IMG/VR virus record: IMGVR_UViG_3300023174_000039
Span: 124,001-188,000 of that record
Length of the DNA stretch: 64,000 nucleotides
Direction: 5' to 3' (one strand)
Shown: positions 1-64,000 of the stretch, piece by piece
How the letters are laid out: each line of letters opens with the position of its first letter
How positions within the stretch are numbered: position 1 is the stretch's first letter
Notes under the pieces: generated by a model
Told to the model about the DNA's origin: nothing
Seen by the model: only the letters and a program-made list of their open reading frames with translations
The model's database searches: none
Translations under genes and position numbers: made by a program

Positions 1-222
1 CACGGTGCTAGAATCAAATGGGGCAGACCGTTTGATTCAATTACACAATGGGACGAAGTGGCCACCTGGGGCATAGAGTTCTTTGGCCTGCCTGGTGATC
101 GCTATGTCACCGACATCAACATCAACGAAATGGTTTGGTGGTTCCGAGACCCACGTGATCAAACCCTGTTTACCTTGCGCAATGGATCAGCACAATGCAT
201 CCAATTACAATTCGAGACGTGA
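1..222 (+). CDS. 5'-truncated small phage protein of the paralogous F-x-F...F-x-L family
   Basis: Frame 1 is open from base 1 to TGA at 220-222. C-terminal WWFRDPRDQTLFTLRNG resembles neighbouring paralogs. Confidence 0.6.
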   Translation, partial: HGARIKWGRPFDSITQWDEVATWGIEFFGLPGDRYVTDININEMVWWFRDPRDQTLFTLRNGSAQCIQLQFET

Positions 223-410
223 GTCCGTTTGACGCAATTGGATACAAGTTTCAATTGATACAGGCAGGCTTGGTCATGGATGATGATTTTTCTTGGTCGT
301 ATGTTCCATCCACCTGGGACAACTTCACCGGCGAAACACACGGCAAATATGTGGTGTTTCAATTTCGTGAAGCTAATCTAGCAACTTTTTATCAATTAAA
401 ATGGACATGA
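195..410 (+). CDS. small hypothetical phage protein (same family)
   Basis: 71-aa ORF ending VFQFREANLATFYQLKWT; ATGA overlap with the next gene. Confidence 0.7.
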   Translation: MHPITIRDVSPFDAIGYKFQLIQAGLVMDDDFSWSYVPSTWDNFTGETHGKYVVFQFREANLATFYQLKWT

Positions 411-1219
411 AATACTTTTTACTTGCACTTGCTCTTGTGGTGTCTCCAGCCTGGAGCAAGACCAAAACAGCTAACTTGCCCACAGAGTCCGTGTTGATAT
501 TCAATGTGTCAACCAATAAATCTGAATATGAACGCAACGCCACAGAGCAACGTGCCATTGCGTCGATCACCAAGATCATGACTGCCATGGTTACCCTGGA
601 TTATGATCGTGACCTGGGCAAACAACTCATGCACCGGCCAAGTGTGAGCACAAGTTTGCCCCGGCAACTGTACACACGACAAGACTTGCTCACTGCCATG
701 TTGGTCAAAAGTGACAATGGGGCCGCAGAGACCCTGGCCCAAGACTATCCCGGGGGTGTGTCTGCTTTTGTGCAACGCATGAATCTACAGGCACGCGAAT
801 GGGGCATGAGCCGAACTGAATTTGTAGATCCACATGGCCTTAGTTCTGGCAACATCAGCACAGCACATGATGTAGCTGACATGATTACTACCTCCACCGG
901 CTACTGGTTCATTCGAGAAACCTCAATCAAGAAACAAGTGGCCATTGAAACTCAACAAAAGAAACGAGTGCGTACCATCAGTCTTGCCCATACCAGCGCA
1001 CCCATGTTGTTTGAGTTTGACAACATCATTGTGAGCAAAACTGGACTGACATCGGCAGCAGGTTGGTGCGTGGGCATGGCAGTGAATCAGCGCCAGCAAC
1101 AGTATGTTATTGTGGTGTTGGGCGCACCCAACAAGGCACATCGTTTTGAAGTGGTCAAAGACATGATGTACAACCATGTGCTGGATCAGAATATTCCCTA
1201 CTCCTTGGATTTGCAATAA
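407..1219 (+). CDS. pbpG: D-alanyl-D-alanine endo/carboxypeptidase, peptidase S11 (PBP7-like), secreted
   Basis: Signal peptide MKYFLLALALVVSPAWS; SxxK (ASITKIMTAMV), SxN (SDN) and KTG motifs. Confidence 0.88.
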   Translation: MKYFLLALALVVSPAWSKTKTANLPTESVLIFNVSTNKSEYERNATEQRAIASITKIMTAMVTLDYDRDLGKQLMHRPSVSTSLPRQLYTRQDLLTAMLVKSDNGAAETLAQDYPGGVSAFVQRMNLQAREWGMSRTEFVDPHGLSSGNISTAHDVADMITTSTGYWFIRETSIKKQVAIETQQKKRVRTISLAHTSAPMLFEFDNIIVSKTGLTSAAGWCVGMAVNQRQQQYVIVVLGAPNKAHRFEVVKDMMYNHVLDQNIPYSLDLQ

Positions 1220-1226
1220 TTACAAC

Positions 1227-1460
1227 ATGCTAGAAGAAAGAGTTATAGACTCTAGAAAACGAGAAAGTTTCCAGTACTCCCGGGAAATTTCCAAACCTTT
1301 TGGCAAATTAGATCATGTGCTGGATTGGTGCAAAACCGAACTTGTAGGCGACTGGCGTTGGCAATTGGTAGATGTGAGTTCGGATAGTCGTCCGGGACGC
1401 TACATTTTCTACTTTGATTTGGAACGAGACTTTTTTGCCTTTACTCTACAATGGTCCTAG
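1227..1460 (+). CDS. small hypothetical phage protein (same family)
   Basis: Contains DWC...GDWRW and ends YIFYFDLERDFFAFTLQWS; ATG at 1227. Confidence 0.7.
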   Translation: MLEERVIDSRKRESFQYSREISKPFGKLDHVLDWCKTELVGDWRWQLVDVSSDSRPGRYIFYFDLERDFFAFTLQWS

Positions 1461-1465
1461 CCTGG

Positions 1466-1494
1466 TTGACCAATAAATCCCCTTATGCTATACT
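1466..1494 (+). promoter_or_regulatory. sigma70-type early promoter
   Basis: TTGACC-17 nt-TATACT. Confidence 0.75.
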
Positions 1495-1520
1495 GTTCAT
1501 AACACCTTGGGAGAAACTTT

Positions 1521-1754
1521 ATGATTCAAATTGAAAACCTTACACCCTACCAGTGCGAGATGCTGGACATAATGTGGGAACTAGAAAGCCAAGAACAATA
1601 TGTTGAATGGTATGAACTGTTGGATCCAGAAGATCAACTGTTGGCCGAATCCCTGCAATGCTTGATCATCATGGAAAGTCTTGAGCCCACAATTGCAGGC
1701 ATGGACAATTACTGGTTGGCCACTAACTACCTTAAGAAATTTCAACTGCAATGA
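1521..1754 (+). CDS. hypothetical acidic protein
   Basis: 77-aa ORF with GGGAGA RBS. Confidence 0.7.
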   Translation: MIQIENLTPYQCEMLDIMWELESQEQYVEWYELLDPEDQLLAESLQCLIIMESLEPTIAGMDNYWLATNYLKKFQLQ

Positions 1755-2083
1755 ATCACAAATTTTTGGTCATGTGGTGCAACGAAGGTCTTGAGTGTGT
1801 GGTTGACCTAACCGAGGATGAAAAAAATCGTACTTGGTCTGTACTCGCGGGAAAACCTCCGGTGAGTCAATTGCCCAGCCTACACCACTTGATTCTACGT
1901 GCTAGATACAACCAACAACGCCATTATGAAATTTACACCGTGGAAGCCACAGAAGGCATCTCAGCAGATGACATCCGCGATATGTTTGAAGGTTCTCCAC
2001 AGATGTCCGCTGACACCATACGTGAACGTGGTCATTGCATACACAGTGATCGAGCCAAATCTAATCGGGTATTGATTACCTAA
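1751..2083 (+). CDS. hypothetical phage protein
   Basis: 110-aa ORF, ATGA-coupled to the upstream gene. Confidence 0.75.
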   Translation: MNHKFLVMWCNEGLECVVDLTEDEKNRTWSVLAGKPPVSQLPSLHHLILRARYNQQRHYEIYTVEATEGISADDIRDMFEGSPQMSADTIRERGHCIHSDRAKSNRVLIT

Positions 2084-2091
2084 ATTAGAGG

Positions 2092-2120
2092 TTGACAACA
2101 TAGTATATTTGCTATATAAT
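2092..2120 (+). promoter_or_regulatory. consensus sigma70 promoter
   Basis: TTGACA-17 nt-TATAAT. Confidence 0.85.
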
Positions 2121-2196
2121 ACACACAAGCTAACCAAGTATGGTACTTGGCAGCTTATAACCCGACGCATGGTGCGTCATTACTAAAGGACCTAGC

Positions 2197-3249
2197 ATGG
2201 CACAAAAACGCCTTACTCGTAAACTCACTGACGTTATTGCAGAAGTTGAAAAGCAACTCAAAGCACATTACAACGTCACACAAAAAGACCTTGATGCTTG
2301 GCGAGCCCGAGCAAAGGCTCTATCACACAAATTCCCTATCAGTAGCATGATCCAGATTGAAGATCTGTGGATCGACTACGAAGTTCAACGAGATGTGTTA
2401 CACAAGCACATTATCAACATCATGCGGAAGTGGGATCCACGTATCTGCTCACCTGGATCTGCATGCCGCTTTGGTGGAAAACCCCCAATCTATTTGTACG
2501 ACGCCCAGCACCGTACCATTGCCGCTGGCATCTTGGGATTCACTGAGATTCCTTGTGCTGTGGTAGAAACAACAGATCCAAACTTTGCCAGTTATGCGTT
2601 TGAAATGCTCAACGACACAGGTGTAAAACGCCTTACTCCCGGCGACCTTCACCGCAACGCTCTGGTGCGTTACAAGAACGGCAGTCGAGACAGCAAGGTA
2701 GTCCATGCCAGAACCATGCAAGATCAATTTGATACCGTAGGCATTGACTTGCAAGACAAAGGCAGTCGCAACAGCGATAATCTGCGTGGCGACAACGACT
2801 ACTTCTTCAGTCACTTCAAGTATGCACAAAAAGGCATCGAAGTAGATGAGAAGGGCCGAGTACTGTTTGAAGTCTTGAATTCTATCAAGACAGCATTTCC
2901 ATTGCAAGAGGAAATTGATCAAGGTGTTTACATTGGACTGTTGGAATTGCACAAGTTAAGTCGTGCAGAGACAACCGAATTGCCTGACAGCTGGATGAAT
3001 GAATTGTTAAATGTAGTCAAGAAAACCTACAAGAGTTCTAGCCTGATCCATGCCAAGGCCAAGGTACAATGGGAACACGTTAACCCTGGTGGCACCTGGA
3101 CTGCTCCTACTGCTATGAGCAACTTCATGCGCGAATTGTATATTCGCAACGGTGGCACCCAATTGAACTTGCCCTATCACGGTGAAGGTGCTAAAATGGG
3201 TATTACTGATGGCAATGTTGCCCCAGGACTTTTTCCCGAGGAAAACTAA
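2197..3249 (+). CDS. ParB/Srx-superfamily (DGQHR-like) domain protein
   Basis: IDYEVQR...IYLYDAQHRT motif; AAGGA RBS; 350 aa. Confidence 0.6.
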   Translation: MAQKRLTRKLTDVIAEVEKQLKAHYNVTQKDLDAWRARAKALSHKFPISSMIQIEDLWIDYEVQRDVLHKHIINIMRKWDPRICSPGSACRFGGKPPIYLYDAQHRTIAAGILGFTEIPCAVVETTDPNFASYAFEMLNDTGVKRLTPGDLHRNALVRYKNGSRDSKVVHARTMQDQFDTVGIDLQDKGSRNSDNLRGDNDYFFSHFKYAQKGIEVDEKGRVLFEVLNSIKTAFPLQEEIDQGVYIGLLELHKLSRAETTELPDSWMNELLNVVKKTYKSSSLIHAKAKVQWEHVNPGGTWTAPTAMSNFMRELYIRNGGTQLNLPYHGEGAKMGITDGNVAPGLFPEEN

Positions 3250-3250
3250 A

Positions 3251-3772
3251 ATGAAAAATGCATTTCATAACTATCCTGCAATCTATTTGCCACTGGCGTC
3301 AATGACCGACCCTTGGGAAATCTGTGAATTTTTACATGATAGAAATATCAGACAATACACCTATTTCTTTGCTACTAGTTTGGGCATACTAAAATATGGG
3401 CAAAGCGCCAACGATAATAGTGTGTACTGTGGTAACCGTATATACAGACAAGCAGGCAATATACTTGGTTGGCCCAAGGGCCTAATAGGCAACAGTGGGG
3501 ACGACATGACTGGTATTAGTCGGGACTATGCAGAAATGTACAGAAAAACTTTACACAGGATGGATGTGGTAGTTGGTGTAATTGATATGTCTGGACACAC
3601 TGACAAAGACTGTGAAGAATTAGAACGAAATCTTATTGACCTGCATATCCAACAGCGCGGTCATGCCCCGATTGGAAACAAGGATAATCAGACTTTGTTA
3701 AATGAACGAAGATATCACAATCAACGACAGCTAGAAAAGTTCGGTGTTTATACCTTGGATAGTCATGCTTAA
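3251..3772 (+). CDS. hypothetical protein, possibly a divergent GIY-YIG-like nuclease
   Basis: Spacing of YTYFF...LKYGQS...RIYRQ...ELERNLI...PIGN. Confidence 0.45.
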   Translation: MKNAFHNYPAIYLPLASMTDPWEICEFLHDRNIRQYTYFFATSLGILKYGQSANDNSVYCGNRIYRQAGNILGWPKGLIGNSGDDMTGISRDYAEMYRKTLHRMDVVVGVIDMSGHTDKDCEELERNLIDLHIQQRGHAPIGNKDNQTLLNERRYHNQRQLEKFGVYTLDSHA

Positions 3773-4340
3773 AGAAAGCCTAGAACAATTTACAGCACCA
3801 GTGTACGGTAAGACTAAACGTACACCGGACACATACCGCACTGTGGCCGACCACTGCACCGGACACTTGACACGCCTGGTTGCAGAGTACCGCAGTGTCA
3901 AAAATAATCAACAATTGTTGCGTGAAATCCGTAACGACATTGACTACTATCTGCGCAGGTACCACGAGTACTGTATCAAACAACGTGATGGCATGAGTGC
4001 TCACTATCACGAACAAGGTGCAGATGAAGACACAGATTTTGAGCATCTAGTTCCGGCCGCAAGAATTCGAGATCTGTTGCTGGCCGGAGTCATCACTGTG
4101 GTACAGGCATTAAATGCACCTACAGTAAAATTGAGTAGAGCCAAACATGCTCTGCTCAAAGAAGCAGGTTGGGCCAGTACCACCCCAGACATGTGGTTGC
4201 CTTTCCGTAGATACAGTCAGGTGTTTTCAGCCGTTTTTGAAACACACGATGGAACTGCCGTTGATCCCGAGACCTGGACGTTGGAACAACATTTCAACTA
4301 TTTTAAACATTTGATTATTGAAACAAAGGAAACAGTATGA
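3765..4340 (+). CDS. hypothetical protein with an EHLVP (HNH/DUF1524-like) motif
   Basis: About 191 aa; contains DFEHLVPA. Confidence 0.5.
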   Translation: MLKESLEQFTAPVYGKTKRTPDTYRTVADHCTGHLTRLVAEYRSVKNNQQLLREIRNDIDYYLRRYHEYCIKQRDGMSAHYHEQGADEDTDFEHLVPAARIRDLLLAGVITVVQALNAPTVKLSRAKHALLKEAGWASTTPDMWLPFRRYSQVFSAVFETHDGTAVDPETWTLEQHFNYFKHLIIETKETV

Positions 4341-4588
4341 GCCGTTTAGCATTACACAGTCGCCCCTTCGTGGTGTTTGATCCTGCCAACAAAGACCATC
4401 GCAAGTGGTTTGCAGAATTCAATCGAAGTGCCCGATGGGGCTCTTGCCCTGTGAGATTTGTGGTAGAGGATGATAATGGAGACTTGGTCACAATGATCCA
4501 ACGCAGACTGATTCAGTACTATGTGAGTAGAGAGTTTGCCCCTGTGGCTGTGAGATCTGTTGTAAAAAAACAACACAAATTTGGTTGA
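4337..4588 (+). CDS. hypothetical phage protein
   Basis: 83 aa; AAGGA RBS and ATGA overlap. Confidence 0.75.
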   Translation: MSRLALHSRPFVVFDPANKDHRKWFAEFNRSARWGSCPVRFVVEDDNGDLVTMIQRRLIQYYVSREFAPVAVRSVVKKQHKFG

Positions 4589-4619
4589 CCAATAAAGCCC
4601 GATTTGCTATAATCATAGT

Positions 4620-4853
4620 ATGAAATTAGATACTAATGAAACTTTGCAGTGGATCGGGGCTGTTTTTATTGTAGCAGGCCACAGTCTCAACGCCGTGGGT
4701 CCTGCGGCCTATCCTTACAATATTCTTACATTTTTTATAGGTACCGTGCTGTTTTTAGCATGGACCATCCGTGTTGCAAATAAGCCACAGATGTTTGTAA
4801 ACCTTGTGAGTGTGGCAATTGGGCTTACAGGGCTTGTAAAAGCATATGGTTGA
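4620..4853 (+). CDS. small three-TM membrane protein
   Basis: Hydrophobic 77 aa; ATG lies 6 nt after TATAAT. Confidence 0.75.
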   Translation: MKLDTNETLQWIGAVFIVAGHSLNAVGPAAYPYNILTFFIGTVLFLAWTIRVANKPQMFVNLVSVAIGLTGLVKAYG

Positions 4854-4909
4854 CCAATAAATCCCGATTTGTTATAATACTTGTATAGTAATTAAAAAGG
4901 AGCTCAGAA

Positions 4910-5197
4910 ATGACAGCAACAGAATCAATCCGCACCGCAGTTGGCAACGACATGCAACGTCAACGTCAGATCAACATGTACGGTTGCACCGAACAAGATC
5001 TTCGTGACAGTGTTGAATCTTCAATCACATTCAGAACATCTGGTCCTGCCATGATTGTGGCCAGCATGATGAGTGATGCACAAGAGATGATGGCCTACGA
5101 GCAACCAGACTTCCGCACAATCGAATCCCAGCGTCAACTGTTAAATCGTGCAAAATTTGTGCTTTTTGAGTACATCATGGACCGTGCAAACGGTTGA
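4910..5197 (+). CDS. hypothetical early protein
   Basis: Own promoter and AAGGAG RBS. Confidence 0.8.
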   Translation: MTATESIRTAVGNDMQRQRQINMYGCTEQDLRDSVESSITFRTSGPAMIVASMMSDAQEMMAYEQPDFRTIESQRQLLNRAKFVLFEYIMDRANG

Positions 5198-5253
5198 CCA
5201 GAAATTCCCAATTTGTTATAATACTTGTATAGTAATTAAAAAGGAGCTCAGAA

Positions 5254-5607
5254 ATGACAGCAATCGCAACAGTAGTGACCCCAGAAGCAGTTCAGTCAGC
5301 TTGTCAAGAAGCCAGCATCCAGGCCCAGTCTGCGGCAAGAGCATTCCATGCCAAGCATGGTGATCGTGATGCCTGCGGCTTTGCCTGGGTCAATGTTTGG
5401 GGTGTTCGCTCAAACAGCAAGATCGGCAAAGCCTTGCAAGCTCAAGGCTTCCGCAAGGACTACACCGGTTCTTTGTGCATGTGGAACCCCAGCGGCTTCC
5501 CTACACAATCAATCAGCATCCTGGAAGCAGGTGCTGAAGCCTACGCTCAGGTGTTGAAAGATCGACTGGGCTTGGACCGTGTTTATGCAGGGTCACGTTT
5601 GGATTGA
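5254..5607 (+). CDS. hypothetical early protein (CGFAWV motif)
   Basis: Own promoter and AAGGAG RBS. Confidence 0.8.
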   Translation: MTAIATVVTPEAVQSACQEASIQAQSAARAFHAKHGDRDACGFAWVNVWGVRSNSKIGKALQAQGFRKDYTGSLCMWNPSGFPTQSISILEAGAEAYAQVLKDRLGLDRVYAGSRLD

Positions 5608-5662
5608 CCAATTAATCCCAATCTGTTATAATACTTGTATAGTAATTAAAAAGGAGTTCAAA

Positions 5663-6160
5663 ATGGGTACACGTTCAAGAATTGGTGTCATGCATGGTGA
5701 CGTTTGCAAGTCAGTTTACTGCCACTGGGATGGCTATCTGGACCACAATGGTCGCATCTTGCAGGAGCACTATGACTCTGCTCGGGCCAACCACTTGGTT
5801 GCAATGGGAGACATCAGCTCATTAGGCGCAAAGATTGGTGACGCACATCCTTTCTCAAAGTTTGAGATCAGCAAGGAGTCGCCAGATTTTGACAAGCTCA
5901 TGGCAGTACACGAACAGGCACAAGCAGAAGGTTGGACCACATTTTACGGTCGAGACCGTGGTGAGCAAGGTATAGAGTTTAAGTCAGCCATGACCTTTGC
6001 AGACTTCATGGTACAGGTTGAGAACTGTGGAGCAGAGTACTACTACATCATGAAGGACGGTGTGTGGTACACAGGTTGCCCTGGCGAGGGAGATGCTCTT
6101 GTGCCCCTGGCAACTGCCCTGGCACCTGTTGCAAAGACATGGGAAACGGTTGACCTTTAA
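5663..6160 (+). CDS. hypothetical early protein (MGTRSRIG...YCHWDGY)
   Basis: Own promoter and AAGGAG RBS; ATG at 5663. Confidence 0.8.
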   Translation: MGTRSRIGVMHGDVCKSVYCHWDGYLDHNGRILQEHYDSARANHLVAMGDISSLGAKIGDAHPFSKFEISKESPDFDKLMAVHEQAQAEGWTTFYGRDRGEQGIEFKSAMTFADFMVQVENCGAEYYYIMKDGVWYTGCPGEGDALVPLATALAPVAKTWETVDL

Positions 6161-6211
6161 TTGCCCTTTTGCTATAATACTTGTATTGTAAATTAATTAG
6201 GAGCTGAAATT

Positions 6212-6706
6212 ATGTTTGGTTTTTTTAGTAAAACAGAATCTAAAAAAGTGACAGAACAACTCACTGCCGACAGCCCGTTCTATCCAATAATAGATGTTGG
6301 GCAGGCTTGTACCTATGTTACTGTGGAATATACTGGCACAAGTTTAAGTCTGAAATTAAATACCAAAACTATTCAAGAATCAAAATTTGCACTCGAAGAA
6401 ATTGATCTTCTGAAGAAGACCGCTCAATCGATTAAAAAAGAAACTACTCTTAAGATTAAAGAACTTCGATTATCACATAGCAATCGAGTTGCCAATCGCG
6501 GCACTATGGTGCCTGGCGGAGGAAAAATTGGAACAGTTTTTCGATATCTAGAGAGATCTAGTCGTGCCTCTGAGAGAGGTGAAGTATCGTCTGCTATTAA
6601 AGAAGTTGAGGATAATATTATCAAACCAATGGACCAACTTCTATTAGGACTCGACAAATATAAACTAGTCTTGAAAAAAGAAATTTTGACAGGTGTAGTT
6701 GGTTGA
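6212..6706 (+). CDS. hypothetical coiled-coil protein (AT-rich cassette)
   Basis: Own promoter and AGGAG RBS. Confidence 0.75.
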   Translation: MFGFFSKTESKKVTEQLTADSPFYPIIDVGQACTYVTVEYTGTSLSLKLNTKTIQESKFALEEIDLLKKTAQSIKKETTLKIKELRLSHSNRVANRGTMVPGGGKIGTVFRYLERSSRASERGEVSSAIKEVEDNIIKPMDQLLLGLDKYKLVLKKEILTGVVG

Positions 6707-6762
6707 CCTTTAATTGCCGATTTGCTATAATACTTGTATTGTAAATTAATTAGGAGACCGAC

Positions 6763-7527
6763 ATGCCAGGATTTGTAGACGTAAGCAACATGACATCGCG
6801 AGAGATTCAACGTATAGGACACGCCGACGATGAGACTCCACGCCAAACTTGGAAGCCAAAATCTAAACCCCAAGGTGCCAAGCACTCAATAGACAATGTC
6901 TGGGGTGCGGCATGTGCGGCTCAACGCATTAATGGTTCCTACGTAAAAGAGACTCAATACCGGTTTGATGAGAATACAAATACCACTGTGGTTGTAAAAC
7001 AACGCAATCGCGACATCATGTCAGACATTCTGGCCAACCCTGCTGTACTCACAGTAGAGGATATTGCACAAGGTCAGGAGTGCCGTAAATTCCTAGAGCA
7101 AGACATTACCTTGCGTGGACTCAAAAGCCGGCTCACAGAATTTGATACTGTGATCAGCAGAGTGATTGCCATTACAGATGAGTTTGACTCTGCAAAACAC
7201 AAATACGAACTGGCAGTGGTTGCAAGTTTACCTGCAAGCCACCAACGTAGCCTAGCTCGTCAAGATGTTGACAGCCGTGTGCGTCAGACCACAGGCGGGT
7301 ACGTAGGTACTATGGACGTCAAAGTTGAATTTGATGTAGAAGTTGTGAGTGCCAATTACAGTCATACCTACAACATTTTTTGGGTCACTGCAATCACACA
7401 AGACAACCAAGCTGTGTTTTTCAGTTACCGATCTAAACTCACAACAGGATCTTGGATTCATATCAAAGGCACCGTCAAGGCACACCGCGATGGTAAAACT
7501 CAACTCAACCGTGTGAAGGTGATCTAA
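6763..7527 (+). CDS. hypothetical protein with a C-terminal OB-fold-like domain
   Basis: Ends WIHIKGTVKAHRDGKTQLNRVK; own promoter. Confidence 0.65.
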   Translation: MPGFVDVSNMTSREIQRIGHADDETPRQTWKPKSKPQGAKHSIDNVWGAACAAQRINGSYVKETQYRFDENTNTTVVVKQRNRDIMSDILANPAVLTVEDIAQGQECRKFLEQDITLRGLKSRLTEFDTVISRVIAITDEFDSAKHKYELAVVASLPASHQRSLARQDVDSRVRQTTGGYVGTMDVKVEFDVEVVSANYSHTYNIFWVTAITQDNQAVFFSYRSKLTTGSWIHIKGTVKAHRDGKTQLNRVKVI

Positions 7528-7655
7528 TGCGTAACTTAGCAATCGGATTCGTTTTTGGTTTGGTAGTCAGCTCAGTTGGATTTTCGGGCATTGCTCGAAT
7601 GTTTGACAAGGGCGTCCAAACCATCCAAACCCAAAGCAAGGAATTGGCCCAGTGA
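7527..7655 (+). CDS. small membrane-anchored protein (42 aa)
   Basis: TAATG coupling; begins MRNLAIGFVFGLVVSSVGFSGIAR. Confidence 0.6.
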   Translation: MRNLAIGFVFGLVVSSVGFSGIARMFDKGVQTIQTQSKELAQ

Positions 7656-7691
7656 AACGGGCAAACCCAATCAAAATTATTGCAAAAAGAC

Positions 7692-7720
7692 TTGACCATA
7701 AACTGTTCTTTTGCTATAAT
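7692..7720 (+). promoter_or_regulatory. sigma70-type early promoter
   Basis: TTGACC-17 nt-TATAAT. Confidence 0.8.
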
Positions 7721-7791
7721 ATTGATATGTTGTGTAAGAAGCAACATGTATTTTAACTTTAACTTAACAGGCAACCCCGAAAGGCAACACA

Positions 7792-8151
7792 ATGTCAGAA
7801 TCTAAACTTTTTACAGTAGCAGGCACCGCAACTAACGCAGACGGTACCACAAAGGCTCGCTTTGCGAACGACTTGGTAGCACGTATCAAGATCCTCAACA
7901 AGGCAGGCTGTACAGATATCAACTTGGTAGAATTGCCAAGCCCAATGACAAAACTGCAAGCTCTGCAGTATTTGACAGACACACAAGGCTACACTGGTGA
8001 CGCCAGCTATGCCGTAGCCAATAAATTGGCCGAGAAGACCAAGGTCGCCAAGAAAGGCGAAGTCAAGGTCACTGCTAAGAGCGTCAAGGCTCCCAAATCC
8101 AAGGTAACAGCCGAGGACTTGTTGGCAGCCGCAGAGGATGCACCTCTGTAA
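7792..8151 (+). CDS. hypothetical protein with a Lys/Ala-rich tail
   Basis: 119 aa, lying between a promoter and a terminator. Confidence 0.75.
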   Translation: MSESKLFTVAGTATNADGTTKARFANDLVARIKILNKAGCTDINLVELPSPMTKLQALQYLTDTQGYTGDASYAVANKLAEKTKVAKKGEVKVTAKSVKAPKSKVTAEDLLAAAEDAPL

Positions 8152-8168
8152 CAAATTGCAACTCTAAT

Positions 8169-8196
8169 AAAGCGGCTTTTGGGCCGCTTTTCTTTT
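8169..8196 (+). terminator. Rho-independent terminator
   Basis: AAAGCGGC-loop-GCCGCTTT followed by TCTTTT. Confidence 0.75.
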
Positions 8197-8214
8197 GACC
8201 GAGATAACTACTAC

Positions 8215-8463
8215 ATGCTTGACGAAGACCAACTACAAAAACGCATCAAAGAAATCATGGTTGATATCATGATTGTGCTGTATGAGCACGGCATCAAAGA
8301 AGCGCACATGGGCGCCATGATGAGGTTGCTGGGAGTGGATGATGAGAGTGCCGCCAAACATGATGATGAGAGTGTGGTGCTGGATGAAAAATTTGGTGAG
8401 ATGATAACCAAATTAAATAAACCAGTGCCAACAACGATCCCATCAGGCACCACCTTCCATTAA
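8215..8463 (+). CDS. hypothetical phage protein
   Basis: ATG at 8215; TAATG coupling to the next gene. Confidence 0.7.
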   Translation: MLDEDQLQKRIKEIMVDIMIVLYEHGIKEAHMGAMMRLLGVDDESAAKHDDESVVLDEKFGEMITKLNKPVPTTIPSGTTFH

Positions 8464-8711
8464 TGTCCATAACCTCATACCGTGCAGTAGAACCGCTGTA
8501 CATTGTTACCATGCGAAACAACACTCAGGCCGAGACCATGCTCAAGGCCTGGGTCAAGAGCAATCGCATTGAGCATGCCAATGTGAATGGTAATCGAATG
8601 ATGTTGCACGACCAGCGTGGGTTTGAGCAGTTCAGAGTTACTTGGAAGCACGAAGTGGACCATATCACCATTTGGGATACTTGGAACCGCAGGCACATAT
8701 ATTTAGACTAA
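8463..8711 (+). CDS. hypothetical phage protein
   Basis: 82 aa. Confidence 0.7.
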   Translation: MSITSYRAVEPLYIVTMRNNTQAETMLKAWVKSNRIEHANVNGNRMMLHDQRGFEQFRVTWKHEVDHITIWDTWNRRHIYLD

Positions 8712-8739
8712 ACTGGAGTGCCAAAATACAGGCTTTTTA

Positions 8740-8768
8740 TTGACATCGCCTCTGCAGGCGTGTATAAT
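8740..8768 (+). promoter_or_regulatory. consensus sigma70 promoter
   Basis: TTGACA-17 nt-TATAAT. Confidence 0.85.
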
Positions 8769-8795
8769 TACTATTGTTATTATAAAGGAAACATC

Positions 8796-8987
8796 ATGAC
8801 ACAACATGAACAAATCGTGGCCGCATACGAATCATATATCGCGGAAAATGAAAAGTTTACAACCAAGGGTGTGAAGGCAGCGGCAGCTCGTGCTCGCAAG
8901 GCATTGCAAGAAATGAGCAAGGGCATCAAAGAGCGTCGCAAAGAAATCACAGCTGAGAAAGAAGCATTAGCTACAGCGGCAAAATGA
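8796..8987 (+). CDS. histone H1-like (Hc1 family) protein
   Basis: ENEKFTTKGVKAAAARARKALQEM...RKEI signature; AAGGA RBS. Confidence 0.75.
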   Translation: MTQHEQIVAAYESYIAENEKFTTKGVKAAAARARKALQEMSKGIKERRKEITAEKEALATAAK

Positions 8988-9148
8988 TTGTAAAAGATAG
9001 TCAACTACATCAAACTGAATGGCCCTTGGTGCTTACTCCGGAACAGCGAGAACAACTGATACAAGAAAAGGTTGCTCGATTTACTGCCTGGTATCAGCAC
9101 TTGAAATCCAATGACCGCAATGACCGCAAAGATTGTAAATGTAGTTGA
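8984..9148 (+). CDS. small hypothetical protein (54 aa)
   Basis: ATGA coupling; fills the gap between genes. Confidence 0.4.
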   Translation: MIVKDSQLHQTEWPLVLTPEQREQLIQEKVARFTAWYQHLKSNDRNDRKDCKCS

Positions 9149-9293
9149 AGACCCAGAAACCGGCGATCTCATGCTGGATCTGGGTATGGAGTTGTGCGCC
9201 GAACTTGGGTGGCAAGAAGGCGACACACTCGACTGGCAAGACAACAAGGATGGCTCATGGATGATTCGAAAGATATCTCCTTCTCAAACTTAA
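9111..9293 (+). CDS. AbrB/MazE-like small DNA-binding protein
   Basis: GDLMLDLGMELCAELGWQEGDTLDW swapped-hairpin pattern. Confidence 0.6.
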   Translation: MTAMTAKIVNVVEDPETGDLMLDLGMELCAELGWQEGDTLDWQDNKDGSWMIRKISPSQT

Positions 9294-9766
9294 CAGACAC
9301 AATTTCTGCACAAGACTACAATTATAACACAATAGATTTGACAGATCTCAATAGTGGTATCACGGTGGCCAGCCCGACATACACCATGGCTCCAATGACA
9401 GTAAGCATGCCTACTATATCAATCAGTAGTATTACTGGTGCCAATGCGGGATATTCCAACACCATGTGGACCACAGGTACATCAGGGTTAAATGGTACGA
9501 GTGCCGCTGATCTAAATCAATCGGGCATGCTGAGTCTCCGAGGTAAAAATGCCGACATTGATATCAATGGCAAGAGCTTGATGAAAACTCTAGAAGCATT
9601 AGAGGAAAGATTAAATCTAATGACTCCCAATCCCGAACTTGAAAAAGAGTGGAATGACTTGAAGAAACTGGGCGATCGGTATCGTAAGTTGGAGAAGAAG
9701 TGCAAAGAAAAAGCCGAAATATGGAACAAACTCAAATCCATGCCCAAACCCAACGTAAAATTATGA
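9257..9766 (+). CDS. hypothetical protein with a Thr/Ser-rich N-terminus and coiled-coil C-terminus
   Basis: GKNADIDINGKSL...LEERL...PNPELEKEW. Confidence 0.7.
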   Translation: MDDSKDISFSNLTDTISAQDYNYNTIDLTDLNSGITVASPTYTMAPMTVSMPTISISSITGANAGYSNTMWTTGTSGLNGTSAADLNQSGMLSLRGKNADIDINGKSLMKTLEALEERLNLMTPNPELEKEWNDLKKLGDRYRKLEKKCKEKAEIWNKLKSMPKPNVKL

Positions 9767-10581
9767 CATCAAAACAAAGAATCAAACATATCTCTAAATG
9801 GATCAAAACATACGCTACCAAGAACAAGATTTCAACTCTTGTGGTGGGCATTTCAGGTGGCATTGACAGTTCGGTTGTGAGTGCCTTGTGCGCCGAAACT
9901 GGACTCAAAACCATTGTGGTACAGATGCCAATCCGTCAGGCCAAAACCTTGGACAACCGCAGTTCAATGCAAGCCAGTTGGTTGTTGGAACGCTACAAAG
10001 ACAACGTCACACACATGAGCTTGGATTTGACTCCTGTGTATGCCGCATTTGAGAAAAAGGTTGGACCATTCTGTTCAGTAGAACAAGAACCCAACCAATC
10101 TGAACAATTGGCATTTGCCAACAGCCGTGCTAGACTGCGCATGATGACCCTGTACCAAATTGCACAAAGCCATGGTGGTATTGTGGTAGGCACAGGCAAC
10201 AAGGTAGAAGACTTTGGTGTGGGCTTCTACACCAAGTATGGTGATGGTGGAGTGGACATCAGTCCTATTGGTGACTGTCTCAAAACCCAAGTTTGGGACA
10301 TGGGCAGAGAATTTGGCTTGCCACAAGAAATCATTGATGCTGCACCAACCGATGGATTATGGACAGACGGCCGCACAGACGAAGATCAATTGGGCATGAG
10401 CTATCCTGAATTGGAACGAGCCATGGCCAATGACGAGCTAGAGCGACAGGATGTGTACAACACCTTGCCCATAGAATTAGGCCGGGAAGAACGAGCACAA
10501 CTCAAGAAGTATCGTGCTATCCGTGCTCGAAACCTGCACAAGATGTTGCCGATCCCGGTTTGTGAGATCAAAACACAATGA
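9763..10581 (+). CDS. nadE: NH3-dependent NAD+ synthetase
   Basis: [41 protein letters not shown] and DEDQLG motifs. Confidence 0.95.
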
Positions 10582-10901
10582 CCTATGTTGTCACAGAAGC
10601 ATGTGTAAAATGCAAGTATACCGATTGTGTCAACGTCTGCCCTGTAGACTGTTTCAAAATGGGTCCCAACTTCCTGGTTATTGATCCAGACGAATGCATC
10701 GACTGTGCAGTGTGTGTGCCCGAATGTCCTGTGGATGCCATTTATGCCGAAGAGGATCTGCCAGAGGATCAGCTGGAGTTTGTACAAATCAATCGTGAAC
10801 TGGCTCTTTTGTGGCCCACTATTACCAAATCAATCGCACCACTAGATGATGCCGAACACTGGGCAACGGTAAAACTCAAACGTCATTTACTTGACAAATA
10901 A
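10578..10901 (+). CDS. fdxA: 7Fe ferredoxin (FdxA family)
   Basis: [26 protein letters not shown]...[12 protein letters not shown]. Confidence 0.93.
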
Positions 10902-10919
10902 CACACTCTAGTGTATACT
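10891..10919 (+). promoter_or_regulatory. sigma70-type promoter
   Basis: TTGACA-17 nt-TATACT. Confidence 0.75.
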
Positions 10920-11015
10920 GTATTGAGTGGAATAACTATCCACTTAATGGCAGTAATGAAGCATTTTGGCCCGGTCTGACCGGGGATCTCAACCCAAGTG
11001 AGTAAGTAAAAGCCT

Positions 11016-11594
11016 ATGGAAACAAACTTAACATTAACCAAATTTGACTTTGTGCCTTGGATTTCACGGTTCTTTAAAACTGTGGGACTCGTGGCAGTGG
11101 CAGTGGCAGTCGTGGCAGTTTGTGACGCTCGCTTAGAAAGTCTACGTAATGCGCAAAATGCCATGCCACCAGGGTATGTCACTGCCGCAGAACAAACACG
11201 CCAATTAGAGTGCCTAACACGCAACATCTATTGGGAAGCCGCAAGCGAGCCTTTTGAAGGCAAAGTAGCAGTGGCCCAGGTCACACTGAACCGTATGCAA
11301 TCGGGCAAGTTCCCAGATTCAGTCTGCGGTGTAGTACATCAAAAGAATGTGTTTTACGAAAAAGTTGTGTGTCAGTTCTCGTGGTATTGTGAAGGCAATC
11401 ACAAGATGAAACCAGTACACAAACCCTTGTGGCGTGAATCAGAAGAAGTGGCCAAAAAGGTCTTGCTGGAAGGCTTTCGCTTGCCCAGTTTGAAGAACGC
11501 ACTTTACTATCACGCTGACTATGTAAATCCCGGATGGAAGCATCCTAAAATTGAGCAAATCGGACATCATATTTTCTACGGAGAGCGCAAATGA
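11016..11594 (+). CDS. cell wall hydrolase (Hydrolase_2/SleB family), membrane-anchored
   Basis: CLTRNIYWEAASE...AVAQVTLNR...CQFSW...YYHADYVNPGW...IGHHIFY. Confidence 0.92.
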   Translation: METNLTLTKFDFVPWISRFFKTVGLVAVAVAVVAVCDARLESLRNAQNAMPPGYVTAAEQTRQLECLTRNIYWEAASEPFEGKVAVAQVTLNRMQSGKFPDSVCGVVHQKNVFYEKVVCQFSWYCEGNHKMKPVHKPLWRESEEVAKKVLLEGFRLPSLKNALYYHADYVNPGWKHPKIEQIGHHIFYGERK

Positions 11595-11887
11595 ATATCG
11601 AATCGGTACGTAACTTTCTTTCAACAACACTGACCAAAATCTCTGCAGAAACCCTGGGTTGGCTGGCAGCCATTGTGATCCATGCCGCAACTGTTCCTAC
11701 TCTGATTGCCCTAATGACCGGGCTTTCAGATCGCACACCCAATTTGGATATTGTGCTGTTTGCCTGGGCAGGTTTGGTGCTAATGTTCTTTAGAGCAGTG
11801 GTGCTCAAAGACCTGCTAAACATCATCACAATTGGCCTGGGCTTTATAGTGCAGGCTGTGTTGATGGCCTTGATCTTGTTCAAATAA
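11591..11887 (+). CDS. three-TM membrane protein (possibly PQ-loop-like)
   Basis: Hydrophobic 98 aa. Confidence 0.7.
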   Translation: MNIESVRNFLSTTLTKISAETLGWLAAIVIHAATVPTLIALMTGLSDRTPNLDIVLFAWAGLVLMFFRAVVLKDLLNIITIGLGFIVQAVLMALILFK

Positions 11888-11890
11888 CAG

Positions 11891-11919
11891 TTGACCACTA
11901 AATCCTGTTATGCTACAAT
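11891..11919 (+). promoter_or_regulatory. sigma70-type promoter (leaderless)
   Basis: TTGACC-17 nt-TACAAT; ATG 6 nt downstream. Confidence 0.7.
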
Positions 11920-11925
11920 AACAGC

Positions 11926-12189
11926 ATGAAACTTGTACATCCTCACTGTAATTTTGTTGTAGATACTGGCCCTTGGACACAGGATCTCATGGACATACTG
12001 GAAGGCAGGCACAAAGTAGGAGACTTTATTGAGGCTCGCAACGAACTGTCGGCTCGTCACGAACGCTGGGTAAAATGGCTGATCCAACACGGCTACGAAG
12101 CAGGCCGACACTACTGGACCTGCAAAGAAGGCTTTCGTTTTTCTTCTGGTGGCATTGCCATAGCATTCGCATTAGGGATAACAAAATGA
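11926..12189 (+). CDS. hypothetical phage protein
   Basis: 87 aa ending FRFSSGGIAIAFALG. Confidence 0.7.
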   Translation: MKLVHPHCNFVVDTGPWTQDLMDILEGRHKVGDFIEARNELSARHERWVKWLIQHGYEAGRHYWTCKEGFRFSSGGIAIAFALGITK

Positions 12190-12410
12190 TCAAGAGTGGT
12201 CGATCTGTTAAAACTCTGCGTCCTGGAGATCCAGACTTCACATTCTCACCGGATGGCATTCAAATAGTGTCACGAGCGGCATTTGAGATCAGCAATAACT
12301 GTCCTGCTGAATACAAGAGTATCTTTATCACTGCCATCAACGCAGGGTGGCTCAAACCTGTGGCCTACATGCGAGACACCGAATATACCATGGAGTTATT
12401 ACGAAAATGA
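12186..12410 (+). CDS. hypothetical phage protein
   Basis: ATGA coupling at 12186. Confidence 0.65.
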   Translation: MIKSGRSVKTLRPGDPDFTFSPDGIQIVSRAAFEISNNCPAEYKSIFITAINAGWLKPVAYMRDTEYTMELLRK

Positions 12411-12550
12411 TATAGATCAAGATCCTGTTGACATCAAGTATTCAGAAGAGTACGATGCCTACTACAATCAAAAGACCAACGAGTGGACCGAACCCAGGTG
12501 TGATGATCCTGCTTGTGAGTACTGTGCCAAGCGTCCAGATCATCCTCTAG

Positions 12551-12579
12551 TTGACAAATAAATTCGGGCATGCTATAAT
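12551..12579 (+). promoter_or_regulatory. consensus sigma70 promoter
   Basis: TTGACA-17 nt-TATAAT. Confidence 0.85.
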
Positions 12580-12603
12580 ACACACATACTTTGGAGATAC
12601 TCA

Positions 12604-12996
12604 ATGAGCATGCACCTACATCATCCTGCGCTTTCCTACAACGGCAAGAAGCGCGGCAAGATCAAATTCCGCAACGCAGAAGAAGCACGTAAGGCACGTG
12701 AGCTTGATGCAAGCTGGAAAGAGATGCAGTCCAAATGGCAATTGGATGCTGACGAAAAACGGCGCCAACGTGCGCTGGCGGCCGAGCCTCTGAGCTACAG
12801 TTTGACCACACCCATTGGTCGTAGCAACACACATGACATTCCCAGCCGAGTGACCCCAGGTTCTTCAACTGCAAGTGTGCATAAGGTCTACACCGGCACC
12901 AAGGTAAAAGGTATTGCTACCATGCACAAGTCAAATGCTGTGCCTGTGTTTAGTGATGAAGAGGCAGTAGAAATCTCCCGCATGCGCCGTGGTTAA
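12604..12996 (+). CDS. T4-like conserved hypothetical protein
   Basis: YTGTKVKGIATMHKSNAVPVF motif; GGAG RBS. Confidence 0.75.
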   Translation: MSMHLHHPALSYNGKKRGKIKFRNAEEARKARELDASWKEMQSKWQLDADEKRRQRALAAEPLSYSLTTPIGRSNTHDIPSRVTPGSSTASVHKVYTGTKVKGIATMHKSNAVPVFSDEEAVEISRMRRG

Positions 12997-13023
12997 CTCT
13001 CCCTATAATAGAAAGGCTTACTC

Positions 13024-13287
13024 ATGAAAATCTCATCACATTTCAGTCCCGAAAGAAATCTGGAACACGAGACCTTTATCGACATGCCTGTGCGAGTGCC
13101 GGTATCTCGATGGTTGGAAAAACAGTTTGGTCGGCCGTGGCATCCTTTGGACAATCCCAAAGGACGATGGACCATGGCCTGGGCAGGTCGCAACGGCAAC
13201 TTTACGGACCTAACCAATTTTGACAAGTATCAAGTTTACTTTGCTGATCAGCAAGACTTGTGTACTTTTAAGTTGACTTTTCCGTGA
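13024..13287 (+). CDS. small hypothetical protein (F-x-F...F-x-L family)
   Basis: Ends VYFADQQDLCTFKLTFP. Confidence 0.7.
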   Translation: MKISSHFSPERNLEHETFIDMPVRVPVSRWLEKQFGRPWHPLDNPKGRWTMAWAGRNGNFTDLTNFDKYQVYFADQQDLCTFKLTFP

Positions 13288-13727
13288 TCAAGAAACGTTT
13301 ACTAACCAATAGAGGATTTGATGTTATGAGTACAGATATGTGGGAAAAACAAGAAGTTGTGCGCTTGCTCAAAGGAGCACCAGGCACACTGTACCAAGAA
13401 GCAGATGATGTCAACAAGACTATCATGCGTGATTGGATCAAGAGTTTGTTGCAAAAACAACCTATAACTGTGAATTTTACCAAAGCAGATGGCACTGACC
13501 GTGACATGAAGTGTACACTAAATCACGATCTTATTCCACCTGCACCGCCAAAGTCAAACACAGGCAGAGTTGATGGGATTATGACAGAGTCTACAAAACC
13601 CAAAAAGGAGCCCAAAGAGTCGGATCCTGCTGTGATCAAAGTGTATGATTTAGAAGCTCAAGCCTGGCGCAGTTTCCGTATGGACCGACTAAAGAAGATC
13701 ACTGCGGAATTGGTGTTCGATAAGTAA
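13284..13727 (+). CDS. WYL_2/SH3-like beta-barrel protein
   Basis: VNFTKADGTDRDMKCTL...VYDLEAQAWRSFR. Confidence 0.75.
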   Translation: MIKKRLLTNRGFDVMSTDMWEKQEVVRLLKGAPGTLYQEADDVNKTIMRDWIKSLLQKQPITVNFTKADGTDRDMKCTLNHDLIPPAPPKSNTGRVDGIMTESTKPKKEPKESDPAVIKVYDLEAQAWRSFRMDRLKKITAELVFDK

Positions 13728-13733
13728 TTGCTT

Positions 13734-13952
13734 ATGGCAAAAGAAGAAACTATAAGCATGGAAGGTAAAGTGGAGGAGATTCTACCAGCCGCTATGTTTC
13801 GCATCAAATTAGACAACGTAAACAGCATGGTCCTGGGACATCTAAGTGGACGTATGCGCACCAACAATATCAAAGTATTACTGGGCGACCGTGTGGAAAT
13901 CGAGTTCACACCCTACGATCTCACTCGTGGTCGTATTACACGTCGCAAATAA
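13734..13952 (+). CDS. infA: translation initiation factor IF-1
   Basis: [18 protein letters not shown]...GHLSGRMR...GDRV...YDLTRGRI. Confidence 0.96.
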
Positions 13953-13959
13953 ATACAAG

Positions 13960-14508
13960 ATGGAACTACGTGACCACATCAATCTTGTAGAAGCAAGCAC
14001 CCGTCCGGCAAAACTGGAAACCACCCCTTTACCTTATGGAGTCAAAGACCTTGAACCCATAATGAGTAAAGAAACTATAGACTATCATTTTGAGCATTTG
14101 GCCAAAGGCTATGCCAAACGCTACAATGCAGGAGAAGGCAATGCGGATTTTAATCGTGCTGGCAGTTTTTTACACAACAAGTTTTTCCCTCAGCTTCGGG
14201 CTCCCAAAGGCGCCAACCGGCCCCGAGGTGCAGTACTTGCGCTCATAGAAGAACACTTCGAAACCTGGGAAGATTTCAAGGACGCTTTTAAAGAAACCGC
14301 AATGAAGATCCAAGGATCCGGTTGGGTGTATTTGAGCACCAGTGGTGCAATCAAAACCATTGCCAATCATGCTGTACGCACCGACATCTGTGTGCTGGTA
14401 GATTGGTGGGAGCATTCTTGGGCATTAGATTACCAAGCAGACAAAGAACGCTACCTAGACAATATCTGGAAGATCATTGACTGGGACGTTTGTAACGAAA
14501 GACTATAA
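13960..14508 (+). CDS. sod: Fe/Mn superoxide dismutase with an N-terminal extension
   Basis: [12 protein letters not shown] and LHN ligand segments, GSGWVYL, DWWEH; TAAATA 4 nt upstream. Confidence 0.9.
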
Positions 14509-14828
14509 TGAGATTAGACACAAGTGCAGTAACCAAATTACGTGATATCCTGGCAGAAGAAAACAATCCCGAGGCAAAGCTTCGTGTGTTTGTACAGGGC
14601 GGTGGATGCTCGGGCATGCAATACGGATTCTCTTTGGAAGAAACCAAGAACGAAGACGACTTTGATTTTGTTTACGAAGATGTTGTTGTGTTGGTAGATG
14701 CCATGAGCATGCAATACTTACAAAACGCCGAGATCAAATGGAGTGATTCAGACATGGGATCAAGTTTTATAATCAGCAATCCGCAAGCCCAAACCACATG
14801 TGGTTGCGGATCTAGTTTCTCAATTTAA
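14508..14828 (+). CDS. erpA: iron-sulfur cluster insertion protein (ErpA/IscA/HesB)
   Basis: [17 protein letters not shown]...[14 protein letters not shown]. Confidence 0.92.
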
Positions 14829-15427
14829 TTGTATCTTGCTTGGGTCATGTTAACCCAGGCGTTGGCTTGATAACACTGCACATAATTTTCCGTAGTGTTA
14901 TAAATCAAATCCCCATTTGACGGTGTTAGTAAATTTCTTTGAGAGCTGGTCAGTTTTGGCAATCCAATTGGTCCGCCAACAGCTGATATAGATCCTTGCG
15001 CAACAATGTTGCCTGTGGTTGAAATGTTGCCGCTCAATTGGTTTTGCACAAATGCTGTGGTAGCAATTTGACTGGTTGAAGTGCCGTTTGCGGCAGTAGG
15101 AGCAGTGGGGATTCCAGTAAATTCAGGACTTATTTTTTGTGCATCCACGTAGGCAGTGCTGGCCAATCCAATCCACACATTGCCAGTGGAATAAGAATTC
15201 AGTGTATCTGTGGTGCTGTTGTACCAAAGTTGTCCCAAAGTAGGCTGTAGCGGAGCATTGGGTGCTGCAAAATTTTCCAGCAAATACACCCAGTTTTCAT
15301 TTTCTGCAGTACCGTAATTGGTCACACCTTGACCCACCAGGCTTAAACTGGTGCTAGAGGTATTGGTAGTACCATCAGGTATTACTGCTACAATATTTCC
15401 ACGACTGTTGTTGATAATATATGACAT
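14825..15427 (-). CDS. tail/fibre-associated structural protein
   Basis: LLENFA...GQLWYNS and [10 protein letters not shown]...QIATTAFV fibre motifs; late promoter on the minus strand at 15447-15452. Confidence 0.75.
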
Positions 15428-15446
15428 TGATCACTCCGACTCTGGG

Positions 15447-15496
15447 TATTTAGCCCTGCAACGACTGTAGCCCGTGGGCTGTGTATTTGGTAAATA
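15447..15496. promoter_or_regulatory. divergent T4-like late promoters (TAAATA)
   Basis: TATTTA at 15447-15452 and TAAATA at 15491-15496. Confidence 0.65.
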
Positions 15497-15515
15497 CAGC
15501 ACAAGGACTCAGAAT

Positions 15516-18098
15516 ATGGTACAGCAAGTAATCAACGTAGGTAACGTGGCTAACGATGGTGACGGTGATCCGTTACGAACTGCGTTTAGTAAAACCAACG
15601 ACAACTTCACAGAATTATTCAACATTGGCGGTATTACTGGTATTGCCAATGGAAACAGCAACATTGCCATTCTAAATAGCGGTGTTATTAACATGAGCAG
15701 TGCCGGAGTGGCCAATGTAGTAGTGGTCACAAGTACCGGGGTCAACTTCACTGGAACCACAGTGGCCAATGTTGTTAGTGCAGTTGGTAATATTTCGGGA
15801 AATTACATACTTGGTAACGGAGCACTATTAAGCAACGTTACTTCAACCACTGACGCAAATACCCTTACAGGAACCACCCTAAAATCCACAGTCATCAACT
15901 CCAGTTTGACCAGTGTTGGTACATTGGTTGCACTAAGCGTTAGCGGAAACGTGGATGGGGGCAATTTACGAACATCTGGGCAAATATCATCTGCAGGTAA
16001 CGTACTTGGGCAAAACTTAAACACAGGTGGTCAACTCAGCGCCACTGGTAATGTCACAGGCGGCAACTTTAATACTGGTGGATTAATCAGCGCAGTTGGT
16101 GCAATCTCATCAGGCGCTAATATTACCAGTAGCTATTTCATTGGTAATGGCAGACTATTATCAGGAATTAATGCCAGCACAGATGCCAATTTATTAACTG
16201 GTACAACATTAAATTCAAACATTGTTAACTCCAGTTTGACTAGCCTTGGCACACTGTTTTCATTAACTGTGGCAGCTAGTGGACTTGGCGGAAATGGCAA
16301 TGCTATTATTGGAAATATCAGTTCAGCAGGCATAGCTAGCATTGCAGGCAACATCACTGGTGGCAATTTATTAACTGGTGGCCTAATATCAGTTGGCGGC
16401 GGCATCACAGCCGGCGGCGATATCACTGGTGGTAACGTAAGCGCATCAGGCGGTGGTAATGTTGCCGGCGGTAACGTAAATGCTACAAATTCAGTAACAG
16501 GTACAATAGTCAGTGCCACAGGTAATGTGGTTGGTGGTAACATAAGAACCGCCGGCCAGGTAAGTGCCACTGGCACAATTACATCAGCAGCCAACATTGT
16601 TGCTGGTAACATCACAACCGGTGGATTGATATCTGCAACTGGTAACGTAACTGGTAACAATATCAGTGCCATTGGCAACATTGACGGCGGTAACCTACGT
16701 ACCGGCGGATTGATTTCAGTAACCGGTGCTATTACTACAGGAAGTAGCGTATTGGCTACAGGCAATATTGACGGCGGCAACATAAACTCTGTTGGGAATA
16801 TCAGCGCAGTAGCCAATGTCAAGGCTAATTTCTTCATTGGCAATGGCAGTCTGCTGAGTAATATCAATGCTGGAAACATAACCGGTGCCTACGGCAATTC
16901 AAATGTGGCTGCATACTTGCCCACATATACTGGTACTTTGGCAGCCTTAACAGGCAACGTCACAACCACTGCCAATTTACAAGGCGGCAATATATCTACT
17001 GGTGGACTGATCAGTGCAACCGGTGGTATAACAAGTTTGGCCAATATCGTAGGTGGCAACCTTACCACTACAGGTATTGCCAATATCAACACACTGGCAA
17101 TCAATGGCGCGGCCACTGTGGGATCTACCATTACAGGTGTTGGCAACATCACGGGCGGTAACTTGTTAACAGCTGGTCTGGCAAATGTAACAGGCAATAT
17201 AACCGGCGGAAATATTCTAACAGTGGGCAATGTCAGTGCCACAGCCAATGTTGTTGGGGGAAATATCAACACTGCTGGATTGGTAACAGCAACTGGTAAC
17301 ATTACAGGTGGTAATGTCAGTGCCGCAGGCAATGTTGTTGGCGGCAATATTACCACTGCAGGACTATTAAGTGCAACTGGCAATGTTACTGGTAATGTAC
17401 ACATTGGTAACGGTGCTGGATTAACATCACTTGTGGGTGCCAATGTCACAGGTACTGTGGCCAACGCCACTTATGCACTGAACTCTAATGCTGCAACCTT
17501 TGCTGGCACCGTGACCACAGCGGCACAACCAAATATTACATCAGTTGGCATACTGTCGAGTGTAACAATAACAGGTAATACCACAAGTGGAAATGTGTTA
17601 ACAGGCGGGTTAATAAGTGTTACAGGCAATATCACAGGCGGTAATTTAATCACTGGTGGTTCACTCAGCATTGGTGGTAATGTCATTGGTAATTTATTGC
17701 CAAGTGCTAACGTCACTTATGATTTAGGATCAACAACACAACGCTGGAAAGACTTGTGGTTGAGTAATAGCACAATCTATTTAGGCAACAGCACAATCAG
17801 TGCCAATGCTACTGCTATTGTTATGACCAATCCTGCAGGCGGCCAAACAGTATTGGCAGGTGCAAGTGGCAATAGTCAGGTCACTGGTGCTGTTGTTAGT
17901 GCAAGCGGTAACGTCACTGGCGGCAATTTGTTGACTGCCGGTGTAATATCAGCAACCGGTAATATCACAGGCGGTAATTTAATATCCAATGGAAACATTG
18001 CTATGCTCTCTAACATTGCTCGGTACACTTGGGTATCTAACGTTGCCCCAACAGCAGGACAAGGGTCAGTTGGTGATATTTGGTATCAGACTGTTTAA
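15516..18098 (+). CDS. long fibre/baseplate-like structural protein with GN(I/V)TGGN repeats
   Basis: T4 gp9/gp10-like N-terminus INVGNVANDGDGDPLRTAF; many Gly/Asn/Thr repeats. Confidence 0.8.
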   Translation: MVQQVINVGNVANDGDGDPLRTAFSKTNDNFTELFNIGGITGIANGNSNIAILNSGVINMSSAGVANVVVVTSTGVNFTGTTVANVVSAVGNISGNYILGNGALLSNVTSTTDANTLTGTTLKSTVINSSLTSVGTLVALSVSGNVDGGNLRTSGQISSAGNVLGQNLNTGGQLSATGNVTGGNFNTGGLISAVGAISSGANITSSYFIGNGRLLSGINASTDANLLTGTTLNSNIVNSSLTSLGTLFSLTVAASGLGGNGNAIIGNISSAGIASIAGNITGGNLLTGGLISVGGGITAGGDITGGNVSASGGGNVAGGNVNATNSVTGTIVSATGNVVGGNIRTAGQVSATGTITSAANIVAGNITTGGLISATGNVTGNNISAIGNIDGGNLRTGGLISVTGAITTGSSVLATGNIDGGNINSVGNISAVANVKANFFIGNGSLLSNINAGNITGAYGNSNVAAYLPTYTGTLAALTGNVTTTANLQGGNISTGGLISATGGITSLANIVGGNLTTTGIANINTLAINGAATVGSTITGVGNITGGNLLTAGLANVTGNITGGNILTVGNVSATANVVGGNINTAGLVTATGNITGGNVSAAGNVVGGNITTAGLLSATGNVTGNVHIGNGAGLTSLVGANVTGTVANATYALNSNAATFAGTVTTAAQPNITSVGILSSVTITGNTTSGNVLTGGLISVTGNITGGNLITGGSLSIGGNVIGNLLPSANVTYDLGSTTQRWKDLWLSNSTIYLGNSTISANATAIVMTNPAGGQTVLAGASGNSQVTGAVVSASGNVTGGNLLTAGVISATGNITGGNLISNGNIAMLSNIARYTWVSNVAPTAGQGSVGDIWYQTV

Positions 18099-18100
18099 AT

Positions 18101-19852
18101 ATGCAAACAAAAGAATATATTGTTATCCTTGAGAAAGGTATTAATTACGACCAAGTATGGACAGATATAGAATCACCTACTAACGGGTTACCTCACATAC
18201 CAGATCGTCCAGTAAGCATTTTAAATAATCTAGATGCATTTAATCGTATGTGCTCTTATGCCCTAACAGATAATGAAGTAGAGAAATTAAAGCAAGATCC
18301 AAGAGTTGTAGGAGTTGAAGTTCCAATTGAACAAATGCCCGGAATTGAAATTAAAGGATTTACAGTTCAAAATCCATCAACCTACAGCCCTCCAGGTAAT
18401 TTTACAAAACCCGCAACAAGTTCATCTGCGGGTACAAGTATAAATTGGGGATTAATACGACATAGTAATCCTACTAATGTTTATGGCACTACAACTACTA
18501 CCTCATTAAATTATGACTATGCGTTGGATGGAACAGGTGTAGACGTAGTGATTTCAGATTCCGGAATTCAAGCAGACCATCCAGAATTTCAATACACAGG
18601 AAACTCTACCTCTAGGGTACAGCAAATAGACTGGGCTAGCTATGTTCCAGCACTCTCAACCGTGGGAAATTGTTACCAAGACAACAATGGTCACGGGACT
18701 CACGTTGCTGGAACGGCAGTAGGAAAAACGTATGGCTGGGCCAAAGGCGCTCAAATATATTCTATACTTGCCTATGGCACCGGTGCCCCTACTGCGCTCA
18801 ACCAATTTTCTGCAATTAAGCTATGGCATCAATCTAAGGGTGCAACAGGCAGACCTACTGTAGTTAACATGAGTTGGGGATCTATCTACCCTTGGTATTA
18901 TTTAGGGAATCTGCCTTCCAATACATCACCTACATTGTCTAATGTAGTGTTAGCTATGAATAATTTCTTATCAACAGTTACTAGCGTTACTTGGCAAGGT
19001 AATACTTATGCTGGCAATGTTAATGTTACAAGTAGAGGCCTATTACTAGACACAACCAATGCTAACTGTGTGAATAGTTTTTATGCCGGTATCCCATCTC
19101 ATACTTTGCAAACTGATGTTGCTCTTGCTGATTTAATTGATTCAGGAGTAGTTGTAGTTAATGCTGCCGGAAATAGTTATTATAAAATTGATATCCCAAC
19201 CGGCGTAGATTATAACAACTATGTCACCACTACTAATGGAAATATTTTATATCAGCGAGGTAGTAGTCCAGGAACTGCAAATGCGATCTGTGTAGGCGCC
19301 CTTAATTCAGTATCCTACAGTTCTACGCAAGATCAAAAAACTGCATTTTCTAATACTGGGCCCGGTGTGGATATATATTCTGCTGGTAATTGTATAATGA
19401 GTTGTACTACAAGCAATGTATCTGCAACATTGTATGCTACTTCATCGCCATACTTTTTAAATAATGGTTACAGACAGCTAAACATAAACGGGACTAGCAT
19501 GGCAAGCCCGCAAATTGCTGGTATGGCAGCATTGTATTTGCAAGCTCATCCACCTGCAAATAATCTTAGTTCAGTTAATTGTACACAAGTGAAATCTTGG
19601 ATAACATCTAGTTCTACAAGCACTATGTATTCGCCTGGCAATGCAACCACTTATACTAATTTTACATCGACCCTTGGCGGTAATGCTATAACTGCATACC
19701 AACCAATTCAGGGACTTACTCAAATCAAAGGAACAGGTAACACCTGGCAATCTCCTGCTAATATTAGTATAAAAACTAGTGCAAACACTTGGACCACAGT
19801 CAACAAGGTATGGACCAAGACCACAGCTAATACCTGGATTCAGACATATTAA
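18101..19852 (+). CDS. subtilisin-like S8 serine protease
   Basis: Catalytic triad motifs VISDSG, HGTHVAG and GTSMASP; oxyanion motif AAGN; propeptide-like N-terminus. Confidence 0.92.
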   Translation: MQTKEYIVILEKGINYDQVWTDIESPTNGLPHIPDRPVSILNNLDAFNRMCSYALTDNEVEKLKQDPRVVGVEVPIEQMPGIEIKGFTVQNPSTYSPPGNFTKPATSSSAGTSINWGLIRHSNPTNVYGTTTTTSLNYDYALDGTGVDVVISDSGIQADHPEFQYTGNSTSRVQQIDWASYVPALSTVGNCYQDNNGHGTHVAGTAVGKTYGWAKGAQIYSILAYGTGAPTALNQFSAIKLWHQSKGATGRPTVVNMSWGSIYPWYYLGNLPSNTSPTLSNVVLAMNNFLSTVTSVTWQGNTYAGNVNVTSRGLLLDTTNANCVNSFYAGIPSHTLQTDVALADLIDSGVVVVNAAGNSYYKIDIPTGVDYNNYVTTTNGNILYQRGSSPGTANAICVGALNSVSYSSTQDQKTAFSNTGPGVDIYSAGNCIMSCTTSNVSATLYATSSPYFLNNGYRQLNINGTSMASPQIAGMAALYLQAHPPANNLSSVNCTQVKSWITSSSTSTMYSPGNATTYTNFTSTLGGNAITAYQPIQGLTQIKGTGNTWQSPANISIKTSANTWTTVNKVWTKTTANTWIQTY

Positions 19853-19879
19853 ATATACCAGACTAGGAACATAATAACA

Positions 19880-22800
19880 ATGGCACAACCAACCTGGATC
19901 ACTCCCGCAGGCAGTTTAGGGATCATACCCGAAGGCGTTTTTTATCAGCAGACTTTGCTGGGATCAACTGATTCGTTGCCAAACACGCCAACTGTTACTG
20001 CCGCCAATGGAGTCACCAACAGATTTACCTGTACCAGTTTAAACGGAATATACCCGCGACTGAACGTGACATTTGCCGGCACAACATTTGGCGGTGTCGA
20101 CGAATACACTAGATATTTTGTACTAGAAGTATTTCCGTTGACCAACGAGTTTTCTATTGCACCCACTGAGTTTACTACAACTCCTACACCATTGACCACA
20201 GCAACAGGGTCAATGACTGCGGTGTTTACTCAACACATCTATTATTATTTGATTTCTGGATCACTTCCTCCGGGCATCCAGGTCAGCGACAACGGAACCA
20301 TTGTGGGTGTGCCGCAGGCCATTGCCAGTTTCCAAGGCGTTCCCCTGGAAGTCAGCCGCGATGTTGTGAGCAAATTTACTTTGCGTGCCTACACTGAAAA
20401 ATATGAAGCTGGGCAGTATGTGCGGGACCGCATTAGAGATAGAACATTTGAATTGACAGTGACCGGTAATGATCCCCCGGCCTGGATCACACCTGCCGGC
20501 GAAATTGGCACATATTATGATGGCGGTGAAGTCAATTTCCAGTTTGCTTATACTGATACTGATCCGGCTGACATTGTGGCTGTGAGCCTGGTAGCAGGTG
20601 AATTCCCGCCAGGAATATCTTTGGGTGCCAAAGGCCTGTTGTACGGATACATTGAACCAATTGTTCCTATTGATGATAACTCTGGTTATGATCTATCTCC
20701 ATCTGGCACACAACCCTATGACTTTGTGTCATCCTATGTGAGCAGAAACTATCAATTCACTCTAGAGATCACTGACGGCAAGTCCAGAGATCTACGAACA
20801 TTCACAATGTTTGTGTATGCTCGAAATGAGATGACTGCCGATACCACGCAGATCACTGCAGATAACACAGTTGTCACTGCTGACGAAACAACTATTCGAG
20901 CACCATTCTTGACCAACGCACTGCCTACCAACTTGGGCAGTGTTCGCAGTGACAACTACTATGTGCATCAGTTTATAGGCGATGATTATGACACTGCTAG
21001 TATTGCCTATGCAATCAATGTTAACCAAGGGTCCGGACTGCCACCATTACAAAACAGCAAAACAGACACTGGTACTACCAATGCTGGACTGGATCCCAAA
21101 ACAGGATTTTTGTATGGTTATATTCCTGACCAAGGTACCACACAGATTGAATACAGTTTCAACATCACTGTGTATCAAACTGAAAGTGTTGCTGTTCCTG
21201 TTTTGTGTACAGCTACCACAGCCGGTACAAATCGTATCACGTGCGCCAGCACTGCCAGCTTGGCTATCCCTAGTGAATGGTACGCTCCCGGGGACCCACC
21301 GTTGTATGTGCCTATCAAGCTGAGTGGTACTGGACTTGGAGGGTTGAGTACAGTGGGAGAAACACTGTATTATGTACTGTACGTTTACAGTGATACTGAA
21401 TTCTCTGTAACTGCCAGTGCCACATCAACAACCCTGGTGATGTTGACCACTTCTGCTGGCACAATGACAGCCAGTGTGGTTATTACCAGCCAACCGTATC
21501 CGTTTACCTTGACCATTGTGGGTGCCATTGACAGTGAGATCACTTGGTTAACTCCGGAACATCTTGGCACCTTGGTCAATGGCGAAACCAGCTTGTTGTA
21601 TATAGAAGCTGTGAACCGTGGTGGCAGAACCTTGCAATACCGCTTGGCCTCTGGCGAATACAACAGCTTGCCCCAGGGCCTGGAACTGTTGCCCACAGGA
21701 GAGATTGCAGGGCGTGTTACATTCAACACATTTGCTGTGGATCTGGGTGCCACAACTTTTGATAACAAAACCACAAACTGGGATAGCTCTTACACATTCA
21801 ATGTGAATGCTTATGCACCTGACACTCAACAAAAATTATACGATGTAGCCAGCATTGGCATTGTGGCCACAGGATCTGGCTACAGCAGTGCCAGCCCGCC
21901 AACCATTGTGTTCTCTACTCCAGTTGGTGCCAGTGCCGAAACAGCCATGGTAGGCAATGTTACCATTGGGTATACAGATGCAATCACATCAGTGAGACGT
22001 GTGGGTAATGTTGCCTATGTAACTGCCAACAACAAACTGGCACCAGGTGATGTAGCCAATGTCAATTGTTCAATCAACTCTTTTGACAATTCCACAGCCA
22101 CAGTGCTGGCCTCCAGTGCCACACAGTTTATCTATGCCAATTCTGGTCCAGATATTGCGTCAACCATTGCAACAGGTACTGTGAAATACGGTACAGGAAT
22201 CACCGCAGTTGAAGTAAGCAATGCAGGTGCAGGATACACAGGCCAGGCCACTATTACCATCACAGAAGGTTATGGCGGGGCAGGAGCCAATCTGCAGGCC
22301 ATAATGCAACAGACTGGCACACGCGATGTGGTGTCAGTGTTCAAGAAGTTTACCATAAAAGTCAACAGAGAATACAATGCACCGTATCAAAGTTTATATG
22401 TGCAGGCCATGCCGCCGGAAAACGATCGTGCCCTGGTGGCCAGCCTATTGAGCAATCAAAATATTTTCATACCCGATTATATCTATAGACCTACTGATCC
22501 AAATTTTGGACTCAGCACCCAGGTGGTATATCAACATGCATTTGGACTTGCTCCGGATGCCTTGGACATATACACTGAAAGTTTGTACCTAAATCACTAC
22601 TGGAAGAATCTCACACTGGGCGAAATCAAAACAGCCGTGGCCAGAGATGCCAACGACAACATTGTGTATGAAGTGGTTTACAGCCAGATTGTTGACAATC
22701 TAGTGAATGCCAGTGGCCAAAGTGTGGCCAAAATTGAAGCCACTGCATACCCCATTGTTGATCCTGCCGACGGTAGTAGTGTACTGAATGTGGTTTACCC

Positions 22801-24226
22801 CAACAGTTTGATCAACATGCGAAATCAAGTTATTGACACTGTGGGGCAAATATCAACAGGACTGCCACTCTGGATGACCAGTAAACAAGACAACGGGCGT
22901 GTGCTTGGGTTCACTCCAGCCTGGGTCATTGCTTATGTCAAGCCCGGTCGCGGCGCACAAGTTGCGTACTATCTAAATCGGCAATTTGGTGTGCAATTGA
23001 ACCGTGTGGACTTCAAAGTTGACCGTTACATACTGGATCGTAGCTTGAGCTTGAACTGGGACACTACCACACAAGACTGGACACCACAGCCAAGTTTGAC
23101 CACCTTTGATCGATTTGACACGTCGGGGTATAAATTTGTTGGTAACGTGACTTTTGCCACAAATTTAGCCTACTCAGATGTAAATGCAAGATCAGTGTCT
23201 TACATCAATGATCTGGGTGGACTTGATGGATACATAAACACTGGCCAACCGGTCAACACTGGCGATACCTTGATATTTGTCAAGCAGGAAAACTACAATG
23301 GGCCACCGGGCAGTAAGTACAGCACCACAGACCAGGCCTGGCAAGATTATGTGGTCACCTATGGTGAAGAAGGGTTTGATCAGGCAGGAACAGAATTTGA
23401 TCAAAGTTACACTGTGAGTGGTGGTGATGTTTTGATATGTACCAGTACCAATGCTGTGACCAATCGTATAACGTATAACAATGTCACTGGAATTCCCAAA
23501 GTGTATGCTGGATTGCCACTAAGATTGTTCACTCCCATTGGCGGACTAAGTGCGGGATTGCATGTGGTATTGACTGCTCCTAACAACAATACATTTACAG
23601 TGGGCAAGGCAACCACGGTAACACAAGTAGAAGTCAGTACAGATTTAATCACAGTGGCTGATGTCACTGGGTTTGCTGTCAATAGTCCAGTGCAATTTTA
23701 TCAGACCACATTTGGTGGCCTAGTTGCGGGTGTTACCTATTACATCTTGTCAATCACAGAAATTGCTGCTGGATATCAAATAACTGTATCGTTAACTCCT
23801 GGCGGAGTCAGAGAAGTTTTGGCCGGTGGAACAGGATCATGTTTGATGTACAGTAACACTGTGCCTGTCACAACTGACACAGGTACCATGGAAGCAGGAA
23901 TATTCAACGAACGAATGGCCATTTATAGAATCAATCGAGACCCGGTATCCAGTGTGATATCATTGACTTTGGTAGATCAAACTCAATCCAATGAATATGT
24001 GCAGGTCAGCCGAGGTGTGCAGTACAGAAACGCTCAATTGTATAGACCAGCCGCGCCTGCAGTTGATTTAACAAGAGTGAGTTGGTTACCGTTGGTCACT
24101 GTGGTAACCAACGAAACAACATTTGACCGAGATAGTATGCAGTTTATTGAACCAGTGGATATGTACAACGCTGGACAAATCAACGATAAATATCTTGTAT
24201 TCCCCAAGAGCAATATTTTGGTATAA
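19880..24226 (+). CDS. large virion structural protein with repeated Ig-like domains
   Basis: 1448 aa; repeated WITPAG.LG and GSLPPGI/GEFPPGI/LPQGL units. Confidence 0.75.
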   Translation: MAQPTWITPAGSLGIIPEGVFYQQTLLGSTDSLPNTPTVTAANGVTNRFTCTSLNGIYPRLNVTFAGTTFGGVDEYTRYFVLEVFPLTNEFSIAPTEFTTTPTPLTTATGSMTAVFTQHIYYYLISGSLPPGIQVSDNGTIVGVPQAIASFQGVPLEVSRDVVSKFTLRAYTEKYEAGQYVRDRIRDRTFELTVTGNDPPAWITPAGEIGTYYDGGEVNFQFAYTDTDPADIVAVSLVAGEFPPGISLGAKGLLYGYIEPIVPIDDNSGYDLSPSGTQPYDFVSSYVSRNYQFTLEITDGKSRDLRTFTMFVYARNEMTADTTQITADNTVVTADETTIRAPFLTNALPTNLGSVRSDNYYVHQFIGDDYDTASIAYAINVNQGSGLPPLQNSKTDTGTTNAGLDPKTGFLYGYIPDQGTTQIEYSFNITVYQTESVAVPVLCTATTAGTNRITCASTASLAIPSEWYAPGDPPLYVPIKLSGTGLGGLSTVGETLYYVLYVYSDTEFSVTASATSTTLVMLTTSAGTMTASVVITSQPYPFTLTIVGAIDSEITWLTPEHLGTLVNGETSLLYIEAVNRGGRTLQYRLASGEYNSLPQGLELLPTGEIAGRVTFNTFAVDLGATTFDNKTTNWDSSYTFNVNAYAPDTQQKLYDVASIGIVATGSGYSSASPPTIVFSTPVGASAETAMVGNVTIGYTDAITSVRRVGNVAYVTANNKLAPGDVANVNCSINSFDNSTATVLASSATQFIYANSGPDIASTIATGTVKYGTGITAVEVSNAGAGYTGQATITITEGYGGAGANLQAIMQQTGTRDVVSVFKKFTIKVNREYNAPYQSLYVQAMPPENDRALVASLLSNQNIFIPDYIYRPTDPNFGLSTQVVYQHAFGLAPDALDIYTESLYLNHYWKNLTLGEIKTAVARDANDNIVYEVVYSQIVDNLVNASGQSVAKIEATAYPIVDPADGSSVLNVVYPNSLINMRNQVIDTVGQISTGLPLWMTSKQDNGRVLGFTPAWVIAYVKPGRGAQVAYYLNRQFGVQLNRVDFKVDRYILDRSLSLNWDTTTQDWTPQPSLTTFDRFDTSGYKFVGNVTFATNLAYSDVNARSVSYINDLGGLDGYINTGQPVNTGDTLIFVKQENYNGPPGSKYSTTDQAWQDYVVTYGEEGFDQAGTEFDQSYTVSGGDVLICTSTNAVTNRITYNNVTGIPKVYAGLPLRLFTPIGGLSAGLHVVLTAPNNNTFTVGKATTVTQVEVSTDLITVADVTGFAVNSPVQFYQTTFGGLVAGVTYYILSITEIAAGYQITVSLTPGGVREVLAGGTGSCLMYSNTVPVTTDTGTMEAGIFNERMAIYRINRDPVSSVISLTLVDQTQSNEYVQVSRGVQYRNAQLYRPAAPAVDLTRVSWLPLVTVVTNETTFDRDSMQFIEPVDMYNAGQINDKYLVFPKSNILV

Positions 24227-24239
24227 CAAGGACAACTAA

Positions 24240-25715
24240 ATGACAAGTAGCATCAACCCCAACAACATCGACGGCTCGTATCCAGTCGCTGGACAAGACA
24301 ATAACTCACAAGGTTTTCGAGATAACTTTACGAATACCAAAGTTAACTTTCAGTATGCTGAAGATGAAATCAATGACCTACAAAACAAAGTGGTACTGAA
24401 GGCAGCATTGACTGGTAGTTCACTCAACAATGACATGAATGATGCTCTATTAATTGCTGCCCAAATTCAAGATTTTTCGGCTCTGAGAGTTGGTATATCC
24501 AGCACCAGCGGCAGTATTGCCGTTAATTATGCTTCAGGTCACTACCAAACAATCAGTACAACTGGATCAATTTCGCTGAGTTTTAACAATTTCCCGCCAT
24601 CTGGTCAGTATGGATATGTCAAACTACAAATCAACATTACCAACATAGCGCACACAGTGACTTTACCAGCGGCTGTTACTCTGGGCACATCGGGTTTGCA
24701 AGGATACAGTGCCGGTACAATCACTTTTGGTGCAACTGGAACCTATGAGTTTGCGTTTGGTACTTATAATGCTGGATCAACTATCACAATCTTTGACTTG
24801 AATCGCGCACTAACAAATTTTACTGCGGCTGATCTCACAATTGATGATCTTACTGCATCTGGCAATGTGATTGCCACAGGCAACGTAACTGGAGGCAATA
24901 TTCGCACTGCTGGATCTGTATCTTCAACTGGCAATGTCACCAGTGGTAACGTTAGCACAGTGGGACTGGTCACTGCCACAGGCAATGTGGGCGGCGGCAA
25001 TATCAATTCAGGTGGTACAGTAAGTGCTGTGGGCAATGTAACTGGTGGTAATGTCAACGCATTTGTAAGACCAACTATTGGCACAAGTAGTGTTGCTCCT
25101 GTGGTGTTTACCGCTGGTACCAATATGACCACCCCTGCTGCCGGTGCATTTGAATACGACGGTGTTGTATTTTATGGTTCGCCACAGGCCAATCAACGTG
25201 GCGTGATTGCCGCAGAACAATTCATTGCACTGACAGCAGGCTACACCGGTGCTGACTCAGCAACTGCGCAAAAAGTCTTTAACAGCAGTACCAATGGTGC
25301 AGTGACCTTGGCCGCAAGCACAACCTACTTTATGGAAGGTGTGTATTATATCACACGTGCCGCTGGTACAACCAGTCACACACTCAGCACCTTGTTTGCA
25401 CTGGGTGGTACGCTGACCAGTATTGCTTACACAGCCGATACCACCAGCACAACTGGCAATGCTTTGGGTGCTGTCAGTCGAATCTATGCCACAGGAGCCA
25501 CTGCCACAGTGGTCACTGCGGCCAGCACAAGTGCTACAGAAAACATCACAGTGACCATCCGTGGCATTGTGAGAACCAATTCTGCTGGTACATTTACTCC
25601 ACAAATTCAGTATTCGGCTGCACCTGGCGGTGCACCAACTGTTTTGGCCAACAGTTTCTTCAAACTCACCCCAATTGGCAACAACACAGTGGCCACTGTG
25701 GGCAATTGGAGTTAA
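24240..25715 (+). CDS. virion structural/fibre protein
   Basis: YPVAGQDNNSQGFRDNF N-terminus; GNVTGGN repeats. Confidence 0.75.
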   Translation: MTSSINPNNIDGSYPVAGQDNNSQGFRDNFTNTKVNFQYAEDEINDLQNKVVLKAALTGSSLNNDMNDALLIAAQIQDFSALRVGISSTSGSIAVNYASGHYQTISTTGSISLSFNNFPPSGQYGYVKLQINITNIAHTVTLPAAVTLGTSGLQGYSAGTITFGATGTYEFAFGTYNAGSTITIFDLNRALTNFTAADLTIDDLTASGNVIATGNVTGGNIRTAGSVSSTGNVTSGNVSTVGLVTATGNVGGGNINSGGTVSAVGNVTGGNVNAFVRPTIGTSSVAPVVFTAGTNMTTPAAGAFEYDGVVFYGSPQANQRGVIAAEQFIALTAGYTGADSATAQKVFNSSTNGAVTLAASTTYFMEGVYYITRAAGTTSHTLSTLFALGGTLTSIAYTADTTSTTGNALGAVSRIYATGATATVVTAASTSATENITVTIRGIVRTNSAGTFTPQIQYSAAPGGAPTVLANSFFKLTPIGNNTVATVGNWS

Positions 25716-25724
25716 CCAAACAAT

Positions 25725-25753
25725 TTGACTTTGCTGACTAACTGTATTATAAT
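25725..25753 (+). promoter_or_regulatory. sigma70-type promoter (leaderless)
   Basis: TTGACT-17 nt-TATAAT; ATG 6 nt downstream. Confidence 0.75.
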
Positions 25754-25759
25754 TACAGT

Positions 25760-25990
25760 ATGGAGCATCCACTAATAGGCAATATTGATCATCTCACTGA
25801 GGACCAACTCAGTGAGAAAATCAACGAGCTAAACAGAAAATTAAACATGGCGGTGCGTTCGGGTAACGGACACATGTGTAATCAACTGCGCATGGCCTTA
25901 GAGTCATTTCAAAGCAAATATCAACAAAAACTTCAAGAGGCCCGTAAAGGCCAATCCACAAACTTTGACGACAAGATCGACATTAAATGA
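25760..25990 (+). CDS. hypothetical coiled-coil protein
   Basis: 76 aa. Confidence 0.75.
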   Translation: MEHPLIGNIDHLTEDQLSEKINELNRKLNMAVRSGNGHMCNQLRMALESFQSKYQQKLQEARKGQSTNFDDKIDIK

Positions 25991-26598
25991 ACGTTAGACT
26001 ACAATACGACCTAGAGTTTCTGGGCGGCATATATTTTGAAGATCAACTGCAGATGAATCAGTACTCAGTGAGTTTGAGTTTTGTAACAGGAACAGCTGAT
26101 CCTGCAGACACAAACATAGCCATGGATCGAGTAAAAGCATTTGTGTTTGGAGAGCTAGAACATTCGGTGTTTATGAATGGTGCTCAAAGAGAACGAGCAG
26201 AGCTCATGCACATGATGGGTATCAATGTTACCACCCTGCCCGAAGAACCAGTAGACCAGATCATTGGTATGATGTTATACTACAAACTCAATGCTGTGAT
26301 GGAGGGTCGTATGATTGTGCGCAGTCTAGATATCAGTTCCACACTGGGCGATTCAGTTTGGTATCAACACGATGATGAAGACTCCGCAGGACCGTTTGCT
26401 CAAGATGGATGGTGGCACGATTCCACAGTAAAACACAACACAGTGGACTTTGCAGAAGCAGATGAACATGTGCTAAAGGTCGAACCCAATGTCTGGGCAG
26501 ACTATGGATTGTTATGGCCCAATGAGCAACCATTAACAGCCAAAACAGAAGCAGGCAACACAGTGGTATTTGGAAACTTCCCAAAAAATGAAAACTGA
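25987..26598 (+). CDS. hypothetical phage protein
   Basis: 203 aa; ATGA coupling. Confidence 0.75.
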   Translation: MNVRLQYDLEFLGGIYFEDQLQMNQYSVSLSFVTGTADPADTNIAMDRVKAFVFGELEHSVFMNGAQRERAELMHMMGINVTTLPEEPVDQIIGMMLYYKLNAVMEGRMIVRSLDISSTLGDSVWYQHDDEDSAGPFAQDGWWHDSTVKHNTVDFAEADEHVLKVEPNVWADYGLLWPNEQPLTAKTEAGNTVVFGNFPKNEN

Positions 26599-27097
26599 CG
26601 CAGTAGGACAAATTGTACTAGATGAAACAGACTTGATCAACATGATCATGACTGGTCGCGATCTAGAAAGTATTAGCAATGCCTTGGTAGATGGTACTGT
26701 AGACTTGGAAGCAGCCGCCTATTGGCTCGAGCATGTGCCAGCATTTACCTACTGGACTGAGCCACCAACTCAGGAAGTATTTGATACAGTGCAACGACAG
26801 AACTGGCACATGCCTGATCGGTACAAGCAGTTGGACATTGCAGAATATGTGCTGAATCTTTGTACCACAGACGCAGAACTACAACGCTGTGGGCACGAAC
26901 TCATGCTGTATCAAGAACGTGGCTTGTTTAATTTACTGCGTTTCTTGACATATCTGGTAGACATCATGCGTGAGAATCGTGTGATCTGGGGTGTGGGGCG
27001 TGGGTCCAGCGTCAGCAGTTATGTGTTGTATAAATTGGGTATTCATAGAATTGATTCGATGTTCTATGATTTAGACGTAGAAGAGTTTTTACGTTAA
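26588..27097 (+). CDS. DNA polymerase III alpha (DnaE)-like fragment
   Basis: WGVGRGSSVSSYVLYKLGIHRIDS matches the DnaE GPGRGS motif; only about 169 aa. Confidence 0.8.
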   Translation: MKTDAVGQIVLDETDLINMIMTGRDLESISNALVDGTVDLEAAAYWLEHVPAFTYWTEPPTQEVFDTVQRQNWHMPDRYKQLDIAEYVLNLCTTDAELQRCGHELMLYQERGLFNLLRFLTYLVDIMRENRVIWGVGRGSSVSSYVLYKLGIHRIDSMFYDLDVEEFLR

Positions 27098-27119
27098 ATA
27101 TTGTTTTAGGAGAACTACA

Positions 27120-27320
27120 ATGACAAGCAAAGTATATAAATCTGCACAAGGTAAAACAGTTGACATGGGTCGTTTACAATTGCAAAACGAAAATGTTCGT
27201 GCTGTGGGCAATATGAAAGTCAACGCACGTGGCGACATGGTAGATGACATGAATCGAGTTATCAGCACCAAAGCAGAGCAAGTGAACAAGCAGTACACCA
27301 CACAAACCACAAAGAAATAA
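27120..27320 (+). CDS. hypothetical late protein
   Basis: TAAATA and AGGAG upstream; AVGNMKVNARGD motif. Confidence 0.75.
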   Translation: MTSKVYKSAQGKTVDMGRLQLQNENVRAVGNMKVNARGDMVDDMNRVISTKAEQVNKQYTTQTTKK

Positions 27321-27321
27321 C

Positions 27322-27726
27322 ATGACGGCCAAAGCAGCATTTGAACCACACCGAATTGATCGCGAACAACTAAAGCCCTTACGGGACGCTGTGATTGTAA
27401 GCGACATGAATTTTAAAGAACGTATCAGCCGTGGTGGACTTATCCTGCCCACTGACAATGGCAAGAGTTCTGGCATTCGTCCACGCTGGGGGCAAGTGTA
27501 TGCAGTAGGACCTGATCAAAAAGATATCCGAGTGGGCACATGGATCTGTGTAGAACACGGTCGCTGGACACGTGGCATTGATATTGAAGACGAAAACGGT
27601 CGACAAACACTGCGCAGAGTTGACCCCAAAGATGTTATGATGGAATCAGACGATGAGCCACAGGACACAACCTTTTCAGATGCTATCCATGTGGAAGCCA
27701 AACCCGACTGGATGCAACACAATTGA
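27322..27726 (+). CDS. groES: co-chaperonin GroES-like protein
   Basis: LKPLRDAVIV...GGLILP...GQVYAVGP...IRVG. Confidence 0.82.
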   Translation: MTAKAAFEPHRIDREQLKPLRDAVIVSDMNFKERISRGGLILPTDNGKSSGIRPRWGQVYAVGPDQKDIRVGTWICVEHGRWTRGIDIEDENGRQTLRRVDPKDVMMESDDEPQDTTFSDAIHVEAKPDWMQHN

Positions 27727-27980
27727 TACGCAATTGGAATGCTGGTGAAATCATCAGCGAAATACAAAAAATTTATTTTGCCACAACAGACCCCAGGATG
27801 GACGGTTATACCACTTGGGCTTGCAAACAAGACCTGTATCGTGTACAATTTGCACTAGAGCGTATGTTAAAGAATTGCCCAACCTATTCGCTGGAAAATG
27901 AATGGCTAGAAGAGCAACGATTAGAACGCGAGAAACAACAAGTCTGGAGAACACTTAATGATAAAAAAGGATTGGAATAA
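27723..27980 (+). CDS. hypothetical phage protein
   Basis: 85 aa. Confidence 0.65.
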   Translation: MIRNWNAGEIISEIQKIYFATTDPRMDGYTTWACKQDLYRVQFALERMLKNCPTYSLENEWLEEQRLEREKQQVWRTLNDKKGLE

Positions 27981-28171
27981 TGAGTAAAGGTTCAAGACCC
28001 CGACCATCAATTGTCAGTCAAGAAGAATTGGCAGCTAGACACGCAGAGATCTTTGGCACAAAAGAGCCAAAGCCTCGCTATGTTCCGCCACCATTGCCAG
28101 AGGACATGCAAAACATCGAGTCGTCACATGCACGACAATTGGGCAAGAACATTCCACAAGGAAGAACATGA
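27980..28171 (+). CDS. hypothetical protein (MSKGSRPRP)
   Basis: 63 aa, coupled to genes on both sides. Confidence 0.65.
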   Translation: MSKGSRPRPSIVSQEELAARHAEIFGTKEPKPRYVPPPLPEDMQNIESSHARQLGKNIPQGRT

Positions 28172-29091
28172 AAGAGTTATGGGTAGAGCAGTATCGGCCA
28201 AAAACAGTAGACGGCTATGTGTTTGTGGATGACGCACAACGTGATCAAGTACAGCAATGGATTCAGGACGGATCAATTCCGCACTTGATGCTGTCAGGAT
28301 CTGCAGGTACAGGTAAAACAACCTTGGCCAAACTGTTGATTAATGAACTGGGTGTGGATGAATATGATGTGATGTGGGCCAATGGTTCCAAGGAAGCTCG
28401 CAAGATTGAATGGGTCGACAAGCTGATTGGCTTTTGTCAAACCATGCCATTTGGCCGGTTCAAGGTTGTGCTCATAGACGAAGCAGACTACATGAACAAG
28501 GATTCGGTACAGCCTGCCTTGCGTAACTTGATGGAAGACTATTCGCAGACTGTGCGCTTTATTCTTACTTGTAACTACCCACACAAGATCATTGCACCCA
28601 TCCACAGTCGTTGTCAAGGCTTTCACATTGTCAAAACAGATCACGTGGAGTTCACTGCTAGAGTTGCCACTGTGTTGCTGGAAGAGAGCGTGGCATTTGA
28701 CATGGATGTGTTGGACAGTTATGTCAAGGCCACATACCCAGATCTACGCAAGTGTTTGAATCTTGTGCAACTGAACAGTCAAGGTGGTGAACTCAAACAA
28801 CCCAGTGCCACAGACAAGAGTGCTAGAGACTGGCGATTGGAATGTGTGGACTTGTTCAAGCGTGGCAAAATACGTGATGCACGAGCAGTACTGTGCCAAA
28901 ACTCATCACCAGAAGAAGCGGAAGATGTGTTCCGTTGGATGTACGACAACTTGGACTTGTGGGGCGACACACCTGAACGCCAGGATCAAGCAATTGTGAT
29001 CATTCGCAATGGCCTGGTCAATCACAATGCAGTGGCAGATGTAGAGATCAACTTGAGTGCAACCCTAATTGAATTGGCAGGAATACAATGA
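28168..29091 (+). CDS. sliding-clamp loader ATPase subunit (T4 gp44/RFC-like)
   Basis: LWVEQYRP, GSAGTGKTT, DEADY and SRC motifs. Confidence 0.93.
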   Translation: MKELWVEQYRPKTVDGYVFVDDAQRDQVQQWIQDGSIPHLMLSGSAGTGKTTLAKLLINELGVDEYDVMWANGSKEARKIEWVDKLIGFCQTMPFGRFKVVLIDEADYMNKDSVQPALRNLMEDYSQTVRFILTCNYPHKIIAPIHSRCQGFHIVKTDHVEFTARVATVLLEESVAFDMDVLDSYVKATYPDLRKCLNLVQLNSQGGELKQPSATDKSARDWRLECVDLFKRGKIRDARAVLCQNSSPEEAEDVFRWMYDNLDLWGDTPERQDQAIVIIRNGLVNHNAVADVEINLSATLIELAGIQ

Positions 29092-29405
29092 GATATCTCA
29101 CAATGACTTATGTTACTCGTGCCAACGGCAAAGTGGACGAAGTAATGGCCGTGGCCCGAAATATCAAAAAGGCAGACCTCCAGACCTGCAATGTAATACT
29201 TGACTTTCGACGGCTAGAAGTAGTAAAATGCACAATGAATGGTACTATTGTTCCCCGTGATTGGGATCGAGTGGTAGGATACTATCATCAACACTACGCA
29301 AGCACTATCGAACGCTTGTTCAACGAAAACGGATACGAAATTGTCAAACCTGAAGAACCCAAACCCGCTGTTGAGTCAGCAAGTGATCCTAGTACCCCAG
29401 TTTAA
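29088..29405 (+). CDS. hypothetical phage protein
   Basis: 105 aa. Confidence 0.7.
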   Translation: MRYLTMTYVTRANGKVDEVMAVARNIKKADLQTCNVILDFRRLEVVKCTMNGTIVPRDWDRVVGYYHQHYASTIERLFNENGYEIVKPEEPKPAVESASDPSTPV

Positions 29406-29428
29406 TAGAACCTTGTATAAATACTTGC

Positions 29429-29953
29429 ATGAAGCAAGTATTACATAAACATCACATTATACCAAGGCATGCCGGCGGGACTGATGATCCTACTAATCTT
29501 GTTAATTTAACCATTGAAGAACATGCTAACGCTCATCGCCTGTTATACAAACATTATAATAGACAAGAAGATTATCTGGCTTGGAAAGGATTAGCAGGCT
29601 TGATAGGTAAGGACGAGATGCTACATGCAAAATGCTCTCTTAATTCATCCCGTCCTGGTTCGTTGAACACTTTTTATGGTATGAAACATTCTGAAGAAAC
29701 AAAAAGAAAAATATCCGAAAAGCGTCAAGGGCACTCGGACAACAAAGGTATTCCAAAATCTGAAGAGCATAAAAAGAAAATAAGTGAGCGTCGAAAAAGT
29801 GAAGCAAAGAATTATACTTTTGAACACATAGACGGATCTGTGTTTGTTGGCTCTTGTAAAGAGTTAGCAAGTATAACAAAATCGCACCCAGCCGAACCGT
29901 GGAAATTAGTAGCAGGGCAATATAAAACACACAAAGGATGGAAAGTCAAATGA
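29429..29953 (+). CDS. HNH homing endonuclease with NUMOD3 repeats
   Basis: HKHHIIPRHAGGTDDPTNLVNLTIEEHANAH; HSEETKRKIS and KSEEHKKKIS; own TATAAATA at 29416-29423. Confidence 0.88.
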   Translation: MKQVLHKHHIIPRHAGGTDDPTNLVNLTIEEHANAHRLLYKHYNRQEDYLAWKGLAGLIGKDEMLHAKCSLNSSRPGSLNTFYGMKHSEETKRKISEKRQGHSDNKGIPKSEEHKKKISERRKSEAKNYTFEHIDGSVFVGSCKELASITKSHPAEPWKLVAGQYKTHKGWKVK

Positions 29954-30546
29954 AAGACAATGTAATTTTAGCGGATTGTGACGGTGTGCTGGTTAACTGG
30001 GAGTACGCATTTAGCATCTGGATGGAAACACACGGGTTTGTAAAACAACCTGGCAGTGAGTTTGAGTATGACATTGGTCGTCGCTACAACATAGACCATG
30101 CCCAAGGTCGCAAACTGATCAAGATCTTCAACGAGTCGGCCGCAATTGGTTTCTTGCCGCCCCTGCGTGATGCCATGTTCTGGGTCAAACGACTGCACGA
30201 AGAACATGGCTATGTGTTTCACTGTATCACCAGCTTGAGCTTGGACCCGTCAGCAGGCAAACTGCGCGAAATGAACCTGAACAAATTGTTTGGTCCTACA
30301 GCATTTGAACGAGTTGTTTGTTTGGATACTGGTGCAGACAAACATGATGCACTTGCTGAATATCGTGACTCAGGTTGCTGGTGGGTAGAAGACAAGCCGG
30401 AAAATGCCGAGGTAGGATTGAAACTTGGGCTCAAAGCTGTGCTGGTAGAACACGGACACAACATGTCATGTGAAAACACAAAAATTCCAGTGGCCAAAAA
30501 CTGGAAAGAAATATATCACCTTATAACCGGTACTGAGTTCAACTGA
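29950..30546 (+). CDS. HAD-family phosphatase / 5'-nucleotidase (T4 30.2-like)
   Basis: DCDGVL and WVEDK motifs. Confidence 0.8.
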   Translation: MKDNVILADCDGVLVNWEYAFSIWMETHGFVKQPGSEFEYDIGRRYNIDHAQGRKLIKIFNESAAIGFLPPLRDAMFWVKRLHEEHGYVFHCITSLSLDPSAGKLREMNLNKLFGPTAFERVVCLDTGADKHDALAEYRDSGCWWVEDKPENAEVGLKLGLKAVLVEHGHNMSCENTKIPVAKNWKEIYHLITGTEFN

Positions 30547-31384
30547 ACTTGTGTGGGAACATTGCAGTGATTATGTTTTTGCATTCTTGCTCTATGTCTG
30601 TCTTGCGCCAAGTTTTACCCAGTGCAATAATTTCAGTTGGTGCAGATGCCATTGCCAATCCCCGGGCCCAGAGTTCATGATCTCGGGGGCTGATTTCTAG
30701 ATTCAAGCAATCTGCTATAACGTGACTGCCTTGTGGGGATACTATATCTTTGTAGCGCACATTCACAATGTTCAATGAATCATCCAGGCGTGGGGGAGGT
30801 GTGTTTATAGTTGTTGACAGCACTGTGATCTGGTGCTGTATCATTTTTTCTATTAGATGTACTTTATCATGGTCCGTGGCAATTTGTTCTAGGTCTTGAT
30901 CAGATCTAAACCAGCGCAGTAGGTCAATATCAAAAACTCCTGACAAAAAAGTCTTTGATGTAAATTCCCAAACTATAGTAATCAAATCGTCAAAATCTAT
31001 TGTCACATTGATCACTGTGGTGTACGGAATTAACTCAACAGGTATTGGCAAGTATTCTGCTGACTTGTGAGTTTTTTGAACAATAACCGGAGCTGACTCA
31101 TGATGTACACTTGACAGCCAATTTATGAATTCAACGTCTTGAGTGTCATCAAACAATGCCTGTTCAAAAATATTCCCGCCTTGATGCATGCATGTTCGGC
31201 CGCCACGAACCGAAATAACCCACGGGGTTCGGATAGGGTGACTTATTGACGCTTCTGTCAACCAACAAGCAATAAAATCTGATCTTGCTCCACCATCTGC
31301 TCGCACAATATAACAATGCCCCCAACGAAAATTGGCTGGAGGCATTGTGTAGTCTTTTAATAATTTATCAATGTTTTTGGACAT
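30539..31384 (-). CDS. hypothetical protein, possibly sulfotransferase/P-loop-like
   Basis: 281 aa; GGARSDFIA, KTH and VRYKDI; TAAATA 4 nt upstream. Confidence 0.55.
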   Translation of the reverse strand: MSKNIDKLLKDYTMPPANFRWGHCYIVRADGGARSDFIACWLTEASISHPIRTPWVISVRGGRTCMHQGGNIFEQALFDDTQDVEFINWLSSVHHESAPVIVQKTHKSAEYLPIPVELIPYTTVINVTIDFDDLITIVWEFTSKTFLSGVFDIDLLRWFRSDQDLEQIATDHDKVHLIEKMIQHQITVLSTTINTPPPRLDDSLNIVNVRYKDIVSPQGSHVIADCLNLEISPRDHELWARGLAMASAPTEIIALGKTWRKTDIEQECKNIITAMFPHKFS

Positions 31385-31396
31385 TGACTATTTACT

Positions 31397-32134
31397 TTAG
31401 GAATATAGCTTGAGGATAGATTCAATAATCTGATGACGTTGTACGTCACGATTTTGAAGCTCGCACATTGCGATACCGTTTACACCCCCTTTCTTCAACC
31501 TTTCGCAGAGGTCCAGCAGACCGTTATCTCCATTATTACGGTCTGCTTGCTCAACGTCTCCGGTTATTACTATCTTGCTATTCGTTCCTATGCGGGTCAT
31601 TAACATCTTGGCCTGGGCCGGAGTTGCGTTTTGCATTTCATCGGCTATAATCCAACTGTTTTTAAAGGTGCGGCCGCGCATGAATGCCAGAGGCGCAATC
31701 TCCACTACCTGATCTTCTATCATGGTTACGATGTCCTGAGGGCGATAATATTCTCGCATGACATCCAACAAGGGACGAGTCCATGGCTCCATTTTGGCCA
31801 CTAAATTACCTGGTAAAAATCCGTGTTGTTCTCCTTCAACGCCCACGGCTGGGCGGGTCATTACTATCCTATCGCATCGTCCCTCTTTCAGAGACTTAAT
31901 AGCGGCCAGCATGGCAAGGTAAGTCTTACCAGTACCTGCAGGTCCTACTGTGACTACAATGTGTTGACTTTCATCTTGTAGAGCCATGACCAGTCTTTCC
32001 TGATTTCGTGTTCGAGGGATCAGGTCTATGCGGCGTGCAGCCACTCTAGGTGCTTGTTGGGTAAAGCTGATGGTATTTTCTACAGATTGAATCATACGTT
32101 TGTTTTGTGCTTTCGCAGCGCGATTTCTACTCAA
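31397..32134 (-). CDS. phoH: PhoH-family ATPase
   Basis: GPAGTGKT, GFLPG, AFMRGRTF, DEMQN and TGDVEQ motifs; TTG start after AGGAGA. Confidence 0.95.
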   Translation of the reverse strand: MSRNRAAKAQNKRMIQSVENTISFTQQAPRVAARRIDLIPRTRNQERLVMALQDESQHIVVTVGPAGTGKTYLAMLAAIKSLKEGRCDRIVMTRPAVGVEGEQHGFLPGNLVAKMEPWTRPLLDVMREYYRPQDIVTMIEDQVVEIAPLAFMRGRTFKNSWIIADEMQNATPAQAKMLMTRIGTNSKIVITGDVEQADRNNGDNGLLDLCERLKKGGVNGIAMCELQNRDVQRHQIIESILKLYS

Positions 32135-32295
32135 GTGCAATTCTCCTATGGGTTAGTCCTCTCGGACTTTTTATTTACGGATGCAAAAATATCTAGATAT
32201 GTGGACAGATAATGCCAAAAATTCAGGCTAAGTACTGACCAGGCGAGAGAAAATCCAAGCAACAGGATTTAGAAACACAAAATAAATATACGACT

Positions 32296-33804
32296 ATGCC
32301 TATATTTGACCCACCAATCTCCCCAAATTCAAACTCTGTAGTACCACAGAGTGCTATAGATCGAGTGCCAGCGCCAGTAGACGTTGGCACACCTGCAGTG
32401 AACGTGATACCACGCAGTGCTGTGGATCGCAAACCGGCACCGGTAGACGTTGGGATACTACCAGTTCCTGTAGTACCAGTTAGTGCCGTGGATCGCAAAC
32501 CAGACCCGGTGGATCCCAGTGTTGCACTAGGTACACCCAGTGGCCCAGCTGCCCCGATATCAGTTGCCGCACCTATAAAAGAAACCCCGGTGATACCTGC
32601 TCCTGCGTTTACACCCACAACCGTTGCTCCTGCCACTGTGGTAAAATATCTGAGCATTTCTGATGAAGGTGTTGGAATCAATACCAATGTAACTGCAATG
32701 AATTTCACCGGAGACGGAGTTGTTGTTACCAATAACTCCAACGGAGCAAATGCAGTAAATGTCACCATCAACGGCGGCGGAGCCTCATACGGCAATTCAA
32801 ATGTGGTCACATTATTGGCTGGATTTGGATCTAATGTACTCAGCACCACAGGCAATGTCACTGGTGGTAATTTAATAACCAGCGCACAAGTTGTGGCCAG
32901 CGGTGTGATACAGTCTGGCACAGGACTCAGCACTGGTGGCTATCTAAGTGTGAATGGCACAGCCGACCTACACAATACCACAGTAACTGGTAATTTATCA
33001 GCCACTGGCAATGTCACTGGCAATTATGTTTTGGGCAACGGAAGTCAGTTAACAGGATTGCCTGCCACTTATTCAAATGCCAATGTGCAGTCCTACTTGC
33101 CCACGTATTCAGGCAACGTTGGTGCACTAACAGTGACAGGCAATTTGACTGTCACTGGAACAACTACAACTGTGAATACAGAGATTGTAAATGTCAGTGA
33201 AAGTGTTGTGGGCAATGTGGATGCCGGTAATTTACGCACAGTTGGTCAAGTAACTGCTACTGGCAACATCACAGCAGGCAACATCAGTACTGTTGGTAAA
33301 GTTATTGCTGGTAATTTAGATGCTATCAATCTAGTGGTCAACAATATCTCCAGTGACGATTCAACCCTTGTGTCAGTGCAAGATGGACTACAGGTATATG
33401 GCGACATTATTGCTGACAATATAATTGTAGCTAATTCAATGAGTTTTTCCAATGGCAGTACATTATCGTCGGCAGCTTGGGAATTAGTAGATAGCATTTC
33501 TGCTAACTTTGTTGGTTGCGCTACTCCCACGGTAACCGGAACTTATTCAATGCAGTATTACATTGACAATTACAACGAACTATGGATTTCTTTTCAGTCT
33601 GGACAAAACTACCCAGGATGGATTGGCTCAACACATATTCCTACAGTTGCATTATTTGCTAATTCTGTTTATACAAGTACTTGTACCACTAGCGGAAGTC
33701 CTAATGTGCCATCAATTCAATGGTTTGATATTAGCAATACACGAGTTCGTATTAGTATGGCAACTACTCAGTATACTGGCAATATCAACATTTATGCAAG
33801 ATAA
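32296..33804 (+). CDS. fibre-like structural protein with Pro/Val-rich N-terminal repeats
   Basis: Three SA(I/V)DR.P.PVD repeats; GNVTGGN repeats. Confidence 0.7.
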   Translation: MPIFDPPISPNSNSVVPQSAIDRVPAPVDVGTPAVNVIPRSAVDRKPAPVDVGILPVPVVPVSAVDRKPDPVDPSVALGTPSGPAAPISVAAPIKETPVIPAPAFTPTTVAPATVVKYLSISDEGVGINTNVTAMNFTGDGVVVTNNSNGANAVNVTINGGGASYGNSNVVTLLAGFGSNVLSTTGNVTGGNLITSAQVVASGVIQSGTGLSTGGYLSVNGTADLHNTTVTGNLSATGNVTGNYVLGNGSQLTGLPATYSNANVQSYLPTYSGNVGALTVTGNLTVTGTTTTVNTEIVNVSESVVGNVDAGNLRTVGQVTATGNITAGNISTVGKVIAGNLDAINLVVNNISSDDSTLVSVQDGLQVYGDIIADNIIVANSMSFSNGSTLSSAAWELVDSISANFVGCATPTVTGTYSMQYYIDNYNELWISFQSGQNYPGWIGSTHIPTVALFANSVYTSTCTTSGSPNVPSIQWFDISNTRVRISMATTQYTGNINIYAR

Positions 33805-33834
33805 ATGCTCTTGGTGAACGGGGCTAAATATAGC

Positions 33835-34434
33835 ATGGATAAAGAACTCTTTAAAGATCATTCAGACTACTGGCAAGTGGCCGACAACATACGCGATATC
33901 TACATGAGCGATGGTAGTATCACCACGCTGTTGGACTTTGAACGTGTGCTAGACGAAGTAGATATCTACGCATTTCGAAATTGGGAAATTGGCGAACTAG
34001 TGGCCGGACCCGAAATCACCAAATATCGTGTGGGCTGTACATTTATGTGGCCGGAAAATCTCATGCCTGATCCCCGTGGCGGCAAAAGATTGCTGCCATT
34101 TGATTGTGAAGTCAGCTACCGCAGAGTGGAAATGAAAATCCCGATCAAGATTACAGATCCTTCAGATTATATCCCCGGCACACACAAGGCCAAGATTGTT
34201 AAAAAGCCTGTGTGGTTGGTGGAAATTGTGATGCCAAAAAGCCTAATGAGTGACATCAAAACAGGCTCAATTGAAATGGAAGATCAGGATATTGATCTGG
34301 AAGAATTGGATGACGCATACGAAAAAGATCTTGACAAGCAAGAGAATCAAAGTGATGCCAAAGCCGAAGACGCACAACAAGACTTGGCTGCTGTGCCCGG
34401 ACAGCCACAAGCACCAGCCCCAGGAGTAGTATAA
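33835..34434 (+). CDS. conserved hypothetical late protein
   Basis: LLDFERVLDE...MPDPRGG; TAAATA at 33825. Confidence 0.75.
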   Translation: MDKELFKDHSDYWQVADNIRDIYMSDGSITTLLDFERVLDEVDIYAFRNWEIGELVAGPEITKYRVGCTFMWPENLMPDPRGGKRLLPFDCEVSYRRVEMKIPIKITDPSDYIPGTHKAKIVKKPVWLVEIVMPKSLMSDIKTGSIEMEDQDIDLEELDDAYEKDLDKQENQSDAKAEDAQQDLAAVPGQPQAPAPGVV

Positions 34435-34973
34435 TGTTTAGACACTTGTTAGAAGGCCTACAGTACAAAGACCTAGAAGGCATCATGAAATCAACTGTGC
34501 ATATTGATGAATTTGCATCAAAAATGGGCGACGATGACGACATTGTGGTAGTGAGCTTTTTTGTAAGAGACCTACAGGCCGCAAAAGATCTAGTGGGTTG
34601 GTTTGAAAAGGGCTATGATTTTGTGCTGGATGCTGATCGCTCACCCGGTGAAATCAAGCCCAGTCGCTATCTAGTGTATGTGGAACTGCGTCGCCGTCCC
34701 GCAGTGGCCAAACAAGTGGGCACATTGATTGATGACCTGGGCACGCTCACAGAATTTGATGCCAAAGACTGGACCATGCGTTACGATGGCCGGACACAGC
34801 CTTGGTCAGTGGATGCAATGAAGGCAACTGTGCCACTTACTCCTGCTGACTATCGGTCAGCACATGGTGATGATCTAAATGATGTACGCACAGCCGCTGG
34901 TATTGAACCCAAGAAAGTTCACAAGCCCACACCAGAGACCTTGGCCATGCAGTCGGCTGCTGGGATAAGATAA
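34434..34973 (+). CDS. hypothetical late protein (putative head-associated)
   Basis: MFRHLLEG start; C-terminal AAGI motifs. Confidence 0.7.
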   Translation: MFRHLLEGLQYKDLEGIMKSTVHIDEFASKMGDDDDIVVVSFFVRDLQAAKDLVGWFEKGYDFVLDADRSPGEIKPSRYLVYVELRRRPAVAKQVGTLIDDLGTLTEFDAKDWTMRYDGRTQPWSVDAMKATVPLTPADYRSAHGDDLNDVRTAAGIEPKKVHKPTPETLAMQSAAGIR

Positions 34974-36166
34974 TGAAGATCACAGACGTTATTAAAGAAG
35001 ATGTTGCTCTTGAAGGTGAAGTTGTTCCACTGGGTAAAAAACATCGTGGTGATCTAGACAGCGTAAATTCATGCTCCAAGTGCGGTGGCAAGTTAGAAGG
35101 CGGAACATACATGGGGCAAAGAATCAAAGTATGCCAACCATGTAAGCAAGTTTATCTACCACCTAACAGCGGTATTGATCAACAGGGTAATAAAATTAAA
35201 GAACAAGGTGTGGCGGAAGGCTCATTGCGTGAACAGGCCAGTAAATTATTGTCTGCTGAAGATAAAGATGGCGTGATCACTATCATAGTACAAGCACCCG
35301 ATGGTACCAAGAGATCAGTAGCCGATACCAATCCAAACTATATCAATAGATGGTTAATGAAATATGGACTACGACTTCCTGCCAGTATTACCAGCAAGTT
35401 TGTGGGTGTGACAGAAGAATTCAGACCCACCACAGGGCAAGCCATGGGCATACGCAGTCAGACTGCACAAAAGATGAATCCTGGCAGCAGTAAATTCATT
35501 TGGAAACGACCAAATCAAATCATGGGCAGTCACACTGAAAATGAACTTCGTGCATTGAAATTTAGGTACTCAGCCAAACACAACGTCTGGGGCGGCACAC
35601 AACAGATGTGGAGTCAACTGGAGGGCACACTAAAAGAATTTGCTCCCAGTGCTCCTGGTGGTGCTGATCGCGGAGGTGGCAACTACTTTAAATCTTTGGC
35701 CCAGGCCTGGTATTATAATGGCGTACACGACTTTGATCTACAAGGTGGTGTCAAGACTCAACAAGACGTGGAACGCTTGCTACAACGTGGTATTGTATGT
35801 CCTGATGGTGTCACACGCAAGTTTGGAATAGATTACAATTCAGGTTTTAACGGTGTCGTGATATCCAGCGATGATTACTATGAACATTCTGATCATGGCA
35901 AACGACCTGGTACAATGATAGATGTTCGCACCGGGCGGCCCTGGGGACCATATGATTATATGGAATTCTCTGAAGATGATTTGGACGAAGATGTAGAAGA
36001 AGGCATCCGTGTGCCAGCACAGCAGATCTTGGGCACAAAAAACCGTGCGCAGTCAGCTTACTATCCCACCAATGTCAAGCCCAAGGTGCCTAAACTAGAC
36101 ACTCCCCTGACAGACAAGGAACTGGCAAGACTCTCACAGTTGGCCGGTGTCAACACAAATAAATAA
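34973..36166 (+). CDS. modular putative internal-head polyprotein (Zn ribbon plus several modules)
   Basis: MKITDVIKE start; CSKC...CQPC; linkers QGVAEG, GVTEE and LKEFAP. Confidence 0.65.
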   Translation: MKITDVIKEDVALEGEVVPLGKKHRGDLDSVNSCSKCGGKLEGGTYMGQRIKVCQPCKQVYLPPNSGIDQQGNKIKEQGVAEGSLREQASKLLSAEDKDGVITIIVQAPDGTKRSVADTNPNYINRWLMKYGLRLPASITSKFVGVTEEFRPTTGQAMGIRSQTAQKMNPGSSKFIWKRPNQIMGSHTENELRALKFRYSAKHNVWGGTQQMWSQLEGTLKEFAPSAPGGADRGGGNYFKSLAQAWYYNGVHDFDLQGGVKTQQDVERLLQRGIVCPDGVTRKFGIDYNSGFNGVVISSDDYYEHSDHGKRPGTMIDVRTGRPWGPYDYMEFSEDDLDEDVEEGIRVPAQQILGTKNRAQSAYYPTNVKPKVPKLDTPLTDKELARLSQLAGVNTNK

Positions 36167-36172
36167 CATATC

Positions 36173-37465
36173 ATGAAAATAAACGACGTTGTTACATTAA
36201 TGGAATTTGGTGCTCCCGGCAGTCGCGCACTGGGCACTGGAAACTTTGCTCTGCTACACCGAGCCTATGTGAACAAACGTCCTAGACTCAGTAGATACTT
36301 GCAGTTGGATTTTGGCAACAATCAAATTATCGAACTTGACGATGATGACATTGAAGCAGTGGCCAACTACTATGATACATTGCCCACAGATCAAGATCGA
36401 TACACCTTTGTGTACGATGTCATGAGTCGTGGGGACAAATTTGATGCATTGTTGAAAAAACTGGGTCGCAGATCTGGTGCTCCTGAGCAACCCAGCTTGC
36501 TGGAGCAAAGCGACGACCCTGATCTAAGTCGCAGTGGTGTGCGTAGTGCGGCATTGAGCACAGCTTTGCGCCAGGCCTACGCCAAGTATCCACAAGCACA
36601 GAGTGATATCGAAGCCTTGATCATGCACGACATGGATGTTCAAAAAGACACCAAACAAGAGCTACAGGCACAAGATAAAATAAATCAACGTCAGGACGAT
36701 ATTGATGTGCAACTGCGCAATGTTGCCGGTAAACAAAGCAAAAAGATTTCCAGCTTAGATCAAGAAAATGATGACTTGACAGCAGAACTAGATCGGCTCA
36801 GCAGAGAACTGGATGCCATGCATGCTCAAACAGGTTCTGAACCTGAGCGCAAGAAACGCAGTGACAGCAAGGGCCAGCCTCCAGTGTACAACGTCAATAT
36901 CAAGTCAGCTGATCGTGCTGAAAAATCACAACAACGAGCAGCCGATGCTGAAAAACGCAAACCAGAACCAGCAAAACTCCGTCCAGGTGCCAGCACATTC
37001 AAACCTGTGGGATCTACTTTGCCCGTGACTCCTGCGGTCAAGCCACCTGCACCCACTATCAACGTGATTGATCGTCCAGATCCCAGTGCTGCCATGAGTC
37101 AAGTGGCATTTCAGGCTCCTGCCCCGCAACCAGACATTGCATTGCCTACCAAGCTGGGAGCAGATCTTGATGAGCCTGAAACGGACGCAACTCAACCAGA
37201 TCTGTTTGCAGAACCCAAAGATAACATAACGGTAGATCAGCCCGTGCCGCAAAGCATGTCCTCAATAGATGCTGAACCTGAACCTGAATTGCCGCCCAAC
37301 GTTACTAACCTGGCCACTCGCCGCAACAGAGTTGCAGAACCAGGCAGTGATCAGTATCGTAGAGACACTGTGGACCGAGCAAGAGATCTCATGCAAAAAC
37401 AAATGGCCATGCACGAAGCACAAGACTTGCGCCGCATGCAAAAACTAGCAGGATTACTGCAATGA
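36173..37465 (+). CDS. putative internal-head/core protein, coiled-coil plus Pro-rich
   Basis: MKINDVVTLME start; ends LRRMQKLAGL. Confidence 0.65.
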   Translation: MKINDVVTLMEFGAPGSRALGTGNFALLHRAYVNKRPRLSRYLQLDFGNNQIIELDDDDIEAVANYYDTLPTDQDRYTFVYDVMSRGDKFDALLKKLGRRSGAPEQPSLLEQSDDPDLSRSGVRSAALSTALRQAYAKYPQAQSDIEALIMHDMDVQKDTKQELQAQDKINQRQDDIDVQLRNVAGKQSKKISSLDQENDDLTAELDRLSRELDAMHAQTGSEPERKKRSDSKGQPPVYNVNIKSADRAEKSQQRAADAEKRKPEPAKLRPGASTFKPVGSTLPVTPAVKPPAPTINVIDRPDPSAAMSQVAFQAPAPQPDIALPTKLGADLDEPETDATQPDLFAEPKDNITVDQPVPQSMSSIDAEPEPELPPNVTNLATRRNRVAEPGSDQYRRDTVDRARDLMQKQMAMHEAQDLRRMQKLAGLLQ

Positions 37466-38670
37466 AAATAAATCAGATTATACACGAAGCAGGTACTGGA
37501 TTAGAAATTGATCGTAGCATTCCTGGCCGCACTATTGCCAGGATCAGTGGAGATCTAGCACACAGAACAGGGTCTCTGACAGATAAAAGATTACCTGATC
37601 ACCATCCTGATGATGATTATGTTCCTTGGTCTGGCAAGGTAGGTGCATCAACCCGTGATGACGAAGAAGACACGTTTGATATAGATTACACCGGCGACGA
37701 TGGTGAATTAAACGAATTTGTTACGCCACAAGCAGTGGCACAAGATCCTGGACTAGAACGTGAAAAGGATGTGGATGTTATTTTCTTTGGCTTTATGCCC
37801 CAAGACTTCACTGCCCGAACTGCATGGAAGGCACTAGAAGATGTGTTGCCTAGAGAATATCCTGCTGGTAGTGAACGAGCACAAAATAAAATAGCAGAAG
37901 TTAGCAAGAATAATGGTGCCGTAGTCACAACCAAGCCCCTGAGCATAGCACAGAAACTGGTTAAAGAATTCCAAGCACGTGGCATCAAGTGTAGAATTGA
38001 TGATTCAGGTCTGGAAGAAGACATAACCCGCAGAGGATTCTTGAAGGGTGCAGGAGCAGCCGCTATGGCAGCAGCCGGCGGATCAGCACTAGGCCAGTCC
38101 ATACAAATGCCCACAGTAGACCAAGTTGACAGACAAAAAATGACAATTGTGGTAGATGGTCAAGAGTATCCCTTAGTCATATTATCTCCTACAGACTTTA
38201 GACCACGTGGCGGACAACAATTGCATATAACCTGTGCGCAGATGGGCGAACGCTGTATGGGTAGATATGATGCTGTGTTAGCACAAAACCGAGTGTTTGT
38301 GTTGCCAGGAACAAAGCCACCGGTTATTCCAGCCGGAGTTGACGAAAGTCGCCGAGGCAGCATGCCTGAGCCTGAAAACTTTGACAGTGACTGGGACTAT
38401 GAAGACGCTATGACACGTTGGAGAAACAGCGACTCTGACCAAGACATTGACTACGAGAATATAATAGACGATGAACCTGATGACTGGTTTGACGAATCTC
38501 GAGAGAAAGTAGGCAATATGGATGCTGATGCATTTGATGCTGCCTTGTCACGTATGAAAAAGCTAGCCGGTGCAGGTCCGCTAAAGACCGTGTATGATCC
38601 CAACAAACGTGTGTACCGAAATGTACCGCATGCTGTGCAACCCGCACAACAACCCAAGAAGGCAAGATAA
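37462..38670 (+). CDS. modular putative internal-head polyprotein with an internal Tat signal
   Basis: MKINQIIHE start; internal LEE-DITRRGFLKGAGAAAMAAAG. Confidence 0.65.
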   Translation: MKINQIIHEAGTGLEIDRSIPGRTIARISGDLAHRTGSLTDKRLPDHHPDDDYVPWSGKVGASTRDDEEDTFDIDYTGDDGELNEFVTPQAVAQDPGLEREKDVDVIFFGFMPQDFTARTAWKALEDVLPREYPAGSERAQNKIAEVSKNNGAVVTTKPLSIAQKLVKEFQARGIKCRIDDSGLEEDITRRGFLKGAGAAAMAAAGGSALGQSIQMPTVDQVDRQKMTIVVDGQEYPLVILSPTDFRPRGGQQLHITCAQMGERCMGRYDAVLAQNRVFVLPGTKPPVIPAGVDESRRGSMPEPENFDSDWDYEDAMTRWRNSDSDQDIDYENIIDDEPDDWFDESREKVGNMDADAFDAALSRMKKLAGAGPLKTVYDPNKRVYRNVPHAVQPAQQPKKAR

Positions 38671-40073
38671 TGAAGATAAAAGATTTTCAAACAGAATCAT
38701 GGAGCGAAAAATACAAGAACAGTATCAACTGCTCGCACCCCAAAGGTTTTAGCCAACGTGCGCATTGTGCCGGCAAAAAGAAGCATAATGAATCTGTTGA
38801 AATGGAAATGGTGTGTGAAGACTGTGGCATGTGCAAGTCACATGGTAGTCTCAATGAAATTCGAAAGGGTCAAAAAGACTCAAATGGCTACACACGTTGC
38901 TGGCCTGGCAAGCATGCCGAAGGTACCAAAAAGGGCAAGAATGGCGGCCAAGTTCGCAACTGTGTGCCCAATGAAAGTGTAGCGGAAGCAGATATGAGTC
39001 GCAGAGGTTTCCTTGGTGCGTTGGCAGGTGCAGGTTTAGCTGCCGCAGGATTAGGTGCCAGTGGTAATGCTCAGGCAGGCACCAACGATGCGGCATTTTT
39101 TAACAAAGTAAACGATCTACATCAAAAAACAGCTCAAACAAATCCTCGTTATGCCAAAGAACATGCATCCTTGAACATAGGTATTGTTAGAGGCATGTCT
39201 GGTGCCTCTGCTGAAAACAACAAGCAATGGGCACAAAAAACTGCTCAACTGTTACAAAAATACGGAGTTGCTGTAAACGAAAGTGTAGTAGAAGGTGAAC
39301 AGCGTGTGGATTCACTTGTGACCGACGCACTGAAAATCATGCAGGGTTCAGAAGTAACTGATGCTGTGCAAGCACTAAAGACTGTGCTGGGAGATAGAGA
39401 GTATAACGGTCGCCGTGGTCATTATAATTTCTATATTAGACAAATAATGGATATGTATAACCAGCAAGGCCTAGCAGAAGACTTCAACGGTGAATACGAT
39501 GACGAAGCAGGCATGGTCAAGAATAACCTTCACACTATTATTCGCGTGTTGACACACCTGGGCAAAGATATCGACAACAACGAAAATTTCCCTGAATGGG
39601 TGCAAGAAAAGATTGCCATGATCAAGCAAACCAGTGTTGAAGTTATGAACTACATGATTAGTCAGCACAAAATGGACGTTGATCCTGAAGTAGAAGAAAT
39701 GTACGAAGCCATGGATCAACTGGCAGAAGAAATGGCAGCCAAAAAAGGCATCAGTGCTGACCTAGTATGGGAAAGCTTCGAAGCTCTAGACGATCACATG
39801 CTGTACGAAACAGCCGCCTGGCGCAGAAAAGAAGGCAAGAGCAAAAAGGGCGGCCTAAACGCCAAAGGTGTTGCTAGCTATAGACGCGAGCATCCTGGTT
39901 CAAAACTGCAAACAGCAGTGACCACAAAGCCTAGTAAATTAAAGCCTGGATCAAAAGCAGCCAAGCGTCGCAAGAGTTTCTGCGCACGTATGTCAGGTGT
40001 TAAAGGACCTGCCAAAAAGCCCAACGGTGAACCCACACGCAAGACTCTGGCCTTGCGCAAATGGAACTGCTGA
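38670..40073 (+). CDS. modular putative internal-head polyprotein with an internal Tat signal and basic Cys modules
   Basis: MKIKDFQTE start; VAE-ADMSRRGFLGALAGAGLAAAG...AQA; C-terminal RRKSFCARM...LRKWNC module. Confidence 0.65.
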   Translation: MKIKDFQTESWSEKYKNSINCSHPKGFSQRAHCAGKKKHNESVEMEMVCEDCGMCKSHGSLNEIRKGQKDSNGYTRCWPGKHAEGTKKGKNGGQVRNCVPNESVAEADMSRRGFLGALAGAGLAAAGLGASGNAQAGTNDAAFFNKVNDLHQKTAQTNPRYAKEHASLNIGIVRGMSGASAENNKQWAQKTAQLLQKYGVAVNESVVEGEQRVDSLVTDALKIMQGSEVTDAVQALKTVLGDREYNGRRGHYNFYIRQIMDMYNQQGLAEDFNGEYDDEAGMVKNNLHTIIRVLTHLGKDIDNNENFPEWVQEKIAMIKQTSVEVMNYMISQHKMDVDPEVEEMYEAMDQLAEEMAAKKGISADLVWESFEALDDHMLYETAAWRRKEGKSKKGGLNAKGVASYRREHPGSKLQTAVTTKPSKLKPGSKAAKRRKSFCARMSGVKGPAKKPNGEPTRKTLALRKWNC

Positions 40074-40723
40074 TGCTGGTTGATGAACTGTTTACCACGT
40101 CGTGGCTGACAGAATCCACGGACTCTGCACCTGATCTTGACCGGATCTTGGTAGACCTGTGTGCCATGGTTGTAAAGGGTAAGCAACGCAAGCCCGACTA
40201 CTACGGCATGGTTGCGGCTGCTGTGGTTGATCCCAAAGGCCGTGTGGTCCGGGCTGTGAATCACTTTGATGACGCAACTGACAAACGCATACATGGTGAA
40301 CGTGCTGCCATTCAAGCGTATGAACGCCGGTACGGTCGAGTCACACCAGATTGTACTATAGTAACCACCCTGAGTCCTTGCAGTGAGCGCATGGACGATC
40401 GTTATGGTGAGAGCTGTGAAGATCTTTTAGATGACTATGGTATCACTGATATCTACTGTGGCTATCAAGACCCCACACAAGACTCGGGCTACACAGTTAC
40501 TAGCAATGAAAAAATACAGGAACTGTGCAAGGCCTTTGCTGACACGTTCCTGGGTGATCAACAACTGGATGAACTCAGCTTCTTGGGTAGCCCTTGCACC
40601 AAAGACTGTTCTGGGCATCGCGCAGGATATGATTGGTCAGCACGTAAAGGCAACATCCCGGGCACGAGCCCTTACAGTCCCAGCTTCAACAACGGCGCCA
40701 ATTTAAGAGCCGCTGGCAAATAA
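40073..40723 (+). CDS. Zn-dependent nucleotide deaminase-like protein plus a small C-terminal module
   Basis: HGERAAI...TTLSPC...C deaminase motif; start MLVDELF coupled by TGATG. Confidence 0.75.
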   Translation: MLVDELFTTSWLTESTDSAPDLDRILVDLCAMVVKGKQRKPDYYGMVAAAVVDPKGRVVRAVNHFDDATDKRIHGERAAIQAYERRYGRVTPDCTIVTTLSPCSERMDDRYGESCEDLLDDYGITDIYCGYQDPTQDSGYTVTSNEKIQELCKAFADTFLGDQQLDELSFLGSPCTKDCSGHRAGYDWSARKGNIPGTSPYSPSFNNGANLRAAGK

Positions 40724-41452
40724 TTATTTTTTAGTGTACACAAAGTACAATCTATCATTGGCATCTTTTTTAAATGTATCCAAATGTAAATTGAATTTTT
40801 CTGCCAATTCATTCACAACTTCAAACGACCAAGCAAACACATCCACATAAGGCCCTGTCTTGTGTGTTATTCCCGGGTTGGCTCGCAAAAAGAATTTGCC
40901 ACCCTTGGCCAACAAATCAACACAGTTGGCAATTCTAGCTTCAATTTCGTCTTGTGAATTAAAGTTAATTGATCCCAGTGCCATTACCACATCATATGTG
41001 CCGGGCTTGACTCGGTAATCCAGGATATCAACCATATAATCAGCAGAAGCATTAAATGGATCAATGCCCACAATATTGTGTATCCTCCCTTTAAACGGAT
41101 GATAGCCACATCCAACGTCAAGAACTTGTGTAGGGTTGAGCTTGTTGATTTCTTCTGCCAGCTGCCATCCTGTGTAGCTGAATGTTTCTGTGCGGGGCTT
41201 CCACATTTCTCCAAAGAACCTGTTGAGGTATCTTCGGTCAAAGTCTGCGACGATTTCATAAAGCGTTCCTTTAAATTCTGATGTTAACTGTAGTTCTTGT
41301 TCCACTGTTTCTTTAAACTTGTTAAAGCGAGCAGGAGTCCAAGGTAAGTCTTGTACTACAGTAGTGGTGTCTAACACAAGGTTAGAGTACTTGGGCAAAT
41401 GGAATGATTGTTTGAGATTTTGTTGTAAGAGATTAAAAATTTTGCTATTCAT
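40724..41452 (-). CDS. class I SAM-dependent methyltransferase
   Basis: VLDVGCG, VGIDP and YDVVMALGSINF motifs. Confidence 0.85.
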   Translation of the reverse strand: MNSKIFNLLQQNLKQSFHLPKYSNLVLDTTTVVQDLPWTPARFNKFKETVEQELQLTSEFKGTLYEIVADFDRRYLNRFFGEMWKPRTETFSYTGWQLAEEINKLNPTQVLDVGCGYHPFKGRIHNIVGIDPFNASADYMVDILDYRVKPGTYDVVMALGSINFNSQDEIEARIANCVDLLAKGGKFFLRANPGITHKTGPYVDVFAWSFEVVNELAEKFNLHLDTFKKDANDRLYFVYTKK

Positions 41453-41576
41453 TAAAAAATTTCCGTGTTAGGTAAATAAAAGTACAATACCACTAAAAAT
41501 TTTGTGGCTCTTGTGTTTTTCTAATACATATTTAACTTATGTATCACATACGTCAAAAATTTTCAAAAGGATCAAA

Positions 41577-42554
41577 ATGAAACGATTATTAGCTATATTG
41601 GCACTGGTTCCTATGCTGGTGTTTGCTCAGTCTTGGACCCCGCCCAAGACAGTCACTGCCATAGTGGGAAATGCACCCGGGGCAGGCAACGAAATTGCAT
41701 TTAGAAAAGCCGCAGAGATTGTGACACGCACAACAGGCATTAACTTTGTGATAGAAAACCGCCCGGGTGCAGACAGTGTTATTGCCATGAACATGATGAT
41801 GACCAAGCCCAGTGACGGAAGTGTTGTGGCACTGCCCAGTCACATGAGCACCTATGTCACAAATGATATCTGGGAAAAGAATGTCAAGAAATTTGAATGG
41901 AATAGTTTTGAAGAAGTCTTAAGCTATGGCAAAGCACCATTGGTGGTTGTGAGTGCTGCCCGTAGTTCAATTAACACGCCAGCAGATTTGCTAAAGATGT
42001 TTCAAACAGTTGACAGGCCCATTAATGTGGCCATCGGCGGTGGTGCACATAGAATGGCGTTTGAGTACATGATGGTTAAAACTCGAGCAGATCGCAATCA
42101 AATCAAACATATCAAATTTAATGGACCAGCACAAGCGGTGAGCAGTGTGGCTGCATATGATGGCAAAATTGGCACAGAACTTGGTATTATGCCTGCTGCC
42201 ATTGCTCTGCCCCTGGTGCAAGCAGGCAAGGTCAAATTCATTGGACTAACAGGCACAAAGAAACTACAACAAATACCCACAGTACCTTTGCTAAGTGATG
42301 CTATACCTGGTGTTATGGCACAGGCAGGGTGGAATCTTGTGTTGCCACCCATGACACCGCGTCCCATTGTTGATTGGTATGTGAAAGAATTTGGCCGTGC
42401 ATTAAAGACACAAGAATATCGCCAATGGGCCGAAGACAACTTAATTATAGTAGACGAAAAGGATCACACTCCCGAAGGAGTGCGAGCACACATGGCAGAC
42501 TTGCGCCAGCGATTCTTGCCCATGGCACAGTATATTTCACAAGAAGGCAATTGA
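41577..42554 (+). CDS. Bug/TctC tripartite tricarboxylate transporter substrate-binding protein
   Basis: Signal peptide; PGAGNEI, VIENRPGA, GKVKFIG and LVLPPMTP motifs. Confidence 0.85.
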   Translation: MKRLLAILALVPMLVFAQSWTPPKTVTAIVGNAPGAGNEIAFRKAAEIVTRTTGINFVIENRPGADSVIAMNMMMTKPSDGSVVALPSHMSTYVTNDIWEKNVKKFEWNSFEEVLSYGKAPLVVVSAARSSINTPADLLKMFQTVDRPINVAIGGGAHRMAFEYMMVKTRADRNQIKHIKFNGPAQAVSSVAAYDGKIGTELGIMPAAIALPLVQAGKVKFIGLTGTKKLQQIPTVPLLSDAIPGVMAQAGWNLVLPPMTPRPIVDWYVKEFGRALKTQEYRQWAEDNLIIVDEKDHTPEGVRAHMADLRQRFLPMAQYISQEGN

Positions 42555-42555
42555 C

Positions 42556-43272
42556 ATGAACAAACAATTCAACTGGGGCGGTAGCCGATGGGAAGGTACC
42601 CGTGCTGCCAGCAAATGGCACTTTGATACCACACGTCCACCTGAGCCCGGTGCAGACAGCTTTACCTATGTGGGTAGATTTACCACAGACTTTGCTGATG
42701 TTGTTGAACGTTATTTGCCCCGTGCAGACAGTGTGGGATGGGGCACACGCAACAAAGAAAAGATCCCCGGGGAACTGTATACAGCGTCGGCAGAAGAAGC
42801 TGATTTAATTCGTGCAGGTGCCAACCCCAAAATGGAGATTTATGCCAGGGTTGCTGCCGAAGATGAGCCGGTGTTTAATGCCATGGCAGCAGTGCTGGGC
42901 ATTGATGACCCGCAGATCAAGTTCCACAATCAAAAGACTGGGCAAGTACTGGTCTGGCACATCGACAACTTTGCCGCACGAGCAGAACGTGAAAACAGTT
43001 TCAAAGTCACCAACCTAGACACACACCCTGAACAGATACGACGCTTTGCCATCATGTTAGCAGACTGGCAGCCCGGGCAAATTTGGCAAATAGGCAATGC
43101 CACCTGGACACACTGGAAGTCTGGTGACTGTATCACCTGGGAATGGCAGGACATGCCACATGCTACCTGCAACATGGGCTGGTGGGATCGTCCCTTGTGT
43201 CAAATCACGGGCTATGTCACACCCAAGACTCAAGCTATCTTGAACAATCCAGGGCAGACGTTCCACATATGA
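42556..43272 (+). CDS. 2OG-Fe(II) oxygenase-like (cupin) protein
   Basis: HxD (HIDNF) ... H (HATCN) ... R (RPLCQITG). Confidence 0.65.
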   Translation: MNKQFNWGGSRWEGTRAASKWHFDTTRPPEPGADSFTYVGRFTTDFADVVERYLPRADSVGWGTRNKEKIPGELYTASAEEADLIRAGANPKMEIYARVAAEDEPVFNAMAAVLGIDDPQIKFHNQKTGQVLVWHIDNFAARAERENSFKVTNLDTHPEQIRRFAIMLADWQPGQIWQIGNATWTHWKSGDCITWEWQDMPHATCNMGWWDRPLCQITGYVTPKTQAILNNPGQTFHI

Positions 43273-43895
43273 AATACATCTTTATAGCAGGTGCTCCTGG
43301 CTCAAAATGGTCCAGCGTGAGCAAAAACATCTATCACAGTCCCGACATAGACACAAGTGATCACTCAGAGGCTCGCACATATTACCACGACGCTTCGGGA
43401 GAACGACAACTCATGCACCAGGGTGCATACTTTGATCCAGGTATGGAATTTGGCAAATTCTTTGATCGTATAGAAAGATATTCCAAGCAAGAATGCGAAG
43501 CAGAATTCAACAGGCCATTTACAGGCACAGGTGTTCGCATTATCAAAAGCCATGTGTTTGCCAATCACATTGACTTTTTGCGAGCACACTGGCCCAACTG
43601 CCCTATAGTACTTGTACATCGCTCAGATGATGCTTGCCTGGGTTGGTGGGTCAAATGCGGGCATTTTGATATAACATATCCTGATTATGCAGAATATTAT
43701 CAAAATTTACGCAAAATGGCGCAGATAATTCATGAACAAAATCAAGGACTAGCAGTGGCCGAAACCACGTATGCAGACAGCAAAAAGACACCAGCTACAA
43801 ATTTAGAACTATGTGACCTACTGGGCATTGCTCGCCCAGTTAACCGTGTGCAACATTATCACAGTAATGATATCAGGGTAAATTTGATTCAATAA
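43269..43895 (+). CDS. sulfotransferase/P-loop-like protein
   Basis: IFIAGAPGSKWS, IIKSH and IVLVHR motifs. Confidence 0.55.
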   Translation: MKYIFIAGAPGSKWSSVSKNIYHSPDIDTSDHSEARTYYHDASGERQLMHQGAYFDPGMEFGKFFDRIERYSKQECEAEFNRPFTGTGVRIIKSHVFANHIDFLRAHWPNCPIVLVHRSDDACLGWWVKCGHFDITYPDYAEYYQNLRKMAQIIHEQNQGLAVAETTYADSKKTPATNLELCDLLGIARPVNRVQHYHSNDIRVNLIQ

Positions 43896-43903
43896 ATATT
43901 TTG

Positions 43904-44965
43904 ATGAATTTGCCAAGAGTTAACAGCTATACCAATTGGGGTCGTTTAGAAGAAGTATGGCTAGGTGACTGCTATCCCGCACACTTTTATGATCATTTAA
44001 ATTCTGAAGTACGTGATGTATTTTACGAGCTGACAGAAAACACCCAGCATGATCTAAATATAATACAAAAAAAACTTGAAGAATTTGATATAGTAGTTCA
44101 ACGTCCGCAATACAAAAATATTGATCATTATTTAACACCCAATGACACACTGACAAAACCTGCCATTACCCCAAGAGACTATTATCTAGTGGCTGGCAAC
44201 ATGTTCATTGGCAGTCATAATATAGATGTATGGAGCCATGCCATTGAACAGTATCGAGCTGACCCTGGATCAATTGTGATGGGAACTATTGAAACACAGC
44301 ACCTGGGCTGGATATGCGGTGCTAACTCAGTGCGAGCAGGACGAGACATTTATCTGGATCTATTTCAAAGTTACAACAAACAGTCAGCACTGGACCAACA
44401 ACTTGAAGAATATCATCGGGTGGTACAACCACATTTTAAAGATTATCGTGTGCATCTACTGTTCAACGGCGGACACATTGACGGATGCTTTGCCGCGGTC
44501 AAACCAGGGTTATTGTTGACATCGGTGTACTTCGACAATTATGATCAGACTTTTCCAGACTGGCAAAAGATCAACATTGCTTCTCCTGAATTTTTCACAC
44601 ATCAGACCAAGAAAACACCTATCAGCAACGGCCGCTGGTGGGACACAGCATCGTCGCCATCCAAAGCATTTAATGATCATATTATTGCTCATGCTCTGGA
44701 CTGGGTGGGCAATTACACAGAAACTTACTTTGAAGTCAATTGCCTTGTGATTGACCAAAAGAATATTTTCATGCTGGGGGAAGATGACCGGGTATTTCGT
44801 GAGTTTGAACGCCACGGTATTACTGCACACAGTTTGCCATTCAGAACCAGAACATTCTGGGACGGAGGATTGCATTGTTTGACTCTGGACATACGTAGAC
44901 AAGACTCAATGATCGACTTGTTTCCCAACAGAACCCAAACACTGTACTTGTACAACAATCCATAA
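43904..44965 (+). CDS. amidinotransferase (glycine/inosamine-phosphate type)
   Basis: LEEVWLG, PRD, GHIDG and DGGLHCLTLDIRR motifs. Confidence 0.85.
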   Translation: MNLPRVNSYTNWGRLEEVWLGDCYPAHFYDHLNSEVRDVFYELTENTQHDLNIIQKKLEEFDIVVQRPQYKNIDHYLTPNDTLTKPAITPRDYYLVAGNMFIGSHNIDVWSHAIEQYRADPGSIVMGTIETQHLGWICGANSVRAGRDIYLDLFQSYNKQSALDQQLEEYHRVVQPHFKDYRVHLLFNGGHIDGCFAAVKPGLLLTSVYFDNYDQTFPDWQKINIASPEFFTHQTKKTPISNGRWWDTASSPSKAFNDHIIAHALDWVGNYTETYFEVNCLVIDQKNIFMLGEDDRVFREFERHGITAHSLPFRTRTFWDGGLHCLTLDIRRQDSMIDLFPNRTQTLYLYNNP

Positions 44966-44988
44966 ATACTCCCATATAAAGGACTGGT

Positions 44989-45612
44989 ATGTCACAGATT
45001 GTATGGATGTTTAGCCTACTGCCTGACAGCATTTTTGTCATGTTGACCTATGCGATATTTGCACTAGGCGTACTGTTGTACATTGCAAGCAAGCTGGTCA
45101 AGTGGATTCCCATGATGATGCAATACCGCATGCCTGCTGAACTGGTGGGTGTGGTGTGCCTGTGTATTGGCGCTTATTTCTTTGGTTGGCGCGGTAACGA
45201 AGAGAAATGGCTGGCTAGAATTAAAGAGCTAGAACAAAAAGTTCAAATTGCTGAAGCCCGGAGTCGTGAAGTCAACACCGTAATTGAAACCAAAGTTGTT
45301 ACCAAGATCAAAGTTGTAAAGGAAACAGTATATGCAAACCGAGAAATCATTCGAGAAGTTGCTGGCGCTCAGCTTGACAGTCAGTGTACTTTGCCTAAGT
45401 CTAGCGTCGTGCTCCACGACAGTGCCAGTCGTAATGAAGTGGCCCGAGGTCCCGGCAGTGTTGATGGAACCCCCTCAGGCATTGAAGCCCATAGACTCCT
45501 CGAAACCGTTGTCGACAACTACGGAAGCTGTAACGAAAACATCGAAAAACTAAAAGCCTGGCAGGAATGGTATCGAACACAAAAACAAATATTTGAAAGT
45601 GTTGCCAAATGA
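44989..45612 (+). CDS. inner-membrane spanin (Rz-like)
   Basis: N-terminal TM segments, coiled coil, CTLP...NYGSC...LKAWQEW; lies in the lysis cassette. Confidence 0.75.
   Translation: MSQIVWMFSLLPDSIFVMLTYAIFALGVLLYIASKLVKWIPMMMQYRMPAELVGVVCLCIGAYFFGWRGNEEKWLARIKELEQKVQIAEARSREVNTVIETKVVTKIKVVKETVYANREIIREVAGAQLDSQCTLPKSSVVLHDSASRNEVARGPGSVDGTPSGIEAHRLLETVVDNYGSCNENIEKLKAWQEWYRTQKQIFESVAK
45332..45553 (+). CDS. embedded outer-membrane spanin lipoprotein (Rz1-like)
   Basis: +1 frame inside the Rz-like gene; AAGGA RBS; lipobox LASC; Pro-rich mature part. Confidence 0.75.
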   Translation: MQTEKSFEKLLALSLTVSVLCLSLASCSTTVPVVMKWPEVPAVLMEPPQALKPIDSSKPLSTTTEAVTKTSKN

Positions 45613-46187
45613 GAGCCAGGGAATTCACTACAGAAGCACATCACTATCGCATGGCCACACAAAAAATGGGTAACTGGAAAGTGCACCTAGATAGTCATGC
45701 TGTGGTAACCATGGCAGATCGTGACATTGACAGTGGCAGTGTGATCAACATACTGGGATTTGCCTGTAGAAACGTTCCTGAACTCGGAACAATACCGCTG
45801 GGCAAAGGAGCGTATTTTCAAGACACAAACACCTTGATATCTTTATATCTCAAACGATCAGATCATTACCCCGATGAAATTACCCTGGAGACTGTGTTAT
45901 CGCCAGACATGCGACCTACTCCGCCACTGTTCCGCAGACCAGTCCCGCCTGCTCCGCGCGACATGCAAGATAACGCATTAGTGAGGGCAAATAAACAGGC
46001 CATGAAACAAAAAACTCAAGCTCGTGGTCGTGATGCTGTGAGTCAAGATATTGAAAGCATGATGCCAACCTTAAAGGCCTCAATGAATCAGCCACCAGCA
46101 CCAGACGCACCTTTGAACCGAGAACAGCGTAGGGCCTGGAGTAAATACCTACAAAAAAACAAATACTTAAAAGGAGTCATTGAATGA
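45609..46187 (+). CDS. hypothetical protein with a capsid-targeting-like N-terminus
   Basis: MRAREFTTE start. Confidence 0.65.
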   Translation: MRAREFTTEAHHYRMATQKMGNWKVHLDSHAVVTMADRDIDSGSVINILGFACRNVPELGTIPLGKGAYFQDTNTLISLYLKRSDHYPDEITLETVLSPDMRPTPPLFRRPVPPAPRDMQDNALVRANKQAMKQKTQARGRDAVSQDIESMMPTLKASMNQPPAPDAPLNREQRRAWSKYLQKNKYLKGVIE

Positions 46188-46801
46188 GTACAATACTGAC
46201 TAGAGAGCAACTGAAACAAATGGTCAAAAATCCACATATCGATCACTGGTATGATGCACTAGAGCAGTTGTTGGATGATTATGAAATCAACACGCCACAG
46301 CGTGTGGCAGCCTTTATTGCACAATGCGCACATGAGTCAGGAAATTTTGTTTTTATCAAAGAAAATCTTAATTATAAAGCGGCCAGCTTGAGAAAAGTTT
46401 TCCCCAAGTATTTCCCCACAGACGCACTTGCGGCACAGTATGCCAACCGGCCTGAACAGATTGCCAACAGAGTGTATGCCAATCGCATGGGCAACAGTGA
46501 TGAAGCATCCGGTGATGGCTACAAGTACTGCGGGCGTGGCTTAATACAGTTGACAGGCAAGGACAACTACACATTCTTTGCAGGATCATTGGGCATTGCT
46601 GATGAAGAAGCCGCTGACTATCTGGCCACATTTGAAGGTGCTTGTCAAAGTGCCTGCTGGTTCTGGGAACAAAACAATCTAAATCGCTTTGCAGATGCAG
46701 GCGATATCAAAGGGCTCACAAGAGCCATCAATGGTGGTTACATTGGTCTAGAAGATCGTATCAAGCACTATGAACATGCCTTACATGTAATGGGAGTATA
46801 A
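46184..46801 (+). CDS. glycoside hydrolase family 19 endolysin
   Basis: FIAQCAHES, ENLNY, GRGLIQLTG and INGGYIGLEDR motifs. Confidence 0.92.
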   Translation: MSTILTREQLKQMVKNPHIDHWYDALEQLLDDYEINTPQRVAAFIAQCAHESGNFVFIKENLNYKAASLRKVFPKYFPTDALAAQYANRPEQIANRVYANRMGNSDEASGDGYKYCGRGLIQLTGKDNYTFFAGSLGIADEEAADYLATFEGACQSACWFWEQNNLNRFADAGDIKGLTRAINGGYIGLEDRIKHYEHALHVMGV

Positions 46802-46802
46802 A

Positions 46803-47339
46803 ATGGCAGAAGAAAAAAAACCTTTATCACGCAGTGAACGTGAAGCCTTAATCAAAGACAAAGCAGGACTGGTCATTGTGTTCATGGCGCTGTTTTTGGC
46901 AGCAAACACTTACTTGTCCAACACCTTTAGTGGCACAGCACAAACCAACCTGTTGCAGGCCAGCAACACATATGGATTTTATCAGTCAAAGTCGATCAAG
47001 CAAACCATTGCTGAAGGACAGCTAGAAGAAGCTCGAAAAGGCACAGACAAAGCCAGAATTGAAAAGCTAGAAGCCAAGATTGCTCGCTATGAAAGCGATC
47101 CCAAGACTGGCGAAGGCAAAGTAGAACTCTTGGCCAAAGCACGAGCACAAGAAGCCGCACGTGAAGAAGCCCGAGCACATGGACCATGGCTTACATTCTC
47201 GGGCATGCTGTTCCAACTGGCCATCGTGTTATTGTCAGCAAGTATTTTAGCAGTTAATAACAAAATGTACAAAGCCAGCTTGGGAGTAGGAGCACTAGGA
47301 CTAGTATTAATGGCCCAGGGCTATTGGTTGTGGATTTAA
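46803..47339 (+). CDS. DUF4337-like membrane protein
   Basis: TM-YQSKSIKQ-coiled coil-LFQLAIVLLSASI architecture. Confidence 0.7.
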   Translation: MAEEKKPLSRSEREALIKDKAGLVIVFMALFLAANTYLSNTFSGTAQTNLLQASNTYGFYQSKSIKQTIAEGQLEEARKGTDKARIEKLEAKIARYESDPKTGEGKVELLAKARAQEAAREEARAHGPWLTFSGMLFQLAIVLLSASILAVNNKMYKASLGVGALGLVLMAQGYWLWI

Positions 47340-47354
47340 TATCAAGGAGTTGAC

Positions 47355-47894
47355 ATGGCAGAAAAAATGAGTGAGAGTGAAAAGAAAAAAGAAGACTGGA
47401 TGAATTCAAAATGGCGTCCCATGATGGGGTGGTCATACATGTTGACTTGCATTGCAGACTTTGTGATATTCCCTGTGTTATGGAGCATATTGCAAAGTGT
47501 TTCAAAAGGTCAAGTAAATGTACAGTGGCAACCTATTACACTGCAAGGTGCTGGCCTGTACCACATTGCAATGGGTGCTGTGCTGGGTATTGCGGCTTAT
47601 GGTCGTACACAGGAAAAACTAGGAGGAGCAAACAATGGCGGAATCAACTTACCACAGAATGTCGGTACAACATATCAAGTACCTGGAGCAACACCGCAGT
47701 CCGGGGCCGGTGCGTTTGGTTCACCAGCACCAGTCACAAACTCCTGGGGCTCACAACCCTTGGGTGTATCAGTCTCTCCCGCTCCAAGTTGGGGCACAAC
47801 TCCTGTCTCAACAGGGTTCGGTGCTGCCGGAGTGACCACAGGTTTTGGGGGTAAACTTGCTCCTCCACAACCTGACTTTTATCCAGAAAGATAA
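47355..47894 (+). CDS. putative holin (3TM/GTA type)
   Basis: KWRPMMGWSY...MGAVLGIAAYGRTQEK. Confidence 0.75.
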   Translation: MAEKMSESEKKKEDWMNSKWRPMMGWSYMLTCIADFVIFPVLWSILQSVSKGQVNVQWQPITLQGAGLYHIAMGAVLGIAAYGRTQEKLGGANNGGINLPQNVGTTYQVPGATPQSGAGAFGSPAPVTNSWGSQPLGVSVSPAPSWGTTPVSTGFGAAGVTTGFGGKLAPPQPDFYPER

Positions 47895-48112
47895 TGATGA
47901 AAAAACTATTATTAATATTAGCCCTGACACTAGGTGGCCAATTTGCTGTGGCCAATGAGCCCGCACATGAAACCAAAAAGATCTGTGTTGATGTCAAAGA
48001 CAAGGAAGGCAAAGATGTAATTGATCCCAAAACCAAACAGGTCAAACAGAACTGCAAACAGGTCAAACAACACAAAAAACTAGAAGGTACTGATGTGCCG
48101 GTCAAGAAGTAA
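47894..48112 (+). CDS. small secreted protein
   Basis: Signal peptide; two Cys residues. Confidence 0.7.
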   Translation: MMKKLLLILALTLGGQFAVANEPAHETKKICVDVKDKEGKDVIDPKTKQVKQNCKQVKQHKKLEGTDVPVKK

Positions 48113-48161
48113 TTGACACCACTCTGAAAATCCTGTATAATTATGTGTACAGGATTTTTTT
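48113..48161 (+). promoter_or_regulatory. sigma70 promoter overlapped by a terminator-like inverted repeat
   Basis: TTGACA-17 nt-TATAAT; AAAATCCTGTA...TACAGGATTTT followed by a T run. Confidence 0.7.
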
Positions 48162-48938
48162 ATGACCGATCATTATGCCGCCTTAGGTGTGCCTCGAACT
48201 GCCAGTGCAGATGAAATTAAACGAGCATTTCGCAAGTTGGCCAGCCAGCACCATCCCGACAAAGGTGGAGACACTGCCAAGTTCCAGGCCATCCAGGCAG
48301 CCTATGCCACTATAGGTGATGAACAAAAACGTGCCGAGTATGATAACCCGCAACCACAGTTTGGTGGATTTGGCGGCGGGCATCCACAGTTCAACGATAT
48401 CTTTGCACAGATGTTTGGAGGTGGTGGGTTTCCAGGACAACAGCCACGCAGAAATCATGTGCGTATGACCTTGTATGTGAGTCTGTTGGACATAGCACAG
48501 GGTGGACGTAAACCCGTGAGCATAGGCACAGCACAAGGACAAAGCACCATTGAAATTGATATCCCATTGGGATTAAATGATGGAGACAATGTGCAGTACG
48601 CTGGGCTTGCACCTGGCGGACAGGATCTGGTGGTCACTTTCAGAACACGGCCAGACCCGGTATGGGAACGAGACGGACTTAATCTAACCAGAGAATACAC
48701 TGTGAGTGTTTGGGATCTAATCTTGGGCACAGATGTCGATGTGCAGAACATACTGGGACACACTCTGACAATTCGTGTGCCTGCTCGTTGCCAACCAGGT
48801 ACTGTGTTACGATGCCGCGGCCAAGGCATTAGAGATCGTCGTGGTATTCAGGGCGACATGTTTGTGAAACTACGAGCAACTATTCCGGATAACCTCCCAC
48901 TCGAATTACTGGAAGCAATAGAAAAATATCGGCAATAA
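48162..48938 (+). CDS. dnaJ: DnaJ-class chaperone (J domain plus C-terminal domain, no Zn finger)
   Basis: HHPDKGG motif, G/F-rich region and DnaJ_C domain. Confidence 0.9.
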   Translation: MTDHYAALGVPRTASADEIKRAFRKLASQHHPDKGGDTAKFQAIQAAYATIGDEQKRAEYDNPQPQFGGFGGGHPQFNDIFAQMFGGGGFPGQQPRRNHVRMTLYVSLLDIAQGGRKPVSIGTAQGQSTIEIDIPLGLNDGDNVQYAGLAPGGQDLVVTFRTRPDPVWERDGLNLTREYTVSVWDLILGTDVDVQNILGHTLTIRVPARCQPGTVLRCRGQGIRDRRGIQGDMFVKLRATIPDNLPLELLEAIEKYRQ

Positions 48939-49011
48939 ATATTTTCGTAATGGTTGCTTGTTGTTGATCAACACAGTATAATAACAATATAATTGGTAAA
49001 AAAGGAACTTG

Positions 49012-51273
49012 ATGCAGAACAATCCTGAAGTAGAACAAGTGGTTGAAACCGCTGTTAATTTGGCTAGAGAAAAACAGCACGAATACGTGCTGACCGAACA
49101 CCTGTTGCTGGGCATGTTACGACACATGCCATTTAGGCGAGTGGTTGAAAAGTTTGGTGCCGATGCTGACCTACTGGATATTGAATTAAATGTATACCTA
49201 GACAGTCAGGTCAACCTAGTTAGCAACGCCAAAGATGTCCAACCTCGCAAAACACAGGCGTTGGAACGTATCTTTAATCGTGCCAATGTGCAGGTGATGT
49301 TTACCGGTCGCAGAACCATGAATGTGATTGACATTTATCTGAGCATCATGGCCGAAACCAATAGTCATGCACATTACTTTTTGCTCAAGTACGGTATTCG
49401 CAAAGCAGAATTCATCGAGTTCTATCAAAAGAATCACCAGCCCGAGAGTGTGAAAATGAATGCCCAGCAGGCCACAGACATTCTGGAAGAGCATTGCACA
49501 AACATTTCAGCAATGGCAGCCAAGAATCAGTTAGAACCCTTGATTGGTCGCAGTCAAGAACTGGAGGACATGATCACTGTGTTGGCACGGCGCTTCAAGG
49601 CCAATGTGCTCATGGTAGGTGATCCTGGGGTGGGCAAAACTGCCATCATCGACGGACTTGCACAAGAGATACACAACAACTGTGTGCCCGAGTTCCTTAA
49701 AGGACACGAAGTATGGGGTCTTGAGATTGGGTCATTACTGGCAGGAAGCAAGTATCGCGGAGAGTTTGAAGAAAAGTTCAAGCAGGTTATTGCCGCACTA
49801 GAAGCCAAGAAGAACTGTATATTGTTTGTGGATGAAGCACACACCATGCGTGGCGCAGGATCATCGGGACAGAGCAACTTGGACTTTGCCAACATGCTGA
49901 AACCAGCAATTACCAAGGGCAACCTCAAAGTCATTGCATCAACCACTTGGGAAGAATACTACGAGAGTTTTGAAAAGGATCGTGCCTTGATGCGCAGATT
50001 CCACAGACTGTCAATTGATGAACCCAATGATGCAACCACAGAACAAATCCTCATTGGGCTGAGTCCACGACTAGAAAAGTTCCACAATGTCATGATTGAT
50101 ACAGAAGCCATGACAGCGGCTGTGGAACTGAGCGGACGTTACATTCATGACAAAAAGAATCCCGACAAATCAATTGACTTGTTGGATGGTGCTTGTGCTC
50201 GACAGCGTGTGCGGGATGCAGGACTGGTAACAGTTACCAAAGACATGATCATGGCGCAGGTCAGCAAGGTAGCAGGTGTGCCCATGGATCGCTTGCAGAA
50301 CGAGCGTAGCACAAACATTGTGGATCTTGAAAGCAATATCAAGCAGAAGCTCTACGGCCAAGATGCCGCTGTGGATTCAGTGCTAGAGCGTGTGTACATT
50401 AACTTTGCAGGCATTGGTGCAACAACTCGCCCTATGGCAAGTTTCCTGTTCTTGGGTCCAACAGGTACAGGCAAAACAGAACTGGCCAAACTGCTGAGTG
50501 AAAACTTGGACATGAAACTGCTCAAGTACGACATGAGTGAGTATCAAGAAAAGCACACAGTATCCAGCTTGATCGGTGCGCCGCCAGGTTATGTGGGCTT
50601 TGAGGATGGCAATGTAGGTGGCGGCAAGCTGATCAGTGATCTTACTAAAAACCCATTCTCGATTATCTTGTTTGATGAAATTGAAAAAGCACACCCTGAT
50701 GTTTCCAATATCCTGTTGCAGATGCTGGACGAAGGACACATCACAAGCTCTGCAGGCAAGCGTGTGGATGTCAAAAACACCATCATTATCCTGACTTCAA
50801 ATTTGGGTGCGCGAGACAACGAAAGCAATGCCATTGGTTTTGGATCACAGGAAAAGACCGGCAACGAAGACCGGGCAATGAAAGAGTTCTTCAAGCCTGA
50901 ACTGCGTAATCGTATTGATCAGATCTGTAGATTTAACAAGCTGGACCGGCTGGCCATCAAGAAGATTGTGATCAAGTTTGCAGATCAACTCAAAGCCAGT
51001 TTAGATGAAAAACACATTCGACTCACACTCAGTGAAGATGTCATAGACATGCTGGCCGACAAAGGCTACGATCCCAAGATGGGTGCTAGACCCTTGGCAC
51101 GCAAGATTGATGAATTGATCAAAGTACCTTTATCTAAGAAAATTCTATTTGATCGACTCGGCAACTGCGAAGTGTTTGTGACCATGCAAGGTGATTCAGT
51201 ACATTTTGAATCTGTTGCACACCTTGTGCCCGTGGTAGACAACGATGGCATTATCCGATTCCCAGATGTTTGA
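49012..51273 (+). CDS. clpA: ATP-dependent Clp protease ATP-binding subunit ClpA
   Basis: Clp N-domain; two AAA modules (GDPGVGKT, GPTGTGKT); LIGAPPGYVG; MGARPL. Confidence 0.92.
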   Translation: MQNNPEVEQVVETAVNLAREKQHEYVLTEHLLLGMLRHMPFRRVVEKFGADADLLDIELNVYLDSQVNLVSNAKDVQPRKTQALERIFNRANVQVMFTGRRTMNVIDIYLSIMAETNSHAHYFLLKYGIRKAEFIEFYQKNHQPESVKMNAQQATDILEEHCTNISAMAAKNQLEPLIGRSQELEDMITVLARRFKANVLMVGDPGVGKTAIIDGLAQEIHNNCVPEFLKGHEVWGLEIGSLLAGSKYRGEFEEKFKQVIAALEAKKNCILFVDEAHTMRGAGSSGQSNLDFANMLKPAITKGNLKVIASTTWEEYYESFEKDRALMRRFHRLSIDEPNDATTEQILIGLSPRLEKFHNVMIDTEAMTAAVELSGRYIHDKKNPDKSIDLLDGACARQRVRDAGLVTVTKDMIMAQVSKVAGVPMDRLQNERSTNIVDLESNIKQKLYGQDAAVDSVLERVYINFAGIGATTRPMASFLFLGPTGTGKTELAKLLSENLDMKLLKYDMSEYQEKHTVSSLIGAPPGYVGFEDGNVGGGKLISDLTKNPFSIILFDEIEKAHPDVSNILLQMLDEGHITSSAGKRVDVKNTIIILTSNLGARDNESNAIGFGSQEKTGNEDRAMKEFFKPELRNRIDQICRFNKLDRLAIKKIVIKFADQLKASLDEKHIRLTLSEDVIDMLADKGYDPKMGARPLARKIDELIKVPLSKKILFDRLGNCEVFVTMQGDSVHFESVAHLVPVVDNDGIIRFPDV

Positions 51274-51928
51274 TATTGACACAACAATAGACCAACGTAG
51301 CGAACCGTACTACAAGCAGTATCACCACTGCTTGATATGGTGGATCCCCGAAGGCAACATGATGCGCAAGTTGGATCACAAAAGTATTGACACCAATATT
51401 TTTTGGCGCAACAACTATCTACAGCATTGGCGTAGCACACATCAACGAACAAACATAACTGAACAAGATCAACTGCGACTACACGAGGTTTGTGATATGT
51501 TGCTGGCCGTAACCACCCCGTTTAAAAAAGTGGTATGTAACAACACAATGTGGCTGTATACCAATACGCCAGAAGATTTTGAGATAATTGTATCGCAACC
51601 AGGTACCAAACTGATCGAACGCAGACAAGCAGATGTATGTTTGCCCACTGACTGTGTGGTGCTGAATCGTCCTCGACACCGGTTTAGAACCTACTTCCGT
51701 GAACGTTTTGTAGACGAGTCACAACGCAAAATAATAACAAAATACTTTGTGACACGGCCTGAGCAATATCGTCCAGGGCCAGGATTCAAGCAGTTCTTGC
51801 GTGGTGCACGTATGTGGATTCCGGCAAACTATTTTGTAGATCATGATGATGAACAGGATGCACTGCTTATAAACATAGCATGCCCGCAACTGGTTAGAAA
51901 AACTCTACCGATACAGGCTCGTAACTAA
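51245..51928 (+). CDS. hypothetical phage protein
   Basis: 227 aa. Confidence 0.7.
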   Translation: MALSDSQMFDIDTTIDQRSEPYYKQYHHCLIWWIPEGNMMRKLDHKSIDTNIFWRNNYLQHWRSTHQRTNITEQDQLRLHEVCDMLLAVTTPFKKVVCNNTMWLYTNTPEDFEIIVSQPGTKLIERRQADVCLPTDCVVLNRPRHRFRTYFRERFVDESQRKIITKYFVTRPEQYRPGPGFKQFLRGARMWIPANYFVDHDDEQDALLINIACPQLVRKTLPIQARN

Positions 51929-51938
51929 ATACAACACT

Positions 51939-52106
51939 ATGGCAAAAATACACGAAGAAGTAGTTGTGATCAAACTCTCAAAATTGGTCAAAGACAGCGA
52001 TCCTGGTACTGATATTGCAACCGCTGACATTGTGGCTGCATTGCAAAGCGTGGCTGAAGAATTGGCAGGTGTGGGCGTGATTGTAGAAGCAGAACGAGCA
52101 CAATGA
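51939..52106 (+). CDS. small late protein (55 aa)
   Basis: Begins MAKIHEEVVVIKLSKLVKD; TAAATA upstream; ATGA overlap downstream. Confidence 0.7.
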   Translation: MAKIHEEVVVIKLSKLVKDSDPGTDIATADIVAALQSVAEELAGVGVIVEAERAQ

Positions 52107-52471
52107 CCGTTACTACCCAGTCGATCTTGACCAACGTTGTGTACAGTGAGCCGTCGGGCAACTATGACGGCAGTAGTCAAGACTGGGTCAGTGATGCTGT
52201 GCGAGCCGCAAACTACTATCGCGGACAAGGAAATTTACAAACAGTCACTTTCAGTGTGACTGATTTTGAAGGCATCTTGTATGCAGAAGCAACACTTGAT
52301 GCTGATGCACAAACAGCCACATGGTTTACCACTTACACATATGGAGACGGATCAACCACCCCATTGAGTGATTATCACCCGGCAACTATCACAGGAAACT
52401 TCACATGGATGCGAATGCGTGTTGAAGGTTTTTCAGGTGGTACAATAAATTCTGTCACCATTACCTATTAA
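52103..52471 (+). CDS. hypothetical beta-rich, probably structural, protein
   Basis: 122 aa; contains GNFTWMR. Confidence 0.7.
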   Translation: MTVTTQSILTNVVYSEPSGNYDGSSQDWVSDAVRAANYYRGQGNLQTVTFSVTDFEGILYAEATLDADAQTATWFTTYTYGDGSTTPLSDYHPATITGNFTWMRMRVEGFSGGTINSVTITY

Positions 52472-52485
52472 TTTTAAGGATTATC

Positions 52486-52923
52486 ATGAGCAATTTTACA
52501 ACCATTTCTGGATCAATAGATTCCAACGACAAACAAGTACCGTTAGGTACAGAAGTTTGGATTGATGATACTTGTATCATCAATGTAGAACATGTGGATC
52601 AGATCATACATTTTTCACATGAACTAACAGACGAAGATGGTGAACACGAGCTTCGTATTGTGATGAAAAACAAGACCTCAGAGCATACAGATGTGAATGA
52701 AGACGGTAAAATTGTACGAGATGCAAGATTAATCATCAATGATATCAAATTTGATGAGGTTAAATTAACTTACAATCAACTGATAAAAATCATCTACAAA
52801 CATGATTTTAATGGCAGTGCAGAAGAAATAGAAGACCAATTTTATGAAGAGTTAGGTTGCAATGGCACCGCTAGTTTGAAGTTCACTACACCTACATATC
52901 TTTGGTTGCTAGAAAATCAGTAA
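52486..52923 (+). CDS. hypothetical phage protein
   Basis: 145 aa; ends FTTPTYLWLLEN. Confidence 0.7.
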   Translation: MSNFTTISGSIDSNDKQVPLGTEVWIDDTCIINVEHVDQIIHFSHELTDEDGEHELRIVMKNKTSEHTDVNEDGKIVRDARLIINDIKFDEVKLTYNQLIKIIYKHDFNGSAEEIEDQFYEELGCNGTASLKFTTPTYLWLLENQ

Positions 52924-52938
52924 TACTAAATACTAGCT

Positions 52939-54738
52939 ATGAAACAGCTAGTAATCATGCCCGGGGGATTCCACCCCTTTCATGCGGGACACGCCGCTCT
53001 TTATCAATCTGCCGTTGAAGCATTTCCCGGTGCTGATGTATATGTGGCTGCCACCAACGATACCAGCACACGCCCTTTTCCGTTTCCTGTCAAAGAAAAA
53101 CTAGCACAATTGGCCGGGGTTCCCAAAGGCCGATTCATGCAGGTTAAATCGCCTTTTCGAGCAGAAGAAATCACAGCACCTTACGATCCCAACAACACAC
53201 AGTTGATCTTTGTGCGTTCAGATAAAGACGCAGGATCACAACCTCGTCCAGGTGGCAACAAAAAAGACGGATCACCTGCATACCTACAACCATATGATGA
53301 TGCCAGTGATCTGCCCATGAGTCAACATGCTTACATGGCCTACTTGCCTACTGTGGAGTTCGGACCTGGCATGACATCAGCCACAGAGATTCGCAGTGCA
53401 TGGCCCCGGCTAAATGAAAAACGCAAAACAGCTCTGGTCATGAGCCTGTATCCCAAGGCACAGACTAATCCCAAGCTGGCAGCCACAGTGGTTAAACTGT
53501 TGGACACAGCTATGGGCGCAGAACTAAATGAGTTTGCGTCTGCAGGCATTGACGACGGTAATGATAGTGACGATGAGAAAACATATCTGTTACAGCTGGC
53601 AGAAGATCTCAGTGAAGCCATGTACGGTCCCAATAAAAACAAACAAGCAATAGAAAATATAATGGCCAAGATCCGTGCTGTGGGAGGCGATGTAAAGATA
53701 ACATGGAATCCTGACGGCACATTTAATGTGGCAATGTATCATCCGGTACACTTCAAGCAAGGCTATCTAATTAGACTGGTTGGCCGGGGCAATCAAGGCC
53801 TGGACGAAAATACAGCGCCAAACCCACGTGTGAATTTAACCCCTAACTTTCCCAACTACGCTACCTTAATTGGAGAGTTTGTTGGCATTAAAAAGAATCG
53901 TGCGCTGTTTCGTATCATTGCCGCAGAGCTCCGGCCAGGACAAGGTGAAACTGAAAAGATCTTTCGAGCCATGAGTACCAACACTCCCATTGGCATTGAG
54001 ATTGGCAAAGTAAAAAATCGTGCTGTAGTAGAAAATGTAGGCAAAGAATTTATATTGTATATCAATGGTAAACCTGCTGCCAAGTATGTGGACCAACAAC
54101 AGGCCATACTAGACATGGCCGCGGTAAGAAAGAAATATCCTGCCGCTAGACTAGAACTCAAACACGAAGTGTGTGACATGCAAACTGTGAAACAAATCAA
54201 CGAAGGCGGCAGCATACTAGAAGCACTCAAGCCGGATGCGTTTGCTGTCTTGCAAAAAGCCAAACAAAACATAAAACAAAATCGTCAGCAAGAGCAACAG
54301 GCCAAACAACAGATTGAACCGGAACGTCAGCAAGAAGTTGATCAATGGGCACAAGACTTCCGGGCCAACAGTGCAAAATTAGCAGGACGTCAGCTGAAAC
54401 AAAGATTTGCCGCGCCTCCACCGGCTCCAATCCCTGTGGCTAAACCGGGTGAGGGATATTACGCATTAAAAGATAGATTGGCACAGTTAGATATTGCCAA
54501 ACAAAAGTTTGAAGAATTTAACAAATTGATTGCGTCAATTAAAAAGAAATATCCTTTAGTGGCAGACACGCTAGATCAACTGGAAAACAGTTTGTTACAA
54601 GATGTCAAGGACGGTGCCGCAGATAATTACGCATCTCTACTGACTAAATTAAACAAGTACAAAAATGCGTTGACAACCAGGTTTCCTGGCATAGTCAAAG
54701 AAGACCCCGATTACATCGAAGAAGGTCGCAAAATTTAA
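52939..54738 (+). CDS. HxGH cytidylyl/adenylyltransferase-like domain fused to several modules
   Basis: PGGFHPFHAGH and SATEIR; linkers LNEFAS, QGLDE, VVE and INE. Confidence 0.75.
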   Translation: MKQLVIMPGGFHPFHAGHAALYQSAVEAFPGADVYVAATNDTSTRPFPFPVKEKLAQLAGVPKGRFMQVKSPFRAEEITAPYDPNNTQLIFVRSDKDAGSQPRPGGNKKDGSPAYLQPYDDASDLPMSQHAYMAYLPTVEFGPGMTSATEIRSAWPRLNEKRKTALVMSLYPKAQTNPKLAATVVKLLDTAMGAELNEFASAGIDDGNDSDDEKTYLLQLAEDLSEAMYGPNKNKQAIENIMAKIRAVGGDVKITWNPDGTFNVAMYHPVHFKQGYLIRLVGRGNQGLDENTAPNPRVNLTPNFPNYATLIGEFVGIKKNRALFRIIAAELRPGQGETEKIFRAMSTNTPIGIEIGKVKNRAVVENVGKEFILYINGKPAAKYVDQQQAILDMAAVRKKYPAARLELKHEVCDMQTVKQINEGGSILEALKPDAFAVLQKAKQNIKQNRQQEQQAKQQIEPERQQEVDQWAQDFRANSAKLAGRQLKQRFAAPPPAPIPVAKPGEGYYALKDRLAQLDIAKQKFEEFNKLIASIKKKYPLVADTLDQLENSLLQDVKDGAADNYASLLTKLNKYKNALTTRFPGIVKEDPDYIEEGRKI

Positions 54739-54789
54739 CGCTGTCTGCTATACTCTGTAAATACTAGCATATTTTTAACGGAGAACCCA

Positions 54790-55677
54790 ATGGCTGAACA
54801 GCAAATACAAGTCAATATTGACTACCTAAGAACTACCCGAGTGCATATCTGTATGCCATGTTACGGCGGGCAGTTAACTGAATCCACATTCATGAGCTTT
54901 ATCAAATGGGCCAACACATGCCGCCAACTAGGCATCGACTGGACTGTGGAAACAATGACCAATGAAAGTTTGATTTCACGTGCTCGTAACACACTCACAG
55001 CCAAGTTCTTGAACACAGAAGGTTCCACTCACCTGATGTTTATTGATGCTGACATTGGCTGGGAACCTTGGCATTTGTTGGCATTGTTAAATGCCGACAA
55101 AGATGTCATTGGTGGCTTGTACCCAATGAAATCCCTGCCAGTCAAATGGTGTGTGAATGGCATTCCTGGTGCAGACGAAAATGATCCCAGCGGCCTGGTA
55201 GAAGTCACCAAAACAGGCACAGGTTTCTTGTTGATGAAACGCCATGTGTTTGAAAAGCTCAATCAGCACCCTGCTGTGAAGCCATTTACCAACGACATTG
55301 GACTTGACCCTGCACTCAACGTACACATGAAAACCTACTTTGACACAGCCGTGCGCGAAGGACGTTACTACTCTGAAGACTGGACATTCTGTGAAAACTG
55401 GCGTGATCTAGGCGGACAGATCTTTGTGGACAAACGTGTGTTGCTCAAGCACACAGGTACCTATGTGTTTGACTTTGGTACACACGAAAAACTCTATCAC
55501 GATCTTGCAGAGATGTACAACAACGGTGGGTTGCCCACAACTATGCCACAATCTTTGCCAGCACCTGTTGTTGACCCAACTCCGCATCAGCTGGCAGCGG
55601 CACCTGCACCAGTGGCAGAAGCCAAAGTTATGGCAACAAGCAAGGCCAAATCCAAGAAAACATCTAAAGCAGCCTGA
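54790..55677 (+). CDS. GT-A-fold glycosyltransferase-like protein
   Basis: ISRARN, LMFIDADI (DxD) and SEDWTFC motifs. Confidence 0.75.
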   Translation: MAEQQIQVNIDYLRTTRVHICMPCYGGQLTESTFMSFIKWANTCRQLGIDWTVETMTNESLISRARNTLTAKFLNTEGSTHLMFIDADIGWEPWHLLALLNADKDVIGGLYPMKSLPVKWCVNGIPGADENDPSGLVEVTKTGTGFLLMKRHVFEKLNQHPAVKPFTNDIGLDPALNVHMKTYFDTAVREGRYYSEDWTFCENWRDLGGQIFVDKRVLLKHTGTYVFDFGTHEKLYHDLAEMYNNGGLPTTMPQSLPAPVVDPTPHQLAAAPAPVAEAKVMATSKAKSKKTSKAA

Positions 55678-55694
55678 CGGTAAATATAGTTCGT

Positions 55695-58600
55695 ATGAAC
55701 ATCAACGAACTAGATTCCTATAACCTTGCCGATGCTGTTAAGTTTAATGAAGAACTTAACCCACGCATCTGGCAAGGTTCTCGCATGCGCCCAGAAGTGC
55801 GCCGAAAATTACTGGCCATTGCTCGAGATTTTAAACAAAGTCTAGGACTCAGTGACCTAGAAGTCAAAGACATCACACTCAGCGGAAGCAACGCTGGTTA
55901 CACATATACCCCGCACTCGGATATTGACCTACACCTTGTGGTAGATGTTCCACAAGCAGAAACTGACGAAGTGTATCGTGAGTTGTTCAATGCCAAAAAG
56001 TACCAATATAATGATGAGCACAACTTGGCCATTGGCGGCTATCCTGTTGAGTTGTATGTTCAGCCGGCCAATCAAACACATCACTCACAAGGAATCTATT
56101 CAGTATTAAACAACGACTGGACTGCTATTCCTCGCAAGCGAGAAAGCACAGTGAATGACGGTGCTGTAAAAAGCAAGTACGAACTCATGAAGCATCGTAT
56201 TAACTCTGCCATCAACAGCGGCAACATCAAACAGTTGACCAAAACTGCCGCACGTATCAAACAAATGCGGCAAGCAGGTCTAGACAAAAACGGTGAACTG
56301 GGTCCTGAGAATCTGGCCTACAAAATGTTGCGTACACAAGGGCTGATTGAAAAGTTGTACACTGCTCGCACCGCGGCCAAAGATCGGCTGCTGAGTCTAC
56401 AAGAGCAACCTGTGGCAGAACACGTAACGTACGGTTTTGCAGAAGATGCAACCATATCTCCTTACGGTGTTAGTCCCACGACACAGATGTTTCTAAATGA
56501 AACAGGTGACAGTGAACAAACTGTACATGATTTTATTTCTCATACCGCTGAACAACTGGGCATTGAAAACATGCCGCATATTGAATTGCACACAGACCCT
56601 GAATGGTCAGAACGTGAACACAGCTTTGGTCGTTACACTCCTGAAACACATACCTTGGAAGTGAACTTGGCCAATCGTCACATCATGGACATCCTGCGTA
56701 CCACAGCACACGAACTGGTACATTGCAGACAACATGAACTATCTCCACTGCCCAACGAAGCAGGAGAAACTGGCAGTCGTTGGGAAAACGAAGCACATGC
56801 CAAAGCTGGGGTGATCATGCGTGACTATGCTGATGCCAATCCTGAAAAGTTTGGCGAACATGCCCTGGCAGAAGCATCAGGATATATTCCCACTAGGGCG
56901 CAGGTTCGAGATCCACGTTTCAGTACTGCACTTACTGTGGATGTGCATCCAGGGCAAACAGGCAAGGAAGCCAACAAGATGGCTTTGCAAACAGATGCAC
57001 AAGGTCGTCCTGCCTTGTTGACGAAGGGGCTGGCAAATCAACTGCACGAAGAGTTTGCACAGTTTGATGAGTCAACTGCGCTATTTGAAATCAAAATGAC
57101 CGGCAAGAACCTGCGAGCCGAAGCTGCCAAAACAGGTGCCATTGCCGGCATGGAATTTGAAATGATTGTGCCCAACATGGAGGGCGACCCTGACGATGAT
57201 CAGGAAATGGAGCCTGATTGGGAATATGATGAAAGTGTTATTAGTATTGATGATGCATGTAACTTCTTTGAAAACGGTGAGGGCAACACCAGTGGTGACA
57301 TTAGACGCCTGCGTGAACGCATGCAAAACTATTATTACGATTGGTTAGATGAGCAGTTTGACAGTCGCTGGGACGGCGATGAGTTAGAGTTTATTTACAA
57401 CTACATTAAAGAAAATGCCAGCGCAGAAGAAATTGCAGAAATATTGGGCACAGAACCCAACGAAGATGGTGAGTATCCTGACCCAGGTAAACAAGATTAT
57501 CTTGATGCCGCAAACAAAATTAGCGAACAAGGCTACGACAACCAATGGTATAGTCAAGCACGTGAAGACGCACAAGAAGATTATAACAGAAATGCTGACC
57601 AAGAACGAGAATGGCTAGCAGACCAAGACATCAACACCATGAAGGATGTGATGGACACGTTTGGCAATGTCAATTGGCCTTACTACTATAATTCCAATGT
57701 CGGTGGTGATAGAAGTATAGATGATGTGGCTAATGATTTCCAAGACGCAATAGGCCGTGATGTTCAAGCTAGCACTAGATATCACTCAGGGAGTGTGGAT
57801 AGACCCAGCCCAAGTTCACATCATTATGTGGTCGAGCCCGACGGCAGTTTAGATGGCGACAACTACGGGGACCGAGGCCTGGAGTTTGTGAGCCCACCAT
57901 TGCCCATTGATGTAATCCTTAATGATCTAAGCAAAGTCAAACGCTGGGCAGACAGCTATGGTTGCTACACTAACGATTCAACTGGATTGCACATCAATAT
58001 TTCAGTGCCTGAATACAACAGAGACAAGCTGGACTTTGTAAAGTTGGCTATCCTGATGGGCGACGAACATGTGTCCGACAGCTTTGGACGATTAGGTGCA
58101 TACTACGCAAAAAGTGCTATGGCTGCAATTCGCGACAATGTTCGCAGTCGCCCTGAGGCCGTGACAGATGCCCTGGAAAAAATGCGAACACACATGAATA
58201 CAGCGGCATCAAAAGCTATTCATGCCGGTGTGACTCAGAAATTTACCAGTATCAACGTCAAAGACGGCCACATTGAATTTCGCTCACCTGGCGGTGATTG
58301 GTTGGGCGAGAACTTTGACAAGATTGAAAACACCCTGTTGCGTTTCACAGTGGCCATGAGTGCTGCCTTAAACCCAGAAATGTATCGCGAAGAATACCTG
58401 AAGAAACTGTACAAGTTATTGACTCCGGAAGGACAGAAAGACGAGTACGGAGACATGATCGAAGAGTTCTCCAAGTACATGGTATCACTGCAAGGCAGTG
58501 GTGCAGAAGCGAGTGGCAAGTTGAGCAAAGAAACACAGCAGGCCATCAAGGACTTTAGAACAGCGGCCAGCAAAGAACTAAAACAAAAAAATCTGGCCAA

Positions 58601-60572
58601 CAAGCTGAAAAAGGGCAACACTGCTGGTCAAAAGTACTGGTGGAAAGTTTCTAATCCTGGAAACAGTAATGCTGGTATAGAAGTTGTGGCCACAACCAAA
58701 GAGGAAGCAATTGAAAAAGCCACGGGTGAAGATGGGTATCCAAGCTGGGCTAACTATCTAAGTTCCCTGGTTGCAAAGCCGTTGAGTCCTTATTATGAAA
58801 AATCCAAACCTTCCCAACAAACTGCCAGATATGAAATCTACAACAAACAAACTGGTAACTCGGTAGAGACTGCTGATGGCATTACCAACGATGCAGACGC
58901 ACTAGTTCGCCTGAATGATTATATTGAACACGGTCCGCATGCACTACAACGCGGGCAAGCCTCACGTATGTTTGGTATTCGCACCACCAATGGGGTTGAG
59001 ATTGTGGACATAGACATACCCATGGCCCAAGGTCGTGCTGCCACAAGTCCAACCGGAAAATGGAAAATAACAGACGGATTGGGTCGTTACCTATATGTGT
59101 TCCGTCCTGCAGAGAACACCCGATCAGCAGCCAACGAGTTAGCCGCATTATGGGCAAGAGAAAACAACTTTGATGGCAACTATCAAGTTGAGCCAGTAGA
59201 AGATACTGCGCAAACTGGCACACAGGATCAACAACAAGGCGGCTTGATTGACGTTGTGCCAGGATCTACAAATGATCTAGCACGTCAGCGAGCAACACCT
59301 GGTGCATTTACAGGTGCATGGAAGGTTCTAGATGCCGACGGCAACGAGCTGTATAGATTCTCAGGCGTAGGCAACAATCAAAGTGATGCTAACCGTGTAG
59401 CAGTACAATGGATGCAGAACAATGGTTATGATCACGGCACAGAAATGTCTGTAGTGCCTGTCATGAGCGAAAGCATTGCGGAAGGTGCAGATAAAAAATA
59501 CACAATTAAAAAATCTTACACCATGTCCAAGGCTGGTGTAGAAAAATCTGTATGGCACATTATGGACGGTGACTTTGTGGTGGACGTTACTGACTTGAGA
59601 CGCGATGCCAAGTACTACGCTGACAAGTGGAATGCTGCCGAGAAGGAATCATCAGACGCATCTCAAAATCTACACAAGCAAGGCATGGCAGAAGGTCTGA
59701 ATGAATTTGCACCTAGCAGCCAAGGTGGAGGTAATTCAGGACGCTGGTACACTGATGACGAGCTTGCAGATATCATTGGTGATGATTGGTTTGAAGACTT
59801 TGATGTCAGCCACGATGGGTTTAATATTGATACACATGGCGAAAAAGCCAAGCAAAATCTAGTGGGTTATGCCAACTCCTGGTTCGATGATCGAGGTTAT
59901 AATGTCAACGTAATGGGCGTGGAACACAATGATGTTGACCACGATTTAAAATGGTACATTGTTGGTAGTTTCCACAATCCCCGCTTTGCCAACGAAGGTG
60001 TGACGGAAGCCAGTTTATCAACCATGCGAGACTTTTTTGCCGGTGATGAAAAGGCACGTGATCCATACGAAATTACCAAACAACGGTTACACTTTAGTAA
60101 AGATCCCAAAACTGCTGCAACCAATAGAAAAGAATTTAGAAGCAAAGAAGAGTATGAACAATGGGCAAAACAAAATAAAATAGTAAATGCACCTAAGGTT
60201 AACGAGGCTCCAGAATTTTTCTCTATGCCATTGCGCATGAGCGAATATCGTGGTAAACATCATCCTGCAACCGAAGAGCCGTACGATGCCAAGTTCAAGT
60301 TCTCGGGTGATTTAAAAGATCGTGTACACAGTCTATTAGATGCAGGAACCAAGCCCAAGCTGTTACAAGTCAATCCGCGTCATTTGTTGGCCACACAAGA
60401 CTGGCTGAGCAATCAAGGCGGCGGCAAGCCACCATTTGCCACAATGAAACAACATCCTGTGGTGCTACAAAAAAACAACAAGTTGTACATTCTCGACGGC
60501 CATCATAGATCAGCAGATGCGCTCAACTCTGGCTCACCAATTGAAGTATACCTATTCCAGGATGAATTATGA
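55695..60572 (+). CDS. 1625-aa polyvalent protein: Pol-beta nucleotidyltransferase, HExxH metallopeptidase, putative amidoligase, repeats and ParB-like domain
   Basis: GSNAGY...SDIDLH; AHELVH; GMEFE...EPDGSL...LEFVSPP...STGLHINIS...IEFRSPGG; ILDGHHR. Confidence 0.8.
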   Translation: MNINELDSYNLADAVKFNEELNPRIWQGSRMRPEVRRKLLAIARDFKQSLGLSDLEVKDITLSGSNAGYTYTPHSDIDLHLVVDVPQAETDEVYRELFNAKKYQYNDEHNLAIGGYPVELYVQPANQTHHSQGIYSVLNNDWTAIPRKRESTVNDGAVKSKYELMKHRINSAINSGNIKQLTKTAARIKQMRQAGLDKNGELGPENLAYKMLRTQGLIEKLYTARTAAKDRLLSLQEQPVAEHVTYGFAEDATISPYGVSPTTQMFLNETGDSEQTVHDFISHTAEQLGIENMPHIELHTDPEWSEREHSFGRYTPETHTLEVNLANRHIMDILRTTAHELVHCRQHELSPLPNEAGETGSRWENEAHAKAGVIMRDYADANPEKFGEHALAEASGYIPTRAQVRDPRFSTALTVDVHPGQTGKEANKMALQTDAQGRPALLTKGLANQLHEEFAQFDESTALFEIKMTGKNLRAEAAKTGAIAGMEFEMIVPNMEGDPDDDQEMEPDWEYDESVISIDDACNFFENGEGNTSGDIRRLRERMQNYYYDWLDEQFDSRWDGDELEFIYNYIKENASAEEIAEILGTEPNEDGEYPDPGKQDYLDAANKISEQGYDNQWYSQAREDAQEDYNRNADQEREWLADQDINTMKDVMDTFGNVNWPYYYNSNVGGDRSIDDVANDFQDAIGRDVQASTRYHSGSVDRPSPSSHHYVVEPDGSLDGDNYGDRGLEFVSPPLPIDVILNDLSKVKRWADSYGCYTNDSTGLHINISVPEYNRDKLDFVKLAILMGDEHVSDSFGRLGAYYAKSAMAAIRDNVRSRPEAVTDALEKMRTHMNTAASKAIHAGVTQKFTSINVKDGHIEFRSPGGDWLGENFDKIENTLLRFTVAMSAALNPEMYREEYLKKLYKLLTPEGQKDEYGDMIEEFSKYMVSLQGSGAEASGKLSKETQQAIKDFRTAASKELKQKNLANKLKKGNTAGQKYWWKVSNPGNSNAGIEVVATTKEEAIEKATGEDGYPSWANYLSSLVAKPLSPYYEKSKPSQQTARYEIYNKQTGNSVETADGITNDADALVRLNDYIEHGPHALQRGQASRMFGIRTTNGVEIVDIDIPMAQGRAATSPTGKWKITDGLGRYLYVFRPAENTRSAANELAALWARENNFDGNYQVEPVEDTAQTGTQDQQQGGLIDVVPGSTNDLARQRATPGAFTGAWKVLDADGNELYRFSGVGNNQSDANRVAVQWMQNNGYDHGTEMSVVPVMSESIAEGADKKYTIKKSYTMSKAGVEKSVWHIMDGDFVVDVTDLRRDAKYYADKWNAAEKESSDASQNLHKQGMAEGLNEFAPSSQGGGNSGRWYTDDELADIIGDDWFEDFDVSHDGFNIDTHGEKAKQNLVGYANSWFDDRGYNVNVMGVEHNDVDHDLKWYIVGSFHNPRFANEGVTEASLSTMRDFFAGDEKARDPYEITKQRLHFSKDPKTAATNRKEFRSKEEYEQWAKQNKIVNAPKVNEAPEFFSMPLRMSEYRGKHHPATEEPYDAKFKFSGDLKDRVHSLLDAGTKPKLLQVNPRHLLATQDWLSNQGGGKPPFATMKQHPVVLQKNNKLYILDGHHRSADALNSGSPIEVYLFQDEL

Positions 60573-61576
60573 GAGCACATGAATTTTTATCCGAAGGTCA
60601 AGAAGAATTTAACCAAGAAATAATGCAACACGGTTTTGAGTTCAGTCAGAAAATTGCCGGTGTTACATATAAAGTAATAAACGATCTTGGTGTACTCTTG
60701 GTCACAGCCTTAGATCCAGCAGGAGAACAAATCGGACATGCAAGTTTTTGGAAACATCAAACTCGTTCAGGACTAGAAAGTCTAAGTACCGAAGTTGACG
60801 ACAAATGGCAAGGCAAAGGCATTGCCGCAAACATGTATGCCGTTGTACGTATGCTGGGCGCAAACATAAATCCATCATTATTCCAAAGCAAGCAAGGAAA
60901 AAACATGTGGAAGAAGTGGCAACAACAAGGCGACGTTGCACATCTAAAACGCATGAATGCAAAAAACAAAGACCAAGATATAGCAGAAACAATAAACTCC
61001 GCCATACTCAATAAGAGATTCCGACACAAACAAGTAATTGGCAATTATACTTACAGAGCATCAGTTGAAATGTTTATGGGTGAGCCGTTATTGTCAATCA
61101 AAGCCTATGACGGAGATAGGGAAATAGGTCATATTCTGTTTGAAATAATTGTAAGATCTCCAGGAGGGAAGAGAGATCCATCCGCGGATTACTTAGAAAG
61201 CGGCGGCACTGAGGTTGATCCAGCATATAGAAACAAAGGTGTGGCATCCACAATGTATGCGTATGCCAAAATGTTAGGCAATGATATTCGACCCAGTTAT
61301 AATCAAACAAGTCAAGGCCAAGCAATGTGGGCGGCCTGGAACAAGACAGGTGATGCAAAGCATTTGATCGGTACTGCCGCGGAATCCACTATGGCGGAAA
61401 ACTTTGCTGATGGCAAAGTAAAAGGCAAAAGCCGCCCTGGGCGTGTGAAACGGTCAGGTGCCAGTTGTGATGGCAGTGTGACAGATCTACGTGCTCGTGC
61501 AAAGAATGCATCAGGTGAAAAGGCCAAAATGTATCACTGGTGTGCCAACATGAAGTCTGGTCGCAAAAAAAGTTAA
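60569..61576 (+). CDS. tandem GNAT acetyltransferase domains plus a basic C-terminal module
   Basis: EVDDKWQGKGIA and EVDPAYRNKGVA acetyl-CoA motifs; MRAHEFLSE start. Confidence 0.8.
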   Translation: MRAHEFLSEGQEEFNQEIMQHGFEFSQKIAGVTYKVINDLGVLLVTALDPAGEQIGHASFWKHQTRSGLESLSTEVDDKWQGKGIAANMYAVVRMLGANINPSLFQSKQGKNMWKKWQQQGDVAHLKRMNAKNKDQDIAETINSAILNKRFRHKQVIGNYTYRASVEMFMGEPLLSIKAYDGDREIGHILFEIIVRSPGGKRDPSADYLESGGTEVDPAYRNKGVASTMYAYAKMLGNDIRPSYNQTSQGQAMWAAWNKTGDAKHLIGTAAESTMAENFADGKVKGKSRPGRVKRSGASCDGSVTDLRARAKNASGEKAKMYHWCANMKSGRKKS

Positions 61577-62277
61577 TTGCGCAGTTTTGCAAGACCCACA
61601 AGTCTAAATACATTTAACCACATCCAACCTATATCAAATTCAAACCAGCGGCGACTGAGACAAGGATTGCCGGGTTCAAGGTGATGATTATTATGAAGAC
61701 ATTCACCGCCAATAATAATACCCCAAGGCATAATGTTCCTACTATTATCTTTGGTTTTGCCATTTCTATATCCCCACCAATGACCTAGGCCGTTGATAAC
61801 ACCTGCGGCCCAGAATGGAATCCATATCATTTGGATGCCCCATACTAACAGTCCCCAAGCACCAAACAACACAAGATTGATCAATAACATTAACACAATG
61901 CCCAAGCGACTGTGTTTGGTGTATATGTTGCGCTCAATCCAGTCATCAGGTGTGCCAGCACCATACTGTGCTATCATTTGATCATCACGGCTGGCCAAAT
62001 GATAAAGCCCTGCGCCCTTGAACAACACACGCCAAATACCATACACATGTGGGCTGTGCGGATCTTGTGTTTCTTCTGTGAATCTATGATGTTTGCGATG
62101 TATAGCCACCCATTGACGGGTGACCATGCCAGTGGTTAACCATAACCAGGCTCTCATAAAATGTTCCAGTATAGGATGAAATACAATGCTTCTGTGTGCT
62201 TGTCCACGATGTAAAAACAACGTGACACATATTATAGTGATGTGTGTAACTGTTAGGGTGTAAATTAGTTCAGTCAT
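61573..62277 (-). CDS. delta-9-type fatty acid desaturase
   Basis: His boxes HRGQAH, HRKHH and HNNHH; TM segments. Confidence 0.92.
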   Translation of the reverse strand: MTELIYTLTVTHITIICVTLFLHRGQAHRSIVFHPILEHFMRAWLWLTTGMVTRQWVAIHRKHHRFTEETQDPHSPHVYGIWRVLFKGAGLYHLASRDDQMIAQYGAGTPDDWIERNIYTKHSRLGIVLMLLINLVLFGAWGLLVWGIQMIWIPFWAAGVINGLGHWWGYRNGKTKDNSRNIMPWGIIIGGECLHNNHHLEPGNPCLSRRWFEFDIGWMWLNVFRLVGLAKLRN

Positions 62278-62281
62278 TGTT

Positions 62282-62321
62282 TATTTACTTGAATCTACGC
62301 AAGTAAAACTCCAACTAAATA
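62282..62321. promoter_or_regulatory. divergent late promoters, each 4 nt from an ATG
   Basis: TATTTA at 62282-62287 and TAAATA at 62316-62321. Confidence 0.65.
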
Positions 62322-62325
62322 CAGG

Positions 62326-62616
62326 ATGGGATTACAAAGCGTTCAATTTGAATACGAAGTACATTGCGACTGGACCGGCACACCACCTGTTTATCGCTTG
62401 TACATCAATGACGAACTGTTTACTGAACGCACATACATCTGGAATAACAAATATCTTGAAGAAGCAGTGTCAATCGAAGCACTGCCTGGGGACTATGTTG
62501 TTCGTTATGAATTACACGGTAACGGAACGCTGACTGCAAAAAACCCCAAAGTCACCATTGGCACAGCAGAGTTTATAGACAATAACACATTAAGGATTCC
62601 GCATGAGAGCTCATGA
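62326..62616 (+). CDS. hypothetical late protein
   Basis: PVYRLYINDELFTERTYIW. Confidence 0.7.
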   Translation: MGLQSVQFEYEVHCDWTGTPPVYRLYINDELFTERTYIWNNKYLEEAVSIEALPGDYVVRYELHGNGTLTAKNPKVTIGTAEFIDNNTLRIPHESS

Positions 62617-62821
62617 GATTATGGAAAATGCCAGTGCAGGCGCCACTTGTGCAGGGTCAATTGCTCCTGTAGAAAGCACCATGGGCATGGTATCAAGAAA
62701 CGGCGGATCAATGCTAACAGGTAAATATGTAACAGGTTCAGATCCCACACCGAACACACCTAAAGAATACAAAAGGAACAAGAATGTTAGCGGACGCTTT
62801 AAAAATTCTCCTGGCAACTGA
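62603..62821 (+). CDS. small protein with a capsid-targeting-like N-terminus
   Basis: MRAHEIMENASAGAT. Confidence 0.65.
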   Translation: MRAHEIMENASAGATCAGSIAPVESTMGMVSRNGGSMLTGKYVTGSDPTPNTPKEYKRNKNVSGRFKNSPGN

Positions 62822-63224
62822 AGAAGCTTTTGCTCTAAAAGCCAAACAGTTTCACTGGAACGTAGAAGGCCCAGATTTTGGCCAGCTACATGCTTTCTTT
62901 GACGCGATCCACGACGATGTGTATGGTGCTACTGACCCTACCGCTGAATACATTCGTGCCATGGGCGATTATGCTCCAGGGTCATTTGAACGATTTATAG
63001 AACTAACAAAAATACAGGGACAAACAAAGATCCCACGTGCTAGACTTATGTTAGAAGAACTCTTGGCCAACAATGGTCAAATGCTGGATCTTCTTAACGA
63101 AACCTTCCAAGTAGCAACCAATGAAAATCAGCAAGGTATTGCCAACTTCATTGCCGAACGAATTGATGCCCACCAGAAACATGGATGGATGTTGAGAAGT
63201 TATTTGAAAGAGCAACGAGCATGA
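62784..63224 (+). CDS. dps: Dps/ferritin-like DNA protection protein
   Basis: FHWNVEGPDFGQLH...AEYIR...HQKHGWML. Confidence 0.92.
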   Translation: MLADALKILLATEEAFALKAKQFHWNVEGPDFGQLHAFFDAIHDDVYGATDPTAEYIRAMGDYAPGSFERFIELTKIQGQTKIPRARLMLEELLANNGQMLDLLNETFQVATNENQQGIANFIAERIDAHQKHGWMLRSYLKEQRA

Positions 63225-63913
63225 GTTCATCAGCAGACATTAGATCAATTCTAGATCGCTTGGCCACAGTAGAAGAAAGCAAACTTACTCCTGTCAACGT
63301 CAAGCATGGGTTAAACAAACAGCAGAAGTCTGCGGACCAATTGCCTGCGCTGTTCAAACCCCGAGACATTAGTCCCACATTGGCCAAAAAGCCTTATCAA
63401 AAACATCCCATGGACGGCAAACTAGTTGGCGACTCAATTGAGCCTACCAAGAGTCCGCTAGAAGAAGCCATGCAAGACATTGAAGAAGACATGCTCAGCA
63501 AAGTCAAGCGCAGTTTTGTTGATTACTTGGAGCAATTAGAAGACGATAACAAAATTGACGGCCACTTGGTCCGCAAGGCCAAGGCTGAACTAGATATTGC
63601 CAATGACCCAGATCCTGAAAACGAATCAGAGATAGATGAAGATCCTACACAACAAGACCTTGATGTGGTGCCTGCACAAGCACCTGCTGAAGATCCTACA
63701 TTGGCAGAAGCACCTGTAAAAACCTATCCCATGGAAGATGGTAGCATGCTAGAGTGTTATGGTAATGAATCACAAGGATTTGAAATTCGTCATGGAGAAC
63801 GACGATTACCCACACGTTTCCGCAATGTCAATGATGCCGACATGGCAGTAAAGATATTCCAGAAACGTAAAAACAAGCCCCAGGGCAACGAAGATTATTT
63901 GGAAGAACGCTGA
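63221..63913 (+). CDS. hypothetical late protein (putative head-associated)
   Basis: DIRSILDRLATVEE near the N-terminus; ends EDYLEER. Confidence 0.7.
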   Translation: MSSSADIRSILDRLATVEESKLTPVNVKHGLNKQQKSADQLPALFKPRDISPTLAKKPYQKHPMDGKLVGDSIEPTKSPLEEAMQDIEEDMLSKVKRSFVDYLEQLEDDNKIDGHLVRKAKAELDIANDPDPENESEIDEDPTQQDLDVVPAQAPAEDPTLAEAPVKTYPMEDGSMLECYGNESQGFEIRHGERRLPTRFRNVNDADMAVKIFQKRKNKPQGNEDYLEER

Positions 63914-63914
63914 A

Positions 63915-64000
63915 ATGATAGTAGATCAATTATTCACAACCCCTGCTGTAGTTGGTAACACCAAGCAGTTTTTTGGTGAAAGCCGTCACAACAAGTTGCT
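63915..64000 (+). CDS. 3'-truncated protein beginning MIVDQLFTT
   Basis: Open to the window end; N-terminus resembles MLVDELFTT at 40073. Confidence 0.55.
   Translation, partial: MIVDQLFTTPAVVGNTKQFFGESRHNKL

What the first reader, a model, noticed from the sequence alone, without database searches (positions are those of the whole stretch)
38011..38346. Cryptic internal Tat signal peptide 1, directly behind a predicted cleavage site and with no Met
Seen: in the middle of ORF 37462-38670 the sequence reads GLEE/DITRRGFLKGAGAAAMAAAGGSALG-QSI. This is a textbook (S/T)RRxFLK motif with an h-region and c-region. It is followed by a domain of about 80 aa with two Cys, ending at another site (GVDE). 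No in-frame ATG lies immediately before the RR. Established: Tat signals act at the N-terminus and export folded proteins. Inference: head maturation unmasks the signal, so the injected, already folded module is exported by host TatABC to the periplasm. It could act in superinfection exclusion or envelope remodelling, or it could jam the Tat translocase. I know of no described precedent.
Basis: partly seen in the sequence, partly recalled or inferred. Interest (0 to 1): 0.87.

Follow-up and report, generated by a model that had tools for sequence, protein, structure and literature searches.

The report
Hidden export signals inside phage polyproteins
A late-gene protein of an uncultured giant phage has a genuine twin-arginine (Tat) export signal in its middle, directly behind a protease-type cut site and in front of a swappable cargo domain; dozens of uncultured phages share this design, which suggests that cutting the protein turns its pieces into cargo bound for the periplasm.

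Summary
Residues 187-211 of ORF 37462-38670 form a Tat signal that scores above the TIGR01409 cut-off. It starts 186 residues into the protein, and no usable start codon lies nearby.

Comparative data make it much more than a chance motif. All 37 Tat junctions found in homologous proteins have Glu 2-4 residues before the RR and L/V/I/M at P3. P2 varies, which is the T4-type prohead-protease pattern.

The signal is the first element of a swappable cassette. The cassette sits between a ClpS-fold carrier module and a conserved C-terminal module, and a second [VM]-x-E site closes it. In relatives the slot is empty, or it holds a cargo without a signal such as DnaJ, or it holds a Tat signal with a different cargo: GH19 muramidase, TonB/TolA C-domain, M48 peptidase or a lipoprotein.

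A metagenome survey found 53 such junctions, 37 of them internal. In cellular genomes the same motif is rare and always N-terminal.

The N-terminus (MKINQIIHE) resembles T4 capsid-targeting propeptides and a virion-detected head-core protein of phage PA5oct.

Three steps are inferred and untested: cleavage, packaging and injection, and Tat export. No phage precedent was found in the literature searched.

The parts
36159..36165 (+). ATAAATA, a motif like a T4 late promoter, 14 nt before the ATG of ORF 36173. It probably drives ORF5, ORF6 and ORF7, whose starts and stops overlap.
   Evidence: the same motif lies 9-14 nt upstream of 5 of 43 gene starts, where about 0.1 is expected. Searches show the overlapping stop/start codons at 37462 and 38670.
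37462..37488 (+). N-terminal leader MKINQIIHE, ending in I-H-E9. Putative capsid-targeting propeptide.
   Evidence: The same M-K-I-x-[DQ]-hydrophobic...E start is found on ORFs 34973, 36173 and 38670. It is also found on PA5oct gp333, a 73-aa protein detected by MS that lies between portal and S77 protease, and on the equivalent small ORF in dozens of jumbo-phage head modules. T4 gp24 starts MAKINELLRE.
37489..37716 (+). Module A: an acidic, disordered insert bounded by IHE9 and LNE85. It is absent from many homologs.
   Evidence: Alignment A1; AF2 pLDDT below 55.
37717..38019 (+). Module B: a carrier domain with a ClpS-like beta-alpha-alpha-beta-alpha-beta fold (core residues 100-180). It starts at the conserved Phe86 and ends in G-L-E-E186.
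   Evidence: AF2 pLDDT about 90. The Foldseek top 30 hits are ClpS, with TM 0.75-0.78 and rmsd about 2.5 A. No sequence-level ClpS signal was found.
38011..38019 (+). L184-E185-E186: putative endoprotease site with P3 hydrophobic and P1 Glu.
   Evidence: 37 of 37 junctions have P1=E, P3=L/V/M/I and a variable P2. In the metagenome survey 51 of 53 have P3=V/L/I/M. T4-family prohead proteases cut after Glu (PMC5694885).
38020..38094 (+). Tat signal peptide D187-G211. The n-region is DIT, the RR is at 38029-38034, the h-region is rich in Gly and Ala, and the c-region is A-L-G followed by Q.
   Evidence: TIGR01409 27.8 bits against a 16.7 cut-off. Pfam TAT_signal 22.2 bits. The segment is disordered in AF2.
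38095..38337 (+). Cargo: a small all-beta domain of six strands. Function unknown.
   Evidence: AF2 with alignment A4 gives pLDDT 84. No PDB fold match; best E 0.86. 32 homolog clusters, mostly C-terminal domains of phage-like proteins.
38338..38346 (+). V293-D294-E295: a second putative protease site that closes the cassette.
   Evidence: A [VM]-x-E is present at this boundary in every A1 member that has a cassette.
38347..38670 (+). Module C: a conserved acidic stretch followed by the basic tail ...SRMKKLAGAGPL...QPKKAR. Includes the stop codon.
   Evidence: This is the most conserved part of the family. The L-x-R-x-x-x-LAG motif is also found at the C-termini of ORFs 34973 and 36173.
38976..39077 (+). 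Second internal junction, in the neighbouring ORF 38670-40073: S-V-A-E106 followed by ADMSRRGFLGALAGAGLAAAGLGASGNAQA.
   Evidence: TIGR01409 gives 19.5 bits on the fragment. The slot carries no Tat signal in relatives L012 and L013.

Best explanation
ORF 37462-38670 is a late-expressed, modular carrier polyprotein of a T4-related jumbo phage. Its modules are a short N-terminal leader, an optional insert, a ClpS-fold carrier domain, a swappable cargo cassette and a conserved C-terminal module. [L/V/I/M]-x-Glu sites separate them, of the kind that T4-family (Peptidase S77) prohead proteases cut.

In this phage the cassette is a complete Tat signal peptide plus an 80-aa beta domain. Cutting after LEE186 and VDE295 would release a fragment of about 11 kDa whose new N-terminus (D-I-T-R-R-G-F-L-K...) is a working Tat signal. 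Host TatABC would then export the folded cargo to the periplasm, and signal peptidase would trim it after A-L-G211.

The most likely timing is as follows. The leader and flanking modules take the protein into the prohead. The prohead protease cuts it there. The fragment is ejected with the DNA into the next host and is exported there as a ready-made envelope effector.

Shown: the signal, its conservation, the cassette architecture, the flanking site pattern and the envelope-type cargo of relatives.

Inferred: cleavage, packaging and ejection, Tat dependence, and what the cargo does.

My confidence is about 0.6 for the core claim, that this is a real export signal unmasked by endoproteolysis, and about 0.45 for the whole chain including capsid delivery.
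For: (1) The Tat signal is genuine: TIGR01409 24.8/27.8 bits against a 16.7 cut-off, and Pfam TAT_signal hits in 9 of 10 homologs and in 39 of 53 survey pieces.

(2) Selection keeps every part of the signal while the cargo changes. A c-region A-x-A/G is present in 35 of 37 junctions, and P0075 has the lipobox LAGC.

(3) The junction rule holds. P1=E and P3=L/V/M/I in 37 of 37, with P2 variable and a spacing of 2-4 residues. In an independent DNA-pattern survey of metagenomes, P3 is V/L/I/M in 51 of 53 junctions, 37 of them at least 45 aa into the ORF.

(4) The same pattern in 185,579 cellular genomes gives only 7 hits. Five are real ORFs, and all five are N-terminal.

(5) The cassette architecture is clear. 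The slot is empty in P0006, P0009 and P0012, filled with DnaJ in P0028, and filled with a Tat signal plus unrelated cargo in the others. It is always closed by [VM]-x-E. The same Tat+cargo cassette also sits in the unrelated DUF6321-type scaffold, in P0121.

(6) At least four polyproteins carry two signal-bearing cassettes in one chain, each behind an x-E site. That needs proteolytic separation.

(7) The cargo domains act on the envelope: GH19 x10, TonB/TolA C-domain x4, M48 x3, LysM/SLT.

(8) Links to the capsid. The leader matches PA5oct gp333, which was MS-detected and lies between portal and S77 protease, and T4 gp24. The gene cluster follows homologs of the PA5oct virion proteins gp189 and gp188. 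A late-promoter-like motif lies upstream. A DUF6321 protein is annotated as a virion protein in cyanophage S-SCSM1, whose virion proteome was determined by MS.

(9) T4, phiKZ and SPN3US prohead proteases cut after Glu, and capsid-targeting propeptides are 10-20 aa long (PMC5694885).
Against: - There is no experimental or proteomic evidence for this protein or any close homolog. It has no relatives in cultured phages.
- I could not retrieve the S77 protease of the window's own contig, so its presence rests on relatives.
- The [LIVM]-x-E motif carries little information. One copy (M-G-E263) lies inside the cargo.
- 15 of the 53 survey junctions follow only an 8-24-aa leader. In those proteins the Tat signal is effectively N-terminal and needs no unmasking. 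Many of them are GH19 muramidases that could simply be secreted endolysins, which weakens the reading of the leader as a capsid address.
- The cargo domain also occurs with no signal in other phage proteins.
- Tat can handle signals with N-terminal extensions, so cleavage is not strictly required.
Confidence: 0.45

Rival explanations
1. The signal works uncleaved, in the cell that produces the protein. It inserts as a loop into TatBC. The N-terminal leader and the ClpS-fold module stay in the cytoplasm, the cargo (with module C) crosses the membrane, and signal peptidase releases it. The protein is never packaged.
For: Internal Tat signals and N-terminal extensions are tolerated: the Streptomyces Rieske protein and the thylakoid loop mechanism, cited in PMC13186574. 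Short-leader relatives show that the same signals can act at an effectively N-terminal position. Late expression fits envelope work at the end of infection.
Against: It does not explain the invariant P1 Glu and hydrophobic P3 directly before the signal. It does not explain the second [VM]-x-E that closes the cassette. It does not explain chains with two signal-bearing cassettes. It would also drag the highly acidic and basic module C across the membrane. In cellular genomes the same motif is never internal.
Confidence: 0.17
2. The protein is cut at the x-E sites, but in the cytoplasm of the producing cell. The protease could be the prohead protease outside capsids, the phage subtilase, or a Clp system engaged through the ClpS-like module. 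The fragment is then exported in the same cell, as timed release of envelope effectors (lysis, exclusion) late in infection. Nothing is injected.
For: It rests on the same junction evidence as the best explanation. GH19, SLT and LysM cargo look like lysis enzymes. The phage encodes an S8 subtilase, a ClpA/B-like ATPase and a DnaJ-like protein. Module B has a ClpS fold and a conserved Phe at its predicted new N-terminus.
Against: T4-type prohead proteases are active inside proheads (established knowledge of gp21). The leader and the link to the head-core protein point to packaging. A masked signal is not needed simply to secrete a protein.
Confidence: 0.17
3. The hydrophobic RR segment is not an export signal. 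It is a membrane-insertion or TatBC-docking element of an ejection protein that helps to build or position the DNA conduit at the inner membrane.
For: Ejection proteins of other phages carry transmembrane segments (SPN3US gp47; PMC5694885) and form trans-envelope conduits (the P22 and T7 literature listed).
Against: Conserved signal-peptidase sites, and a lipobox in P0075, argue for cleavage and release. The cargo domains are soluble periplasmic domains. The slot is empty in close relatives, so it is not an essential conduit part.
Confidence: 0.07
4. An internal translation start produces a separate protein with an N-terminal Tat signal. The long ORF is a nested-gene arrangement.
For: The residue two positions before the RR (Ile188 here) is I, M, V or L, all of which can be encoded by start or near-start codons. 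ORF 38670-40073 has an ATG there. Shine-Dalgarno pairing at both sites (-3.5 kcal/mol) is close to the window's median for real starts, -4.1.
Against: In ORF 37462-38670 and in three relatives whose DNA I read, the codon is ATA or ATC and the Glu codons are GAA, so there is no GGAGG. Ile is the commonest residue at that position, 18 of 37. The nearest canonical start lies more than 60 codons upstream. The P2 variants MMPE, LGE and LKE destroy any Shine-Dalgarno reading.
Confidence: 0.03
5. The motif is a non-functional relic of a captured host gene fused into a phage ORF.
For: Phages do capture host genes. This window carries a TctC-family periplasmic binding-protein gene at 41502-42554.
Against: The n-, h- and c-regions are all conserved across dozens of diverged proteins with unrelated cargo. 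The signal's position relative to the x-E site is fixed.
Confidence: 0.02

Closest known systems
T4 internal proteins (IPI-III), Alt and gp24 with capsid-targeting sequences processed by the gp21 (Peptidase S77) prohead protease
   Same: A short conserved N-terminal leader ending in [L/I]-x-Glu sits on otherwise unrelated, fast-evolving cargo proteins. The genes are late genes. Cleavage is after Glu. Delivery is with the DNA.
   Different: T4 cargo acts in the cytoplasm and has a single N-terminal cut. Here there are several cut sites, carrier modules at both ends, and cargo units that carry their own Tat (or Sec-like) signal peptide. Packaging is not shown.
Multi-site processing of head and ejection proteins in phiKZ, 201phi2-1 and SPN3US
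   Same: These are jumbo phages. Many head proteins are cut at x-x-Glu motifs into fragments, with long propeptides, and paralogs share identical N-termini (PMC5694885).
   Different: The motif there is A/S/G-x-E rather than L/V/I/M-x-E. No export signals have been reported at the new N-termini.
Bipartite transit peptides of thylakoid-lumen proteins (stromal targeting part removed, Tat/delta-pH signal then used)
   Same: Two addresses are read in series on one chain. Proteolysis of the first part leaves a twin-arginine signal at the N-terminus. This comparison rests on my own knowledge; the loop-mechanism reference appears.
   Different: That is a eukaryotic organelle import system. The first address there is a short peptide, not a folded carrier domain. 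No virus is involved.
Internal Tat signal of the Streptomyces Rieske protein
   Same: A twin-arginine signal that is not at the N-terminus mediates transport of the C-terminal domain (PMC13186574).
   Different: In the Rieske protein the signal follows Sec-inserted transmembrane helices of one membrane protein and is not released by proteolysis. Here it follows soluble modules and a protease-type site.
Secreted and SAR endolysins
   Same: These are phage envelope enzymes that use host export signals. Relatives here include GH19 muramidases behind Tat signals. PA5oct itself has a SAR-type endolysin.
   Different: The known cases use Sec-type or SAR signals at the true N-terminus. I found no report of a Tat-signal endolysin.

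Membership tests
Tat (twin-arginine) signal peptide (TIGR01409 / PF10518) | S/T-R-R-x-F-L-K consensus | tested here: met
   T-R-R-G-F-L-K at residues 189-195. TIGR01409 24.8 bits (whole ORF) and 27.8 bits (fragment) against a 16.7 cut-off. PF10518 22.2 bits against 22.7.
Tat (twin-arginine) signal peptide (TIGR01409 / PF10518) | Weakly hydrophobic h-region followed by a c-region with small residues at -3 and -1 | tested here: met
   GAGAAAMAAAGGS then A-L-G followed by Q. Homologs have AMA|Q, AKA|Q and SMA|Q, and one has LAGC.
Tat (twin-arginine) signal peptide (TIGR01409 / PF10518) | Located at the N-terminus of the translated protein | tested here: not met
   The signal starts at residue 187 of 402. 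There is no start codon within 60 codons. It would be met only after cleavage at E186.
Tat (twin-arginine) signal peptide (TIGR01409 / PF10518) | Export that depends on TatABC and on the RR pair | not testable with these tools
   Needs reporter fusions in wild-type and tatC-deleted cells, with an RR-to-KK control.
T4-type capsid-targeted head or internal proteins | Short N-terminal propeptide ending in hydrophobic-x-Glu, shared by unrelated proteins of the phage | tested here: met
   MKINQIIHE, MKITDVIKE, MKINDVVTLME and MKIKDFQTE start four adjacent ORFs. Compare T4 gp24 MAKINELLRE and PA5oct gp333 MKINDIITE.
T4-type capsid-targeted head or internal proteins | The phage encodes a Glu-specific prohead protease (Peptidase S77) | tested here: inconclusive
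   PA5oct gp331 matches PF03420 at 5e-24, next to a gp23-type capsid gene, and hundreds of related contigs carry the protease. The window does not contain the head module. The protease of the window's own contig was not retrieved.
T4-type capsid-targeted head or internal proteins | Protein present in the virion in processed form and ejected with the DNA | not testable with these tools
   No cultured relative exists. Only indirect links are available.
ClpS (N-degron adaptor, PF02617) | ClpS alpha/beta fold | tested here: met
   The Foldseek top 30 hits are ClpS structures, with TM 0.75-0.78, for residues of about 100-180.
ClpS (N-degron adaptor, PF02617) | Sequence-level family membership | tested here: not met
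   No Pfam or NCBIfam ClpS hit. A profile search of PDB sequences finds no ClpS. Identity in the structural alignments is 13-19%. I therefore call it 'ClpS-like fold', not a ClpS.
DnaJ-type phage chaperone (as at the syntenic position in PA5oct) | J domain (PF00226) | tested here: not met
   No J domain in this ORF. Some homologs carry one in the cassette slot. The window's DnaJ-like gene is at 48162-48938.

The most novel reading that the evidence does not exclude
A widespread and undescribed phage delivery route. Head-packaged carrier polyproteins are cut by the prohead protease into cargo units whose new N-termini are Tat (or Sec-like) signal peptides. After ejection with the DNA into the next host's cytoplasm, the host's own translocases send these ready-made proteins on to the periplasm. 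They include TonB/TolA C-domain decoys, peptidoglycan hydrolases, M48 proteases, lipoproteins and small beta domains. This would give envelope remodelling or superinfection exclusion before any phage gene is expressed. The cassettes are exchanged between phages by recombination in the conserved flanks and in the signal-coding DNA.
Probability: 0.33. Interest if true: 0.92.

Novelty: new variant of a known kind. Interest (0 to 1): 0.8.

Why it matters
If the reading holds, phage virions would deliver pre-made proteins to the periplasm as well as the cytoplasm, using a two-step address: capsid first, then Tat. That would add a new class of early-acting envelope effectors. It would provide a natural example of a Tat signal unmasked by proteolysis in bacteria. 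It would also explain a large, fast-evolving family of 'hypothetical' proteins in freshwater, soil and marine jumbo phages.

The design is directly testable, and it is ready-made as a modular scaffold for loading exportable cargo into phage heads. Even under the rival readings, the finding documents two things I found no report of: Tat signals conserved in the middle of soluble proteins, and phage muramidases behind Tat signals.

Tried and rejected
- Cultured relatives. A megablast search of the region and tblastn searches of ORF6, ORF5 and ORF4 against 50,697 cultured-phage records found nothing.
- Internal translation start. This was tested with codon identity, an inventory of in-frame start codons and anti-SD duplex energies. 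The SD energies did not discriminate, because real starts in this phage are often weak (median -4.1 against -3.5 at the site). The codon evidence argues against a start.
- The phage's own S77 protease. The window itself has no portal, capsid or protease gene.
- PA5oct 'head maturation protease' gp212 next to the syntenic region. It proved to be ClpP-like, not the prohead protease. The real S77 gene is gp331.
- Cargo function. The AF2 model is confident, but there was no PDB fold match.
- ClpS membership. Only the fold is supported.
- Exact TATAAATA. It occurs once in the window, which is no more than chance. The looser [AC]TAAATA is enriched just upstream of starts.
- Literature searches for Tat with jumbo phage, ejection proteins, internal signal peptides, endolysins, and DUF6321 gave no phage precedent.
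- The 'GVDE|SRRGS' stretch as a degenerate second Tat junction. Only some homologs have RRG there, so I leave it as unexplained.
Full report
**What is there**

The window is bases of about 124,001-188,000 of a 331,654-bp uncultured viral contig, IMGVR_UViG_3300023174_000039. It has no tRNA genes and an even GC content of about 45%.

The contig is a jumbo phage distantly related to the PA5oct, Atu_ph07 and GAP32 group. ORFs 33805 and 34434 are homologs of the PA5oct virion proteins gp189 and gp188. The clamp loader, gp191, DnaJ-like, ClpA-like and gp185 genes are syntenic with PA5oct.

About 13 kb are inserted between the gp188 homolog and the DnaJ-like gene. The insert begins with four consecutive ORFs (34973, 36173, 37462, 38670). 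All four start M-K-I-[T/N/K]-[D/Q]-hydrophobic...Glu.

**The observation**

NCBIfam TIGR01409 scores it at 24.8 bits in the whole ORF and 27.8 bits on the fragment from D187; the cut-off is 16.7. Pfam TAT_signal scores 22.2 against 22.7.

The DNA is CTG GAA GAA GAC ATA ACC CGC AGA. The closest canonical in-frame start codons are codons 112, 128 and 129, inside a folded domain.

The next ORF has a second case: SVAE106 | ADMSRRGFLGALAG...NAQA.

**Comparative anatomy**

A search of 5.8 billion proteins gave at least 637 relatives, all from metagenomes. Alignment shows a modular protein. In order, the modules are:

- the leader;
- an optional acidic insert (residues 10-85);
- a carrier module (86-186) ending in G-L-E-E;
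- a variable slot;
- a [V/M]-x-E site;
- a strongly conserved C-terminal module, which ends ...SRMKKLAGAGPL...QPKKAR.

The slot is empty in some close relatives, where GLEE is joined almost directly to module C. In others it holds a J domain. In others it holds a Tat signal followed by entirely different cargo. Flanks that are 70-80% identical carry non-homologous cassettes, which is the signature of cassette exchange.

AlphaFold2 places a confident beta-alpha-alpha-beta-alpha-beta domain at residues 100-180 and leaves the Tat segment disordered. The best PDB matches for that domain are ClpS structures, with TM 0.75-0.78. No sequence method sees ClpS.

The cargo (residues 212-292) folds as a six-stranded beta domain with pLDDT 84 and has no PDB counterpart.

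**The junction rule**

In the 37 retrieved proteins with a Tat-type junction:

- Glu lies 2-4 residues before the RR in all 37.
- The residue two before that Glu is L, V, M or I in all 37.
- The residue between them varies (D, E, P, T, G, K).
- 35 of the 37 keep an A-x-A/G motif at the end of the h-region.
- One has a lipobox, LAGC.

An independent scan of the metagenome collection used the back-translated pattern E-D-x-[S/T]-R-R-G-F-L-[K/Q]-G. It gave 105 stretches. After removing bacterial N-terminal signals and noise, 53 unique phage-type junctions remain. Of these, 37 lie at least 45 residues into an open frame, and 15 follow 8-24-residue leaders of the same M-[K/R]-x-x-[D/E]-hydrophobic-hydrophobic-x-E type. 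P3 is V, L, I or M in 51 of the 53.

The identical scan of one genome from each of 185,579 prokaryotic species gave 7 hits. Five are real ORFs, and each has its Met 2-7 residues upstream. Internal placement is therefore a property of these phages and not of Tat signals in general.

**Cargo**

Pfam finds the following behind these signals: GH19 muramidase (10), TonB or TolA C-terminal domains (4), M48 metallopeptidase (3), and LysM and SLT. All of these act in the envelope.

The window's own cargo domain recurs in about 30 protein clusters. In those clusters it sits behind Tat signals, behind a second, Sec-like internal signal ([L/I/V]-x-E | G-W-K-E-K-LGAAALAGSMALGSAGA-Q-A | R-V-T-P-D-G; 14 cases), or with no signal at all.

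The same Tat+cargo cassette also sits in the other scaffold type, which has a DUF6321 C-terminus as ORF 38670 does, in P0121. That scaffold has its own slot, NCVPxESV[A/E]E | ... | V-x-E | G-x-QRVDSLV. The slot carries a Tat signal in the window and none in two syntenic relatives.

At least four polyproteins carry two signal-bearing cassettes in one chain.

**Link to the capsid**

PA5oct has a T4-like head module. Its gene order is portal, a 73-aa protein, a 270-aa protein, a Peptidase S77 protease (PF03420, 5e-24), a putative scaffold and a gp23-type capsid protein. The 73-aa protein was detected in virions by mass spectrometry and starts MKINDIITE. The equivalent small ORF in dozens of related head modules starts M-[K/R]-[L/I/F]-N-[D/E]-[F/I].

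T4 gp24 starts MAKINELLRE, and T4 Alt and gp22 also open with short segments ending in hydrophobic-x-Glu. Such 10-20-residue propeptides are the capsid-targeting sequences, and T4, phiKZ and SPN3US proteases all cut after Glu (PMC5694885; PMC3012670).

A T4-late-promoter-like ATAAATA lies 14 nt before ORF 36173. ORFs 37462 and 38670 follow with overlapping stop and start codons.

A DUF6321 protein next to the large terminase gene of cyanophage S-SCSM1 is annotated as a virion protein, and that phage's virion proteome was determined by mass spectrometry.

**Interpretation**

The simplest account of all this is a carrier polyprotein. Its cassettes are set free by a Glu-specific endoprotease, most probably the prohead protease. 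Each freed cassette then presents its own signal peptide at the new N-terminus.

I rate the core claim at about 0.6. The core claim is that this is a functional export signal unmasked by proteolysis. I rate the whole chain, including packaging, ejection and export in the next host, at about 0.45.

The main rivals are these:

- Loop-type use of the uncleaved internal signal in the producing cell. This is possible in principle, but it does not explain the flanking sites or the two-signal chains.
- Cleavage and export within the producing cell as a late-infection device. The GH19 cargo and the phage's Clp/DnaJ genes make this reasonable.
- A role in membrane insertion or docking.
- Internal initiation is unlikely, because the codon is ATA or ATC, the Glu codons are GAA, and Ile is the commonest residue at that position.
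- A relic is excluded by the conservation.

**Caveats**

- Nothing here is experimental.
- The protease of this very phage was not retrieved.
- The x-E motif is short.
- Relatives with short leaders blur the idea that the leader is a capsid address. A conserved A/U-rich 5' end for near-leaderless late mRNAs is an alternative for its first few codons.
- The cargo's function is unknown.

**Novelty**

Literature searches found no phage protein with an internal Tat signal, no Tat-signal endolysin and nothing on DUF6321. The closest analogues are T4 internal proteins, jumbo-phage head-protein processing, thylakoid bipartite transit peptides and the Streptomyces Rieske internal signal.

I class the finding as a new variant of a known kind: capsid-targeted, protease-processed phage proteins. 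The new feature is that the cargo carries its own embedded export signal. If the injected-then-exported route is proven, it would amount to a new delivery mechanism.

Noticed in passing
window 38670-40073 (junction 38976-39077): The neighbouring ORF has its own internal Tat-like signal (VAE106 | ADMSRRGFL...NAQA), placed in a variable slot between conserved modules. It ends in a DUF6321 domain that is widespread in T4-like cyanophages and pelagiphages. Here an ATG does precede the RR.
   Followed up: partly
window 37717-38019: The carrier module has a ClpS-like fold with no ClpS sequence signature. The nearly invariant Phe86 sits right after the predicted LNE85/ITE cut, so cutting there would expose a classic bacterial N-degron residue. 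The phage also encodes a ClpA/B-like ATPase (49009-51273) and a DnaJ-like protein (48162-48938).
   Followed up: partly
window 29417, 32282, 36159, 43892, 52926: [A/C]TAAATA lies 9-14 nt upstream of five ATG starts. It resembles the T4 late promoter and is so close to the ATG that the mRNAs would be nearly leaderless. The same CTAAATACT-ATG arrangement precedes the metagenomic GH19 genes in L139, L169, L173 and L213.
   Followed up: partly
loci L151, L167, L169, L173, L183, L194, L207, L213, L139: GH19 muramidases of related uncultured phages carry Tat signals, behind an 8-12-aa leader or, in L139, behind a 100-aa N-terminal module. These could be Tat-exported endolysins. I found no report of such endolysins.
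   Followed up: partly
proteins P0032, P0044, P0068, P0108, P0122-P0132, P0138, P0149: A second, Sec-like class of internal signal, [L/I/V]-x-E | G-W-K-E-K-LGAAALAGSMALGSAGA-Q-A | R-V-T-P-D-G, also always lies behind an x-E site. In some chains it occurs together with a Tat cassette.
   Followed up: partly
window 36125-36166, 37427-37465, 38548-38580: ORFs 34973, 36173 and 37462 share a C-terminal motif L-x-R-[L/M]-x-[K/Q]-LAG. PA5oct virion protein gp281 starts MFNINDILRLAGV, and the small head-core proteins carry LNKLRKxREL. The motif may be a second handle that binds the capsid or scaffold.
   Followed up: no
window 38347-38361: Directly after the closing VDE295 site the sequence reads SRRGS, which looks like a decayed copy of the D-x-S-RRGFL junction. 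Only some homologs have it.
   Followed up: partly
window 41502-42554; 18080-19852; 55695-60572; 40061-40723: Other cargo of this phage: a TctC-family periplasmic solute-binding protein with its own N-terminal signal-like segment, an S8 subtilase, a 1625-aa protein with amidoligase and nucleotidyltransferase domains, and a dCMP-deaminase-like protein. The TctC gene hints at a betaproteobacterial host.
   Followed up: no
window 35063-35150 and 38800-38850: Cys-x-x-Cys pairs that look like zinc ribbons occur in the N-terminal modules of ORF 34973 and ORF 38670. Several relatives have them too (for example P0121, L150, L229).
   Followed up: no

What the first reader, a model, noticed from the sequence alone, without database searches (positions are those of the whole stretch)
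38970..39296. Cryptic internal Tat signal peptide 2 in the adjacent polyprotein
Seen: in ORF 38670-40073 the sequence reads NESVAE/ADMSRRGFLGALAGAGLAAAGLGASGNAQA-GT. It has SRRGFL, a long Ala/Gly h-region and an AxA signal-peptidase site. A helical passenger of about 65 aa follows, closed by VNESVVE. The passenger is unrelated to that of signal 1, so the linker-Tat-passenger-linker arrangement occurs twice with different cargo. Caveat: the ATG at 38994 could allow internal initiation, although only a weak GGAAG precedes it.
Basis: partly seen in the sequence, partly recalled or inferred. Interest (0 to 1): 0.8.

Follow-up and report, generated by a model that had tools for sequence, protein, structure and literature searches.

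The report
Export signal buried inside phage polyprotein
An uncultured freshwater giant phage carries a complete twin-arginine (Tat) export signal plus a small helical cargo as a swappable 102-codon cassette in the middle of a beads-on-a-string protein, which suggests that phage proteins are cut free and then sent to the host periplasm.

Summary
ORF 38670-40073 holds a full Tat-type signal at residues 107-136: twin arginine, Ala/Gly core and AQA cleavage site. A 66-residue three-helix cargo follows. The cassette is bracketed by NESV-x-E linkers encoded by a 19-nt direct repeat. A 95% identical relative, and an allele in another lake, lack exactly this cassette.

The same signal-plus-cargo module occurs in 24 protein clusters, always inside long modular phage proteins. 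No genuine case has it at the N-terminus. Across relatives, 32 non-redundant internal Tat cassettes carry about 25 unrelated cargoes. These include a TonB C-terminal domain, an M48 protease and a lipobox. All 32 have hydrophobic-x-Glu 2-4 residues before the RR. Half of the ten cassettes with DNA in hand have no start codon nearby, so internal initiation is not the general mechanism.

The host proteins share a 9-residue leader like the T4 capsid-targeting sequence. They sit in one gene block with homologues of virion proteins.

Best reading (0.58): a processed polyprotein releases a Tat substrate for the host periplasm. Delivery by capsid packaging and injection is plausible but unproven. Cleavage and export are inferred, not shown, and the cargo's function is unknown. 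I found no description of this arrangement in the literature.

The parts
38670..40073 (+). Modular 'beads-on-a-string' precursor gene (467 aa), fourth of four consecutive leader-bearing genes
   Evidence: AF2 pTM is 0.26, with low pLDDT at residues 102-141, 199-210 and 269-277, i.e. at the linkers.
38670..38696 (+). 9-residue leader MKIKDFQTE. Family consensus is M-K-I-N-D-I-I-x-E, resembling the T4 capsid-targeting sequence MKTYQEFIAE.
   Evidence: Only four ORFs in the window have this leader. E is at position 9 in 56 of 73 distinct leaders. T4 CTS: 10.1101/2021.01.19.427310 and PMC9026906. T4 gp21 and gp22 N-termini end LIE-9 and IAE-9.
38787..38801 (+). First NESVE linker (residues 40-44)
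38970..38987 (+). Upstream linker NESVAE (V-A-E = hydrophobic-x-Glu). It is the left copy of the 19-nt direct repeat 38970-38988. The recombination breakpoint falls after NES (38977).
38988..39077 (+). Tat-type signal peptide, residues 107-136: n-region ADMS, RR at 39000-39005, Ala/Gly h-region, c-region AQA. Predicted signal-peptidase cut after 39077.
   Evidence: TIGR01409 19.0 bits against a 16.7 cutoff when excised. RRGFL and A-x-A are at least 90% conserved in 21 modules.
39078..39275 (+). Cargo 2: 66-residue three-helix domain with conserved NPRYAKEH and LQKYGV motifs. Function unknown.
   Evidence: AF2 helices at model residues 35-51, 53-61 and 72-91, pLDDT about 80-92. No fold match in PDB or AFDB clusters, all E > 2. 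24 clusters in 1.84 billion representatives.
39276..39293 (+). Downstream linker NESVVE. It is the right copy of the direct repeat 39276-39294.
   Evidence: In homologues the module ends KYGVKVNE-GVAE-G.
39294..39479 (+). Next helical module (GEQRVDSL...), ending in linker QGLAE (39465-39479)
   Evidence: pLDDT 82-94. In P0002 this module directly follows NESITE without the cassette.
39834..40064 (+). C-terminal basic DUF6321 domain
   Evidence: PF19846, 72.6 bits against a 28.5 cutoff. A stand-alone copy lies between the scaffold and capsid genes in Pelagibacter phage HTVC031P.
38020..38094 (+). Sister cassette in the neighbouring gene 37462-38670: GLEE / DITRRGFL... Tat signal 1, with no start codon nearby
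   Evidence: TIGR01409 27.5 bits. Codons are CTG GAA GAA GAC ATA ACC CGC AGA. Conserved in many homologues with varied cargoes.
32296..40723 (+). Tightly packed co-directional gene block: fibre-like protein, two homologues of PA5oct virion proteins, the four leader-bearing genes, and dCMP deaminase
   Evidence: Starts and stops abut or overlap. 33805-34434 is 38% identical to the PA5oct protein annotated as MS-detected virion protein. No promoter or terminator excess inside the block.

Best explanation
ORF 38670-40073 is a precursor made of small independent modules joined by short protease-type linkers (hydrophobic-x-Glu: NESV-x-E, QG(V/M/L)AE).

One module is a 102-residue cassette: a cleavable Tat signal peptide plus a 66-residue three-helix cargo.

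**Proposed path.**
1. An endoprotease cuts the linkers on both sides. *Inferred.*
2. This leaves ADMSRRGFL... as a free N-terminus and separates the cargo from the downstream modules.
3. The host Tat translocase exports the folded cargo across the inner membrane. *Inferred.*
4. Signal peptidase I cuts after AQA. *Inferred from the conserved A-x-A.*

The most likely protease is the phage's head-maturation protease acting inside the prohead. In that case the cassette is carried in the capsid and reaches the next host with the DNA, like T4 internal proteins. This last step is the least certain; I give it about half of the total.

The cargo's function in the periplasm is unknown.
For: **Shown by sequence.**
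- Tat profile match and conservation of RRGFL and A-x-A.
- A pattern count far above shuffles.
- The cassette is a precise 102-codon indel. P0002 is 95% identical and lacks it. An allele in run X3 skips 38978-39305. A 19-nt direct repeat brackets it.
- The same module lies at positions 28-765 of 24 protein clusters, with no genuine N-terminal case.
- 32 of 32 non-redundant internal Tat cassettes have [LIVMF]-x-E ending 2-4 residues before RR. Chance is about 7% each, though the cassettes are not independent.
- Two relatives join the 9-residue leader directly to D-(I/L)-T-RRGFL. This equates the leader's Glu-9 with the linker's Glu.
- GVAE, VAEG, QGVA and GMAE are the most context-diverse 4-mers, with 77 upstream and 68 downstream contexts for GVAE.
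- AF2 predicts disordered linkers between folded modules.

**Argument for cleavage.**
- The modules downstream of the cargo are the same ones that follow directly in Tat-less homologues. They cannot be meant for a different compartment.
- Some relatives carry two signal cassettes in one chain: P0245 and P0164.

**Argument for real export.**
- Other cargoes behind such signals include TonB_C (E 2.6e-13), an M48 peptidase with HELGH, and a lipobox LAGC.
- The two cargo-2 homologues that lack RR carry a Sec-like signal instead.
- The host has an outer membrane, since the phage encodes an Rz-like spanin.

**For the capsid route.**
- The leader resembles the T4 CTS and the N-termini of T4 gp21 and gp22 (PMC9026906).
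- The gene shares a block with homologues of PA5oct virion proteins.
- The PA5oct clade is reported to encode a prohead core protease (PMC7318152).
- DUF6321 sits between the scaffold and capsid genes in a pelagiphage.
Against: - No protease cleavage, virion presence or export has been observed. The phage is uncultured.
- The head protease of this phage was not found in the 64-kb window. Its specificity is unknown.
- Hydrophobic-x-Glu is a loose motif.
- The conserved junctions could be recombination joints rather than cleavage sites. The assembly breakpoints at 38977 fit that too.
- In the full-length protein the Tat profile score falls just below the cutoff (15.8 against 16.7), and Pfam's stays below its gathering score.
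- Internal Tat signals behind a folded domain can work without cleavage, as in FecR (PMC13673990).
- This copy has an ATG with an ordinary ribosome-binding site.
- The window ORFs show no significant homology to any experimentally verified internal head protein.
Confidence: 0.58

Rival explanations
1. FecR-like (class V) Tat substrate. The N-terminal 106 residues stay attached in the cytoplasm, and the internal signal is recognised as it stands. Everything C-terminal of it, or the cargo after a downstream cut only, crosses the membrane. Signal peptidase then releases it.
For: The 2026 Tat review lists internal signals preceded by a folded cytoplasmic domain as a known class, with FecR as the example (PMC13673990). 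The signal is internal in every genuine family member.
Against: - Class V signals are uncleaved membrane anchors. Here A-x-A is conserved and the core is weakly hydrophobic Ala/Gly.
- The 260 residues after the cargo are the modules that Tat-less homologues keep in the cytoplasm or capsid.
- Two signals in one chain, as in P0245 and P0164, make no single-chain topology.
- The invariant hydrophobic-x-Glu just before RR is unexplained.
Confidence: 0.15
2. Nested gene. Ribosomes start at ATG 38994 and make a pre-protein with an ordinary N-terminal Tat signal.
For: MSRRGFL is a typical Tat pre-protein start. The anti-SD pairing is -3.5 kcal/mol, close to the -4.05 median of gene starts and within the top 21% of internal ATGs. 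Four of ten related cassettes also have ATG there.
Against: - Five of ten cassettes have ATA/ATT/ATC/TTA and no start codon within 8 codons. These include the sister cassette at 38020.
- Most cargo-2 homologues read D-L-T-RR.
- GGAAG arises from the codons of the conserved x-E-A.
- The frame runs on to 40073, so the product would still drag 260 residues of non-export modules unless it is cut.
Confidence: 0.1
3. Not an export signal. The RRGFL-plus-Ala/Gly stretch is a flexible or hydrophobic spacer, an assembly or interaction motif inside the capsid, or a recombination scar. The resemblance to Tat signals is then convergent.
For: Its position is internal, where Tat signals usually do not work. 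Pfam TAT_signal is below threshold for this copy. The cargo has no recognisable periplasmic fold.
Against: - 23 of 25 distinct cassettes hit PF10518 at E <= 0.01.
- A signal-peptidase-type c-region follows the core across about 25 unrelated cargoes, and A-x-A is conserved within the cargo-2 family.
- Cargoes include TonB_C, an M48 peptidase and a lipobox Cys placed exactly at the cleavage position.
- The signal type is swapped for a Sec-like one on the same cargo.
Confidence: 0.07

Closest known systems
T4 internal proteins (IPI, IPII, IPIII, Alt) with the capsid-targeting sequence, cut by prohead protease gp21
   Same: - A short N-terminal leader (MK..., two hydrophobic residues, x, Glu at position 9-10) sits on otherwise unrelated, fast-evolving proteins.
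- Cleavage follows hydrophobic-x-Glu.
- The genes are hyperplastic and lie among head genes.
- The proteins are delivered with the DNA as first-strike effectors (PMC9026906, PMC3012670).
   Different: - T4 internal proteins are single-domain proteins cut once. Here up to about ten modules are strung together with repeated linkers.
- No T4 internal protein carries an export signal or is known to leave the cytoplasm.
- Packaging of the present proteins is not shown.
Ejection-protein propeptide processing in giant phages phiKZ and SPN3US (motif A/S/G-x-E)
   Same: These are giant myoviruses in which many head proteins are cut by the prohead protease after x-E, often at several sites. The SPN3US gp53/gp54 leaders end ...ARESVE, close to the NESVE found here (PMC5694885, PMC10052503).
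   Different: There the cuts remove propeptides from large proteins. Here they would free many small independent modules. The phage clade also differs: this one is PA5oct/Rak2-like, not phiKZ-like.
Polyvalent proteins of phages and conjugative elements (Iyer, Burroughs, Anand, de Souza, Aravind 2017)
   Same: Several effector modules sit in one polypeptide. They are predicted to be packaged, injected and processed into active pieces (PMC5512222).
   Different: - Polyvalent proteins are built from large known enzymatic domains and often carry their own zincin-like peptidase.
- That paper mentions no signal peptide or periplasmic destination.
- The modules here are mostly orphan mini-domains with uniform linkers.
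Class V Tat substrates (FecR): internal Tat signal behind a folded cytoplasmic domain
   Same: A twin-arginine signal is placed in the interior of the chain, after an N-terminal part (PMC13673990).
   Different: - The FecR signal is an uncleaved membrane anchor of a cellular regulator.
- Here the signal has a conserved A-x-A and a weakly hydrophobic core.
- It is flanked by protease-type linkers and behaves as a mobile cassette.
Internal signal peptides in polyproteins of enveloped RNA viruses such as flaviviruses (own knowledge, not checked here)
   Same: A viral polyprotein carries export signals in its interior, and host signal peptidase contributes to processing.
   Different: Those are co-translational Sec61 signals in eukaryotic cells. 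Here the signal is post-translational, of the Tat type, in a dsDNA phage of a Gram-negative bacterium.

Membership tests
Twin-arginine (Tat) signal peptide (TIGR01409 / PF10518) | Consensus (S/T)-R-R-x-F-L-(K) at the n/h boundary | tested here: met
   S-R-R-G-F-L at residues 110-115. R, R, G, F and L are at least 90% conserved in 21 homologous modules.
Twin-arginine (Tat) signal peptide (TIGR01409 / PF10518) | Moderately hydrophobic h-region followed by a c-region with A-x-A | tested here: met
   A 17-residue uncharged Ala/Gly/Leu core, then A-Q-A. The -1 Ala is invariant and the -3 Ala is at least 90% conserved.
Twin-arginine (Tat) signal peptide (TIGR01409 / PF10518) | Profile score above the curated cutoff | tested here: inconclusive
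   TIGR01409 gives 19.0 bits when excised and 15.8 in the whole protein, against a cutoff of 16.7. PF10518 gives 16.2 against 22.7. The sister signal 1 passes both when excised (27.5 and 24.1).
Twin-arginine (Tat) signal peptide (TIGR01409 / PF10518) | Located at the N-terminus of the translated protein | tested here: not met
   RR is at residue 111 of 467. It is internal in all genuine homologues.
Twin-arginine (Tat) signal peptide (TIGR01409 / PF10518) | Tat-dependent export of the cargo | not testable with these tools
   This needs reporter assays in tat+ and tat-deleted hosts.
T4-type capsid-targeted internal head protein | Short conserved N-terminal leader ending in hydrophobic-x-Glu, on divergent proteins | tested here: met
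   MKIKDFQTE. 73 distinct leaders give consensus MKINDIIxE, with hydrophobic-x-E ending at position 9 or 10 in 175 of about 217 proteins. Only the four adjacent genes in the window have it.
T4-type capsid-targeted internal head protein | Genome encodes a gp21-family prohead protease with Glu-specific cleavage | tested here: inconclusive
   No protease homologue was found in the window or in the fetched loci. [quoted passage not shown] The rest of the 331-kb contig was not read.
T4-type capsid-targeted internal head protein | Protein, or its fragments, present in purified virions and injected | not testable with these tools
   The phage is uncultured. The only support is context: the same gene block holds homologues of PA5oct virion proteins.
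Polyvalent proteins (Iyer et al. 2017) | Two to 15 recognisable conflict or effector domains, often with an embedded zincin-like peptidase | tested here: not met
   Pfam finds only DUF6321 in ORF 38670-40073, and no peptidase domain. The architecture is analogous, but membership is not supported.
Class V Tat substrate (FecR-like) | Internal signal that is not cleaved and serves as a membrane anchor | tested here: not met
   A-x-A is conserved, and the Ala/Gly core has no long hydrophobic run. A lipobox variant exists in P0195.
DUF6321 (PF19846) | Profile match above the gathering score | tested here: met
   Residues 389-465: 72.6 bits against 28.5, E 4.2e-20.

The most novel reading that the evidence does not exclude
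These giant freshwater phages pack strings of mini-effectors into the capsid through a T4-like leader. The head protease cuts them apart at uniform linkers. Some freed pieces then expose Tat (or Sec-like) signals.

After injection into the next cell's cytoplasm, those pieces would be re-exported by the host's own translocases into the periplasm, before any phage gene is expressed. There they could act on the envelope. Examples are a TonB C-terminal decoy or an M48 protease, for instance to block superinfection or envelope defences.

This would be a new class of Tat substrate (proteolytically unmasked) and a new delivery route for phage effectors.
Probability: 0.3. Interest if true: 0.92.

Novelty: new variant of a known kind. 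Interest (0 to 1): 0.78.

Why it matters
Tat signals are textbook N-terminal tags. The current classification knows internal ones only as uncleaved anchors. Here a cleavable Tat signal recurs as an internal, linker-flanked, exchangeable cassette with about 25 different cargoes, in a widespread group of lake phages.

If the cassettes are freed by proteolysis, three things follow:
1. A sixth way to make a Tat substrate.
2. Evidence that dsDNA phages use true polyproteins to deliver many mini-effectors.
3. If the cut happens in the prohead, the first case of injected phage proteins that target the periplasm through the host export machinery.

It also gives a ready-made catalogue of small orphan domains predicted to act in the Gram-negative envelope. 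The uniform linker and leader could serve as tools for packaging and release of foreign proteins.

Tried and rejected
1. **DNA similarity to isolated phages.** Nothing at megablast level. Only the DUF6321 end matches pelagiphages and cyanophages.
2. **Looking for the head protease.**
   - The PA5oct gene annotated 'head maturation protease' is ClpP-like and has no homologue in the window.
   - T4 gp20, gp21 and gp23 find nothing in the window, in the 78 related loci or in the fetched PA5oct regions.
   - My guess that PA5oct gp283/gp281 are the protease and capsid protein was not supported.
   - The S8 subtilase at 18080-19852 was considered as the processing enzyme. Nothing links it to Glu-specific cuts.
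3. **Fold of the cargo.** No match in PDB or AFDB clusters, and only non-specific leads in the ESM Atlas.
4. **Homology of the four window genes to PA5oct virion proteins gp279/gp281.** None significant; only motif-level resemblance.
5. **A stand-alone, N-terminal version of the module.** The only candidate, P0243, is an artefact of a contig that starts with an Illumina adapter.
6. **'Only Tat-type signals occur'.** Rejected, because a Sec-like GWKEK-AAALAG... cassette also exists.
7. **T4-type late promoter TATAAATA and sigma-70 or terminator scans.** Uninformative.
8. **Literature.** No paper on DUF6321, and none on internal Tat signals in phage polyproteins.
Full report
**1. What is there.**

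The window is part of a 331,654-bp uncultured viral contig from a lake metagenome, IMGVR_UViG_3300023174_000039. GC content is about 45% and there are no tRNA genes.

The gene content places it with the PA5oct / Rak2 / GAP32 / Atu_ph07 group of giant myoviruses. It has a clamp loader, PhoH, ClpA, an endolysin and an Rz-like spanin, and gene order matches Pseudomonas phage PA5oct around PhoH, two virion proteins and ClpA.

- NESVAE: 38970-38987
- ADMS-RR-GFL ... NAQA: 38988-39077
- a 66-residue cargo: 39078-39275
- NESVVE: 39276-39293

**2. Is it more than chance?**

Yes. A Tat-like pattern (RRxF[LIVM] plus an uncharged core) occurs twice in the window's long ORFs. The mean in 2000 shuffles is 0.0055.

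The excised module passes the curated TIGR01409 cutoff (19.0 against 16.7 bits). The sister module in the upstream gene scores 27.5. In the full-length protein the score for this copy is just under the cutoff (15.8). Pfam's model stays under its gathering score.

An alignment of 21 homologous modules keeps R-R-G-F-L and the A-x-A of the c-region at 90-100%. That is what a working, cleavable signal peptide predicts.

**3. It is a discrete, movable cassette.**

- A relative that is 95% identical (P0002, 365 aa) lacks exactly the 102 residues between the two NESV linkers.
- In another freshwater metagenome (run X3) a contig skips 38978-39305, with 22 other letters in between. This gives the P0002-type junction.
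- In run X4 a different module follows position 38977.
- A 19-nt imperfect direct repeat (16/19) at 38970-38988 and 39276-39294, 306 nt apart, brackets the cassette.

An exhaustive profile-free search of 1.84 billion representative proteins finds the signal-plus-cargo module in 24 clusters. It lies at positions 28 to 765 of proteins 172-957 aa long. The one apparent N-terminal case comes from a 1-kb contig that begins with a sequencing adapter. No ordinary pre-protein version and no cellular homologue was found.

**4. The carriers are beads on a string.**

Homologues of this gene and its neighbour are mosaics of the same small modules in different orders and numbers.

The junctions are uniform. 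The 4-mers GVAE, VAEG, QGVA and GMAE occur in the largest number of different sequence contexts; GVAE has 77 upstream and 68 downstream contexts. NESV also ranks high.

AlphaFold on the whole protein gives pTM 0.26. Confident helical modules are separated by low-confidence stretches at residues 102-141, 199-210 and 269-277, which are the linkers and the signal.

Only four ORFs in the window start with MK-I-x-(D/Q)-hydrophobic, and they are adjacent, spanning 34973-40073. Across relatives the leader consensus is M-K-I-N-D-I-I-x-E, with Glu at position 9.

This resembles several T4 N-termini:
- the T4 capsid-targeting sequence MKTYQEFIAE (10.1101/2021.01.19.427310; PMC9026906)
- T4 gp21, which ends LIE-9
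- T4 gp22, which ends IAE-9

All of these are cut by the T4 prohead protease after hydrophobic-x-Glu. That specificity is established knowledge. For giant phages the motif is A/S/G-x-E (PMC5694885, PMC10052503).

**5. Internal signals are a family trait.**

- Among homologues of the neighbouring gene, about 45 of 120 carry an internal (E/D)-D-(I/L/M/V)-(S/T)-RRGFL-(K/Q)-G-x-GAAA... signal.
- After removing similar cargoes, 32 cassettes remain, with about 25 unrelated cargoes.
- 23 of 25 tested cassettes hit Pfam TAT_signal at E <= 0.01.
- 32 of 32 have [LIVMF]-x-E ending 2-4 residues before RR. Chance is about 7% each, though the cassettes share ancestry.
- In 78 related loci (1.15 Mb) all ten distinct Tat-like signals are of this kind. 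Nine are deep inside ORFs, and one is joined directly to the 9-residue leader. P0227 shows the same direct fusion.
- Where Pfam recognises the cargo, it is an envelope domain: TonB C-terminal domain (P0164) and an M48 metallopeptidase with HELGH (P0136). P0195 has a lipobox Cys exactly at the cleavage position.
- A second, RR-less, Sec-like cassette (hydrophobic-x-E | GWKEK + AAALAG.MALGAAGA) also exists. It replaces the Tat signal on the two cargo-2 homologues that lack RR. Cargo 2 is therefore always preceded by some export signal.

**6. Mechanism.**

*Internal initiation is not the general answer.*
- Five of the ten cassettes with DNA in hand have ATA, ATT, ATC or TTA at the position of this copy's ATG, and no other start codon within eight codons. 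These include the sister cassette at 38020.
- For this copy alone it cannot be excluded. The anti-SD pairing before 38994 (-3.5 kcal/mol) is close to the median of gene starts, -4.05.
- Even then the frame continues to 40073.

*Cleavage is needed.*
- The roughly 260 residues after the cargo are the modules that follow the first linker directly in Tat-less homologues. They cannot be meant for the periplasm in one phage and the cytoplasm or capsid in its 95% identical sibling.
- Some chains carry two signals.

*Whether the upstream cut is also needed is less certain.* The Tat field knows one class, FecR, in which an internal signal behind a folded domain works. There, however, the signal is an uncleaved anchor (PMC13673990). 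The invariant hydrophobic-x-Glu just before RR, and its equivalence with the leader's Glu-9, favour an upstream cut.

*Where the cut happens is the weakest step.* Several points favour the prohead:
- the T4-like leader
- the tight co-directional block with homologues of two PA5oct virion proteins, one annotated as MS-detected
- the clade's annotated prohead core protease (PMC7318152)
- the stand-alone DUF6321 gene between the scaffold and capsid genes in a pelagiphage

I did not find this phage's protease, and nothing shows that these proteins are in virions.

**7. Cargo 2.**

AlphaFold on the module alignment gives a confident three-helix domain (pLDDT about 80-92) after a low-confidence signal. 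There is no fold match in PDB or AFDB clusters, and only non-specific neighbours in the ESM Atlas. Its function is unknown.

**8. Comparison and novelty.**

The pieces are each known: the T4 internal proteins with their targeting leader, Glu-specific head proteases, polyvalent proteins, Tat signals, and internal signals in eukaryotic viral polyproteins.

I found no description of the combination. That combination is a cleavable Tat (or Sec-like) signal as an internal, linker-flanked, exchangeable cassette in leader-bearing phage polyproteins. The polyvalent-protein survey mentions neither signal peptides nor the periplasm. Full-text searches gave nothing on DUF6321 or on such phage proteins.

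I file it as a new variant of known kinds. If the capsid-injection-re-export route holds, it would be categorically new.

**9. Verdict.**

- Observation: confirmed.
The ribosome-binding site is not weak. Initiation at 38994 would not make a simple nested gene.
- Confidence: 0.58 that the cassette is released by proteolysis and exported by Tat. About 0.3 that this happens by way of the capsid and injection.

Noticed in passing
Relatives P0152, P0164 (res. 451), P0188 (465), P0228, P0256, P0259, P0262: A second kind of internal signal-like cassette directly after a linker: hydrophobic-x-E | GW(K/R)EK + (L/V)AAAALAG(S/T)MALG(A/S)AGA. It has no RR and looks Sec-type. It replaces the Tat signal on the two cargo-2 homologues that lack RR.
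   Followed up: partly
Relatives P0245 (RR at 39 and 270) and P0164 (RR at 207, GWKEK at 446): Two export-signal cassettes sit in one polypeptide. This makes topological sense only if the chain is cut.
   Followed up: partly
window 34973-36166, 36173-37465, 37462-38670: The three upstream paralogous genes share the MKI.D leader and end in a (R)M.KLAG-type motif. The C-terminal module of 34973-36166 recurs inside P0018, a member of the 38670 family, so modules move between paralogues.
   Followed up: partly
L084:29321-30817 (PA5oct PQE65_gp281) and L084:32473-33921 (gp279): Two PA5oct proteins annotated as MS-detected virion proteins, next to the large terminase, start MFNINDILRLAGV... and MKLFEVFTLYE... 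gp281 also has an internal SKLAGI...NVEESV. These are motif-level echoes of the leader, KLAG and NESV features, but there is no significant homology.
   Followed up: partly
L085:4980-5225 (Pelagibacter phage HTVC031P gp30): A stand-alone 81-aa DUF6321 gene lies between the scaffolding and major capsid genes. This hints that the basic DUF6321 module is head-associated.
   Followed up: no
L082:1057-3504 (Synechococcus phage S-SCSM2R gene 176): An 815-aa, extremely Lys/Arg/Glu-rich protein of a cyanomyovirus ends with the same GWS.KYK.SI.C..PKGFSQKAHCAGK module and DUF6321. The modules are therefore shared with marine T4-like phages.
   Followed up: no
window 41502-42554: A phage-encoded TctC-family periplasmic solute-binding protein (PF03401, E 6.6e-18). 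It has an ordinary Sec-type signal, MKRLLAILALVPMLVFAQS. The real start is probably the internal ATG near 41577.
   Followed up: no
window 18080-19852: A 590-aa subtilase (Peptidase_S8, E 2e-26) lies between large ORFs of unknown function (15474-18098, 19880-24226). It is a possible processing protease, but nothing links it to the linkers.
   Followed up: no
window 49009-51273; PA5oct 169-181 kb (L081): The phage encodes a full-length ClpA homologue. The related PA5oct also encodes ClpX, ClpS, a ClpP-like protein (annotated 'head maturation protease'), FtsH, DnaJ and Hsp20. That is a large phage-borne proteostasis set.
   Followed up: no
window 55695-60572: A 1625-aa protein with nucleotidyltransferase and amidoligase_2 domains, of unknown role.
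   Followed up: no
window 29429-29953: An HNH / homing-endonuclease-like gene sits between the clamp-loader gene and a conserved phrog_420 gene.
   Followed up: no
L086:1-27: A public metagenome contig (ENA k141_645766) starts with Illumina adapter sequence. The gene caller then placed a GTG start, creating a false 'N-terminal' Tat protein (P0243).
   Followed up: yes
window 38831-38833 and 38977: Assembly contigs from four lakes break or diverge repeatedly at these two points of the gene, and depth rises over 38674-38946. Many co-occurring phage strains seem to share the N-terminal Cys-rich modules but differ downstream.
   Followed up: partly

What the first reader, a model, noticed from the sequence alone, without database searches (positions are those of the whole stretch)
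55695..60572. 1625-aa polyvalent protein combining nucleotidyltransferase, zincin, amidoligase and ParB-like modules
Seen: a Pol-beta NTase (about 55695-56400), an HELVH peptidase (56709), an amidoligase-type domain interrupted by a long acidic insert (about 57090-58430), two related W-K-(I/V)-x-D...AN repeats (about 59050-59460), an EFAP module and a C-terminal DGHHR domain. Most are bounded by Glu linkers (LQE, FLNE, LAE, LFE, SIAE, GMAE, GVTE, VNE). Established: such domains occur in phage and plasmid polyvalent proteins linked to host takeover. Inference: a protein-modification toolkit (nucleotidylation, peptide ligation, removal) released as separate enzymes.
Basis: partly seen in the sequence, partly recalled or inferred. 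Interest (0 to 1): 0.7.

Follow-up and report, generated by a model that had tools for sequence, protein, structure and literature searches.

The report
Modular effector polyprotein of a T4-like jumbo phage
A 1625-residue gene of a freshwater T4-like giant phage strings together several enzymes and small cassettes, joined by linkers that look like cut sites for the phage's own head-maturation protease, so it is probably cut into pieces inside the capsid and injected into the host with the DNA.

Summary
Window 55695-60572 (+) is one uninterrupted 1625-aa ORF in a 331,654-bp lake-water phage genome that encodes a T4-type capsid protein and a gp21-type prohead protease.

- **Enzyme domains:** sequence, fold or both support a Pol-beta nucleotidyltransferase, a mini-zincin (HELVH plus E364), a glutamine-synthetase-like amidoligase with a folded acidic insert, two homologous repeats and a ParB/sulfiredoxin-like DGHHR end. 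Catalytic residues are invariant in relatives.
- **Architecture:** residues 1-1258 form a conserved core with more than 1,200 metagenomic relatives. About half of the 119 closest end exactly at 1258. Residues 1259-1625 are four cassettes that recur on their own in other proteins.
- **Glu linkers:** a plain [LIVM]-x-E count is at chance level in this protein. The specific linker word G-[VMLI]-[ATS]-E-[GAS] is about 70-fold enriched in proteins that share these cassettes. Stand-alone copies of the same modules begin MRAxEF[IL]xE, close to the T4 capsid-targeting sequence MKTYQEFIAE. Natural gene splits fall at residues 236/237, 465/466 and 1258/1259.
- **Virion link:** a cultured homologue of the amidoligase (Atu_ph07 gp196) was detected in virions.

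Best reading: a capsid-packaged polyprotein cut by the prohead protease into injected enzymes. This is inferred, not shown. It is a new variant of known polyvalent and internal-protein systems.

The parts
55680..55686 (+). GTAAATA element 8 nt upstream of the ATG; candidate T4-type late promoter core
   Evidence: TAAATA is the most enriched hexamer in the 45 nt upstream of genes in this genome: 60 of 318 genes against about 3.2 expected. It also precedes the portal-like and scaffold-like genes. Its role as a promoter is inferred.
55695..60572 (+). Whole ORF, 1625 aa (P0001)
   Evidence: no internal stop.
55695..56405 (+). Module 1 (aa 1-237): Pol-beta-type nucleotidyltransferase plus a helical domain, ending in the conserved L-S-L-x-E237
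   Evidence: PHROG 36119 at 6.8e-40 and NTP_transf_2 at 20.8 bits against a cut-off of 21. G64-S65, D76, D78 and E119 are at least 90% conserved. Fold hits are CdnE, ANT(9) and 2rff. It is a stand-alone protein of about 235 aa in Maribacter, Synechococcus and Lak phages. In L066 it is a separate ORF ending at the equivalent of residue 236.
56406..56507 (+). Linker 1 (aa 238-271), flanked by LQE237 and LNE269
   Evidence: pLDDT is about 30. LQE is conserved in 99% and LNE in 82% of aligned relatives.
56508..56852 (+). Module 2 (aa 272-386): minimal zincin metallopeptidase with H339-E340-x-x-H343 and E364
   Evidence: H339, E340, H343, Q346 and E364 are invariant in 74 sequences. Fold matches: AQ_1354/YbeY Z 8.9, SPRTN 8.5, Wss1 8.4; jannalysin and abylysin reach Foldseek probability 1.0. 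A stand-alone 122-aa 'IrrE N-terminal-like' phage protein is 39% identical with TM 0.82.
56853..57095 (+). Linker 2 (aa 387-467): nearly invariant but predicted unstructured, ending in the invariant L463-F-E465
   Evidence: pLDDT is 29-44. Invariant residues are listed. LFE is 100% conserved. Its function is unknown.
57096..58430 (+). Module 3 (aa 468-912): glutamine-synthetase-like amidoligase (Amidoligase_2), with an acidic helical insert at aa 495-672 (nt 57177-57710)
   Evidence: PF12224 scores 28.6 bits, above its cut-off of 22. Glutamine synthetase Z 10.2, PafA/Dop Z 6.7-6.9, YbdK Z 6.7. E487, E489, E714, D716, S718, E730, H766, N768, E861 and R863 are invariant. The insert is 28% Asp+Glu with pLDDT 85-92.
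58431..58619 (+). Lys-rich helical connector (aa 913-975)
   Evidence: Low to medium pLDDT and 22% Lys+Arg.
58620..59468 (+). Four small beta-beta-alpha-beta domains: D1 (aa 976-1035), D2 (1043-1103), D3 (1113-1171) and D4 (1188-1258). This is the end of the conserved core.
   Evidence: pLDDT is about 90 for each. D3 and D4 are homologous (hhalign 98.6%). About half of the 119 closest relatives end at query residue 1257-1259. 40 of about 46 ORF ends in 80 loci map to 1258-1260. No [LIVM]-x-E lies between the four domains.
59469..59483 (+). Junction S-E-S-I-A-E (aa 1259-1263) between the core and the variable tail
   Evidence: Among the relatives that extend past the core, MSE1259 is conserved in 87% and IAE1263 in 69%. 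Stand-alone T1-bearing proteins start MSESIAEG.
59484..59693 (+). Cassette T1 (aa 1264-1333), ending G-M-A-E1333
   Evidence: It recurs on its own in 15 representative proteins at different positions. The model is weak, pLDDT 46-68.
59706..60008 (+). Cassette T2 (aa 1338-1438), the 'EFAP' module, preceded by L-N-E1337 and ending G-V-T-E1437
   Evidence: 103 representative proteins carry it at varied positions. At its N-boundary P1 is Glu in 91 of 92 cases and P3 is L/V/I/M in 92 of 92. pLDDT is 72-89; fold matches are weak (POTRA-like, Z 5.0).
60009..60206 (+). Cassette T3 (aa 1439-1504), ASLSTMRDFFAG..., ending V-N-E1504
   Evidence: It occurs in 15 representative proteins, always starting just after x-[VI]-D/x-E. 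It is mostly low-confidence in the model.
60207..60569 (+). Cassette T4 (aa 1505-1625): ParB/sulfiredoxin-like domain with invariant D-G-H-H-R (aa 1601-1605)
   Evidence: pLDDT is 89-98. The top fold hits are sulfiredoxin, ParB, Noc, KorB and SbnI (Foldseek probability up to 0.97, VIA Z 5.2). ParBc_2 matches below its cut-off in 32 of 33 members. It also occurs as stand-alone proteins of 115-250 aa.
60569..61576 (+). Adjacent gene (ATGA overlap): leader MRAHEFLSE, two GNAT-like repeats and a basic C-terminal ENFADGK module
   Evidence: The same GNAT and ENFADGK modules are fused to P0001 relatives (for example P0074, P0092, P0120).
62603..62821 (+). 72-aa ORF with the leader MRAHEIME followed by NASAG
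   Evidence: E followed by NASAG also occurs at the maturation-like site of the capsid protein, YLKE then NASAG.

Best explanation
**What it is.** P0001 is a polyvalent effector polyprotein of an uncultured freshwater T4-like jumbo phage.

**Shown:**
- It has a conserved core: a Pol-beta nucleotidyltransferase, a mini-zincin, a glutamine-synthetase-like amidoligase with an acidic helical insert, and four small domains.
- It has a variable C-terminal array of four cassettes, the last one ParB/sulfiredoxin-like.
- The modules are separated by flexible linkers.

**Inferred mechanism:**
1. The gene is expressed late, from a T4-type late-promoter-like element.
2. The protein is built into the prohead core.
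3. The phage's gp21-type prohead protease cuts it after Glu in [LIVM]-x-E linker sites (LSLxE237, LNE269, LFE465, MSE/IAE1259-1263, GMAE1333, LNE1337, GVTE1437, VNE1504).
4. The predicted products are the nucleotidyltransferase, the zincin, the amidoligase with its four small domains (aa 466-1258) and four small cassettes.
5. These stay in the capsid and enter the host with the DNA, as T4 internal proteins and Alt do. There they would modify host proteins, nucleic acids or metabolites, or counter host defences.

The targets and chemistry of each enzyme are unknown.
For: 1. **T4-like context.** The genome has a Peptidase_S77 protease and a Gp23 capsid gene. All five large related genomes tested (5 of 5) also carry the protease.
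2. **Independent modules.**
   - Each domain has high per-domain pLDDT and is separated from the next by low-pLDDT linkers.
   - Stand-alone homologues exist.
   - Catalytic residues are invariant.
3. **Linkers.**
   - Conserved [LIVM]-x-E sites sit at both ends of the linkers.
   - The word G[VMLI][ATS]E[GAS] occurs 217 times in 148 cassette-sharing proteins against 3.1 in shuffles. The Asp version occurs 4 times against 4.8.
   - At the T2 N-boundary P1 is Glu in 91 of 92 cases and P3 is hydrophobic in 92 of 92.
4. **Leaders.**
   - 39 of 143 cassette-sharing proteins and five ORFs of this genome start M[RK]AxEF[IL]xE or a close variant. One of the five is the gene directly downstream.
   - This matches the core of the T4 capsid-targeting sequence MKTYQEFIAE (PMC8442874). 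In that sequence residues 4 and 7 target the protein to the capsid, residues 8 and 10 direct processing, and Asp at position 10 blocks processing (PMC9026906).
   - The same module junction is preceded by a leader in some proteins and by a linker in others.
   - The strict leader occurs 10 times in 4 of 5 related genomes, with synonymous codon variation, and 0 times in the reversed control.
5. **Natural gene splits at the proposed sites.**
   - In 11 of 80 loci the amidoligase with D1-D4 is its own ORF (equivalent to aa 466-1258) with a leader of 7 to 13 residues that ends L-x-E directly before INMSP (13 in most).
   - ORF ends pile up at 1258-1260.
   - A stand-alone nucleotidyltransferase ends at the equivalent of residue 236.
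6. **Protease specificity.** gp21-family proteases cut after Glu following a short motif (PMC5694885). This phage's capsid protein has YLKE followed by NASAG at the position that I align, from memory of the T4 gp23 sequence, with its maturation region.
7. **Late-promoter-like element.** TAAATA lies directly upstream, as it does for the portal-like and scaffold-like genes.
8. **Virion detection of a homologue.**
   - Atu_ph07 gp196 is homologous to the amidoligase (BLASTP 1e-27) and has the leader ...KLTE followed by LKM.
   - Its gene lies two genes upstream of the portal gene.
   - It was found in purified virions with 14 unique peptides and 30.2% coverage (PMC6102473 Table S5).
Against: - There are no proteomic or biochemical data for this phage, so no cleavage or packaging has been observed.
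- P0001's own N-terminus (MNINELDS, invariant in the family) is not the MRAxEF[IL]xE leader. How the core would reach the prohead is open.
- The raw number of [LIVM]-x-E words in P0001 equals chance. LAE393 is conserved in only 36% of relatives.
- The cassette-sharing proteins were found by homology to a query that included the linkers. Part of the motif enrichment is therefore ascertainment.
- Linker DNA is itself strongly conserved: 85 G[VM]AEG sites give only 12 distinct 15-mers. A role in recombination cannot be excluded.
- The order nucleotidyltransferase, zincin, amidoligase is fixed in over a thousand relatives. That hints the three enzymes work together, which fits an unprocessed enzyme as well.
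- PEG-purified virion proteomes such as that of Atu_ph07 (131 proteins) can contain passengers.
Confidence: 0.55

Rival explanations
1. The protein is an unprocessed cytoplasmic multi-enzyme. The nucleotidyltransferase, zincin and amidoligase act together on one substrate during infection. They might activate a carboxylate or hydroxyl by nucleotidylation, ligate an amine or peptide, and trim the product. The target could be a modified metabolite, a cell-wall component, a nucleic acid or a protein tag. The tail cassettes would be accessory binding or regulatory domains, and the protein would not be packaged.
For: The collinear order nucleotidyltransferase, zincin, amidoligase, D1-D4 is kept in nearly all of the 119 closest relatives and in most of 80 viral loci. 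Such conservation is typical of enzymes that cooperate. P0001 lacks the canonical leader at its N-terminus. The gene lies about 135 kb from the head gene cluster.
Against: - The three enzymes do occur as separate genes in relatives and in other phages.
- Split-off genes gain capsid-targeting-like leaders that end at the same L-x-E site.
- The Atu_ph07 amidoligase homologue is virion-associated and encoded next to the portal gene.
- The linkers carry a motif conserved beyond anything folding requires.
Confidence: 0.2
2. The protein is a packaged or injected polyprotein, but it is cut by its own zincin domain (in cis or trans), before packaging or after injection. This is what was proposed for metallopeptidase-containing polyvalent proteins such as P1 DdrB.
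For: A zincin with intact HExxH and a third Glu ligand is a fixed part of the core. Iyer et al. 2017 propose autoproteolytic release for such proteins (PMC5512222). The fold resembles the minigluzincin zymogens and the SprT/Wss1 peptidases. The nearly invariant unstructured segment right after the zincin (aa 394-462) could be an autoinhibitory or substrate segment.
Against: - Most cassette-sharing proteins with the same linkers and leaders have no zincin of their own.
- The invariant determinant is Glu at P1 with a hydrophobic P3, which is the known signature of gp21-family prohead proteases (PMC5694885, PMC9026906). Zincins usually read the P1' side, which here varies (G, A, S, F, I).
- The leader equals the T4 CTS core, which is processed by gp21.
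Confidence: 0.12
3. The recurrent leader and linker sequences are mainly DNA-level homology patches that promote recombination and shuffling of cassettes between genes. They are not protease or targeting signals, and the protein works as one chain.
For: - Cassettes are clearly shuffled among hundreds of architectures.
- G[VM]AEG linkers in 80 loci use only 12 distinct 15-mers, and 39 of 85 are identical.
- Conserved CTS-coding DNA flanking variable internal-protein genes is a known feature of T-even phages. I state this from my own knowledge; I did not check it here.
Against: - Leaders show free synonymous variation (CGA/AGA, GCC/GCT/GCA, GAA/GAG, TTT/TTC, several Ile/Leu codons) while the peptide is kept.
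- Asp never replaces Glu.
- The motif matches a functional peptide signal known from T4.
- Recombination and proteolysis are not mutually exclusive.
Confidence: 0.08

Closest known systems
Polyvalent proteins of phages and conjugative elements (Iyer, Burroughs, Anand, de Souza, Aravind 2017, PMC5512222); examples are P1 DdrB/DarB and the N4 virion RNA polymerase
   Same: A single polypeptide combines several unrelated catalytic domains, including a zincin-like metallopeptidase, a Pol-beta nucleotidyltransferase and a ParB-like domain. It is phage-encoded. It is predicted to travel with the DNA and act early, and proteolytic release of its domains has been proposed.
   Different: - That paper does not mention an amidoligase among polyvalent-protein domains (0 occurrences).
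- This family has a fixed core plus a variable cassette tail.
- Its linkers and leaders point to the T4-type prohead protease and capsid-targeting route, not to MuF, portal or T4SS coupling.
- Whether the zincin belongs to the MPTase clades defined there was not tested.
T4 internal proteins IPI, IPII, IPIII and Alt (capsid-targeting sequence MKTYQEFIAE, cut by gp21, injected with the DNA)
   Same: The phage is T4-like and has a gp21-type protease. Stand-alone versions of the cassettes, and the neighbouring gene, begin MRAxEF[IL]xE. They share E-F-[IL]-x-E with the T4 CTS, including the residues shown to matter for targeting (Phe) and processing (Ile, Glu). The cargo is diverse and fast-evolving.
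   Different: - Here many cargos are strung into one chain, with CTS-like cut sites used as internal linkers.
- P0001 itself starts with a different, family-specific N-terminus.
- The cargos are enzymes of 100-800 aa rather than small basic proteins.
- Nothing has been shown experimentally.
Inner-body and ejection proteins of phiKZ, 201phi2-1 and SPN3US, processed by gp175/gp245 at (S/A/G)-x-E or A-x-E
   Same: These are giant phages with gp21 homologues that cut many head-internal proteins after Glu. Some are cut at several sites, and the mature fragments are ejected into the host (PMC5694885, PMC9026906).
   Different: This is a different phage lineage: it has a T4-type Gp23 capsid protein about 65% identical to those of PA5oct and Phosso. 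P3 is hydrophobic (L/V/M/I) rather than A/S/G. Leaders are short and T4-like rather than propeptides of more than 100 aa. The cassettes are shuffled in a beads-on-a-string arrangement.
Agrobacterium phage Atu_ph07 gp196 (AUZ94978.1) and Ralstonia phage RsoM2USA gp26
   Same: These are stand-alone amidoligases with the same acidic insert and the same start...L-[ST]-E followed by L-K-M. gp196 is encoded next to the portal gene and was detected in virions.
   Different: Identity is only about 29% and covers only the amidoligase. There is no fused nucleotidyltransferase, zincin, D1-D4 or cassettes. Both are annotated as hypothetical proteins.

Membership tests
Polyvalent proteins (Iyer et al. 2017) | Two to 15 functionally diverse domains, several of them catalytic, in one polypeptide of a phage or conjugative element | tested here: met
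   Four enzyme-type domains plus at least seven further modules in one 1625-aa ORF of a 331-kb phage genome.
Polyvalent proteins (Iyer et al. 2017) | Contains hallmark domains of the class (zincin-like MPTase, Pol-beta NTase, ParB-like, ART, GNAT and others) | tested here: met
   The zincin, NTase and ParB/Srx-like domains are supported. Relatives swap in ART, GNAT, deaminase and chitinase domains. Membership of the zincin in their specific MPTase clades was not tested.
Polyvalent proteins (Iyer et al. 2017) | Delivered into the recipient cell together with the DNA | not testable with these tools
   Only indirect evidence exists: virion detection of the Atu_ph07 gp196 homologue, and the leaders and linkers.
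T4-type CTS-targeted head-internal proteins | The genome encodes a gp21-family prohead protease and a T4-type capsid protein | tested here: met
   Peptidase_S77 at 81 bits and Gp23 at 324.6 bits, both over their cut-offs.
T4-type CTS-targeted head-internal proteins | An N-terminal leader of about 10 residues of the type xxxx-E-F-I-x-E at the protein's own N-terminus | tested here: not met
   P0001 starts MNINELDSYNL, which is invariant in the family. The leader is present on the adjacent gene, on four other ORFs of the genome and on 39 cassette-sharing proteins, but not on P0001 itself.
T4-type CTS-targeted head-internal proteins | Cleavage after Glu in a hydrophobic-x-Glu motif by the prohead protease | not testable with these tools
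   The motifs are present, conserved and located in linkers. Cleavage itself has not been observed. The protease-linker complex prediction gave no answer.
Amidoligase_2 (PF12224) / glutamine-synthetase-like carboxylate-amine ligases | Profile match above the curated cut-off, a GS-like fold and conserved metal/ATP-binding Glu, His and Arg residues | tested here: met
   28.6 bits against a cut-off of 22. GS Z 10.2. E487, E489, E714, E730, H766, E861 and R863 are invariant.
Pol-beta superfamily nucleotidyltransferases | An hG[GS] motif, a DxD/E motif and a third carboxylate on the core sheet | tested here: met
   S63-G64-S65, D76-I-D78 and E119 are at least 90% conserved. The Pfam score is just under the cut-off (20.8 against 21). 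Fold hits are CD-NTase, ANT and 2rff.
Zincin metallopeptidases (gluzincin type) | HExxH plus a downstream Glu ligand on a zincin fold | tested here: met
   H339, E340, H343 and E364 are invariant. Z is 7.6-8.9 to YbeY, SPRTN, Wss1, jannalysin and abylysin. Peptidase activity is not tested.
ParB/sulfiredoxin superfamily | An alpha/beta ParB/Srx fold with the conserved Arg of the DGxHR-type motif | tested here: inconclusive
   DGHHR is invariant in 33 sequences. The best fold hits are all ParB/Srx members but are weak (Z 5.2, Foldseek E about 0.1, probability up to 0.97). ParBc_2 matches below its cut-off in 32 of 33 members. A profile search of PDB sequences found nothing.

The most novel reading that the evidence does not exclude
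A widespread lineage of freshwater T4-like jumbo phages has turned the T4 capsid-targeting and gp21-cleavage signal into a general 'plug' for building injected effectors. Dozens of enzyme and inhibitor cassettes would be shuffled between genes, and each cassette is preceded either by the leader (MRAxEF[IL]xE) or by the same signal used as an internal linker. One gene such as P0001 would then load a whole, strain-specific toolkit into the capsid, and the prohead protease would unpack it there. This would be a combinatorial, polyprotein-based system of injected internal proteins that has not been described.
Probability: 0.4. Interest if true: 0.8.

Novelty: new variant of a known kind. Interest (0 to 1): 0.68.

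Why it matters
If the processing model is right, this family shows how giant phages deliver a customisable set of enzymes with their DNA: one polyprotein, one protease and a short portable signal.

- It would extend the T4 internal-protein paradigm from three small proteins to a large shuffled cassette library.
- It would name more than a thousand metagenomic proteins as candidate injected effectors.
- It would give a simple sequence rule (leader or linker ending in hydrophobic-x-Glu) for finding capsid cargo in uncultured T4-like phages.
- It would supply natural, portable signals for loading foreign proteins into phage heads.
- It would place an amidoligase among virion-delivered enzymes. 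The surveys of polyvalent proteins that I read do not mention amidoligases.

Tried and rejected
- **Nucleotide search:** a search against 50,697 cultured phage records found no match.
- **Protein search of cultured phages:** the whole protein found only the N-terminal nucleotidyltransferase. Residues 466-1258 found only distant amidoligases.
- **NCBIfam:** no family matched.
- **PDB sequence searches:** the whole protein and the ParB-like profile gave nothing usable.
- **ESM Atlas look-up of the EFAP cassette:** no usable hit.
- **Protease-linker complex prediction (prohead protease with the linker at aa 1318-1347):** no answer, score 0.00. This is not evidence either way.
- **One alignment for the whole tail:** MAFFT stacks unrelated cassettes on top of each other. 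The second structure job therefore used deep rows only for the core end and the ParB-like cassette, so T1 and T3 are poorly modelled.
- **Fold matches of D1, D2 and T2** (AcrIE2, AcrIF9, T7 Gp2, POTRA): Z is 5 or less and too weak to interpret.
- **Atu_ph07 gp195**, a nucleotidyltransferase next to gp196: not significantly similar to the P0001 nucleotidyltransferase (E 0.49).
- **Exact TATAAATA:** not enriched in the window. The shorter core TAAATA is the enriched element.
- **Literature search for the leader strings:** no relevant paper.
- **Plain [LIVM]-x-E count as a signal:** rejected, because in this protein it is at chance level.


Full report
**1. The observation**

- Window 55695-60572 (+) is a single 1625-aa ORF from ATG to stop.
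- The window is bases 124001-188000 of a 331,654-bp IMG/VR virus record estimated to be 95% complete.
- Near-identical sequence occurs in lake-water and freshwater metagenomes from independent studies.

**2. Genome context**

- The genome encodes a T4-type major capsid protein (Pfam Gp23, 324.6 bits) and a gp21-type prohead protease (Peptidase_S77, 81 bits) at 319-322 kb.
- The capsid protein is about 65% identical to those of the jumbo phages Sinorhizobium Phosso and Pseudomonas PA5oct.
- Neighbours of the ORF:
  - a ClpB-like ATPase;
  - a 599-aa protein with an HxGH nucleotidyltransferase head;
  - a GNAT-like gene that overlaps the stop codon;
  - a fatty-acid desaturase;
  - a Dps/ferritin.

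**3. Domains of the core (aa 1-1258)**

An AlphaFold2 model of residues 1-960, built on 74 relatives, gives three confident bodies separated by two low-confidence stretches at aa 238-271 and 387-467.

- **aa 1-237, Pol-beta nucleotidyltransferase plus a helical domain.**
  - PHROG 36119 matches at 6.8e-40 and NTP_transf_2 scores 20.8 bits against a cut-off of 21.
  - The GS, DxD and third-carboxylate residues are at least 90% conserved.
  - Fold hits are CD-NTases, ANT(9) and 2rff.
  - It is a stand-alone protein in Maribacter, Synechococcus and Lak phages.
- **aa 272-386, minimal zincin.**
  - H339, E340, H343 and E364 are invariant.
  - Z is 7.6-8.9 to YbeY, SPRTN, Wss1 and the minigluzincins.
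  - A 122-aa stand-alone phage relative is 39% identical.
- **aa 468-912, glutamine-synthetase-like amidoligase.**
  - PF12224 scores 28.6 bits, above its cut-off of 22.
  - Glutamine synthetase gives Z 10.2 and PafA/Dop Z 6.7-6.9.
  - All expected Glu, His and Arg residues are invariant.
  - The insert at aa 495-672 is 28% Asp+Glu but is modelled as a confident helical subdomain.
- **aa 976-1258, four small beta-beta-alpha-beta domains.** The second model (aa 955-1625) shows D1-D4.

Neither is met.

**4. Core plus cassettes**

- More than 1,276 metagenomic proteins match at E of 0.001 or better. 292 IMG/VR contigs encode relatives.
- Among the 119 best relatives, residues 1-1258 are covered by nearly all. 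Coverage collapses after residue 1258, and about half of the proteins end exactly at 1257-1259.
- Others append chitinase, deaminase, ART, GNAT or ParB domains.
- An exhaustive search with residues 1259-1625 found 294 representative proteins. It resolves the tail into four cassettes that occur independently and at different positions:
  - T1, about aa 1264-1333;
  - T2, the 'EFAP' module, aa 1338-1438;
  - T3, aa 1439-1504;
  - T4, aa 1505-1625.
- T4 has an invariant DGHHR motif, and Pfam ParBc_2 matches below its cut-off in 32 of 33 members.
- T4's best structural matches are sulfiredoxin, ParB, Noc and KorB, but they are weak. I call it ParB/Srx-like, with membership inconclusive.

**5. The Glu linkers**

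- Counting [LIVM]-x-E in P0001 gives 25, against 24.6 in shuffles.
- Three other measurements are significant:
  - **Placement.** 14 of the 25 sites lie in or at the edge of low-confidence segments, where about 7 are expected (P about 0.003).
  - **Conservation.** LQE237 is kept in 99% of relatives, LFE465 in 100%, LNE269 in 82% and MSE1259 in 87%. They are islands of conservation at the linker ends.
  - **Recurrence.** Across 148 cassette-sharing proteins the word G[VMLI][ATS]E[GAS] occurs 217 times against 3.1 expected. The Asp version occurs 4 times against 4.8.
- At the N-boundary of T2 the preceding residue is Glu in 91 of 92 cases, and P3 is L/V/I/M in 92 of 92.
- Part of the enrichment is ascertainment, because the query contained linkers.

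**6. Leaders**

- Stand-alone proteins that carry these cassettes often start M[RK]AxEF[IL]xE: 39 of the 143 that start with Met.
- The module then begins at the same junction that is preceded by a linker in fused proteins. For example, MRAKEFILKE is followed by FAPG, and internally ...GSLNE is followed by FAPG.
- Five ORFs in this genome have such leaders. One is the GNAT-like gene directly downstream (MRAHEFLSE). Another is a 72-aa ORF 2 kb further on.
- The T4 capsid-targeting sequence is MKTYQEFIAE (PMC8442874). In IPIII, residues 4 and 7 matter for targeting and residues 8 and 10 for processing, and Asp at position 10 blocks processing (PMC9026906). The E-F-[IL]-x-E core is shared.
- A strict back-translated leader pattern hits 10 times in four of five related genomes and never in the reversed control. 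The codons vary synonymously.

**7. Natural gene splits**

- In 11 of 80 viral loci the amidoligase with D1-D4 is its own gene.
  - It corresponds to P0001 residues 466-1258.
  - It starts with a leader of 7 to 13 residues, 13 in most: MKYLELKEQLLNE then INMSP, or, with a longer N-terminal stretch, MRATDLLINEDQDLFE then INMSP.
  - It ends ...VVPIMS.
- ORF ends cluster at coordinates 1258-1260 (40 cases).
- One locus has a separate nucleotidyltransferase that ends at the equivalent of residue 236.
- These breakpoints coincide with the conserved L-x-E sites.

**8. Timing and virion evidence**

- TAAATA is the most enriched hexamer in the 45 nt upstream of genes: 60 of 318 genes against about 3.2 expected.
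- It lies 8 nt before the P0001 start codon and also precedes the portal-like and scaffold-like genes.
- It resembles the T4 late promoter core TATAAATA. That comparison rests on my own knowledge.
- All five large related genomes tested carry Peptidase_S77.
- Evidence from a cultured relative, Agrobacterium phage Atu_ph07:
  - gp196 is a 500-aa amidoligase homologue with an acidic insert in the corresponding place (BLASTP 1e-27).
  - It has the same start...KLTE followed by LKM.
  - Its gene lies two genes before the portal gene.
  - It was identified in purified virions with 14 unique peptides and 30.2% coverage (PMC6102473 Table S5).

**9. Mechanism**

The best-supported reading is as follows.

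1. The gene is expressed late.
2. [quoted passage not shown]
3. The gp21-type protease cuts it after Glu at the linker sites.
4. The pieces are retained in the capsid.
5. The pieces are injected with the DNA.

Predicted products are the nucleotidyltransferase (to residue 237), the zincin, the amidoligase with D1-D4 (466-1258) and the four cassettes.

- **Shown:** domain identities, modularity, motif conservation, leaders, splits, and virion presence of one homologue.
- **Inferred:** packaging, cleavage, the agent of cleavage, injection, and all targets.

Open points:
- P0001's own N-terminus is not a canonical leader.
- The segment at aa 394-462 is almost invariant yet predicted unstructured.
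- Linker DNA is itself conserved.

The rivals, scored in the report sections, are an unprocessed cytoplasmic multi-enzyme, cutting by the internal zincin, and linkers acting as recombination patches.

**10. Comparison and novelty**

- It fits the polyvalent-protein class (PMC5512222), and it would work like T4 internal proteins and Alt and like the phiKZ/SPN3US ejection proteins (PMC5694885).
- It differs in three ways:
  - its core includes an amidoligase;
  - its tail is built from shuffled cassettes;
  - it uses a CTS-like signal both as a leader and as an internal linker.
- I found no paper describing this.
- I rate it a new variant of a known kind.

Noticed in passing
window 55680-55686; also G000 316159, 318234 and 57 other gene starts: TAAATA (as NTAAATA) sits in the 45 nt upstream of 60 of 318 crude genes, against about 3.2 expected. 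It is often only 0-8 nt from the start codon, which suggests a T4-like late promoter core with very short or absent 5' leaders.
   Followed up: partly
window 60569-61576 (+): This gene overlaps the P0001 stop codon (ATGA). It has the leader MRAHEFLSE, two GNAT-like repeats and a basic, Cys-containing C-terminal module (ENFADGK...). That module also ends many P0001 relatives and many unrelated cassette proteins.
   Followed up: partly
window 62603-62821 (+) and G000 320867-322063: A 72-aa ORF starts MRAHEIME followed by NASAG. The capsid protein has YLKE followed by NASAG at the place that I align, from memory of the T4 gp23 sequence, with its maturation region. The residues after the Glu are identical in the two.
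   Followed up: no
window 52939-54738 (+): A 599-aa protein has an HxGH cytidylyl/NMN-adenylyltransferase-like N-terminus followed by an ELNE-FASAG junction. It is another modular protein of the same style. L071 has an 865-aa relative with QGVAEG-NLNE-FAPG and T3 cassettes.
   Followed up: partly
window 56874-57080 (P0001 aa 394-462): This segment is almost invariant across relatives (ASGYIPT, DPRF, PGQTGKEANK, TD.QG.P.LL) but is modelled as unstructured (pLDDT 29-44). It is a conserved linear motif of unknown role, directly after the zincin.
   Followed up: no
window 49009-51273 (+), 61573-62277 (-), 62784-63224 (+): The phage encodes a two-ring ClpB-like AAA+ ATPase, a fatty-acid desaturase and a Dps/ferritin-like protein. 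These are auxiliary genes flanking the effector cluster.
   Followed up: no
G000 19734-20117, 20114-20500 and 61530-61889 (outside the window): Three further small ORFs (119-128 aa) start MRANEFIVE, MRAREFLTE and MRFREFITE. They are candidate capsid-targeted internal proteins.
   Followed up: no
G000 323028-331087 (outside the window): Downstream of the capsid gene there are three tandem pairs of paralogous genes. One member of each pair is about 680-696 aa and begins MPLSIGPGWSIGPGW. The other is about 307-314 aa, Gly-rich, and begins MGFTIGPGWAITGAW.
   Followed up: no
L004-L083 (80 related viral loci): G[VM]AEG linkers use only 12 distinct 15-nt sequences across 85 sites, and 39 are identical. 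The linkers are therefore conserved at the DNA level too, which may help cassette shuffling by recombination.
   Followed up: partly
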